A stretch of 64,000 nt of DNA, from assembly GCA_951406725.2 (NCBI GenBank), contig OX597815.1:78926001-78990000 (forward strand). The letters run 5' to 3'. Shown here piece after piece: positions 1 to 64,000 of this stretch. Position 1 is the stretch's first letter. Each line of letters starts with the position of its first letter. Both the position numbers and the translations under genes were made by a program. The notes under the pieces are model-generated. The model ran no database searches and was not told the origin of the DNA. It saw only the letters and a program-made list of their open reading frames with translations. The DNA comes from Octopus vulgaris. Lineage: Eukaryota.

Positions 1-316
1 CCCAGAATGTTCCACCAGGTTCTGTGTCTGCTTTGGCATGGTTTCCACAGCTGGATGCCCTTCCTAACACCAATCATTTCACTGTAAGAAAATGTAGAAT
101 GAATGTAGCACAGTTTTTATATTCATTAAAACTGCTTCCATATTACTCCGTTTTTAACCACATTGCATATAAATGATTCTGTTTGAAAAGTTGTGCAATA
201 TATGTTAACTATATTAGAATGGCATTTCACCAAACAACAATTAAATCATACCTCTTTGCATTGTATGAAGAATATATATCTTGTATTGCTTACATAGGGA
301 ATTTGTGTTGTTTCTG

Positions 317-360
<44 letters not shown>

Positions 361-364
<4 letters not shown>

Positions 365-884
365 TCATCATCATCATCATTTAACGTCGGTTTTCCATGC
401 TAGATAGGTTGAACGGTTCGATTGGGGTCTGGTAAGCCATGGAGGCTGCACCAGGCTCCAGTCTGATTTGACAGTGTTTCTACAGCTGGATGCCCTTCCT
501 AACGCCAACCACTCCATGAGTGTAGTGGGTGTTTTTTACATGCCGCCGGCACAGGAGTCAGCACAGGCTGGCAAACGGCCACAATCGGTTGGTGCTTTTA
601 CGTGTCACCAGCACTGGTGTCTTAACTACAATTACCATTCGAATTTTTGACATTGATGAACTTGACTCAACAGGTCTCCTCAAGAACAGCGGGTCACTCA
701 ATGATCCAAGGCTGTCCTGCGAGCATGAACTCACTTCATTTGTTGGGTCTTCAAACCCTCATGAACAGCAAGTCACTCTTCGATCCAAGGTTAGCACAGC
801 AAACTGTCCTGTGAGCCATGAACTCACTTCATTTGTCGGGTCTTCGAAGTCACAGCACATCTCCAGAGGTCTCAGTCTTTCATC
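361..884 (-). mobile_element. 5'-truncated RTE LINE copy (ORF end, 3' UTR, (GAT)n tail)
   Basis: minus strand reads ..DLWRCAVTSKTR.. like the C-terminus of the 34.5-kb ORF; 361-545 matches the 3' UTR at 37695-37886; internal ~45-bp duplication near 713 and 804; TA repeats on both sides. Confidence 0.85.
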
Positions 885-954
885 ATATATATATAAGCAC
901 ACACACGTGTGTGCGGAAGGGTTCCTTATACAGTTTCCGTCTATTCTATTCACA

Positions 955-1340
955 AGGTGTTAAGAAGTTTGCTACTTAACCATGTGGTTTCAAGTTCAGT
1001 TCCACTGTGTGACACCTTGGGCAAGTGTCTTCTAATATAGCTTCAGACTGGTCAAAGCCTTATGAGTGTGTTTTGCAGGTAGAAACTGAAAGAAACCCAT
1101 TGTGTGTGTGTGTTCTTGTCTTGACACAGTGGTAATTGTGTCATTGTCACACAAGTAGTGTCATTCATTTCCAACATTCTGTAAAAGCATGTCTGGCCAT
1201 GGGAAAATATTACCTTGCTTGCAAACAAGTGAGGGTTGGCGACAGGAAGGACACCTTATAGTTGAAAATCTACCTCAATAAACTCTGTCCGACTCATACA
1301 AGCATGAAAAAAATGAGCATTAAAACGGTTATGATGACGT
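955..1340 (+). mobile_element. tRNA-derived SINE with RTE-like tail
   Basis: B-box-like GTTCAGTTCC, CACCTTGGGCAAGTG core, (TG)n, body, then GGTTGGCGACAGGAAGG...GCATG...ATGATG tail. Confidence 0.75.
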
Positions 1341-1368
1341 TTAATATTTTATTTTATATTATCAACAG

Positions 1369-1478
1369 GTAATATCCATTGGGGATTATTTCACAACACA
1401 ACTGTTAGAATCAAAACACAGAGGAGCATTTGAACTTGCATATGCCGGCTTTGTAAAAATGTGTGACATGTTATGGAG
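1369..1478 (+). CDS. THADA: THADA homologue coding exon (first in window; gene starts upstream of window)
   Basis: cag|GTA...AG|gtttgt; VISIGDYFTTQLLESKHRGAFELAYAGFVKMCDMLW contains the THADA/Trm732 (DUF2428 region) HRGAFE motif. Confidence 0.95.
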
Positions 1479-1844
1479 GTTTGTAATGTGCAAAATATTT
1501 CATGTTAACTTTTATTACATTTAATGCACAGACAATTTGTAATTAGCAATTTTCATTGGGTTACAGATAGGGGACATAATTCACTGTTACTTCACTGGAA
1601 GGGAGACAACTTGTTCAGATACAATGGTTATAAGGGAAGTAATTCCATTGATTGGTATCGGACTGACTATGATCCCAATGTGGTTAGCCATGATAAGATG
1701 GCTCCTATACTTATGATACTTCCTTTTCCATTAATTCGTTTTGACATTTGATCTGGACTGGTTCTTTAGGAAGTAAACTGACTGACAATGTCAGCCCCAT
1801 TTCATGATTTCTCTTTAGTACATTAGGGAAAATGAAGGTCCATG

Positions 1845-2090
1845 CTCTAGTGGCTAAGGTATTAGACACACGATCATAAGGGTGTGGTTTTGGTTTCCAG
1901 ACCCAATGGCATGTTGTGTACTTCAACAAAATACTTCATTTCACATTGTTCTGGTTCATTCAACTGAAAATGAAAACCAGCAACAGATGTGTGTTAACCC
2001 TTCGACGGACTAGAAACCTTTTTCAGTGATGAATATTTTACCACAGAAACTGGATAAACTATGGCCTGTGGGCTTGTGACAGCCTCATTA
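1845..2090 (+). mobile_element. degenerate tRNA-derived SINE (separate family)
   Basis: similar to 19655-19815 and 2903-3020 (GTGG..AAGG, TGTCCTTGAGCAAGAC-like core). Confidence 0.5.
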
Positions 2091-2765
2091 CCTAAGACAC
2101 TCATTACAAGGGCAATAGTTGGTTCTCTATATTATATTGTCCTGTCCTTCATTCTGGGGAAAAGATTCCACGGTGCAATAAATGAATTTTGTTAGATGTA
2201 TTCCCATATGTTTAGGGAAGCTAAAGTAAGGATTTTGTAGCAATTCATTGCCTTTCAAGAGTATTAACACTAAGTTTGAATAAAACAGCTTCAAGCAGCG
2301 ATCTACTCTGGGACAGTGTAGGATTAGTTGATCCCAGGATGTTCTGGTTGGTTCATTAATTTATAGATCTGTCCAACTATAAAGAGTAACTAGATATGTA
2401 AATGTTATATAAAAAAAAGAATGTCTACAAATGACATAAGAACTATTAAATATTAAATAGCTTTAGAAGCTTATCACTTCTTATATATAAATAACTGTAC
2501 ATAAATGAAGGACTGTGTGTCTGGTGTTTATGTGTTTGGCGTTATGCATGTCAGAATGATTATGTTTGGCCTGTGTGTATTATGTGTTCATGTTGTTTCT
2601 TTGTGTATATGAATGTATGTAATATTTGTGTATGTACATGTTTTGTTTGTGTTTGTTCTGGAAGTGAATGTATTTATGTGTAGCATATCTGTTTTGTATG
2701 TGTGTTTTCTTGTTACTAAATTGTTTAAAACTAATATAATTTCTAATTGTCTTCCATCTCTGTAG

Positions 2766-2898
2766 AAGTTCCATTCCATCTGTTCATACATTGCCCTGTC
2801 AGTGGTTAGATAATATTATGGATGCTATCAGTTGCCAAAATTCTTCCTCCAAGTTTTGTGCCACTAGAAGAAGTGCAGGAATCCCATTTTATATACAG
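2766..2898 (+). CDS. THADA: THADA coding exon
   Basis: tag|A...CAG|gtact; ...SSKFCATRRSAGIPFYIQ, the signature RRSAG(I/L)P motif of DUF2428; phase matches previous exon. Confidence 0.96.
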
Positions 2899-3244
2899 GT
2901 ACTATAATGGTCGAGTGGATTAGACATTGGTCTATCAATCCATGTTTCTTGAGTTCAAATCTGTTGGTTATTTTATGTCCCTAAGCAAGACAGTTCTACA
3001 TGACACAATTCACCTAATTATAATGAAGAAGCCTCTTTGTTGAAGCTTGACATGCTAGAAATAGCAACAAAATCTACTTTAGATCAAATCCCATTGTCTT
3101 AATGAAAACAAAAAAAAAGTACAAATTAGATAATCTAGTGCTAGATACCCCAACAAATATAGGATGGTTATAGTTGGAATGCCTTTGATCAAAATTTTTC
3201 CATAATCAAGTTTGATTTGGGATTGAAGAACAATAAAAACATTT

Positions 3245-3601
3245 GCATTATTTACATTTGACGAATATTTGTCCTCATCTTGTTTGTTGTCAACACATCT
3301 CGGCTGTTATACCTTCCAGCCTTCATCAGGTGTCTTGGGGAAATTTCGAAACTGGGCTCTTAGTCCTTTGGTATTTTTCAATGTTGTTGTTGTTGTTGTT
3401 AATAATATTAATAATAATGATAACAACAACATTGAAAAATACCTAAGGAATGAGAGCCCAGTTTCGAAATTTCCTCAAGACACCTGATGAAGGCTGGAAG
3501 GTATATCAGCTGAAACGTTGTGTTAACAGCAAACAAGATGAAGACAAATATCCATCAAATGTAAATAATGTACATAATTTCTCATCTCTTAAATATAAAA
3601 C
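3245..3601. mobile_element. palindromic Penelope-like pseudo-LTR element
   Basis: ~150-bp inverted arms around a (GTT)n/(AAT)n/(AAC)n centre; related to 23190-23392; carries a hammerhead motif. Confidence 0.75.
3479..3524 (+). ncRNA. minimal type I hammerhead ribozyme motif
   Basis: GACAC-CTGATGA-A-GGCTG(loop)CAGCT-GAAA-CGTT-GTGTT: stem I, core, stem II, palindromic ACGT stem III. Confidence 0.75.
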
Positions 3602-4865
3602 TGAATAAAAATCATTAACAACATGCTGGTGTCCTATCCAGAGAAGAGATTTATCTCACGTTGCATTTAAAGTCAAATATTGATTTTATAAACCTCTTGA
3701 TATTTTTGAGGATATTCAGTTAGTAGTTAAGTCATAATTTAGATTATACATTAGTTCAAAACTCTTAAGATGTTATAACGTAATCAATAAAAAAGAACAT
3801 CTGCCAACTGACAGATGCATGGTTCATGTCCTTTCAGTTGACCTGTTGTTCTTTACTGTCTCAAAGAGATGCTTTGAATGTCTATCATACACTACATGCT
3901 TGCAGAGCAATGTATTTTTAAAGAAATAAATTTATTGAATACAATTATAACAACTACCTGTTTTTAAAATTGAAAACATTTTTTTATTGCTAAATATAGA
4001 TAGTTTCACAACTTGAAACTATACTCAATCACCTCATGTGGTGTTTTTAGGAAACTATCAGCTTAGAGAAATCATTAAATTGGTGCAGTATATGCAGCAT
4101 ATACCTTCATGATTTTTCTCTTTTTATACTTAGAAAAACTGTGTATCCTTATGTTAAAAACAAGTACATTTATAGTATTAATACTAACCTCTAAAACCCA
4201 GTTCCTATGATCTTTATTCAATATAGCCCTTGTGTTTTTACTTGAATTCAAATAATTCCATATTTTAAATTTAGATTGGGATCCTTTGTCTAAAAATTAT
4301 TCCTTCAAGATAAGTCATAGAAAATGTGGTGAATAAAATTTCTTAAGAATCATTGTTTCTCTGTTGATTCTTTGACTGCTTCTTCTCTTACAGTAATGAG
4401 TGGTGGTGGGAACTTCCAGTACTCTATAGAATCTTCAGTATGTGATTTTTATCACCAATTTTAACTCCTAGATTCATTAATGAGAAATGAGTCAACTCAG
4501 TAAGATACCAATCTATTGCAGGTAACATTTTCAAAAGCTCTGACTGCTTGGTGGACAGATAATGTTTTGATGTTTTTTTCTGTACAGACACAATTTAATC
4601 ACTGTAACAGATCCTGTTCAATCAAAGGGTAGTCAAACATGTTACCTACTTAGAATGGTCCAGCTCTGCATATTTTATATATTATTGCAAGATAACTCAA
4701 GAAAATACAATATTTTTTGTTGGAGCCTTAAAGTTTAAATGTTTCAAATAAATGTAAAAGACTTCATGTAAAATTTCTGACTGTGACTTTTTATTCAGTT
4801 GATGTTTTAAGTGTAAACTGAATAAAAAATGAAAAGCTTTATAAAATATTTGCCTTGTCCTTCAT

Positions 4866-5240
4866 TTCATCATCATCATTTCATGTCCATTGTTCAATGC
4901 TGACATGGATCAGACAGTATTTGTTGAGATAGATTTTCTTCAGACCGATGCATTTCCTGTCAACATCCCTCACCTGTTCTCAAGATATTTCACCATGGCG
5001 AGTCATGTTTTCACAACATTGGAAGCAAAGAGGACTACTTGCATGATGGTAACATTCATTTACAACAATCATGTAATGTCAAGGCAGGGAGACAATAACA
5101 CACACACAACCAAATCCACCCACAAAGCTTTGTGGGCTATAGTAGAAGATATTTGCCCAAGGTGCTGTTTCAGTAAGTCTGAACTTAAAACCATGTGGTT
5201 GGGAAGCAATCTTCTTACTACACAGCCACATTGCACCCAC
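4866..5240 (-). mobile_element. tRNA-derived SINE with RTE-like tail
   Basis: reverse complement of the 955-1340 architecture (head 5110-5240, tail ending in (GAT)n). Confidence 0.72.
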
Positions 5241-5620
5241 AGCCATATTTTTGTTTTAGAATATATCATTTTTAATGTTATATTGGTGTGTTAGTCCACA
5301 GATCTTTGTATCATGGAATAATTTGGTTGAAATATCATCTAAAGGATTTAAAGACTTCACCTGAATAAATATACCTGTAGTATTAAGAAAGAATTTTTTG
5401 AGGTGTAAAAATCTTATCTAAACCAGTTCATTTCCTTTATAATATAGACATCAGCCTTTGATATCATTTAGGTATTTGTTAAAGTATCAGAAAAGATCTT
5501 ACTAAGTCAAGGAATCTAACTTTAAGTTGAAGTTTGACGTTCTCTTGTAAATAAGACACAAAAATTATTTCTTATTTCTGATTTTCATCTTGATTTATTT
5601 CAATTTTAAAATATTTTTAG

Positions 5621-5740
5621 GCCATTGTTTCCACAGAACCAATCAGCACAGGGAATGTGAATTTCAAGCAGACTATGGTTAAGTTGCTTGATTTAGCCAC
5701 AGATGAAAGCACTACTGACTCTAAATCAACAGAGAGCAAG
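5621..5740 (+). CDS. THADA: THADA coding exon
   Basis: tag|GCC...AAG|gtttat; AIVSTEP...FKQTMVKLLDLA, 120 nt, phase 0-0. Confidence 0.92.
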
Positions 5741-6404
5741 GTTTATCTATTTTTTAGATATTTATTTACCTTTTAATTCTTTGTCTCATTTAATTTTTTG
5801 GAATAATCTTTTGTATTAAAGATTTCAGAGATGTAAAATATATTTATTTGGATGAAATATAAACCAATTTAAATTGCTTGAAACCTTTAGAAAAATAATA
5901 TAAAACTTGGTTTACGAATGGGAGCTGATACACTTCCACCACCACCACCACCACCACCACCATCGTCGTCATCATCATTATCATCATGTTAACCTCCAGA
6001 TTTCCATGCTTGCATAATAAGTCTGGTGGGATTTGTTGATGTAGATTTTCTACAAACAGATGCCTTTCTTGTCACCAATCCTTCACTGTTTCCAATCAAA
6101 GTAATATCACCCATGGCCTGACATGTTTTCAACAGAAGACTGGAATTCAACAACATCACTTGTATGATGGCGATGCCCATTTACAACCATTACATAATGT
6201 CATGGCAAAGGTACACACAAACGAACAAATATTTGTGTATTCTAAAAAAGCAAGTGTCTCAACCATTCCTGCATTATATACAAATCATAAGAAATAAACA
6301 TTTGCAATTTGCTTGTCAGTTTAGTGTGGTACTTAATTCATCAGTGAAGGAATATACCTCAGTATGGAGCTGTCTATGTAGATGATATAAAATTTATAAA
6401 CATA

Positions 6405-7195
6405 TTGCCAAAGGTTTCGGTCGCTAGTCATTGCATCTGTGAGGCTCAAAGTTCAAAGATTATGCTTCACCACATCCCATGTCTTCCTGGGTCTACCTCT
6501 ACCACAGGTTCCCTCCACAGTTAGAGATCGGCATTATTTACACAACTGTCCTCGTCCATACGCATCAAATGACCATACCAGCACAGTTGTTTCTCTTGCG
6601 CACTACATCTGATTTCTCTTATGCCTAACTTTTCTCTCAAGATGCTTACACTATTGAACATGCACAGTTACATTGCACATCCAGCAAAGCATACTGGCCT
6701 CGTTTCTCTCAAGCCTATGCATGTCCTCAGATGTTATAGCTCATGTTTCACTGCCATGCAGCATAGCTGTTCACACACAGGCTTCAAACAATCTGCCTTT
6801 CACTCTGAGAAAGAGGCCCTTTGTTGCCTGCAGGGGTAAGAGCTCTCTGAACTTTTCCCAGCCCAATGTTATTCTCACAGCTACACTCTCGGAATATCCA
6901 CCTCCACTACTAACCTGGTCACCTAGATACCGGAAGCTATCTACCACCTCTAGCTTGCCCACCTAGCAGTTGATGGAGTCTTTCTACACATTTTCAGCGT
7001 TTATTGTCTGTGCACCTTCCACATACAAAAATTAGTTTCTCTGTTAACCTTCCTTTGATGTTGCTGCACCTTTTGTGTGTTCAAAGCTTACACTGGTTGC
7101 ATCTTATGGAGCTTCTACCTACACTTTTTCTACAGATTAAGCAGGGCCTTCTACCTGAAGAGATTTGTGATTTGTCTGCCTTCCTACTTACTATG
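6405..7195 (-). mobile_element. decayed RTE LINE ORF fragment
   Basis: KLEVVDSFRYLGDQVSSGGG...LLPLQATKGL matches the 34494 ORF; includes remnants of the Cys/His finger; frameshifted. Confidence 0.9.
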
Positions 7196-7919
7196 CTCAG
7201 AGTTGTAAAATGACTCCCTCTAATTCACATAAACCTCTCGATTTACAGCAAACATAAAATTATAAACAAAAAGAAAACACTACATTAAGATATCATCATC
7301 ATTTAACGTTCGCTTTCCATACTGGCATGGATCAAATGGCTTGACATGGAGCTGGCTAGCAGGGAGCTGTCCCGACTCCAATTGTCTGTTGTGGTATGGT
7401 TTCTACAGTTGGATGCCCTTCCTGAGTGTGATTGCTGCTTTTTATGTGTCACTGGCAAGGGTGCATTTACACAGCACTAGCACAAGTACTTTTTATGTGG
7501 CACCAGCATCTGAAATGACAAGCCTGTAGGCATGGAAGACAGGGATTTTACTTGACATGTCTTATCAGGTACTGTGAACTGCCAGGTATTACAGATTAAA
7601 TATTATAAATATATATGGGAATCATAACAGAAAAAAAGAAATTGGTAGAGACGGAAGGAAGGGACATGAAATACAGCTTGGCATAAAGTGAATTTGGTAT
7701 TGGCCAAATATGCTGAAGGAAGCAAGTTTTTTTTAACCAACACAGCGGATGATGCCAAGTTTGAAACCATCACAGTTTCTTTAGTAAATCTGTTCTCATG
7801 TTTAATTCATGATGATTGTTAGGAACCTCAGAAAAATTGCATTTTGTAAATGAAATTAGACAACGTGTGTGTGTGTGCATGCGCATACATATATATATAT
7901 GTATGTCTGTGTATGTTTA

Positions 7920-8273
7920 TCTCTATATATAAATGGCAAAATGTCTGCGTGCGTGTCCTTTATACAAATCCACAATTTTTCAGTTAGAGGGCTCGCACTT
8001 TCTATGGTCATTCAAAACCGTCCAAGGGTGTTCGTGCACATCTTTAGCTTTCCCCAGTCACCCCGCAAAGCCATTAAAAAATCAATAGAATTGACTTTTT
8101 TGTGAATTTTCTATCCAAAACCCAATCAAAATGCCCGAAACTTGATATGCTAATTGAAAGCTGTATGTGATTGGTCGGAGATTTGGACAGTACTCGCGTG
8201 TATGTGCGCACGCATGCAGCTGTATATGCCTGCACTAGCATTATGACCCGATGTTGCCGGGTCATAGTGCTAG
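7920..8273 (+). mobile_element. non-autonomous Helitron
   Basis: A|TC start, 3' GC hairpin ATGACCCG..CGGGTCAT, CTAG|T end, no TSD. Confidence 0.82.
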
Positions 8274-8369
8274 TATATAATAAAAAAATGATTAACTACT
8301 GTTTGATTTTGTGTTTCATCTATTTGTTGATGCTTTGAAGTTCTTTAATTTTCACTATTTCTACTTTAG

Positions 8370-8492
8370 GTGCATGCCCTCAATATTCTCCGCTCTTTGT
8401 ACCGAGATACTCGCCTTGGAGAAAGTGTTGCGCCATATGTTGCTGATGGTCTCAAGGCAGCTATATTAGGATTTTCATCACATCTCTGGGCT
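8370..8492 (+). CDS. THADA: THADA coding exon
   Basis: tag|GTG...GCT|gtaagt; VHALNILRSLYRDTRLGESVAPYVADGLKAAILGFSSHLWA, highly conserved THADA block. Confidence 0.97.
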
Positions 8493-9184
8493 GTAAGTGA
8501 AGGAAGCATTTTATATTATTTTTACTGCTGTAACAACAAACATAAATTTTATAACATCTACATAGACAGTTCATATAACACTTTTGTGTTGCAATGTTCT
8601 GGAGTCTGTAATTCTTTAAGGAGCCAGTAATTTTGTCTTGAAATGTATGCCACTGTCATCTCTACTTAAAAGGAACGCATGTTTTACATCATCATTGTTT
8701 CAATGTCTACTTTTCCATGCTTGCGTGGTTAGATGCAGTTCATTGAAGCTAATTTTCTACCACAAGATGCCCTTCTTGTCACCAACACTCACCTGTTTCC
8801 ATGCAAGGTAGTATTTCCCCATGGCCTGACATGTTGTCACAGAATATTGGAAATGATTTATACTACTTGTATAACAACAGCAATCATTTACAACTGTGAT
8901 GTCAGGACAAGGAGACATAGACACATACACATTCACACTCACATGTTCATATAATAGACATACATATGTGTGTGTGTGTATATATATATTTATATATATC
9001 ATCATTTAATGTCCTCTTTCCATGCTGGCATAGTTTGGAGTGTTTGACAGGAGCTGGCTTGGCAGAAGTCTGCACCAGGCTTCAGTGTCTATTTCGGCAT
9101 AGTTTTTTACGGCTGGATGCCCTTCTTAACACCAACCACCCCACAGAGTGAACTGAGTGCTTTTTATGTAGTACCAGTGTATAC

Positions 9185-9427
9185 ATCATCATCATCGTTT
9201 AGTGTCCGCTTTCCATGCTAGCATGGTTTGGACGGTTCAACTGGGGTCTGGGAAGCCAGAAGGCTGCACCAGGCCCAGTCTGATCTGGCAATGTTTCTAC
9301 GGTTGGATGCCCTTCCTAACGCCAACCACTCCGTGAGTGTAGTGGGTGCTTTTTACGTGCCACCGGCACAGGTGCCAGACGAGGCTGGCAAACGGCCACG
9401 ATCGGATGGTGCTTTTTACGTGCCACA
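9185..9427 (-). mobile_element. young RTE 3'-UTR copy
   Basis: close match to 37640-37886; further copies near 1-85, 7292-7520, 8998-9175, 14640-14830, 17560-17900, 17990-18210, 24108-24232, 28275-28440, 46017-46170. Confidence 0.85.
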
Positions 9428-9749
9428 TAAATATATATACATATACGAGGGCCTCTTTCAGTTTCCTCCTATCAAGTCCACTCACAAGATCTTGGTTCGC
9501 TTGAAGTTATAGGATAGAAGAAAACATTTGCCCAAGGTGTCACACAATAGGACCAAACCTGGAACTATGTGGTTGGGAAGAAAACTTCTTAACTGTGCAG
9601 CTACATCAGCTTCTCACTCAGCCATAACTACATCTCTAGATTTTAAATTACCAAATGCATTGAATTTACATTGCATTCTTTAATTTTCCTCACTAATTTT
9701 CATTTTTCTTTTCTTTTTTTCTTTTTTTTTTTTTTTTTTTTTTTTTCAG

Positions 9750-9847
9750 ATAACAAATTCTGCCACACTTTTACTGAGTTCCCTCATGACTAGAATTTTT
9801 GGTGTTAATCGTACGAAGCTTGATAAAAATCTACCACGTAAAAATTG
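9750..9847 (+). CDS. THADA: THADA coding exon
   Basis: long poly-T tract, cag|ATA...TG|gtgagt; ITNSATLLLSSLMTRIFGV. Confidence 0.95.
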
Positions 9848-10296
9848 GTGAGTAAACTAGAAAGTGGAAACTATATTTATTAAAAAATAATTGTCCAGGT
9901 AGAGGTTCCCTCATTGGTTCTTATATGTGGTAGTATTGCTTACATACTGTATTAAGTTCTTGATCTGTATATTAAATAGAAAAAACAGATAATTATTACA
10001 TCATCATTATAAAAGCAACCTGTCATTAATAGGTAATCACCAACAACTTGAGTAAATACAACAGACTTCAGCAGCTACTATCACCATTAGGATGTTGGTT
10101 GTCAGTCACTGTCACCTTAAGACTCTCCTCTAAATTCTCCCTGCATTCATTAATTATTTTGTTTGTCTCTTTTTTTGTCATACAGTCTGTTGACTCTAAT
10201 AAATCTTACAGTATGGGTTTTTACCAATGTAGGATTGCCTACTTTTATTTTTATTTTAATCTCTAAATTCCAAGAATTGTTCTTTTATCTTTTCAG

Positions 10297-10383
10297 TCAA
10301 ACTGGACGCACATTCTTCACTCATTATCCAAGTCTGTATCAATTTCTGTTGGAACAAATTGATAAAGCAAGCCCTCAGCTTCA
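10297..10383 (+). CDS. THADA: THADA coding exon
   Basis: cag|T...CA|gtaagt; QTGRTFFTHYPSLYQFLLEQI. Confidence 0.94.
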
Positions 10384-10596
10384 GTAAGTCTCATATCTCT
10401 ATCATTTTATTAGTTTTGGCAGTTTAATATACTTTGATTCTCTTTTTAAATCCTTGTTGAATAATATTAAAATATATTACCATTAGAAAATATTCTAGAT
10501 TGTTGGGACATATTTGTTATTGAATACCTTCTTGTAGGAAAGAATCATTACATTATGGAGATTCTCTAATGTATATATTTTTTTTTCCTATTTCAG

Positions 10597-10731
10597 AGAA
10601 GAAAAGAGTTCTGTATCAATAAATCCTACACTATACCCAGTTCTTCTTGTTCTTGGACGTCTTTATCCTTCAACTTTAGATGGAATACACATGGGACTAA
10701 ATTTAAATGCTTTCATTCCATATATAATCCG
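10597..10731 (+). CDS. THADA: THADA coding exon
   Basis: cag|A...CG|gtatgt; NPTLYPVLLVLGRLYPSTLDG...FIPYII. Confidence 0.94.
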
Positions 10732-11132
10732 GTATGTATTACCTATATGCTTGCACACACACACACACCAGGTATTATATGCCTTCCCTGTCATAATTCC
10801 AAAAATGGAATTGTTGTGATACATTTTTTTTGTGTGTCTTGGAATAACAGTAGCACCCTATCAATAGAATTCATTTCAGGAATCGATGGAAGATTTATAT
10901 CCAGCACTGAAAACATTTATTTTTACAAATTAATTAGAGGAGAAGGATCAGTGTCTAAAATATAGCTAAGATGTGTATAATATAAAGGTTTTAGAATATG
11001 TCTCATATGTGTACTTTATGCTAAACTTTATACTGTATATACTACAGTAATACTTTATGCAATATACCCCATGTATGTAACTGTAATAAATGTTATGCCA
11101 TGTATGACTAATTGACTGATTATATATTTCAG

Positions 11133-11301
11133 GTGTTCTGCCAGTCCTATAATGAAAACCAGAGAGATGGCTGCTAGAGCCTTAAAACCTTTGGTATCAA
11201 AAGATCAGTTGGCACTAACTATAAATAAACTTCTCTCACATATTCCCCCTGAAAAAACCAGTGAAATTTCTCAGAATTTCTTACATGGACTCTTGCTTCA
11301 A
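11133..11301 (+). CDS. THADA: THADA coding exon
   Basis: cag|G...CAA|gtaatt; CSASPIMKTREMAARALKPLV...QNFLHGLLLQ. Confidence 0.94.
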
Positions 11302-12029
11302 GTAATTTTACGATTTTTATTTTGTTTGTTGTTAGTTTGGAATTGTTGTTGTTTCTTTTCTCCCTGCCTTCAGATCAACCCTGATTAAGTAGTCTTAGGG
11401 CATCTAAACCATTAGCCAAACAGTGAGGCACAACTTACTGATTTTTCTTTTCAGTTAATCATGTCTCCTCTTAGCTGAGGACTGTACTGCACACTTGTAC
11501 ATGCATTCATCATCATCATCATCGTTTAACGTCCGCTTTCCATGCTAGCATGGGTGCAGAGTGACAGTATAGGTATCTTCACAGTCTACTTTCTTACTAC
11601 GCACCCTCACATTCTGGTGATGGCAGCAGTTGATGTTTCTCTGTCCTTATTGTTGGTGGTGTGCATCCTAGCATAGTGTTTGGAGCCAGTCAGGCAAAGA
11701 CATTGATGATGCAGTTGTTTTTGTGTGTGTTTTTTTTATGTTTGTTTGGGCTGAGAAGGGAAGTTAATGTTTTTAGATGATAGAAGTGAGAGTAAAGGAA
11801 GAGAACCAAAGTGAAAGTATGAGAAAGAAAGTAGTAGACAGCTATATGACAGTTGTTGGTGAGGGGATTGAATAGAAACAATTTGACAGTTGACTTGCAA
11901 TGGTTGAAGAGGAACATTAATGACACCAGTTTCACTGGTTTTAGAGAGCATGTGAAGGACATGGGCACTGCTCCTTCTTCCAGATTCTGCAAGTAAAAAA
12001 ATATTCATGAAGTTCAGTCCCTTAAGATT

Positions 12030-12560
12030 AACCTTTGATACTTCATATGTCTCCCCCAGTCCTCTATCTTCCCATTCACTTGAATTTTTATAACTTCTAT
12101 ACACCACTGCATCCTTTACATGCATCACAATGTCCATACAAGCAGTCTTCTTTGTTGCACACTACATCTAGTTTTACATTTTCCCCTCAGCTTGCTTATG
12201 TTTTGCCATTTACACATGTTAACTTTACACAGCCATTGTAGTATGCTCAATTCACTTCTTTCCAACATTTGCATATCTTCTACATTTAGGGCCTACATCC
12301 CACTACTATGTAGCATTATGCTATCATATAACATAGCACTATGCTGCACGATTGTAGCATTGCACCACCATACAACATCACACTGTCGTTCAAAGTGCAC
12401 TTTTTCTTTCATAAGCATCATATAATCTGTTGTTCATTCTGAGAGAGAAACTCTTTGTTACTAACAAGGCAACAAATCTCTGAATGCTCCTTCTCCCTCT
12501 TTTAGTGTGGTAACTGTCCTTGTGCAGCATTAGAACCAACCATTTATAGCAGAAAGAAAA
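12030..12560 (-). mobile_element. old, heavily decayed RTE ORF fragment
   Basis: minus-strand pieces ALNVEDMQMLERS.. and ..EDRGLGETYEV.. parallel AVTAEDMRRLERN and GRGRPRKTWDEV of the intact element. Confidence 0.55.
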
Positions 12561-12909
12561 GAAGTGAGCATGCTAGGCTGGACGTGTAATGTTAGTGTAC
12601 AGAATTTGTTAAATCTCACAAAGGAAATGATAAAGGACCACAGCAAGTAAGATGATACTGTGCAAGAGAAGATCCATGGAAAATGGACATAAAATTATGA
12701 GGATAATGATGATGATGTAATTCATTGCCTATATAAGAAACGTCCATCTGATCCATGTCTATCTGACTCCTGTCCATCTGATAACATAACAAACAAATGT
12801 CTATCTGACCCCTGCCCATCTAACTGCTGTCCTTGTAAATTTTAAAATGTTGGAAATTGTTTGTCCATTTCAAGTATATGATTCCAAAACTTATTCTTTA
12901 TTTCTTCAG

Positions 12910-13016
12910 ATACAGCAATTGGTTCTTCTCCTTCCAACTCTGCTACAATGCCACCAAGAATCTGCTATTCAGGATGTAATGGAAACTTTCCATAAAAGAT
13001 TGTGGATTCTTTCAGA
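12910..13016 (+). CDS. THADA: THADA coding exon
   Basis: cag|ATA...GA|gtaagt; IQQLVLLLPTLL...KRLWILS; phases 0 and 2 fit neighbours. Confidence 0.88.
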
Positions 13017-13244
13017 GTAAGTGTATCTGCATTTACTTTTGGTTCTACTTCAGAATGGTCCAACTCATGCCAGCATGAAAAGCAGATACAAATTGATGAT
13101 GAAAGGATTTTGTTTTTTTCATTATCATTAGTGTAACATCATAGGAAAAAGAGTATTTCAATGTTAACACTTAACAAGTTATAACCTCAGTAATGTGTTG
13201 AGGCTTTTTAGTGGGTTTAGTAAGGTTATATTGTTGTCAAAGCT

Positions 13245-13830
13245 TCAGGTCATCCCTGAGCAAGTAGACTTTTGATCATAGATGTTCCAACCATGACCAC
13301 TCCATTTATTTTGAGATATAGTGTATTTAGGACTACCTTATCTAATGTGATACTGTTTTTAAGGTGATAAAATATTATTTGAGGAAGGGTTGTCATTTTT
13401 TGCATTTTGTTTGCTAGTATTTTCAAATCTTTTATATGTGTTTTATCCAGACTACATTATCCTCATATCCTTCATTTTTTAAGACTTTTCAGTGTGACTT
13501 GAGAGAGAGATTGGGCTGTTATTGCTAACATATTGAGTGACTCAACATGAGTTTATGTGATATAGCATGGAGAGGTGTTGTGCTGGTGGAGTTTAGATGG
13601 GTAACATAATGTGATTGTGGTGTGATGCTGTTTAATCCCAACTTTACCCTGACCAAACATGCCTATGAGCAAAGATAATCAATCCATGGCCATCACCTCT
13701 TTTGGTTTTTTAGGAATTAGTGTACATTATCCAGTTTATCCTTTTTAAAGACACTAGATAATGTAGGGTGTGGTTTGAGGGAGTTATGGTTGTTACTTCT
13801 GGTGTGTGAAGTGACCACATAGAAGCTCCT
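13245..13830. repeat. cluster of degenerate copies of an unclassified dispersed repeat
   Basis: GAGAGATTTGGCTGTTATT / ACTACATTATC / CCATGACCA motifs recur here three times and near 3035-3230 (inverted), 18415 and 46740. Confidence 0.5.
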
Positions 13831-14040
13831 CTTTCACTGGTGTAGTGTTAGGTATGACAAAAGAGTGCAGTTGGGAAGTGTTGTGGAGTGTAGTGTGGGA
13901 TGATAGTATATATCTGTGTGTGTATGTGTTTGCATATTTGTGTGTGTGGTCTGTATGCCTCTGTATTTGTGTATGTGTGTGTAGCTTTTAATAGTGTCTT
14001 CTGATAATTTCTAATCATTGTTTCTTATTTCTCACTTCAG

Positions 14041-14524
14041 GCCCTCAATTTGTTTGATCATCCGACAAGTTGCTCTTGACATCACCATGTCATTTGTCTC
14101 AGACGATTTCTCCTGTCAAAAATCTTCTTCATCCCAGTCACTCCTTGTTTCTGCTCTCATGGACCTTTGTGATATAGAATATGAAAAACTAAGCTTTCTT
14201 TCCCCTCTCTGGTTTCCTGGTCAGGCTCAATATTTAGTGACAGTATGTAAAATCCAACTCTGGAAACTGAAACAGACTCAAAGACAATGTGAAGACTTTC
14301 CAGCTTTGCGCCAAATTCTCATAGATTACTTGAATTCTTCTCTCTATGAAATTCGCTTGGAAGTTCTTCATTGGATAAAGACGGAATGTGCATTCAGGAA
14401 TCAATTGGAAAATAACAGTGAATCATTTCAGCATTTCCTGGACTTTGTCTGCCAGTCTACCGAGCTTGTAGACTCCTTGTTGGCTTTTATTTATTCAGAA
14501 GATCACCCACAGTGTCTGGCAGAA
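14041..14524 (+). CDS. THADA: THADA coding exon
   Basis: cag|G...GAA|gtaagt; 484-nt open exon inside ORF 14018..14617 (PSICLIIRQ...LYEIRLEVL...HPQCLAE). Confidence 0.9.
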
Positions 14525-15874
14525 GTAAGTTCAGTTATTCAATATCTCAAGATTTCAATTGTATTAGTTTTTCTTCACAAACGTAGAAAATATTGTGAAA
14601 AAAAAATGAAATATTAAAAATGTGTATCTCACTGTTTATTATCATCATCAAACCTCTGTTTTCCATGCTGGCAGAGTCTGGTTAGCTGTATAACTGCATC
14701 AGGCCCTAATGCCAGCTTTGGTATAGTTTCTATGGTCGAATGCCCTTTCTAACATTCACCACTTTACAGTATATACTAGGTGCTTTTTTCATGACACCAA
14801 CACTAGTGAGGTTGCTCAGTAACTTGCAGGGCAGGAAAGACAAGAAAATGAAAAGTAAAAAAAACTCCCGCAACTGAGTGGGAGGTGGTTTTATGCCAAA
14901 TGTTGAAAGCTAAAGTATGATAGAGGCACAAGCACTCATGTTTTATTATAGTAGAGATACATGGCTTTGCCACCCTGTGCAAAGTGGGTCCGAGTAACTG
15001 GAAGGACAATAAAGATGGTAACAAAGTACCAGAGCATACACTCAAGGTGCAAGGAGAATATAGACTGTGGAGTATAAGGGAGAATATAGACTGTGGATCA
15101 AGAGGAAAGGAAAGGGTGGATAATTGTGGCTGGTTTTTCTACAACTGGATGCCCTGCCTGTCACCAGCCCTTGCTTGCTTCTAAGCAAGGTATTGCTTCA
15201 CCATAGCCAGACATGCTTTTGTATAAGATAGTAAATGGACACTATTTGTATGATGGTGACACTCATTTACAACTATTGAGTAATGTCAAGACAAGGGGAG
15301 ACACACATGCATGAACACACACACACGCACACACACACACACTTGATGAGTTTCTTAGCTCTCATAAAACTCTGATTAATGAGGTGTAAATTGGTCTGAG
15401 CTATCATATTTACTGTGCCTGAAAAGTTATTAATAAGTATAAATATTTGTAAATACACAGCTTTACAACTAACCCATTCACTCATGAAAAGACTGACTTT
15501 TGATGATTGTGATGGTGGTGGTGGGAATGTCAACAGTGCTGCTGCATACTCAATCAAGAAATAGGAATTTTAATTTGGGTTATCTTTATTTATTTATTTA
15601 TTTTGTACTTAGTGATAAAGCTTTAAAATTCATATCTTCATATCTAAATTTTAGATAAAATTAAATTTTGAAAAATATAAAAAATTTTTTCATTCACTCA
15701 GATTCAAAATTCAGTTTCTGTTGAATTTTGTTGGGAATTCAAAATTATATTAAAAAATTTTTCTTTGCAATTCAACTCCAAACTTTGATTTGAAATCTGA
15801 ACAATGTTTCTATTTTATCAAATCAAAATTTCAAATCAAAAATATTAAAAAATTTCCTTTTATATAATCTTAAG

Positions 15875-15946
15875 GTGTTGCGGCTCTTTACTTGCCCACC
15901 AATAGCAAGCCACATAGCCCAGATGGATATATTGAAAGCTTCTAAG
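15875..15946 (+). CDS. THADA: THADA coding exon
   Basis: aag|GTG...AAG|gtatga; VLRLFTCPPIASHIAQMDILKASK; supported by phase continuity, weaker AAG acceptor. Confidence 0.75.
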
Positions 15947-16974
15947 GTATGAATATTTTTTACACACTCAGTTATTGGCAGATTTATAATGAAATTGTTG
16001 AAGTTTGTTGTTTAGCCCCCAAGTAAACTATGATTGTGGTGTGGTATGCAGTCCCAAACCTTGGTGGTAATGTTGGATCTTGAGCTCTGAGATGGAGTTG
16101 TGAGGTCTGTCTTAACTGGATTACCATGTGATTATGTTATGGCGAGGGTGTGTAGGACTCTATATACTGAATTCTAGAGGGAGAAAAGAAGTTGAAAAGT
16201 AAAGGAGGTCTTGATAATATGAGAGTGGTAAAGAAATAGAAAAAACAGAGAAAGCACATGACAAGAGAGAAAGAAAGAGTGAAGCAATAAGAAAGAAAAG
16301 ATAAAAAGAGAAGAGAAATAAATAGTGATAGAGAGAGCTAGAGCAAAAGGAAAAAGAATGACTGGAAGTCGCAAAGCTTTCAGTGAGGAGTAGGAAGATG
16401 GGTGGACTAATAAAATACAATGTTTCAGTACAGTAAATCAGTTACAATAAATTTTTGTTGTTGTGTATACTTTTATTATAAGTAAATCATAAAAATACTT
16501 CACAAGCTGAGATGAGCATTTCATATTTAATGTATCAAATAAAGGTAACTCAAGGAAAGCAACTCTTCAATATATGAGAGAAGTTTCAGTGTAGTGAAAC
16601 TGAACATTCTGAATCAGATAAATTTGTTTCTGGAGACAAAATTATATTGATGGTAGTATGAGGTTGTATTCTTAGGGGTGTGTGTATGTGTTTGTGTTTG
16701 TCTTTCCTCACTACTTGACAGCCAGTGTTAGTTTGTTGACATCCACATAACTTAGCGATTCAACAAAAAAGAGACTGATAAAATAAGTACTAAAACTGAA
16801 AAATAAATATTGAAATCAATTTTTTTCAAGTATGTGGCTCAGCATTGCCACAGTCTAATGACTGATACAAGATACAAGTAAAAAGATTAAAGAAAAAGAT
16901 ACAGTTGTGTGTGTGTGTGTGTGTGTGTAAAATCATAGATGATATTTATTAACTGTTGTTGTTATTGCTTTCAG

Positions 16975-17015
16975 CTATCATATCACATAGTAGATCTACT
17001 TGAGCAGTACCAAGG
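16975..17015 (+). CDS. THADA: THADA small coding exon (41 nt)
   Basis: ctttcag|CTA...GG|gtaagt; LSYHIVDLLEQYQ; provides the phase 0 to 2 change needed by the next exon. Confidence 0.75.
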
Positions 17016-17125
17016 GTAAGTTGATTAATCCTCTTTTTGTGAACTCTTATGTTTCAGTTTAGATTTCTACAGAATCACTAAATCAGTAGTATAATTTACA
17101 TAGAAATATCATCTTTCAGTGACTT

Positions 17126-17392
17126 AATAATAATAATAATAATAATAATAATTGTGTACAGTGCTCAGGTGCACTACAACTCATCTAAAGTGTATATATA
17201 ATCAGGTGAAGTTTCGGCGGATTTCGGAAAGCATGAGGGCCTTAAAAGATGCAGTGTCATGGCAGTCAACAACTGACGCAGGCAGTTTATTCCATGCTTC
17301 AGCAACTCTGAGCGTGAAAAAATGTTTCCGAAAATCATGGGAGCTGTATTGTTTTCTGACTTTGTAGGCATGTCCACGTGTGTTAGACACAT
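17126..17392 (-). mobile_element. CR1-clade LINE 3' fragment with (ATT)n tail
   Basis: TRGHAYKVRKQYSSHDFRKHFFTLRVAEAWNKLP is a typical CR1 ORF2 C-terminus; followed by a short UTR and (TTA)n. Confidence 0.85.
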
Positions 17393-18677
17393 GGAGATAG
17401 ATTTTAAGTCATGTCTCTGGCCTCATTTATAATCTAGTTTATAAATTTTGAAAGGTGATAGTTCTGACACATTCATCAGTTTAACACCATAACCTGAGCC
17501 CTTGTTACCTTTAGAGAAGTTCATTCTATTGCAACTAGTTGGATTAGTGATCGTTGTCAGCGTTGCCGCACTGGCACGTGAACAAAACATTTGAGCGAGG
17601 TCGTTACCAGTGCTGCTGGACTGACTCTTGTACAGGTGGCTTGTAAAAAACACCATTTACGAGCATGGCCGTTGCCAGTACCACCAGACTGGCCCTCGTA
17701 CCGGTGGCACTTTAAAAGCATCCGCTACACTCTTGGAGTGGTTGGCATTAGGAAGGGCATCCAGTGTAGAAACTCTGCCAGATCAGATTGGAGCCTGGTG
17801 CAGCCATCTGGTTTGCCAGTCCCTAGTCAAATCATCCAACCCATGCTAGCATGGAAAGCAGATGTTAAACGATAATGATGATGATGATGATGATGTTGAT
17901 GAAGTTAAGGGTATTTGTCCCTTAAGCAGCTGCTACTAGCTTAGTTCCACTGTTTAGCAGACTGTATTGAATTTGCTCACTACTTGATAGTCATCGTCAT
18001 TGTCATCATTTAATGTCCAAATCTCTGCTGTTGTAAGTTAGACAGTTTGACAGGGTCTTATGAGTTGGATGATTGTATCATACTCCAGTGTCTGCTTTGG
18101 CATGGGTTTCTAAGGCTTCTAGGCCTTCCTAATGCCAACCACTTTATAAAGTGCATTAGGTACCTTTGTTGTGGTGCCAGCACCAAGTGAAGAATGTCTC
18201 ATAACTTGCAAAGGTAAGGGCCCAAAGTAGCTCCTGTAATTGAGGGAGAATAGAAGTGACAGAGTGGATGAAGATTCTAGGCTGAGGAATGAAGGATGGT
18301 AAGTTGAGAAGAACAGGTTTATAGTTGCAATAGGGTGGTAATAGGGAGAGTAATAGAGTACCAGAGTAGTTACTAATTGGAAAGACGGTACAAGGGAAAG
18401 GGTTAGGCTAGGGTGGAGATTTGACTGCTATTGCTAACAACTTGAACAACCATGAAGAGGCCTCTCTTGTTGGCTTGTGATTGGTAGTAGTAATGATGAT
18501 GGTGATAGTGATGGTAGTAGTAGTAGGAGGAGGAGATGGATCAGCAAGTCTGTGATACAAGAAAACTCAAATATGTGTGTTACCAAGTATTAAATTTGCT
18601 TGAAATATGTGGAAGAGATAAAATAATTTTGATTGTTTGTTAATTGTTTATTCTGATAGTCTTTAATGCTATTCTAG

Positions 18678-18741
18678 GCAAGAAATCCAAGAATGTGCTG
18701 TCACGTTTTCTGCTGAACTTTTTCCAAGAGTCTACTATGAG
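18678..18741 (+). CDS. THADA: THADA coding exon
   Basis: tag|G...GAG|gtgaaa; QEIQECAVTFSAELFPRVYYE; phase 2-0. Confidence 0.78.
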
Positions 18742-19848
18742 GTGAAAACATTTATTTCTTCTTTCTATTTTCAAAGTAAAATTCCACTCCAACTCAAGCA
18801 AACCCCTTAATATTTCCTATGTTCATTATTACATGATGCAAATTAAAAGCCACAAGTAACTCAATTCTCAGTTTCCTAAATAAATGTCTTGCAAACAAGG
18901 CCAGCACTACACACTAGACAATTGTCTGAGGTACTAAAATTAAGAGCCTCACAAATAACTTAATCAAAATTTCTTGAAACCATTTTATTTTTAATCTTTA
19001 TATATCATGTGAGACCTCTGAGGTCCTGTTCCAGGACCTCTGAAAGTGATGGGAAGGATGGAAGGAGGACATATCCTCAAACTGGAAGTCTACCCCAAAT
19101 GTTTTGAACAAAGTGGATTTTGCTAATGTCAACCAAGGTGCCAGGTGGTTGTGTCAAATCTGGTTACAAGTTAAGCCTACCTCCCTTGTCAGCCATGACA
19201 AGATTTTAACTCAGAATGCAAAGAGCTGGATTAATTACCACAAGATATCCAGTCTGATTTACTTATAGTACTGTCAGTTTTTTGACAGAAACTGAAGAAG
19301 CCTATTGAATGAACTGGGCTCATTTTTGTATAGCAGACTTAATTTGTTACCTGCTTTAGCATCACTACCTGGCCCTTGGATGTATTTAGTGGAGTTCCTT
19401 GTGTTGAAAGCATTTAGTCCATGGTGGAGGTCATGAAAACAATTTTAGACACAGCTCTTCCTTCTTCGAGTAAACCATTAAAAAACAACAAAAATGGGTT
19501 ACTGTTTTTCCATATGCAAATATTTTCTGTTCATATACTGATGTAAAATTTTTAATACTTCTATATTATCATTTCTACAACAATTTTGTATTTTTTCTCT
19601 TTTATTTTTGTGAAGTTATTGTGCAATTATTTTCTCTTATATTTCCAAAATGTGAAGCGGTTCACATGGCATAGTGGTGAGGGTTTTGGGTTCATGATCA
19701 GGAGGTTAGTAGGTTTGATTCTTCGACTGGATAGCACATTATGTCCTTGAGCAAGACACATCATATATTGCACCAGTCTACTCAGCTGAAAAAGAATGAG
19801 TATCAGCTGAGTGCTGATGTAGCCCTCTCTTCCACCAACTGTCACATT

Positions 19849-19916
19849 CTCAATGCTTCCTCCATCCTCAATGTTTTCCTCAACCTCAATGCTTCCCTCA
19901 TCTTCAATGTTTCCCT
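19849..19916. repeat. 18-bp minisatellite, about 4 units
   Basis: CTCAATG(C/T)TT(C/T)C.. repeated with period 18. Confidence 0.7.
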
Positions 19917-20465
19917 GGGTCAAGGCTGAGAGGCCCAAGAAGATGTCTATGTCTACCCACATTTGAATCATATTTATTTTAAAATATATTTGGTGCAAAT
20001 TATACGACAAAGCTTATAAATTTTCCTCTGTTATCATTATCATCATATTATGTCTGTTTTACCATGCTGGAATAGGTTGGATGGTTCTGTTCCACAACAC
20101 CATCATGCTGCTTGTCCTGGTTCTTTGTCTACTAGTACACACAACAGAAACAAAGCTTCAATCCATGTGGTGTATGTTATAGACTTTTTTTGCCCATCTT
20201 CCTATCACCAGCCATTTTACAGCATGGGCTGGATATATTTGATTATGTCACCAGTACAAGAGATAGACTGTCTACAGCAGGACTAAGATTCTTATTTACT
20301 CTGTTTCAATTTATTCAGAATTACTGCTCTCTAAGATGAGTTCCCTTTACTGAAATTAATGATAATCAAATATCCTCCTTTGTTCAATATTCTTTATGAA
20401 ATACAAGACAAAGCTGCTCTCATTTGGAAGTCCTTACAAATGTAAAGATACCTAAAGATGTAATA

Positions 20466-20616
20466 ATCTTTTCTACTATAGGCACAAGGCCTGAAATTGT
20501 TGGGGACGAGACAAGTCGATTACATCGACCCCAGTGTTTCACTGGTACTTAATCTATCGACCCCGAAAGGACGAGAGGCAAAGTCGACCTTGGTGGAATT
20601 TGAACTCAGAACATAG
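20466..20616 (-). mobile_element. SINE of a third family (Nin-domain-like)
   Basis: minus strand GAGTTCAAATTCC..GGTCGACTTTGCCT..CCTTTCGGGGTCGAT..AAGTACCAG; a degenerate + strand copy lies at about 22888-23100; family name from recall. Confidence 0.65.
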
Positions 20617-21693
20617 CAAATAATAAATGTGTTATTGGTTCTCAAGTAATCTTTCTCTTGTTCCAAGTAGTAACACATTTATTCACCATGACACTCTAAC
20701 ACCACTGTACTATCCATCCATCTTCTCTGCTCACTATTCCTGGAAATATTGTGGGAGTAGAGTCCCAAGGCACCTCCTCTATAGGGTAATATTAGAAGTA
20801 ACAATCATTAGACTTCTCAGCTGGATTCCCTAACATGACCAACTGAAACTATATATATTTTCCAACCTTCACTTTCTTGGTTTACCTCTTAGTGTTTGTT
20901 GGATGGCTCAACTGGAAGAATCTATCTTGTGATTCTTTCCTGCAATATTCTCATCTCATGTCCATACATCAGAATTGTGACTTCTCAATGTGGATAAGTC
21001 ACCACATGACCTGGAGAGATTACCCTCATCTCTGAGCCATGTAACATGTCAAATAATGTTCTTCAGAGACCCTTTGTATGAATCCCATTTCAGCCACTTG
21101 TGTTCACAACTGTATTCTTTCATACTATTGCCAGAGATATCTGAACTACCAAAAACGAAAACAAACTGCCTAACTGTTAGGCATGAAATCACTCAACATA
21201 CTCCTACCTCTGGCCCACAAGCATACTGTCTCCTCACTCTACCTTTTCTACCACTGTACAGTGTTCATGTTTTTTCCTGCAGCTCTTCAAGGGAAAGGAG
21301 CTACAACCATGTTGATCTCACCAGTCTTGAAGGACATGTACAGGTTATGGGTTTTAGATCCAACATACTAATCAAACCTTTAAAAAATCAGCCAATTATG
21401 TATTCCTTGCCTTATAATGAGGTAATTTATTTCTTTAAGATGGTTGGATAATACCTATAGTCTCAGCTGATCACACCTGGGAATCCAGCTAGAAAGTGTA
21501 ATGACTGTTGTTTCTGATAGGACCCTATGGCAAAAGTGCCTGAGGGCTGTACCTCCACAACTCTCCCAGAAATAGTGAATGGAAAAAATAGATGGATGGA
21601 TATTTATATTTTTGTTGTATTTCAGAACCATTTCTTTACTGAAAGCAATGCCTGAATTTTTATAGGTTTTACTTTCTCTCTATTTTATAACAG

Positions 21694-21844
21694 TTATCAG
21701 AAGAAACATCTTTATTGGAGCGTTGGTGTGCAGTATTAACACTATGCAGTGCTACAGAACAAAGTGCAAGTCTTCAACTAGCATGTACCCGGTTTCTGCA
21801 TAAAAATGCAATTTTACTTCTCAAGGACCCTGATAAAGTATTAG
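21694..21844 (+). CDS. THADA: THADA coding exon
   Basis: cag|TTA...G|gtagga; LLERWCAVLTLCSATEQSASLQLAC. Confidence 0.86.
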
Positions 21845-22039
21845 GTAGGATTATTGCTTGTTTGTCTATAAAATAACAAATCAACTACTTATCTGGTCAA
21901 CAAGTTGATTTTCAGGTATTTTGCAATTTTGTCTTATATGTTATTTTTGTAAATATGAATGAAAAATATATTTTTATAGTTTTAAAGTAAACTTTGATAT
22001 AGATGTAAGCAACATATAATGCTTGTAGCATTGTTGTAC

Positions 22040-22400
22040 TGAGGCATTCTAGTATCATCAGCCAGATGCCCTCTCTGTGTCCAGGGCTTGACTTGTCAAG
22101 ACTTTCCAGGTACCTCTGTGTCTGTGTTATGTTGCATGCGGTCAAGCAAGCTGCTGCTTCTTCTCCTCCGTTCTTTTGTTGTCAGTCCACAAACGTCTTT
22201 AATGACCTCTTGTTCTCTTCCCCTCCCCACTTTCTGTCAGGATGGTCTTGGGCAGTGTCTTGTCCAAAATGTGATAGCTATGTGGACTTGATTCTCGATT
22301 GTAGGTGTTTTTGGACTTTCAGCTTCCTCAGATATACAGGTTCAATTTTCATCAAGTATTCTGTCTTAGGTTTCCGTCGTATGTTCAATGTAACTGCAGA
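22040..22400 (-). mobile_element. decayed RTE/BovB-like LINE 3' fragment
   Basis: minus-strand translation fragments resemble the YFGH..G.R.RGR..W region also seen at 49936. Confidence 0.45.
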
Positions 22401-23189
22401 CTAGAGTTATTTGAAATAAATATAAATTTATCAGAGACCTTTTTTTTTTAATATAACATTTTAAATAAAATTTAGTTCTTAGTAGAATTACCAATAGTTT
22501 TGAACCACTTTTACGCAAGACATATCTTGTAACTTATATTGTTTTAAATATTTGATAAACATTGATATCTTGAGTAGAGATGGTATGAGGTCACTAAGAT
22601 AGGACAAGGCAGTACATATTTACTAATCTAGACTTCATGATGCGAGAAGAGTAATATAAAAGCTTCATGAAAGATTATAAACAATCAGTGGCCCAGAACA
22701 TTGGTATCAAGCTTCCCTTGGTTAAATCTTGCTTTATAAACACTTTGGAGTTATATTTTGTTTGTTTAGTAATTTGATCTGCGACAGCGTAGTAAAACTG
22801 AAGCTATCACATCATAAAATGATTATTTTAAACCATTTGAGTACAGACGAACTGGTATATTCAGTTATCAAATAATTCTTGTTGAAAGGTTGCAAGTTGG
22901 CAGAATCATGAGTGCATCAAAGTGCACAGCCTCATACTTCTGGCTTTTTATATTCAGAGTTCAAATTCTTCTGAGGTCAACTTTACCATATGTCCTTTTG
23001 TGGGTTGAGGAAATAAGTTCTAGTTGAGCACTGGGGTCAATGTAATTGACTTGTCTTCCCTCCTCTAAAATTGCTGGTCTTGTGCCAAAATTAAAAACTA
23101 TTTATTTCTTCATAATACAGTCTATTATGAATTGTCAAAAATGTGAATATAATAGATTTTATAAATTTCATATAACTTGTCTGTCTCTG

Positions 23190-23392
23190 TTCTATATTTA
23201 AGAGATGAAGAATTATGTACATTATTTACATTTGATGGCTATTTGTCCTCATCTTGCTTGTTGTAAACACAACGTATCAGCTGATATACCCTCCAGCCTC
23301 CATCAAGCTGATGAAGGCTGGAGGGTATATCAGCCGAAACAACAAACAAGATGGGGACAAATATCCGTCAAATGTAAAATAATGTAAATAAT
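23190..23392. mobile_element. second palindromic Penelope-like pseudo-LTR element
   Basis: inverted arms homologous to 3245-3601, folding back at the CTGATGA core (23308-23314); GGCTG/CAGCC stem and GAAA retained. Confidence 0.75.
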
Positions 23393-23416
23393 GAACTTTG
23401 GCTCTTTCATGTACAG

Positions 23417-23530
23417 GTAAACTGAAATATACATTTTGGGGAATCTTAGTAAATCTGCTGCAGGAAGATGACATGCAAGTGAAAGAGTCTGCAGTTATAG
23501 TTTTGAACAGACTCAACCCATCTAACATTG
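23417..23530 (+). CDS. THADA: THADA coding exon
   Basis: cag|GT...G|gtaagt; FWGILVNLLQEDDMQVKESA resembles the THADA LLQ-E-VR motif. Confidence 0.88.
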
Positions 23531-24554
23531 GTAAGTAAGTTTCATCCATCATCATCATCATCATCATCATTTTAACATCCACTTTTCCATGCTTGCATGG
23601 GTTGGACAGAGTTTACTGAGGCAAATTTTCTGCAGCTGAATGCTCTTCCTGTCACCAACCCTCACTTGTTTTCAAGCAAGAAAATATTTTCTTTCAATAC
23701 ATTTGCACTTTGTCAAATATGCATACAAACATTGCACTTTCAGTAAAGTATACTAACCTCATTCCTCTTTGTTTGGCAATGCTTTTTAAACCGAGTTACA
23801 GGTTTGTTCTAAAGGAACAGCTGTTGTATGCAGGGAAGGTAACTGTACTACATTTTAATTAATATAAGATTATTTTGCAAGATGTAATGTGTTTCAACAT
23901 GTGGTTGTGTTCCATCATGAAATTAAATGTTACATGTACTTATGTATCTTATGTCCCAAGTTTTAAATTTTTTCTTGTTTTCATTTTCTGAGCATCCAAT
24001 TTTGTCAAATATTTTTCAATAAAGACACATTAAAATATTCAGGTATGTATACATACATACATACATACATACATACATCGTGTGCATGTGTGTGTGTGTG
24101 TGTGTATAGCATCCAGCAGAAGAAACAATGCCAGAACAGACAATGGAGCTTATTGCAGCCCCCAGCCTTACCAGCTCCTCTCAAACCATCCAACCCATGC
24201 CGGTATGGAAAACGGACATTAAATGATGATGACGATACATGTATATATATTTTGCTGACACCATAAGAATTTATAAACTTCCAAGGGAATGAGGAATAAT
24301 TCCTTTTTGGAATTAGATCTCAAAGTAGATATAAAGCTTTATTTAAATATTGGGTTGAAAGATATAATATATAATTATGTACACATTTATATATATCATG
24401 CTTTTGTATACTAGAATGTGGAAGACATTTGCTGTGGGACTCATTGAAGAGAAAAATTCTTTATAGATTTTCTGTGTAAAAAATGTGTGAGAAATAACAT
24501 CCTCCACATTCTCAAGTACTGGAACATTCATACCATTTGTTCTTTTATTTTTAG

Positions 24555-24685
24555 TTTCTGAACATCCAGCTTTAACCATTCCAAGTCTTCTCGAACATCT
24601 ACTTCTTCAGCAAGACAACAGCAGTGATGTCTCACCCATACTCACTGCTATATCCTGGATACGAAATATTACCCAATCAAATAAT
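24555..24685 (+). CDS. THADA: THADA coding exon (penultimate)
   Basis: tag|TT...AAT|gtaagt; SEHPALTIPSLLEHLLL; phase 1-0. Confidence 0.82.
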
Positions 24686-25179
24686 GTAAGTAATTAGTTC
24701 ATTAGTCTACTATACTTGACATCTAACAAAACCAATATAGGATCCTCTGCATGCTCACTTAGTGTGCTAGAGGTAGCAGTGATGCCTCAGTAAATTCAAG
24801 AAGGTGCGACACTAAATAATATTGTTTGGAATACACGATAGTTGAAAAAGAAATAACAAATGAAATATGCACAACTGATATGCCTTTGATCATATGTTTG
24901 CTTGTTAAGGCTGACTTAGATTTAAGCAACAACAACTCAATGACATACTGACTGAATGATTGATCATCTGTAATACATCCATCACCAGGGTTGTACACTC
25001 ATAAACAAAAGACTTTTAACTCGCAATGGCAGAGTCATACACTTGTTAACAGGAACCACAAGGAGCTACTGCTTGCCACTTTAAACAGTAGTCAATGTAT
25101 AAATGATGAGTGAATGCGTTATAAACTTGTGATGAGCTAAAACCTTTCTATGCTTTTAGTGAACGGTATGAGAAAAGAC

Positions 25180-25362
25180 TGGCACGTAAAAAGCACCCAC
25201 TACACTCATGGAGTGGTTGGCGTTAGGAAGGGCATCCAGTTGTAGAAACATTGCCAGATAAGACCGGAGCCTGGTGCAGCCTTCTGGCTTCCCAGATCCC
25301 CAGTCGAACCGTCCAACCCATGCTAGCATGGAGAACGAACGTTAAACGATGATGATGATGAT
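25180..25362 (+). mobile_element. RTE 3'-end copy with (GAT)n tail
   Basis: close match to 37694-37886. Confidence 0.88.
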
Positions 25363-25379
25363 ATATATATATAAATATA

Positions 25380-26910
25380 TAAACTTACAAGAAAACAAGC
25401 ACCACCACTTATAATTCAATTAATGTAGAAGCAAAAAATTTAGCCACAAAGTTTAAAATAGAAGACAAAGTAGAAAAGCTTATCCCACGAAATTCTTTTA
25501 TAACTCTGAAAGATCATAAAAATAACTTCACGCATAATCCTAGCTGTAGATTAATAAATCTCACAAAAAGCGAAATAGTAATTCTTAGTAAATCTATATT
25601 AGATAATATTATACAACATATCAGAGCACACTCAAATCCTACTCAATGGATATTCAGTAGTGCAACTATTAAATCGTTCAAGAAAATAGAAGATAAACCC
25701 AAATGCAAATTTATTCAATTCGATATCATAGAGTTCTACCCCTTGATCTCCAAAAGGTTGGTTCAGAAGGCACTTGAATGTCTTATATGTCACTACTAGC
25801 AGTATCGCCCGGCGTTGCTCAGGTTTGTAAGGGAAATAACTATAAAGCATTTTTAGATAGTTATAGCCAAAAAATAGGAAAAAAATGGGGAAAAAAATGA
25901 TGGTAAATTTTTTTTGAGAGTTAAAAAAGGTCGAGTTGCGTTCCCTAGACAGTCTGTGGTTTGTGTTTCTGATTCTCGACCCCATGTCGAATTTATCGAT
26001 TTTTTTCAGAACTGGGGGAACTTTTCAAAATTTTCGCTGCGTTAGTTTTGAATTATGACATTGGGCTATGTGTGTGTCAAGTTTCATCAGAATCGGTTGA
26101 AAGCCATGGTCAGTGTGAGGGTACAACCAAACAGACACACAGAAACACACACAGACAAACTGCCGTTTATATAGAGAGAGATAACAAATGCTGATATAGA
26201 TATAATTATGAATACAAGGGAGTCATTAATCTTTCATGATGATTCTTATTGGCTAAAAAGGAATGGAGGTGTGGTAATTGGTATGGCATTGGGGAGCTAT
26301 GATGGTGCAAAGATAGCTGATCTTGTAATCCTTTATATCCTAGATACCCTTAAAAAAAGAAATAAAAGAAGCTAACATAGGTTTATATAGGGAAGATGGC
26401 CTCGGAGTAATATACAATAAAAATGGACATTAGGCAAAATATTTAGCCAGTTAGGCCTAAGAACCACAATTAGTACAAACCTTGAAGAAGTCAACTTCCT
26501 AGATATTAACATTAATCTTAATATAGGAAAATTTAAACCCTACCACAAACCAAACAAGGAAGCCTTGTACATAGACAGAGGTTCCAGTCACCTACCAGTA
26601 GTAATTAAAAATATGGTTAACAACATTAGCAAGCACATCTCCAGTTTATTCACCAACAAAAACACATTTGAAAAGCCACCCCATATAATGCTGCATTAGA
26701 AAGGCCCAACTTGAAGAATAGCATTTACTACATAGAACCAAATATAAATAGGCCAAGAAGATTCAGACAGAGGAATATCTTATAGTTTAATCCAACTTAT
26801 AGCATGAATGTAGCTACTAACATAGCTAGGAAATTCTTAAAACTAATAGACAACCACTTTCCACACGATCTTCAAGAGCAATACTGTTAAAGTTAGCAAT
26901 ATAAAACCAA
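25380..26910 (+). pseudogene. Penelope-like element reverse transcriptase remnant
   Basis: SFITLKDHKNNFTHNPSCRLIN, FIQFDIIEFYP, GMALGSYDGA, GLYREDGL, VNFLDI, YSMNVATNIARKFLKLIDNHFP are PLE RT motifs; stops and frameshifts present. Confidence 0.85.
25796..26181 (-). mobile_element. non-autonomous Helitron inserted in the PLE RT
   Basis: minus strand starts TC, ends with a GC hairpin then CTAG; sits between A25795 and T26182; removal restores ..VTITNADIDIIM.. Confidence 0.85.
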
Positions 26911-29129
26911 TAATACAAGGCTGTGTTTTCCAAAATGGAAAACATGTGATTAACTTGAAAATTGTTAAGGCACTAGGATATTTTCCTACTTTTCTTGACA
27001 TGAAACCAATGGTAGCCTTAATTCACAAATAAAGAAATTATATCCACCAATGCAGTGTCGAGCACTCATTCTCATCATTCAACACACACACACATGTATA
27101 TATATATGAAGTTTTCATAGTACTTTTTACTATTCCACATCACACAAAGCAATATATTTTCACTATTTTCTTATTTATATATGTTTGTTATTTCTTTTCT
27201 TTGTTCTTATAATCATAACATTTTTCATCCATTTTCTATGCAAATATTAACTGCAAACTCAAATTTGTATAAATTAATGGTGAAAGGTGTTTTCTTTCTT
27301 TTTATTGTTGGTCATTGTAATCAACACTATCCTTGTAACTATTATTGTTAAGATATTGTGATCAATGGCTGAATTCACCAAACTATATTCTGGAGGATCT
27401 GTCATATTCTATGATTATTTTGAGTTCTTCCTTATTTACATTTTAGTTTAACAGCCTTAAAGGTATTTTGTACAAGAATTGTATATTATTAACAAATTGC
27501 ATCCATTGAATATTGTTCATCATTTCACTTTATTCAAGTGCCAATCAGCCATTCTCTCTGAACTGGCTCTCTGCAGCTAATATTTTTCTCTTCTTTATCT
27601 TATTTTGACAGATTTTTTCTTTTTTTATTTCTTTCTTCCCTACTATACACATGTATACTACTAGTTTTCTCTCTACTTGCTAACTTTAATTTATTTATTG
27701 TGTAAGCAGGAGAGTTTATAAGTGTGAATATGCAGAGTTGATAGGTTTAGGGAAAAGAAAATAGCCTTTTTGAGATATAAAAACATATATAATTGAGTAA
27801 GAAATGTCTGAATAAATGGACAAAATGCCACTAAGCATTTAACCCAGTATGTTAATGATCTGTCAGCTCACCACCTTGGTGCTCTAATATAACAGGATAC
27901 AAGACAACTCTATCATTAATGATAGCTGTGAGTTCTGAAGGGGTTATAGTAGAGAGTGTTTGGGATACATGCAGATTTGATGTGATCCTATATACCTTGT
28001 GCTGGGCAAGAGAAGTAAGCTGATATGGATGAGGGAGGTTGACTGTTGGAGGGATGTAAGGGTTGGGTAGGCACAGTGACATCACTACTTTCACAAGAGG
28101 CATTATTTTGGTGGGAAGGAGAGATATGCTGCCATCCTTTGTTACACAGACTGCATAAAACAATGGGAATAAAACAAAAGGTGATTAAGAGAAGAAGCAG
28201 ACAAAGCAAATGCAGATTTCGCTTGCTATATATATATATATATATATATATAGTATATTAGCAGCAGCAGCAGCATTTAACGTCTTAGCAAGCCAAAGGA
28301 CTGTGCCAAGCTCTGTTGTCTGTTTTGGCATGGTTCTAAGGCAGGATGCTTTTCCTGATGCCATCCACTTTATAGAATGTACTGGATGCCTTTTTCATGG
28401 TACCAGCACTGGTGGGGGTCGCCAAGCAACTTGCAAGACAAAGTCCCTTGACTGGAACTAGTAATACCAAGGGAAGTAGCTTTTGCCAGTTGATGAGAGT
28501 TCAAAACAATAATAGAAGGATAATGTGTCTTGCTGTAGAAGAGTTGCAAGGATACCCCTAGTTGGGGAAGGAGGAAGAGAAAGAGTAACTTAAAAAGAAA
28601 GATGGAGATGAGAAAGATGGTGATGGTTATCTGTCAGGACATACCCTCAAGGTACAGTGGGGTGGTGGTGAATATAGGTGAAATGATACAGAGGATTAGA
28701 CTGGGTGGGTGAGAAGAGAGGTAAATTTTATAAGTATGTGAGGAGAGAGTGATCAGATGGGATAGCAGTGATTGTAGTAATTGATGGTGAGAGGTATGGG
28801 AGTGGTTCAGGGGGAAGGGGTTATATTAGATGTGTGAGAGCATTGGGAGTGATTGCAGATAAAAGGTGTGTTAAGGATGGAGGGTAGAAAGCATGGCTGG
28901 AGGAAGGTAATGATGAATGGAAGTGGTTATGAGGGTGGGGAAAGAAAAAGGAAAGTAACAAAAAGGAGAAGGTGCCAATTCTGCTCTCTGATGATTATGG
29001 TTGAAAAATACCAGAGATAGAGAAGCAATGAGAATATGAGATGTGGGGAAAAGCTTGATGAGGCAGAGCTCTGCATGTACAAGCATTTACCAAAATGATT
29101 TTTAAGATATCAAATTTATTGTGGTGGAT

Positions 29130-29250
29130 GGATCTTCTCGAGAACAGCAAAGTGTCAGATATCTTGGTCCTTTGTCATCTCCTCCATAAGGCTCAGCATT
29201 TTGAGATTGGCCTTCAGTACCTCATTTGGCAGTGGAGGATCACGCTGCTT

Positions 29251-29284
<34 letters not shown>

Positions 29285-30045
29285 CTGTGTGTGTTGAGTG
29301 TGTTATGCTTCCAATTTAACATACATTTTGCTATGCCTGCAATGGTGAGTAGGTCTTCTCTTGAATGTTGCCAATCAGCTTGTCTTTATGTTTATGAAAT
29401 GCAACATTTTCAAATAAGCCTTCATCAATTTATTCCATGTCTTCATTGGCTTCCTTCTTGCACAAGTTCCATTCAGACATTTTAAACATCTCAGTGATAA
29501 TTCCTGATGGACTAACTGTCTTTCCTGCCTTCAAATCCTTAACAATTCTACCCACCATATTGCTGTCAGTTTGAATGGCTGATGTCTGTTTTTCTCAGAG
29601 TAGACTTCCTTTCTCTCATGCATTCTTTTCATTCAATGTCAAAGAGCAAAAATGCCATAATCATTCCATACACATTTCTCGCCAATGATGTCTTAATTTT
29701 TCCACACACATGCCTTGTAACCCAGAATACCTCATGCTGCTGATCCTCATGTCTTAGAACAGTGGCAAACTTCTCTTGCTCAATATACTTGATGCTTCTC
29801 TTCTTTTGATCTGATGTTGCTTTTTGCTGTCTCTTTCAATTTTTCTCTTCGCTTTTATGGCTCCATTGTCACAACTATTGCCCTGCTATGTCACTCTGTT
29901 TTAACCTGACACCTTGCACCAGTCATAAATTCAGTCTGTCATCTTCTGTCTCTTTGTCATACGTGTCATGTAAAACATCTCTGATGCTGTTGCAGATTGT
30001 TAGCTTTTTTAACTTCCATATACTCCTTCTTTGCAATTTCTTTTT
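29130..30045 (-). mobile_element. decayed RTE LINE fragments
   Basis: minus-strand pieces EKFATVLRHEDQQHEVF and DIIGEKCVWND parallel KKFANVQRREDQRAEVF and DVIGEKCVRMD. Confidence 0.7.
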
Positions 30046-30254
30046 GTCTATTGTGTGACGGGGCTGAATATATATATGAATAGCTGTGTGGTTTAGAAAT
30101 TTGCCTCACAACCAATTCAGTTCCATTGAGCTGTACCTTGAGAAAATGATTTCTACTATAACTTCATGCTTACCAATGCCATATGAACAGAATTGGTTGA
30201 AGGAAATTGTTTGTAAGACTGCCATCTATGTATGTGTTTGTATGTATGCATATA

Positions 30255-30328
<74 letters not shown>

Positions 30329-30330
<2 letters not shown>

Positions 30331-30697
30331 CGCAAGAATGGTTATGTGGTAACTAGCTTGCTTACCAACCACATGGTTCCGGGTTCAGTCCCACTGCATG
30401 GCACCTTAGGAAAGTGTCTTCTTCTATAGCCTTGAGCCGACCAAAGCCTTATGAGTGGATTTGGTAGATGGAAACTGAAAGATGCCTGACATATGTATGT
30501 ATATATGTATATGTTTGTGAGTATGTTTGACAACTGATGTTGGTATGTTTACATCTCCGTAACTTAGCAGTTCAGCAAAACTGACCAATAGAATAAGTAC
30601 TAGGCTTACAAAGAATAAGTCCTAGGGTCAGTTTGTTCAACTAAAGGCAGTGCTCCACCATGGACGCAGTCAAATGACTGAAACAAGTAAAATAAAA

Positions 30698-30699
<2 letters not shown>
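30329..30699 (+). mobile_element. tRNA-derived SINE with CR1/L2-LINE-like tail
   Basis: A-box/B-box-like TGTGGTAAC..GGTTCAGTCCC head as in 955-1340, but 3' end GGCAGTGCTCCACCATGG..CAGTCAAATGACTGAAACAAGTAAAA matches the LINE end at 59275-59345. Confidence 0.85.
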
Positions 30700-30730
<31 letters not shown>

Positions 30731-30731
<1 letters not shown>

Positions 30732-33518
30732 TCTTCTTCTTTTTCCTCCTCTTCTTCTTCATATGCTAAAACTTGAAAACCGCCATTACTATTACTATTA
30801 CGATTCTGCAATTTAAATTCCCAGTTCAACTACTTTCTTCTTCAATTTCAACTCCCGCTCGATGACCGCAGCAAGTTCTTAAAAATTTATCTTACTATAT
30901 TTTTTTATTCGTTGTTACTACGTTTATTCATACACTGTTACGAAAATTTAACCTTTTTTAGGCTACTTTCAAGCCTTCGCCATAACTTGATTTATCTTCC
31001 TATCTCTCTCTCTACAATATTTAACCGCAGGCTGCCTCAAGCCGTAATCCCATCTTTTCCCATCTTTCAGCCATTGGCGGTCTTCTTATTTTTCCTCCTC
31101 TTCTTCTTCATATGCTAAAACTTGAAAACCGCCATTACTATTACTATTACGATTCTGCAATTTAAATTCCCAGTTCAACTACTTTCTTCTTCAATTTCAA
31201 CTCCCGCTCGATGACCGCAGCAAGTTCTTAAAAATTTATCTTACTATATTTTTTTATTCGTTGTTACTACGTTTATTCATACACTGTTACGAAAATTTAA
31301 CCTTTTTAGGCTACTTTCAAGCCTTCGCCATAACTTGATTTATCTTCCTATCTCTCTCTCTACAATATTTAACCGCAGGCTGCCTCAAGCCGTAATCCCA
31401 TCTTTTCCCATCTTTCAGCCATTGGCGGTCTTCTTCTTTTTCCTCCTCTTCTTCTTCATATGCTAAAACTTGAAAACCGCCATTACTATTACTATTACGA
31501 TTCTGCAATTTAAATTCCCAGTTCAACTACTTTCTTCTTCAATTTCAACTCCCGCTCGATGACCGCAGCAAGTTCTTAAAAATTTATCTTACTATATTTT
31601 TTTATTCGTTGTTACTACGTTTATTCATACACTGTTACGAAAATTTAACCTTTTTTAGGCTACTTTCAAGCCTTCGCCATAACTTGATTTATCTTCCTAT
31701 CTCTCTCTCTACAATATTTAACCGCAGGCTGCCTCAAGCCGTAATCCCATCTTTTCCCATCTTTCAGCCATTGGCGGTCTTCTTCTTTTTCCTCCTCTTC
31801 TTCTTCATATGCTAAAACTTGAAAACCGCCATTACTATTACTATTACGATTCTGCAATTTAAATTCCCAGTTCAACTACTTTCTTCTTCAATTTCAACTC
31901 CCGCTCGATGACCGCAGCAAGTTCTTAAAAATTTATCTTACTATATTTTTTTATTCGTTGTTACTACGTTTATTCATACACTGTTACGAAAATTTAACCT
32001 TTTTTAGGCTACTTTCAAGCCTTCGCCATAACTTGATTTATCTTCCTATCTCTCTCTCTACAATATTTAACCGCAGGCTGCCTCAAGCCGTAATCCCATC
32101 TTTTCCCATCTTTCAGCCATTGGCGGTCTTCTTTTTCCTCCTCTTCTTCTTCATATGCTAAAACTTGAAAACCGCCATTACTATTACTATTACGATTCTG
32201 CAATTTAAATTCCCAGTTCAACTACTTTCTTCTTCAATTTCAACTCCCGCTCGATGACCGCAGCAAGTTCTTAAAAATTTATCTTACTATATTTTTTTAT
32301 TCGTTGTTACTACGTTTATTCATACACTGTTACGAAAATTTAACCTTTTTTAGGCTACTTTCAAGCCTTCGCCATAACTTGATTTATCTTCCTATCTCTC
32401 TCTCTACAATATTTAACCGCAGGCTGCCTCAAGCCGTAATCCCATCTTTTCCCATCTTTCAGCCATTGGCGGTCTTCTTCTTTTTCCTCCTCTTCTTCTT
32501 CATATGCTAAAACTTGAAAACCGCCATTACTATTACTATTACGATTCTGCAATTTAAATTCCCAGTTCAACTACTTTCTTCTTCAATTTCAACTCCCGCT
32601 CGATGACCGCAGCAAGTTCTTAAAAATTTATCTTACTATATTTTTTTATTCGTTGTTACTACGTTTATTCATACACTGTTACGAAAATTTAACCTTTTTT
32701 AGGCTACTTTCAAGCCTTCGCCATAACTTGATTTATCTTCCTATCTCTCTCTCTACAATATTTAACCGCAGGCTGCCTCAAGCCGTAATCCCATCTTTTC
32801 CCATCTTTCAGCCATTGGCGGTCTTCTTCTTTTTCCTCCTCTTCTTCTTCATATGCTAAAACTTGAAAACCGCCATTACTATTACTATTACGATTCTGCA
32901 ATTTAAATTCCCAGTTCAACTACTTTCTTCTTCAATTTCAACTCCCGCTCGATGACCGCAGCAAGTTCTTAAAAATTTATCTTACTATATTTTTTTATTC
33001 GTTGTTACTACGTTTATTCATACACTGTTACGAAAATTTAACCTTTTTTAGGCTACTTTCAAGCCTTCGCCATAACTTGATTTATCTTCCTATCTCTCTC
33101 TCTACAATATTTAACCGCAGGCTGCCTCAAGCCGTAATCCCATCTTTTCCCATCTTTCAGCCATTGGCGGTCTTCTTCTTTTTCCTCCTCTTCTTCTTCA
33201 TATGCTAAAACTTGAAAACCGCCATTACTATTACTATTACGATTCTGCAATTTAAATTCCCAGTTCAACTACTTTCTTCTTCAATTTCAACTCCCGCTCG
33301 ATGACCGCAGCAAGTTCTTAAAAATTTATCTTACTATATTTTTTTTATTCGTTGTTACTACGTTTATTCATACACTGTTACGAAAATTTAACCTTTTTAG
33401 GCTACTTTCAAGCCTTCGCCATAACTTGATTTATCTTCCTATCTCTCTCTCTACAATATTTAACCGCAGGCTGCCTCAAGCCGTAATCCCATCTTTTCCC
33501 ATCTTTCAGCCATTGGCG
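30731..33518 (+). repeat. tandem array of eight near-identical 349-bp monomers
   Basis: unit starts at 30731, 31080, 31428, 31777, 32126, 32472, 32821, 33170; differences are almost only 1-3 nt indels in simple tracts. Confidence 0.98.
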
Positions 33519-33535
33519 GTGCGCCCGCCCCCCCA

Positions 33536-33727
33536 CCCCCACCACCAATACTGTTGAACACTGTTCTCACCCCCACCACCAATACCGTTGAACACTGTTC
33601 TCACCCCCACCACCAATACCGTTGAACACTGTTCTCACCCCCACCACCAATACCGTTGAACACTGTTCTCACCCCCCCCACCACCAATACCGTTGAACAC
33701 TGTTCTCACCCCCCCACCACCAATACC
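33536..33727 (+). repeat. 34-bp minisatellite, 5 units plus a partial unit
   Basis: CCCCCACCACCAATACCGTTGAACACTGTTCTCA repeated directly with no spacers. Confidence 0.95.
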
Positions 33728-33816
33728 AGTATACCCCGTTCTCTCCATCTACACCGGATACACCTTACTCATCTACACTGGGTACGCCCTACTCCCTCCT
33801 CCTCCCCCCACTACCA

Positions 33817-34125
33817 CTTCTCCTCATATGCTTAAGACAAGCTGCTAGCGCCATAGCTCATCAACTGCCCACCGATCTTACGCTTCCTCCTGACACTGCC
33901 TCAATCCGACCATCCCCTTTTAGTACCCTCCCGCCTCGTCAATCCGACCATCCCCTTTTAGTACCCTTCTCCTCATATGCTTAAGACAAGCTGCTAGCGC
34001 CATAGCTCATCAACTGCCCACCGATCTTACGCTTCCTCCTGACACTGCCTCAATCCGACCATCCCCTTTTAGTACCCTCCCGCCTCGTCAATCCGACCAT
34101 CCCCTTTAGTACCCTCCCGCCTCGT
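33817..34125 (+). repeat. ~149-bp tandem duplication with internal ~38-bp repeats
   Basis: CTTCTCCTCATATGCTTAAGACAAGC.. occurs near 33817 and 33966; TCAATCCGACCATCCCCTTT(T)AGTACCCT occurs four times. Confidence 0.92.
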
Positions 34126-34493
34126 AATATCCTACGTTTTTATTTCTTAGGAACCTACACCAACCCTTCCTGCCATCGTTCCTCCTTACCCCAACCTTCC
34201 CCACTGGTTGCTCCCCTATATTACCCGCCTCAACTGGACCTCCCCAACTCAACTCTAGAATATCTGTATTTCTTTCCTCTACCTAATTACGTTACTCAGT
34301 GACGATAACAAATGTCCACTGCTAACACCAGCTCCTGCCCACGGCGTGGTCAGGTTGGAAGAGAGATCAAAAGAAAAATACCACGAAAACTATCACCACC
34401 ACTACAACCCTCCTCTTCTCAGACGCCGAATCCCCCTGTCCCCCCCACATCTCCTTCCCAGTTTTCAGAGTTGGCACTATCAATGTTGGTACA

Positions 34494-37400
34494 TTGACAG
34501 GCAAGTCTAGTGAGATTGTAGAGATGCTAGAGAGAAGACAGGTTGATGTATGCTGCATACAAGAGGTAAGATGGAGAGATGCTTCGGCTAGAGTCCTCAC
34601 GGGCAAGGCACTTAGATACAAACTCTACTGGCAAGGTAACGCGGAAGGTGTAGGGGGTGTAGGCATTCTCCTTGCGGAGGAATGGGTGGATAAGGTCATA
34701 GAGGTTGTCAGGGTTTGTGATAGAGTGCTTAAGCTCAGGTTGGTCCTACAGAGTGGCACAGCTATGATTATCTCAGCCTATGCCCCACAAGCGGGACTAC
34801 CAAATGATCAGAAGGACAACTTTTATGATACCCTTCTGCAGGCTACTTCAAAGACTAGTAACAAGGACCTCATCTTTGTAGGTGGAGATTTTAACGGGCA
34901 TGTTGGGCGGGAATCGGGTATCTTCACTGGGGTACATGGTGGATATGGTATTGGCACCAGAAATGATGAGGGAACTAGACTACTGGAATTCTGTGATGCA
35001 TGTAACCTTTCAATCTGCAACACTAACTTCAAGAAGCCAGTCTGCCACCTTATAACTTATCAGTCAGGAGACTCCGCTAGCCAAATAGACTTCATCCTCA
35101 CCAGACAACGGGATGCAGGGTTGCTCTTGAATACAAAGACCCTCCCGGGTGAAGAATGTATCCCTCAGCATAGACTAATCATCAGTGACTTTAAGCTTGA
35201 GGCCAGAAGGACTCCAAGAAACAAACCAATCCAGAAAAGAAGGATTTGGAGGCTAAAGAACCCTTCGCATGGTCAGAAATTTAGGGACATACTCATCAAG
35301 AAATTTGATGAGAGGGAAGAGGAGCTTCAGACGTCAGACATAGAAGGTAGCTGGGGATTCCTACGGGACAGCTTGTTGAGTGCCACAGACCAAGTTTGTG
35401 GATGGTGCAAAGTCCCTTCCAGACCTAGAATTACGTGGTGGTGGAATAGTGCAGTAGATAAAGCCATCTGTGAAAAGAGACGGGCCTGGAAAGCCTGGAA
35501 GGATGGGGGCAGCAGGGAACTGTACCAGATAGCCAAAAGGGAGGCTGGGCGGCAGGTATACATTGCCAAAGATGTAGCAGAAAAGAAGAAGTTTGCCAAT
35601 GTCCAGCGTCGCGAGGATCAAAGAGCTGAAGTATTTCGGATTGCCAGACAGTGTGTCAGAGAAAATAGCGATGTTATAGGAGAGAAATGTGTCCGCATGG
35701 ATGATGGGGCACTTGCTTTTACTACTAGTGAAAAGAAAGAGGCTTGGAGAAGCCATTATGAAAGACTGCTAAATGAGGAGAATGAATGGGAGGAGGAGAG
35801 CCTGCCAAATGTTGACCCAGTAGAGGGACCAGCTACCCGAATAGACAGCTCCCTTGTAGATAAGGCAATTAAGGATATGAAACCAGGCAAAGCCCCTGGC
35901 CTATCAGGAATCACTGCTGAGATGCTTAAAACAGCTGGCTATGTGGGCCATGCCATAGTCACCCGCATTGTAAACCAGGTAGTTCACAATGGAGCCATAC
36001 CCAATGACTGGTGCAGCAGTACCATAGTCAACTGCTACAAGGGTAAGGGAGATGCTCTAGATAGAAATAACTACAGAGGTATCAAACTGTTGGACCAGGT
36101 GATGAAGGTCTCAGAGAAGGTCATAACCAATCTCATTAGGGAGAGAATTTGTTTAGATGAAATGCAGTTCGGTTTTGTACCAGGTAGAAGCACCACTGAT
36201 GCTATATTCCTGGTCCGACAACTGCAGGAGAAGTACCTAGCTAAAGATAAACCCCTCTACATAGCTTTTGTAGACTTGGAGAAAGCCTTTGACAGGGTTC
36301 CCCGTTCCCTTATCTGGTGGTCGATGCGGAAACTGGAGATTGAAGAATGGCTAATAAGGGCTGTACAGGCTCTATACAGAGAGGCTGTTAGCAAGGTTAG
36401 GATTGGCAACGAATATAGTGAAGAATTCCGAGTAGAAGTAGGTGTGCACCAGGGCTCAGCCCTCAGTCCCCTTTTGTTCATCATAGTCCTTCAAGCAATA
36501 ACAGAGGAATTCAAAACGGGATGCCCCTGGGAGCTCCTCTATGCCGATGACCTAGCTCTCATAGCAGAATCACTACCGGAACTAGAAGAGAAATTTCGGG
36601 TATGGAAGCAAGGGTTGGAATCAAAGGGCCTTAGAATAAATGTAGCAAAGACCAAAGTATTAGTAAGCAGCAAGAGGTACTCAACACACATCCCCTCGGG
36701 TAGGTGGCCCTGCTCAACCTGTAGGAAAGGTACAGGTAGAAACTCCATAAGATGCACCCAATGTAAGTTATGGACACATAAGAGGTGCAGCAACATTAAA
36801 GGGAAATTAACAGATAAGATAGCTTTCATGTGCGGCAGATGCACAGGGACAATAGACACAACAGACACTCAGAAAACAGATTCCATCACACTCCAGGGAG
36901 AGAAACTAGAAGTAGTTGATAGTTTCCGCTACCTGGGAGACCAAGTTAGTAGCGGAGGTGGATGCACAGAGAGTATCACCACTAGAATACGAATAGCCTG
37001 GGCAAAGTTCAGAAAGCTCCTACCCCTACTGGCAACAAAAGGCCTCTCCCTCAGAGCAAAAGGTAGATTATATGATGCATGTGTGCGAACTGCCATGCTT
37101 CACGGTAATGAAACATGGGCTGTGACTGCAGAAGACATGCGTAGACTTGAAAGAAATGAAGCTAGCATGATCCGCTGGATGTGTAGTGTCAGTGTGCACG
37201 CAAAACAGAGTGTAAGTATCCTGAGAGAAATGCTGGATATAAGAAGCATCAGATGTGGTGTGCAAGAGCGACGCTTGCGATGGTATGGTCATGTGCTGCG
37301 GATGGATGAAGAGAGATGTGTGAAGAAGTGCCACTCCCAAACAGTTGAAGGTATCAGGGGGAGAGGTAGACCCAGGAAGACATGGGATGAGGTGGTCAAG

Positions 37401-37634
37401 CATGACCTCAGAGCATTGGGCCTCACTGAGGCAATGGCGAAGGACCGAGATCTCTGGAGATATGCTGTGACTACAAAGACCCGGGCTGCTTTCTGCAGCA
37501 ATTCCACATACCCCCTACCCATTCTAAGTACCCCCCTACCCATTCTAAGTACCCCGGATCCCCAAAGTACCCTGGATCCCCAAAATACCCCGATCCCCAA
37601 AGTACCCCGGACCTCGTTGCCCCCGTGCCGCTGA
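34494..37634 (+). CDS. RTE LINE polyprotein: APE endonuclease, reverse transcriptase, PHD-type zinc finger
   Basis: CIQE, GDFNGH, IDFIL and QHRL endonuclease motifs; NYRGIKLL, FVDLEKAFDRV, GVHQGS and YADD (36540-36551) RT motifs; RGRGRPRKTW RTE C-terminus; frame open upstream to TAA at 34323 with no in-frame ATG before 34494. Confidence 0.95.
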   Translation: MTGKSSEIVEMLERRQVDVCCIQEVRWRDASARVLTGKALRYKLYWQGNAEGVGGVGILLAEEWVDKVIEVVRVCDRVLKLRLVLQSGTAMIISAYAPQAGLPNDQKDNFYDTLLQATSKTSNKDLIFVGGDFNGHVGRESGIFTGVHGGYGIGTRNDEGTRLLEFCDACNLSICNTNFKKPVCHLITYQSGDSASQIDFILTRQRDAGLLLNTKTLPGEECIPQHRLIISDFKLEARRTPRNKPIQKRRIWRLKNPSHGQKFRDILIKKFDEREEELQTSDIEGSWGFLRDSLLSATDQVCGWCKVPSRPRITWWWNSAVDKAICEKRRAWKAWKDGGSRELYQIAKREAGRQVYIAKDVAEKKKFANVQRREDQRAEVFRIARQCVRENSDVIGEKCVRMDDGALAFTTSEKKEAWRSHYERLLNEENEWEEESLPNVDPVEGPATRIDSSLVDKAIKDMKPGKAPGLSGITAEMLKTAGYVGHAIVTRIVNQVVHNGAIPNDWCSSTIVNCYKGKGDALDRNNYRGIKLLDQVMKVSEKVITNLIRERICLDEMQFGFVPGRSTTDAIFLVRQLQEKYLAKDKPLYIAFVDLEKAFDRVPRSLIWWSMRKLEIEEWLIRAVQALYREAVSKVRIGNEYSEEFRVEVGVHQGSALSPLLFIIVLQAITEEFKTGCPWELLYADDLALIAESLPELEEKFRVWKQGLESKGLRINVAKTKVLVSSKRYSTHIPSGRWPCSTCRKGTGRNSIRCTQCKLWTHKRCSNIKGKLTDKIAFMCGRCTGTIDTTDTQKTDSITLQGEKLEVVDSFRYLGDQVSSGGGCTESITTRIRIAWAKFRKLLPLLATKGLSLRAKGRLYDACVRTAMLHGNETWAVTAEDMRRLERNEASMIRWMCSVSVHAKQSVSILREMLDIRSIRCGVQERRLRWYGHVLRMDEERCVKKCHSQTVEGIRGRGRPRKTWDEVVKHDLRALGLTEAMAKDRDLWRYAVTTKTRAAFCSNSTYPLPILSTPLPILSTPDPQSTLDPQNTPIPKVPRTSLPPCR

Positions 37635-37892
37635 CACGTTAAAATGCTCGAATCCGATCGTGACGATGCCGGACCCTCCGGCCCCTGTGCAGGTGGCACG
37701 TAAAAAGCACCCAATCCACTCACGGAGTGGTTGGCGTTAGGAAGGGCATCCAGCCGTAGAAACTCTGCCAGATTCAGACTGGAGCCTGGAGCGGCCCCTG
37801 GCTTCCCAGACCCGGTCAAACCGTCCAACCCGTGCTAGCGCGGAAAGCGGACGTTAAACGATGATGATGATGATGATGATGATGATATATAT

Positions 37893-38903
37893 ACTGTTTT
37901 GGGACCACTACTGTTCATAATGGCCCTCAGCCACGCAGAGAGCCACGATCACAAGTTATGCAGATGATACAAAAGTTTCACAGGTAATAAAGAACCTGCA
38001 ATGTGAGATGGACAAAATATATAAGTGGGCTGAAAAGAATAGCATGCAGTTCAATGCTGAAAAGTTTCAAGCTTTATGCTATCAGCATGCAAAACTAAAT
38101 GCAATACCCAATAAATACATTGGACCTGGAGGGATTGCAATCCCAGAGGCACAATCAGTGCGAGACCTGGGTATTTACATGAGTAATGATGCAACCTTTC
38201 ATGTGCATGTTGCTAAATTGGCAATGAAATGTAGGCGGCTGACCGGATGGATTCTTAGAGCCTTTAGAACAAGAGACCAGGAAACCATCATGATCCTCTT
38301 GCTCTCAGCTATGGTCACCATTCAGTGTCAAATTAATCACAGAACTTGAGGCGATCCAACGAAGCTACACGAAGAAGATAGCCTCTGTGCGGCACATAAG
38401 CTATTGGGAAAGACTCAAGAGATTAAGACTCTATTCCTTAGAGTGTAGGCGAGAAAGATATGCCATAGTATACATCTGGAAGATCCTGGGAGGACTTGTT
38501 CCAAACTTTGGATTCGAGAGTTACACAAATACTAGAACTGGGCGCCACTGCATAGTGCCAAGGACTCCAAATTTGCCTTCAAGATGTAGGACAAGATACT
38601 GTGATAGCCTGGGCTTCAGAGGTACACACATCTTCAATATCCTCCCGAAGGACCTGAGAGACCTGCACGGGGTGGATGCAGATGTCTTTAAAATAAAACT
38701 GGATCTCTTCCTGTCAAGTGTCCTTGATGAACCAACTTCACAGCAGGAGGTGCAGATGAGGGCAGCTGCATCAAACTCTCTCATGCACTAAATGTCAATT
38801 GCTAAAAAGCATTCGTGAAGTAAAATCATGTAGCAACACCGAATGGCAGTGCCCCAGCATGGCCACAACTCGTGAGCTGAAACTAGATAAAATTAAAAAA
38901 TAA
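37893..38903 (+). mobile_element. 5'-truncated, decayed CR1/L2-group LINE
   Basis: VLGPLLF, YADDTK, MQFNAEKF, LYSLECRRERY; frameshifts; same family as 57001-58632 and 59275-62348. Confidence 0.9.
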
Positions 38904-38974
38904 ATATACATATAAATATATGTACATATATATGTACATATATATATATATATATATGTATATTGATAAATAAT

Positions 38975-39388
38975 TAGAAGAATCAATTTATTAGATGGTG
39001 TCCAATAAACGTCATCAAATAACTGGAACAGGTTTTGATGCTAATTATTTATTTCATTTAACCAGACAGCTGTTTCTGTCATAAAAGACCATATTTCAGG
39101 TCTACAATTGACAGAAATAACTGTCTTGTTAAATTAAATAAATAATTAGCATCAAAACCTGTTCCGTTTATTTGATGACATTTATTGAACTCTGTCTAAT
39201 GAGTTGAGTTTTCTAATGGTTTTTATGTATATATATTTATAGGGAAATGAAAAGAATTCCTTAAATAAAGTATGATACAAAAAACATTGGAAACCTAGGA
39301 AATAATGCCCTAAACAGAAGAATTATTTTCATCTTGAAAAATATTATATATATATATATATATGTATACATATGTATATGTATACATA

Positions 39389-39467
<79 letters not shown>

Positions 39468-40118
39468 ATATATATATACATGTATATATATATATATGTC
39501 TATGTATAACAGGAAAGTTTACGAAAATAAACAAAAAACAAAGGCAGGTGGAGTACAAACAAATAAATGTATTAGTATAGCGCCCAGGAATAGAAATAGA
39601 AAAAGTCTTTTACGTTTCGAGCCTACGCTCTTCGACAGAAAGATACACAGAAAAAACAAGGAGAGAAAAAAATGCGTGTAGGAGCTAACGATCTATCATG
39701 GTGTCCTGACTTTGGATGTCTATATATATACATACATATATATACATATGTATATATATGTATACATATATATATTTTTTTTTTTCATTATTTTCTAGGT
39801 TTCCAATGTTTTTTGTATTGTACTTTAGTTAAGGAATTCCTTTCATTTCCCTATAAATATATATACATAAAAACCATTAGAAAACTCAACTCATTAGACA
39901 GAGTTCAATAAATGTCATCAAATAAACGGAACAGGTTTTGATGCTAATTATTTATTTAATTTAACAAGACAGTTATTTCTGTCAATTGTAGACCTGAAAT
40001 ATGGTCTTTTATGACAGAAACAGCTGTCTGGTTAAATGAAATAAATAATTAGCATCAAAACCTGTTCCAGTTATTTGATGATGTTTATTGGACACCATCT
40101 AATAAATTGATTCTTCTA
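38975..40118. repeat. 333-bp inverted repeat whose arms are themselves palindromes
   Basis: 38975-39307 is the near-perfect reverse complement of 39786-40118; 38975-39215 folds on itself. Confidence 0.93.
39508..39720 (-). mobile_element. ~210-bp TA-embedded element with hammerhead-like fold (copy 1)
   Basis: homologous to 41070-41276; minus strand TCTTT-CTGTCGA-A-GAGC-GTAG-GCTC-GAAA-CGTA-AAAGA at 39606-39643. Confidence 0.7.
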
Positions 40119-40306
40119 TATATATGTGTGTGTGTCTGTGTGTTTATATGTGTGTATATATTTGTGTGTGTATATATGTATATGTGTATTTATGTGTGTG
40201 TGTATATGTGTGTATATATATGTGTGTGTATATATATGTGTGTGTGTATATATATATGTGTGTGTGTATGTGTGTATATATGTATATTTATGTGTGTGTA
40301 TATATA

Positions 40307-40347
<41 letters not shown>

Positions 40348-40619
40348 GTATGTATGTACATGTATGTATGTATGTATATGTATGTATATGTATATGTATA
40401 TATATGTATGTATATGTATATGTATATATATGTATGTATATGTATATATATGTATGTATATGTATGTATATATGTATATGTATATGTATGTATATGTATG
40501 TATATGTATATATATGTATGTATATGTATATATATATGTGTATATATATATTTATATTTGTATGTATGTATGTATGTATATATATATGTATATATGTATG
40601 TATATGTATATATGTATGT

Positions 40620-40674
<55 letters not shown>

Positions 40675-41069
40675 TGTATGTATATATATATATGTATATA
40701 TGTATGTATGTATATATATATATGTATATATGTATGTATATATATATATGTATATATGTATATATGTATGTATATATATATATGTATATATGTATATATG
40801 TATGTATATATATATATGTATATATGTATATATATATGTATGTATATATATATGTATATATATATGTATATATGTATATATATATGTATATATATATGTA
40901 TATATGTATATATATATGTATATATATATGTATATATATATGTATGTATATATATATATGTGTATATATATGTGTATATATATATGTATATATATATATG
41001 TGTATATATATATATATGTGTATATATATATATATGTGTGTGTATATATATATGTATATATATATATAT
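40119..41069. repeat. (TA)/(TG)/(TATG) compound microsatellite
   Basis: direct inspection. Confidence 0.97.
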
Positions 41070-41373
<304 letters not shown>

Positions 41374-42033
41374 GTGTGTATGTATATATGTATATATATA
41401 TGTGTGTATGTATATATGTATATATATATGTGTGTATATATATGTATATATATATATGTATGTATATGTGTGTGTGTGTATATATGTACATTTTTTATGA
41501 GAATGCTGACATTACAACTGGTCTCTCTTGGCTTTGGAAGACTAATGAAATTAAAATATCCTTTCTTTGAAAACAAGTAAGTATGGCAATAAGGAAGAAC
41601 ATGTTGTTGTAAACTGTTGCCTCAAATAATCCCTTGCTCAACCCATACCAAAATGGGAAAATGGAGGTGTAACAAGCAGAAGTGCTTGTGTGTGTGGGTA
41701 GGTATGTTATTATCATTTTATGTTCACTTTCCATACAGACATGAGCAAGACGGTGTAAAAATATATAAATGAATAAGGGGATCATGTTTTGCTTGTTATG
41801 TTTTGTGTCATCATTTAATGTGTCTGTTTTACATACTAGCATGTGTATGTGTGTGTATATATATATATATATATACATATACACACACATACACATGCTA
41901 TATATACACACACACACTGACACACATGTGCATATATGCTTGTGTGTATGTATATTTGTATGCACGAATAATTAATTATCTTAAATGTACATGAAAAACT
42001 CTTAAATGTTTCTTCTATTATGTTTTCTCACAG

Positions 42034-42588
42034 GATACAGAAGATAGGCTTTTTGACCGTGGTGAAATGAACACATATCGCGATGAAATGAACTTTGTAC
42101 AAACTGTGGCCTCTTATCTAGATTGTGTCATCAATGACTCATTCACATCTAATTGCCAATTACTTCCTGATGAGACTCCACTGAAAAATACAAGCTGCTA
42201 CAGCCAACCATTACCAAATCTACCATGCATAAAACCAGAAGACATTAAAGAATCTTCTGTTGAGCGTATCAAAGAAGAATTCAGTTTGACCTCACGGTTA
42301 CTCATTAGCCGCCTTTCACAGATGAAAAGCCAAACAACAATGGGGTCTCTCTTCGACATAATTTCTCACCAGACAGATTGTTTAGATACCTACAAACTGT
42401 TACTATCTTTGTTTTATCTTCAGAAAATGTTACTACCCAAAGATTACCAGCAATTCTTTCAAGAATGTGATACCATTTCCAAGCAGATTAATATCATCTT
42501 TGGTTCATCTGTAAATATAAGAGATACACTGCAATGTAAGTGCTACACATTAGCCAGTCAAATATCCCAATATTACACAAAGACATGA
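42034..42588 (+). CDS. THADA: THADA terminal coding exon
   Basis: cag|GAT; DTEDRLFDRGEMNTYRDE resembles the C-terminal THADA LF(E/D)xxExN motif; in frame with ORF 42067..42588, TGA stop. Confidence 0.86.
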   Translation, partial: DTEDRLFDRGEMNTYRDEMNFVQTVASYLDCVINDSFTSNCQLLPDETPLKNTSCYSQPLPNLPCIKPEDIKESSVERIKEEFSLTSRLLISRLSQMKSQTTMGSLFDIISHQTDCLDTYKLLLSLFYLQKMLLPKDYQQFFQECDTISKQINIIFGSSVNIRDTLQCKCYTLASQISQYYTKT

Positions 42589-42907
42589 ATATGGCCATAG
42601 ACTCACTCTTTGCAACGATATGTATTTGTGTGTGTGTATATATATAAGTATAAATATATATATAATATATTTATATATATATATATATATATAAAGAAGC
42701 TTGCGAAACTTAAAGTTGCATAGAGATGAATCAACCTGCTTTAAATAATAATAATAAGTATATATATTATTATCTCTGTTCAATGCTGTTCTCATGTAAT
42801 CCGCTGTTGTCTGCTCATTTTTGCATTAATGAGCTGCTGGCTACAATGTGTTTCTTTTCTCAAGTATTTCTCAAACTTGTCTGTGTGAGTGTGACATCAC
42901 ATCAATT

Positions 42908-42913
42908 AATAAA
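42908..42913 (+). terminator. candidate polyadenylation signal of THADA
   Basis: AATAAA about 320 nt after the stop codon. Confidence 0.45.
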
Positions 42914-42954
42914 AGAAATTTGAACGACTGATATGAATTTTTACTGATGGCAAC

Positions 42955-43119
42955 CATGACTGTGTGGTTAAGAGGTTTGCTTCACAAGAATACAGTTTCA
43001 GGTTCAGTCCCACATTGTGGCACTTTGGTCATGTGTCTTCTACCGTAGTCCAGGCCAACCAAAGGCTTGTGATCGGATTTCGTTGATGGAAACTGAAAGA
43101 AGTCTGTCATGTTTGTATA

Positions 43120-43169
<50 letters not shown>

Positions 43170-44705
43170 AGGCTGAGTAAAAAGTAAGCAACGTTTTGAA
43201 ACATGAAATTCATCACAATATATTTCAACAATGCAGAAATTTTATTCATCAAAATAAGTACCATTACAAACAGCACATTTTTGTCAACGAGTTACAAGTT
43301 TGTTTATTCTGGTAACATAAGAATCTGGAGTTCTGGAACTCTTTGAACACACTTTCAACATCAATTTGATTTTTGAACTCCTCTTGCAGGAAACCATCAA
43401 GGTGCTTGAAAAATTGGTAGTCGGTAGGACGAAGGTCTGGGGAATAAGCTGGGTGGGGAAGAACTTCGTAGACAAGTTCCTCAAGTTCTGGAGCGTAATT
43501 AGTGAAACGTGGTCAAACATTGTCATGAGAAATGATTGGCCCTCTTCTGTTGACCAGTTTGGTATGGAGGAGTATTGTTTCATTCATTTTGGCAATTTTA
43601 AGACAATATGTTTCTACAGTAATGATTTTTCTGGATTTTAAGAAGTTATAGTGGATGAGTCCAGCAGTACACACTAAACAGTCACCATGACTTTCTTTTT
43701 GAAGAGCTCGGGTTTAGGGAAGTTTTCCAATGCTTCATTTTGGTCCAACCACTGTGAAGAATATTCTTTATTGTTTTACAAAATCCATTTTTCATTGTAA
43801 GTTACAATGCAGTCAAGAAATGGATTGGTCTGGTTACACAGGTGAAGCAACAAGCAAATTTCATATCTGCGCATTTACTGATTTTCATTCAAATCATGTG
43901 GTACCCATTTGCCAAAATTTTTTGATTTTCTGATCGCATGCAAATGGTTGCTGACAGTTTTCTGACTAACTTGAAGTTCTTTTGCTAGTTCTTGAGTGGG
44001 TTTTATTTGGATCTTTCTCAATGACAGTCTGTAATTGACCGTCATCAATGACAGATGGGTGTCCACTACACTCACGATCTTCAAGGCTCAGGGTCCACTA
44101 TGATATCATTTAAACCATTTTTGAGCTGACCACTCACTAGTCATTTCTTCACCAAATGTTTCAATGATATCGCAAGCAGTTCAGCTACTTTACATTCTTA
44201 TTTTGAAGTTGAATAGCAAAATGGCTCAAATATTGTGCTTTGACAGTTCCATTTCAGATAATTGTAACAACGATGAAAAAAATATTAATGTTAATTTATT
44301 GATGCATTTGACAAGTCTGTGTCTGTATTTTCAGACAATTGCAAAAAAAATGTTTAAAAAAAAATTCAAAATTCTGTAAAAATGTGGTACAAATTCTTCA
44401 TGGTTCAAAAGTTTGCTTACTTTTTACTCAGTTTGCTATGTATATCTGAGAGTATGTGTATATTTGTGTCTCCTTGTCTTGACATTGCATGATAGATGTA
44501 AAAGAGTGTCACTGTCATACAAGCGGTGTCTTTTATATCTAATATTATGCAAAAGCCTGTCCAACTATGGGAAAATATCACTTAGCTTGGAAACAGGTGA
44601 GGGTTGGCAACAGGAAGGGCATCTGGGTGTAAAAGAAACTGCCTCATTAAACTTCATCCAACTAAGACAAGCATGAAAAATTGGACATAAAAACGATGAT
44701 GGTGA
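42955..44705 (+). mobile_element. RTE-tailed SINE split by a mariner insertion
   Basis: head 42955-43110, internal TG/TA tract, body and tail resume at about 44460-44705. Confidence 0.7.
43169..44435 (-). mobile_element. decayed mariner (Tc1/mariner) transposon
   Basis: ~38-bp TIRs CAGGCTGAGTAAAAAGTAAGCAA.. / ..TTGCTTACTTTTTACTCAGTTTG; ~1.27 kb; ELAKELQVSQKTVSNHL and GKWVPHDL (WVPHEL-type motif). Confidence 0.9.
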
Positions 44706-46327
44706 TGGGTTAAGCAATTCACCAACTCGGCTTTTGTGTTGTGTCTTAAATCCTGCTTTCAAAATCATTTTAAAATTTTAACATATTTTATCTTGTTTTA
44801 GATGTCCCTGTGTCTTGACATTGGTGGTTGTAAACAAGTGTCGTGGTCATGCAAGCTATGTCCCTTATATCTAATCTTCTGTGAAAATATGTCTGGCCAT
44901 GGGGAAATGTCACCCTACTGGGAAATAGGTGAGGGTTGTTGACAAGACGGGCATTCAGCCACAAAACATTTATCTCATTAAGTTCCATCTGAGCTTTGCA
45001 AGCATGGAAAAAATAGACATTAAAAATTAAGATGATGATCATGATAGTGAGAGAATTAGAACTTCTACCTTTATTGGTCTTCCCAGGACTAGTAAATGTC
45101 ATGGGCACTGTCACTCCTCCTTTCACTATTTTATTTTTTTAAAATAGTTGGGGTTTCCCCCCCCCCTTTTTTTGCCAGGAGAGGAGGCAGTCCCCATGGC
45201 CTTTTATAGGACTTTCAAGGCTACTAAGTGAGAACATATCTCTAAATCAGAGACTGGTCTGAAATGTTTACAACAGAGTGAACTCAGCTAAAGGCACCCA
45301 AGATGCCAGAGAGTGGTGTTAAATGGGGCAATGGGACTGAATGTACCACTGAAGTAGGTCATGACAGAGTCCGGAGTTAAAAATTATCTTTATTAAATGT
45401 AGGTTGGACATGTTAATAAGGTACTGAACAATCAGTTGAGAGGTAAGCAGTCTGTATCCTATCTCTGTGTGAATGTGTCTATCACACTTAGTAGTAAAAA
45501 GCTACTATCAGGGTGAAAGGCCATTGCTGTAGATTTATCTCTCAGTCACATAGCATTATAGAAAGCAGAGATGGATATATTTTCTTTTATTATTGGTTTC
45601 AGTCATTGTACTGCATCCATGCTGGAATACTACCTTCAAGGGTTTTAGTTGATATCACATCAATGCCATTACTTATTTTATTGATCTCTGTTGAATGGTT
45701 AAGTTACCTTCCGGTATAAAGGGATGCAACTTAATATTTTACTCCTGGTTAATACTCACAGAAACACAACACACGGAGCAGATTTCTGCACAAATATTGC
45801 CAACCAAATGCCTAATATAAGGCATTAGTCAATCCAAGTTTCATTAGAAGACATTTGTCTAAGGTGCTATGCAGTGGGATTGGATCCAAAACCTGCAGTT
45901 GTGAAATGTACATCATGTCTATAGAGCTATGCTTGCACTTAGATATATAAATATCTTAGAACAAGCAGCATATTTTTAATTATCTTTGATTTTGTTTAGA
46001 ATTTTATAATACTGAACATCATCATTCAACATTTGCCCTCCATGTTGCCATGGGTTTGACATGGAGCAGTCCAGACTCCAACTATCTGCTGTAGCATGGT
46101 TTCTATGGTTAGATGCCCTTCCTAATGCCAACCACTTAGCAGAGTGTGCAGGGTACTTTTTATGTGCCACTCGCATTTTATTGAGAAAAAAAAGTGGGCA
46201 ATGGTAAACAATTTTTTTTAGAAATTAAATGATAAACACAGGTGAAGATGTGTGTTAAGGAGTTTGCATCCCAACTTCATGATTTCAGGTTCTGTCCGAC
46301 TGCTTGGCTCCTTAGGTAAGTGCTTTC

Positions 46328-47376
46328 GGATCTTTTCAATCTCAGTCACAGATTTTTGAATTAATTTTTTTTTTATAACTAAACAGTTTGAAACTTTGGA
46401 TACTGGTTGAATGTGTCATGTAGAACATGATTTACTCTTAATGTTTTTGACAAAATTTTGTATTTTAGAAGTTATTTCATGTTAAAGTTGTTATATTTGG
46501 GTAATTTTAACCAGTGACATGTATTCAGTTGAAAAAAGTTACTGCTGTTTGCAAAAGTAATGGAAGAGCAACAACTTCTGGGTCATTGGGTCATGAAAAA
46601 GAGAGAGAGAGAGGTGGAAGAAAAGTATAAAAGATAGGAAAGGTGGGTGAGAAAAACAGAAAGTTCTTTTTTAGGGAATACATACATGTGTATTCAATGT
46701 GTCCTGTCGTTTATATAATGTTAGCGTATGACACTGAGAGAGATTTGGCTGTTATTTCCAGCAAATCATAGAGAGAGAATGGAGAGAGTGGTGGTGTGTT
46801 GACGATCTGAATGACAGCTTATATAAACTTACCAATGCCCTACTACTGCATATTAATTTATTAAACCCTCTCCTTTTTCTTACTTCCATTCGGGGCGGGC
46901 GTTTTATCAGCTTTACATTTGAAAGTGTGTGTGTGTGTGTATGTGATGGACAGCATGAACAGCTGTCGTCAACTTCACAATCCCCCTCCCTCAAAGCTAT
47001 GTATTCCTCACACCCACTTCTCTTTCCTTTCCTCAGCATTCTAAAAATTGCATGTATGTATTGGTGTGTGTGTGTATGTGCATAGACATATACATATGCA
47101 GCGTCCAAAACAGGTGGGTCGATGACCCTGATGTTGTTGCTCTTCCATTATTTACGCAAACAGCAGTAACTTTCTTCAGCTGAATACACATCATTGATTG
47201 GTTAAAAGTAGCCAAATACGACAACTTTAACACGAAATAACTTCTAAAATACAAAATTTTGTCAAAAATGTTAAGAGTAAACCGTGTTCTAAGTGACACA
47301 TTCAACCATTATCTGAAGTTTGAAACTGTTTAGTTAAAAAAAATTCAAAAATCTGTGACTGAGATTGAAAAGATCC
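46328..47376. mobile_element. non-autonomous long-TIR DNA element (MULE/foldback-like, superfamily uncertain)
   Basis: ~260-bp inverted repeats (46328-46588, 47120-47376) with GGATC..GATCC ends; imperfect 8-bp flanks GTGCTTTC/ATGCTCTC; interrupts a SINE head (46245-46327, 47377-47455). Confidence 0.85.
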
Positions 47377-47492
47377 ATGCTCTCTACTATAACCTCAAAC
47401 CAGCCATTGCTTAGTAAGTAGATTTTCATAGGCAGAAACTAAAAAAAGCTCATTATATATATGTATATATATATATATATATATATGTAACA

Positions 47493-47955
47493 GTGTGGCT
47501 GTGTGGTAAAAATACTTCCTTCCCAACCACATGGTTCTGGGTTCAGTTTCACTGCTTGACAACCAGTGTTGGTGTGTTTACTTACCCCTGTAACTTAGCA
47601 GTTCAGCAAAAAGAGACTGATAGCATAATCACTGGGGTCGATTTGTTCAACTATAACCATTCAAGGTGGTGTTCCAGCATGGTCAGAATAAACTGACTGG
47701 AACGAGTAAAAGAATGTGTGTATGTGTCTCCTTGCCTTAAACTTTCATGATAGTTGTAAACAAGTGTTGCCATCAAGCAAACAGTGTTCTTCATTTCCAA
47801 TTTTCCATGGAAACATTTCTGGTCATGGGGAAATATTACTCTGCTTGGAAACAGGTGAGGGTTGGCAACAGGAAGGGCATCCAGCCATAGAAAATGTACC
47901 TCAACAAATTTCATCTGATCTAAGCTTGCATGGAATAATGGACGATGATGATAAT
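47493..47955 (+). mobile_element. chimeric SINE: partial head, CR1-type tail module, then RTE-type tail module
   Basis: 47565-47712 resembles 30535-30699; 47720-47955 resembles 1110-1340. Confidence 0.7.
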
Positions 47956-48360
47956 GAAATAAATGGGCACTAAATATTTGCAAGAAGTTGTCCCCCCAAT
48001 AAAAACTGGGGGGAAGGGGTCATAAAGATAAATCATTCTACTTCTGTTATGATGTCTATTATTTGTCATAGAGTAAAGATGGTAGAATTGGAAAAGTAAC
48101 AGATGAATTTTTCTGTGAGATTTATTTAGGTCTGTTGCTTTTACCCACTTCTCCAGGGCATGTCACCAATTGATAGATACTTTTCTATCATATTGGTGTG
48201 TGAAATAAATAAAAAAGTTATTTGTGAGAATATATAACATCCAAGCAAATGGCATCTATTCAAATAATGTTAAAGAATATCTTAAAATGTTAGACTATTG
48301 ATCTTTGAAGATATCTGTGGGTAGAATTTCACTAAAACAGCTTGTGTTATAAAGGACATC

Positions 48361-49377
48361 TACATGGTCTGATCAATAAGTATCTGGACTGTTGGCATAA
48401 TAACAAAGCTAAAGTACGAAGAGTGAAGCCGCTTAGCACAGATTGGCTTTGAACTCTGCTGTTTATGCACACTAAGTTTTAACGTTCTAGCTCATTTCCA
48501 CTGTTTACAGCAGTGCTTCGAAGGAGGGTGTGTAGCATATCAAGTTTTGCCAGAAGCTTGGTAATACCTGCTCAGGCCTATGCAAAGTTTTCATCATTCT
48601 TGACACAATCAAGGAGATCTTGTGCAACTGAAACCCAAATGTCTTTTTGGCCAGCCAAAAGCAGTTTTGGCACAAACTTAGCAGACACGCATGTCATACC
48701 CAAATCTTCACTGATAATGGACTGAACTGAGACGTAACTAATCTGCATATCTTCTGATAACTCGCAGATGGTGATTCAGTGATTTCCTCTCACAACTGCA
48801 TGTACATTTGTGATGTTTTTCTCAGTTCTGCTGTAATGAATGAGAGGAAAATATAAAAGATTAGAAAGGTGAGTGAGAAAAACAGAAAGTTCTTTTATAG
48901 GGAATACATACATGTGTGTGCATATTTTTTTCCATCTTATCCAATGTGTCCTCTCATTTATATAACGTTAGCGTATGACATTGAGAGAGATTTGGCTGTT
49001 ATTTCCAGCTGCATATACATTTGTGATGCTTTTCTCAGTTCTGCTGGTTGCAGGTCTCCCAGAACATTTTTTCGGCCATTATGGAAACGTCTGAACCACT
49101 TCTACACTTGTGTGCGGCTCATACATTTTCTGCAACTTTGCGTAGGCCTCTGAACAGATATCGCCATGACAACTTTCTCTGTTATGGTCAATATGACAAT
49201 CACATGCTACACACCTTCCTTCCAAGCACTATTGTAAACAGCAGAAGCTAGAACTTTAAAACTTAGTACATATGCACAGCAGAGTTCAAGGTCAGTCTTT
49301 GCCAAGCACCTTCACTCCACGTGCTTTATCTTTGTTACTATGGCAACAGTCCGGATACTTACTGATCAGATCTCGTA
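48361..49377 (-). mobile_element. internally deleted mariner-type element with long TIRs
   Basis: TA at both ends; ~130-bp inverted repeats; minus-strand remnants GMTCVSAKFVPKLL and KWFRRFHNGR. Confidence 0.82.
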
Positions 49378-49868
49378 TATTGCATATCGTCACTTATCTC
49401 TGGTAATTTCAAAAGCAGTTTAAAAGGAAAATTACCTGTAAATGAGTTTCTATTCAGATACATTTCAAATTTCTTAACAGATATTTTCTCAATCAAAATC
49501 TTAATCTAATATGGCTGTGTAGTTAAAAAATTCAGTTCCCAACCACATGGCACTTTGGAAAAATGTCTTCTTTAGCCCTGGGCAACCAAAGCCTTGTGTG
49601 TGGATTTCGTAGATGGAAATTGAAAGAAACCTGTTGTATGTATGAATATTCTTCTATTATTTTACTTGTCTCAGTCATTTTACTATGACCAAGCTGGAGC
49701 ACCACCATAAGGGTTTTAGTCAAAGAAATTAACCCCAGTACTTATTCTATTGGTCTCTTTTGCTGAACTGATAAATTATGGGGGCATAAACACATATGTA
49801 TATGTATTTATATATACATCTATATATATATATGTATGTATGTGTATATATATGTATGTATGTATCTA

Positions 49869-49904
<36 letters not shown>

Positions 49905-49908
<4 letters not shown>

Positions 49909-50205
49909 TAAGTTCTTAAGCAGATAAGGCCAAAAATGTCACTAGAAGCTGGGATCACCAAGCGTAGATTGGCATATTTCGGTCATATTATGCGGAGAGA
50001 ATCCCTGGAGAACGACATCATGCTCGGAATGGTCAGTGGCAAGAGAGGAAGAGGCCGACCAAGAACCCGCTGGCTTGACACCATCAGGAGTGATACCGGA
50101 ATGGTCATGGCCAGTCTGAAGGAAGCGGCCCAGGATAGAACTGACTGGAGGACACTGATCCAATGATTGGCCGAGAGTCGACTTCGACTGAGTGGATAGA
50201 AGAAG
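49905..50205 (+). mobile_element. RTE/BovB-like LINE 3' fragment with (GAA)n tail
   Basis: [39 protein letters not shown]; TA repeats on both sides; a different family from the (GAT)n RTE. Confidence 0.88.
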
Positions 50206-57000
<6,795 letters not shown>

Positions 57001-57004
<4 letters not shown>

Positions 57005-58632
57005 AAGTCAGCTGCTGGTCCAGATGGTTTCCCAGCCATCCTCCTCAAAGCGTGTAAGCATGCCCTGGCAAAACCCCTCAAGATTCTCTTCCAGAGCTTT
57101 CTTGCGAATGGCAAACTGCCAAGCAAGCTGAAGGAGGGAATAATATGCCCAATACATAAAGGGGAAAGTAGAGCAGATGCTAAAAACTATAGGCCTATCT
57201 CTCTGACTTCACACATCAGCAAAGTCATGGAACGGATAGTCAGTAAGAAACTAATCCCATTCCTTGAGGAAAATAACTTGCTGAGTGATACCCAGCATAG
57301 TTTTTGACCAGGTAGGAGCTGCCTGACCCAGCTCTTACAGCATTATGACTGGGTGTTGAGGCAGTTACTCAACAAATCAAATGTGGACGTAATCTACCTT
57401 GATTTTGCAAAGCTTTTGACAAGGTGGATCATGGTATGATATGCCACAAACTGCATGACCTCGGCATAGCTGGAAAACTTGGAGTGTGGTTGCATGACTT
57501 CCTGAAAGATAGGAGTCAGACAGTAGTGGTTAATGGAGCCACCTCTATGAACACACAAATAATGAGCGGTGTTCCACAGGGCACTGTCTTGGGACCACTG
57601 CTTTTTATAGTGGCCCTCAAATGCCCGGATAGCCACTCTGGCCAGCTATGCAGATGATACGAAAGTCTCGCAGAAAATACAGAACCCCAGCGATGTTGCA
57701 CACCTGCAGCAGGAGTTGGACTCAATCTACAGATGGGCTGAGGATAATAATATGCAGTTTAATGCTGAAAAATTCCAGGCCCTGTACTACCAGCATCCAA
57801 AACTGAATATTAAACTTACAAGATACACCAGTCCACAGGGAATTTAAATCCCAGAGCCTAAGTCTGTGAGGGACCTGGGTATCGACATGAGTGATGATAC
57901 CTCTTTCCAAGTTCACATTACCAGGATGGCGACAAAGTGCAGACGACTGGCTGGGTGGATCCTAAGAACATTCAGAACCAGAGATATGGAAACCATGATG
58001 GTCCTCTGGCGGACATTCGTCCTCAGCCGCCTGGATTACTGCTCACAATGTAAAATTAACCCACCAATGAAAATTAAAAGCGGACCTTGAAGCAATTCAG
58101 AGAAGATTCACAAAGAAGATCGTCTCTTTGCAACAGCTCAGCTACTGGGAAAGGTTGAAACAGCTGAGACTGTACTCTCTGGAGAGAAGACGGGAGAGGT
58201 ATGCAGTAATATATGTCTGGAAGATCCTGGAAGGAATTGTGCCAAATTTTGGCATTGTAAGCTACACCAATGCTAGAATGGGACGACACTGCACAGTGCC
58301 AAAGATCCCAGCAATGCCATCACGCTTCAGGACCAGCTTCTGCAACAGCCTGGGTTTCAAGGGCCCACAGCTTTTTAATATTCTCCCAAAGAGTCTGAGG
58401 AACTTGCACAAAGTAGATGTAGCGGTTTTTAAATCAAAGCTGGACATCTTCCTGTCAACAGTCCCAGATGAACCTACCTCACGGCAAGAGGTGCAAATGA
58501 GAGTAGCTGTATCAAACTCCATTCTTCACCAAGTGCCACATATTAGATAAGGTTTGTCGTAATAACAGTGTAGCACAAAACGGCAGTGCATCAGCATGGC
58601 TGCAGCTCTGAGCTGAGACTAGAAAAAAAAAA
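57001..58632 (+). mobile_element. 5'-truncated CR1/L2-group LINE, several stops and frameshifts
   Basis: [43 protein letters not shown]; A-rich tail; TA repeats on both sides. Confidence 0.92.
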
Positions 58633-58795
58633 TGTATGTATATATATATATATATATGTATATATAAGTATGTATATATATATGTAAGTATGTATATATA
58701 TATGTAAGTATATATATATGTATGTATGTAAGTATATATATATATGTATGTAAGTATATATATATATGTATGTATGTATATATATATATGTATGT

Positions 58796-58839
<44 letters not shown>

Positions 58840-58903
58840 GTATAATAAGTTTGAAAACCCATATATATGATAAATTTTAATTTTCTTAGTATATTTTCAT
58901 ATG

Positions 58904-58955
<52 letters not shown>

Positions 58956-58972
58956 TATGATATATATATATA

Positions 58973-59017
<45 letters not shown>

Positions 59018-59048
59018 GCATATATATATATATATGCATATATATATA

Positions 59049-59082
<34 letters not shown>

Positions 59083-59195
59083 TATATATATATATATGCA
59101 TATATATATATGTATATATATATATATGTATATATATATGTATGTATATATATATGCATATATATATATATGCATATATATATATATATATGTAT

Positions 59196-59236
<41 letters not shown>

Positions 59237-59274
59237 TATATATATATGTATATATATATGTATGTATATATATA
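58633..59274. repeat. (TA)-based compound microsatellite
   Basis: direct inspection. Confidence 0.95.
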
Positions 59275-59358
59275 TACTCTTTTACTCTTTTACTCTTTTA
59301 CTTGTTTCAGCCATCCGGCTGAGGCCATGCTGGGGTACCGCCCTTGTTGCTACCCTCT

Positions 59359-61371
59359 CTAAGTCCAGTTTGCCGTGGCTGGCCACTGATCTAAGAGAGA
59401 GTTTGTAGCTGCTGCCCTTAGGTTACCTTCGTACCTTGCCGTGGGTTCATCTGGGATCCCGGAAAGCAGCTTGTCTAGATGTTTTTTGAAAATGTCCACA
59501 TCCGCATCATGTAGATCTCTTAGTTTTCTTGGCAGTTTGTTGAAAAGCTGAGGGCCCCTGAACCCCAGGCTATTACAGTATCTGCTCCTTACCCTGGATG
59601 TGGAAGACGGGACCTTTGGCACCACACAGTGACGTCCTGTACGGGGATTGGAACAGCTCTCAATTCCAAAATTTGGTGCTAGTCCCTCCAGGATTTTCCA
59701 TATGTATATCACTGCATATCTCTCTCGTCTTCGTTCCAAGGAGTACAAATTGAGTTCCCTAAGCCTCTCCCAATAGTTCTTATCTTTCATGGTGGAAATC
59801 CTCTTGGTGAAATGTCTTTGGATTGTCTCAAGCTCTGTGGTTAGTTTGACACTATGCGGTGACCACAGTTGGGAGCAGTAGTCCAGGCGGCTTAGGACAA
59901 ATGTCCTCCATAGTGTCAACATGGTCTCGCAGTCTCTTGTCCGGAATGTCCTCAGGATCCAGCCAGTGAGTCGTCTGCACATTGTCGCCACCTTCGCGAT
60001 GTGTGAAGAAAAAGATGCATCGTCACTCATGTCTATCCCCAGGTCCCGTATTGATTTCGATACTGGGATTTCGATCCCTCCTGGACCAGTATAGTTGTGT
60101 TGTAATGTATATGTGTTTACAGCTTGATATTGTAAGGCTTGAAATTTACCAGCATTAAATTGCATGTTGTTGTCTTCAGCCCATTTGTATATGGCATCCA
60201 GATCTTGTTGTAAAAGGTCAGCATCAGCTGGGTTTTTGATTGCCTGTGCTACCTTTGTGTCATCAGCATAGCTAGTGAGGGATGTTGTTTGTGCTACCAA
60301 GGGCATGTCAGAGAGCGCCACCAAAAACAGCAAGGGTCCCAAGACTGTGCCCTGTGGCACCCCGCTTGCTATTGGTGTCTTTCCCGAGAGGGCTCCATTG
60401 GCTGCAACCATCTGGCTTCTGTCCTTCAGGAAGTCATGTATCCACTCACCTACTTTTCCTGTTATGCCGAGTCTGAGTAATTTGTGACATATCACTCCGT
60501 GGTCGACTTTGTCAAAGGCCTTCGCAAAGTCGAGATATACCACATCCACCTGTGAGCGATCCAGTAGTTGTTTCAGTACCCAGTCGTAGTGTTGTAACAG
60601 CTGCGTAAGGCAGCTTCTTCCTGGGCGAAAGCCATGCTGTGTGTCAGTGAGACGGTTAGTTTCTTCGAGGAACGTGATCAGTTTTTTTCTGATGATTCGT
60701 TCCATGACCTTACTTATGTGTGACGTCAGGGAGACTGGCCTGTAGTTTTTGGCCTCTGCTCTACTCCCTCCTTTGTGGATAGGGCATATGGTGCCTTCTT
60801 TTAGCGCCCTGGGCAGTTTACCGTTAGCCAAGGAACCACTGAAGAGCTTCTTCAGTGGTCCCGCTAGGGCATGCCTGCATGTTTTTAGGAGGACTGCTGG
60901 GAATCCATCTGGTCCAGCAGCTGAGTTTATTCTCATTTCTTCTATGGCAGATATTACATCCCTCTCTGTTATGTCTATGTGGTCGATGGTTGTTGTTTGG
61001 TTTTGGAGTGTTGTGGCATCAAAGAAAACTTCTGGGTTTGTGATTTGCATGTGCCCCAGAGGGGATGTGAACACACTTTTATACTGTTCCTTTAGTATTT
61101 CACTTATCCCTTGGGGGTCCTCAGTTAGAGAGCCCTTTTTATCAAAGAGTGGGCCAATCTTGCAGTGTACCGAGGTGGTTTCTTTCGCAAATTTAAAGAA
61201 GGCTTTAGGGTTTGTTTTAATATTCTCTATGGCCCTGGCTTCTCTCTCTGCCCTCTCCTTCTCATAGGAAAGTTTGAGTGCAGTTTCCGTTTCAAAAAGT
61301 TTCAGGTGGAGTCCCTCATTGTTTCTCTGCCGTGCATTCAGTTGCTTCGAGAGCTTAGCTCTTCGCCTCAT
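59359..61371 (-). CDS. LINE ORF2 reverse transcriptase part (670 aa)
   Basis: [39 protein letters not shown]. Confidence 0.92.
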
Positions 61372-62312
61372 AAGTATTTTCCTGTCTCTGGGAATAACGT
61401 TCCTATGCCCGCTGGCTTTTTCTCCGGGACAAACTTATGGCATATGTTCTGTATTGTTGTCATGAAATGTTGGAAATGTGTGTTGGTGTCTTGTGTGGTG
61501 ATGAAGTCACTCCAGTCATGTTTTCGGATCTCTTCGTTGATCTTCTTCCAGTTTGCCTTATGGAAGTTTAGACTGGATAGGCCTGTGGTATTTTCTAATG
61601 GCTGCATCTCAACTAACTCTCTCATACCATATATCATTACCTCTACTAAGTTGTGATCTGAGAGAATTGTTGGTGTTACCATTATGTTGTGGATGAGCAT
61701 CGGGTTGCTTGTGAAACAGAGGTCCAAGACATTCTCACCTCTTGTTGGCCAAAGCACTGCTTGCTCCATGAAAAACTTGCGTGTGAGAGCCAACAAGGAC
61801 TCTGTCTGTCTCTGTTCAAGTGATGTCATTCCAGGGAGGAGATGGCCATCTGGCCATTTGACTTTCGGAAGGTTAAAATCTCCCAGCAGTAGAATGGTGT
61901 TACCCTGGTCCAGTTTGTCCAGGACTTCTTCTATTCTTCTGAGGCTATCTTCAAACACTCCTTCATGACTAGGGGTGTCTGGTGGCCGATATGTGACACA
62001 TATTACTATTTTCAGTTGTTTCATGTGTACTATCAGTGTGTCACAGACTGAGTTTGAGTGTGTCAACAGTACTATGGGTGTGACATCTTCACGGACGTAC
62101 AGGGCAACCCCACCATGAGTTCTTTCCTTCCTGTCCGACCGAAAAACAGTATACTTCGGTATGTGTATTTCTGCATCTGCTATACTGCTTGACAGGTGCG
62201 TTTCAGTCAGCGCTATGCATATTGCATGGTTGCTTGTGCTCAAGTCCCTAAGGTAAGGAATTTTACCCATATTAGTGGGTTTCACCAGACCTCTGACATT
62301 CAGCAGAAGCAC
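61368..62312 (-). CDS. LINE ORF2 apurinic-type endonuclease part
   Basis: NVRGL, LTETHL, YRPP, GDFNLP, LDLCF, SDHN; no ATG at the annotated start, frame runs into (TA)n. Confidence 0.9.
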
Positions 62313-62348
62313 TGGTGAGACACCCGTGTCAATAAAGGCTGACGGCCT

Positions 62349-64000
<1,652 letters not shown>

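What the first reader, a model, noticed from the sequence alone, without database searches (positions are those of the whole stretch)
30730..34311. RTE LINE preceded by exactly eight 349-bp monomers and further nested repeats: a candidate monomer-array promoter
Seen: the array starts abruptly at the (TA)n flank and contains an integer number of near-identical units. It runs without a gap into a C-rich leader built of 34-bp, ~149-bp and ~38-bp repeats, then into a near-intact RTE ORF. The motif CTTC(T)..TCATATGCT near the monomer start recurs at the start of both ~149-bp units. Each monomer opens with a pyrimidine tract and carries three GCCAT motifs. Known: mouse L1 uses tandem ~200-bp monomers as additive internal promoters with a YY1 (CGCCAT-core) site; the RTE elements I know have short, non-arrayed 5' UTRs. 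Inference: the array is this element's 5' promoter, and whole-unit copy number may arise by RT template jumping, rolling-circle copying of a ~349-nt RNA, or unequal exchange.
Basis: partly seen in the sequence, partly recalled or inferred. Interest (0 to 1): 0.8.

Follow-up and report, generated by a model that had tools for sequence, protein, structure and literature searches.

The report
RTE retrotransposon with tandem 5' monomers
A young, full-length RTE-type jumping gene begins with eight head-to-tail copies of a 349-base unit that probably works as a stackable built-in promoter, a design known from mouse LINE-1 but not expected for this class of element; promoter activity is not shown.

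Summary
Eight units (30730-33517; one substitution and three small indels among them) start at a (TA)15 flank. They run into a nested-repeat leader, an unbroken 1102-codon endonuclease-RT-PHD frame and a (GAT)9 tail. The likely ATG sits one frame off.

In 4 of 4 sequencing runs laid, the unit is a high-copy, polymorphic family with end-to-start joints, so the tandem layout is not an assembly artefact. The count of eight is unverified. Three variant contigs cross from unit into leader, but too narrowly to count as bridges, so family-wide linkage to RTE is likely, not shown.

The units are CpG-rich (o/e 1.25 against 0.24 background), carry CCAT motifs and show no ribozyme. They share collinear motifs with the 149-bp leader unit at only borderline significance. 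No exact YY1 site is present. The copy probably lies sense in a THADA intron, so RNA over it proves no promoter.

Best reading (0.55): the element's own monomeric 5' promoter, convergent with mouse L1. Rivals: an unrelated satellite-like family (0.2), or a passive 5' repeat with host read-through (0.2). New variant of a known kind.

The parts
30700..30729 (.). (AT)15 left flank; its last 6-8 bases are the candidate target-site duplication
30730..33517 (+). eight head-to-tail 349-bp units (346-349 bp); 67% pyrimidine, GC 0.36, CpG o/e 1.25; each opens with a pyrimidine tract and ends in a CCATCTT, CCATCTT, GCCATT cluster
33518..33533 (+). GGT (same as the unit's first three bases) and a G/C-rich linker into the leader
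   Evidence: variant contigs cross it
33534..33727 (+). 34-bp repeat, 5.6 copies
33746..33794 (+). 24-bp repeat, 2 copies
33812..34125 (+). 149-bp repeat, 2 copies, with nested 37-38-bp units; shares two 9-mers in the same order with the 349-bp unit
34126..34311 (+). non-repeated stretch before the ATG (tether-like by position only)
34312..34497 (+). ATG-opened 61-codon frame, one frame off the main ORF; probably the original N-terminus, since relatives start about 40-85 residues before the endonuclease motif
34326..37634 (+). unbroken 1102-codon frame: AP-like endonuclease, reverse transcriptase (YADD), PHD finger; its last 40-50 codons run through 21-bp and 18-bp repeats
37635..37859 (+). 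3' UTR shared (76-87% identity) with several short repeats in the window; holds the AGGAAGGGCATCC motif at 37739
37860..37886 (+). (GAT)9 tail
37887..37892 (.). ATATAT, right copy of the candidate target-site duplication

Best explanation
The 349-bp array is the 5' end of a young, full-length RTE-type LINE family and works as a stackable internal promoter. Shown: the layout; the insertion into a TA run; tandem copies of the unit at many loci in other samples. Inferred: the CCAT-rich 3' end of one unit drives RNA polymerase II to start at the G and pyrimidine tract that open the next unit, so new copies begin in register with a unit boundary. Units lost upstream of the start are regained by whole-unit duplication. 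The route may be unequal exchange, or the reverse transcriptase re-annealing its cDNA end at the matching GGT one unit downstream. The 149- and 38-bp leader units may be older, shorter modules of the same kind.
For: The array lies between the left TA flank and the leader with no gap, and the 5' end is within 3 bases of register (about 2% for a random break, post hoc). End-to-start joints occur in 4 of 4 runs laid, from four studies and two species labels; one has depth 833 in X2, where another listed contig has depth 3.85. Three of the 32 listed pieces run from unit into leader with 5-8 differences from the window, so they come from other loci or alleles. CpG o/e is 1.25 in the unit and 0.87 in the leader, against 0.35 in the ORF and 0.24 in the flank; 3 of 87 background pieces have as many CpG. 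GCCAT x3 is reached by 2 of 2000 shuffles. One X4 contig has a unit end holding GCCATCTTT, which contains the mouse Tf YY1 motif printed in PMC9022269. The shorter units seen as joints or loose ends retain CCATC-bearing sequence from the unit's 3' part. No ribozyme was found in the 5' region, whereas other RTEs use a 5' ribozyme and host promoters (PMC8501958, PMC6765202).
Against: There are no start-site or reporter data. The three unit-to-leader pieces have only 19-25 letters on the short side and fail the tool's 31-letter rule for a bridge. No unit start joined to a TA flank appears among the 24 loose ends shown of 133, so the in-register 5' end rests on this one copy. The window's unit has no exact GCCATNTT, no TATA box and no Inr match. 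The unit-to-149-mer likeness is borderline: 110 of 1000 shuffles reach the plain local score, 15-253 of 2000 reach the chained score depending on gap costs, and 2 of 264 window pieces reach it. The copy probably lies sense in a host intron, so it needs no promoter of its own. The leader-to-ORF link was not tested in other samples.
Confidence: 0.55

Rival explanations
1. The 349-bp unit is a satellite-like repeat family with its own dynamics. Most copies are free arrays, and this LINE (or a minority of its copies) is fused to one by template switching or insertion.
For: The unit is very abundant and variable: 2898, 408, 1541 and 140 contigs were laid, most 90-99% alike, one X15 contig has depth 21,934, and many indel and sub-unit variants occur. 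After removing the unit's share, depth just past the junction is small in X1 and nil in X2 (summed contig depth is not a copy number). Satellites arising from retrotransposon repeats are reported in plants (PMC7004042, title in search listing only).
Against: The array starts sharply at the insertion's left flank and in register with the junction. Variant contigs continue into the same leader. The same rough depth residual is sizeable in X15 and X4.
Confidence: 0.2
2. The array belongs to the element but is a passive, unstable 5' UTR repeat. The element is transcribed by read-through from host genes, and any promoter lies in the C-rich leader or nowhere.
For: This element makes tandem repeats everywhere outside its core: 34, 24, 149, 38, 21 and 18 bp. 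The copy probably sits sense in a THADA intron. RTEs are described as lacking promoters and being transcribed from introns (PMC6765202 passage). No exact YY1 motif.
Against: Read-through elements need a ribozyme to free their 5' end, and none was found. The 5' end is in register, and CpG is retained.
Confidence: 0.2
3. The array is an assembly artefact, or the units come from rolling-circle copying of a self-cleaving 349-nt RNA.
For: The units are nearly identical, and most differences are indels in low-complexity runs. No read spanning the array was examined.
Against: End-to-start joints occur in three runs besides the best holder X1, and a junction like that of the shortened unit 5 recurs in X2 and X4. 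Rfam gives no ribozyme, fold z-scores are 0.11 and -0.36, and no hammerhead core or HDV descriptor match lies in the unit.
Confidence: 0.05

Closest known systems
Mouse L1 (A, Tf, Gf) monomer 5' UTRs (PMC9022269, PMC5381506; passages and part of the Discussion read)
   Same: Tandem monomers at the 5' end, a non-repeated stretch before the ORF, CpG enrichment and CCAT-core motifs. Mouse copies with 5.7 and 7.5 monomers are reported.
   Different: Different LINE clade, single ORF, AT-rich 349-bp unit (GC 0.36), no exact YY1 site in this copy. The 5' end is in register with the array's 3' junction, whereas mouse ends cluster inside a monomer. The ORF-proximal unit is not diverged here; mouse M1 is 77-97% identical to M2. 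Promoter activity is shown in mouse and untested here.
Dictyostelium TRE5-A A-module (PMC3159450, passages)
   Same: A discrete 5' module (200 bp) of a non-LTR element, with promoter activity in TRE5-A.
   Different: Two-ORF, tRNA-gene-targeting element. That A-modules occur in tandem is recalled, not seen in the passages read.
RTE-clade elements with 5' ribozymes: Schistosoma Perere-3 (twister variant) and HDV-like RTEs (PMC8501958, PMC6765202; passages)
   Same: Single endonuclease-RT ORF, short-repeat tail, target-site duplication.
   Different: They have short 5' regions (about 112-147 nt to the AUG in Perere-3), a self-cleaving ribozyme and host promoters. This element has a 3.58-kb repeat-built 5' region and no detected ribozyme.
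RTE-2_OV of Octopus vulgaris (PMC9115989; passages, section 8, parts of two supplements)
   Same: Single ORF of similar length (1109 aa); RTE clade; microsatellite at the 3' end. One listed insertion of the related O. bimaculoides RTE has an (AT)n target duplication.
   Different: Its 5' UTR is about 600 nt, 'tandem' does not occur in the main text, and 0 of 3 of its primers tested match the window at up to 3 mismatches, so this is another family.

Membership tests
RTE-clade non-LTR retrotransposon | single ORF with AP-like endonuclease and RT, no separate ORF1 | tested here: met
   only a 61-codon frame lies upstream
RTE-clade non-LTR retrotransposon | short 3' UTR ending in a short tandem repeat | tested here: met
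   225-bp UTR and (GAT)9
RTE-clade non-LTR retrotransposon | target-site duplication | tested here: inconclusive
   ATATAT on both sides, but within a TA run
RTE-clade non-LTR retrotransposon | RT groups with named RTE elements in a tree | not testable with these tools
   The 120 listed homologues (31-61% identity) carry no clade names; the best solved relatives are L1 ORF2 and R2. The RTE label rests on architecture and recalled motifs.
RTE-clade non-LTR retrotransposon | 5' self-cleaving ribozyme (present in several, not all, RTEs) | tested here: not met
   Rfam, folding, simple motif and descriptor scans; a divergent ribozyme could be missed
mouse-L1-type monomer promoter | tandem monomers at the element's 5' end | tested here: met
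   for this copy
mouse-L1-type monomer promoter | monomers tied to the family's 5' end genome-wide, with variable number | tested here: inconclusive
   tandem joints in 4 of 4 runs; unit-to-leader pieces too short to count as bridges; no genome held
mouse-L1-type monomer promoter | YY1 motif GCCATCTT in the monomer | tested here: inconclusive
   absent in the window's unit; CCATNTT twice; exact motif in one X4 variant contig
mouse-L1-type monomer promoter | CpG enrichment | tested here: met
   o/e 1.25 against 0.24, although GC is only 0.36, below a classical island
mouse-L1-type monomer promoter | promoter activity and transcription starts within monomers | not testable with these tools
   only contigs were available
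retrozyme or ribozyme satellite (rolling circle) | hammerhead or other ribozyme in each unit | tested here: not met
RTE-2_OV | sequence identity to the published element | tested here: not met
   0 of 3 primers tested match; the full sequence was not seen

The most novel reading that the evidence does not exclude
This RTE lineage has swapped the ribozyme and host read-through strategy for a self-regenerating monomer promoter. Transcripts start at a unit's first G, and the reverse transcriptase rebuilds whole units by jumping from the RNA 5' end back to the matching GGT one unit downstream, which gives integer arrays. A motif that lies 5' of the ORF in a relative now sits in the 3' UTR. Hundreds of such intronic arrays would be portable promoters, and a testable model for how monomer promoters avoid erosion.
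Probability: 0.2. Interest if true: 0.75.

Novelty: new variant of a known kind. Interest (0 to 1): 0.45.

Why it matters
[quoted passage not shown] A monomer promoter on an RTE would be an independent origin of the same solution. How such arrays are rebuilt after each round of copying is, to my knowledge, unsettled. A young family with in-register ends would allow unequal exchange and RT template jumping to be told apart by counting 5' ends and variant order across copies. It would also mean that short-read consensus sequences of such families miss their 5' ends.

Tried and rejected
Whole-genome search: no genome is held.

Ribozyme or structured RNA in the unit: Rfam gave 4 weak snoRNA matches below their thresholds. 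Folds are no better than shuffles. No hammerhead core or HDV descriptor match was found in the unit; a loose twister-like pattern did match, which I judged too unspecific.

Splice-acceptor array (exon trapping): 0-2 acceptor-like sites per unit, no more than shuffles; rejected.

Identity with RTE-2_OV: rejected.

Unit in metagenome contigs: 0 matches for one 28-base pattern. Related loci: 79 were returned, mostly fragments. Only 2 reach the ORF's 5' end (L001 with 457 bp upstream, L034 with 605 bp). L001 has a 48-bp x2.5 repeat there, and none of the 79 resembles the window's 5' region, so this is uninformative.

The 61-codon frame shows no likeness to the one relative it was compared with. 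The putative last THADA exon found no homologue among 375 candidates, and a candidate exon at 14015-14614 gave no significant match.

Copy number from summed contig depth was tried and is inconsistent between runs; it is not used as a count.

The consensus fold of the 3' UTR motif has 2 of 18 pairs with compensatory change: no claim. Four look-ups of earlier scan notes returned nothing.

Full report
OBSERVATION. The window shows eight head-to-tail units from 30730, directly after (AT)15. Five of the eight are identical; the others differ by one substitution and small indels. Unit 8 ends at 33517 and is followed by GGT, the letters that open each unit. Then come a G/C linker, 34-bp x5.6, 24-bp x2, 149-bp x2 with nested 38-bp units, and 186 non-repeated bases. 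The frame 34326-37634 is open for 1102 codons and holds endonuclease, RT and PHD domains. The ATG at 34312 is one frame off, and relatives begin about 40-85 residues before the endonuclease motif. This copy therefore probably carries one frameshift or a sequencing error near its start. A 225-bp 3' UTR and (GAT)9 end the element at 37886, followed by ATATAT, which matches the left flank. The whole unit is a 7.16-kb insertion into a TA run.

HOST AND CONTEXT. No call names the organism. From recall of the TA-rich landscape and the 3' tail I take it for an octopus; this is a lead only. Seven tblastn matches (E 1e-15 to 0.13) to a mammalian THADA lie on the + strand at 1351-11304. A further weak match (pairwise E 0.013) starts at a clean splice acceptor at 42035 and runs to a stop at 42588. 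A database search with that frame found nothing. The element therefore probably lies sense in a late THADA intron, so RNA covering it would not show a promoter.

IS THE ARRAY REAL AND FAMILY-WIDE? No genome was held. Of 24 runs listed, 19 hold half or more of the sampled words of 33169-37500. I laid 4 of the 24 on 402 bases only: unit 8 plus 53 bases of leader. All four are contigs. X1, the best holder, may be the source sample; X2, X15 and X4 come from three other studies, and X15 carries a second species label. 2898, 408, 1541 and 140 contigs were laid, most 90-99% alike, and single contigs reach depth 21,934 (X15) while others in that run have depth 10-50. End-to-start joints appear in all four runs: 33497 to 33174 in X1, 33520 to 33179 in X15, and 33520 to 33181 in X2 and X4. 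So tandem units exist at many loci. Shorter units also appear (33514 to 33362, 33496 to 33375, unit end joined before 33417), as does a deletion before 33231.

Linkage to the leader is weaker. Three of 32 listed pieces (of 5025) cross from unit into leader with 5-8 differences from the window. They have only 19-25 letters on the short side, below the tool's 31-letter rule. My rough split of the junction bin gave a large residual in X15 and X4, a small one in X1 and none in X2; summed depth is no copy number, so this decides nothing. None of the 24 loose ends shown (of 133) joins a unit start to a TA flank. The link from leader to ORF in other samples was not examined. One X4 loose end at 33502 looks like a template-switch cDNA adaptor (recalled), which suggests X4 is an RNA library. 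Its strand cannot be told, and intronic RNA would explain it.

PROMOTER-LIKE FEATURES. CpG o/e is 1.25 in the unit, 0.87 in the leader, 0.35 in the ORF and 0.24 in the first 30 kb; 3 of 87 background pieces have 11 or more CpG. GCCAT occurs three times (2 of 2000 shuffles) and CCATNTT twice, the latter 18-29 bases before the next unit's start. There is no exact GCCATNTT, TATA box or Inr match, and one loose TCT-like match at unit position 8 (motifs recalled). One X4 variant carries GCCATCTTT at the unit end. The unit and the 149-mer share two 9-mers in the same order. Significance is borderline: 342 of 5000 shuffles share as many, 15-253 of 2000 reach the chained score under three gap settings, and 2 of 264 window pieces do. 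Common ancestry is a hint, not a result. No ribozyme or stable fold was found, and acceptor-like sites are no more frequent than in shuffles.

MECHANISM. The best reading (0.55) is a stackable internal promoter: the CCAT-rich end of one unit starts transcription at the G and pyrimidine tract of the next, and lost units are regained by whole-unit duplication. All functional steps are inferred. The in-register 5' end has about a 2% chance under random breakage (post hoc, one copy). The GGT shared by the 5' end and the array-leader junction is the microhomology an RT jump-back would leave, but a ninth unit cut after three bases looks the same. Rivals are a satellite-like family fused to this LINE (0.2), a passive 5' repeat with host read-through (0.2), and artefact or rolling circle (0.05).

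COMPARISON. Mouse L1 monomers are promoters. Their effect was additive between M1 and tether, synergistic for M2 and non-linear for M3, and 5' ends cluster at nts 70-110 of Tf monomers near GCCATCTT (PMC9022269; passages and Discussion part 1). Tandem 5' motifs occur in several mammalian L1s (PMC5381506, passages). TRE5-A has a 200-bp promoter module (PMC3159450, passages). RTEs are described as lacking promoters and using 5' ribozymes (PMC6765202 and PMC8501958, passages). RTE 5' UTRs hold a conserved domain that recurs in SINEs (PMC5786205, parts 1-3 of 5; its figures were not visible, so I could not match the domain's letters). The published octopus RTE-2_OV has a 5' UTR of about 600 nt (PMC9115989; passages, section 8, parts of supplementary files 1 and 2), and 0 of 3 primers tested match here. 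Two of its supplements were too large to read and six were not opened; they may hold related sequence. A 2026 annotation of O. vulgaris lists 182 young RTE insertions covering 907,388 bp, about 5 kb each, and its passages mention no 5' array (PMC13282606, passages and supplement passages). The long mean length fits long 5' ends, but the link to this family is unproven. PMC11203168 (passages) had nothing on RTE UTRs. The listings of searches showed no paper on an RTE with a 5' monomer array. The library lacks most subscription papers, Repbase and Dfam, so this is weak evidence of novelty.

VERDICT. This is a real feature and a likely new variant of a known design: an L1-like monomer 5' end on an RTE-type element. 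It works like a mouse L1 5' UTR by layout only; it is not a member of that family, and promoter function is untested. Interest 0.45.

Noticed in passing
window 37632-37886; 348-881 (-), 9184-9425 (-), 17691-17895 (+), 25180-25362 (+); L001:228: The 3' UTR holds the motif AGGAAGGGCATCC, which lies about 230 bases 5' of the ORF match in relative L001. An older truncated copy at 348-881 also has an ORF end plus this tail, so the 3' position is native to this lineage; it may be a captured bipartite element.
   Followed up: partly
window 1351-11304 and 42035-42588 (+): Exons of a THADA/TRM732 gene; the last one is tentative.
   Followed up: partly
window 6399-7194 (-): 5'-truncated older relative of the same LINE lineage, 74% DNA identity, with in-frame stops.
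   Followed up: partly
window 59362-62558 (-): A second LINE with long open endonuclease (396 codons) and RT (691 codons) frames, 27% identical to the element studied, lying between TA-rich arrays.
   Followed up: no
window 40117-41070, 50206-57000, 62348-64000: Very long TA/TG arrays, up to 6.8 kb, with G almost only on one strand.
   Followed up: no
window 37921-38791 (+): A decayed fragment of another LINE directly right of the element.
   Followed up: no
run X4, place 33502: A loose end resembling a template-switch cDNA adaptor (recalled) at a CCCAT site, probably a strand-invasion or mis-priming product.
   Followed up: no
window 37511-37611: 21-bp and 18-bp tandem repeats extend the ORF about 50 codons beyond where most relatives' matches end.
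   Followed up: no
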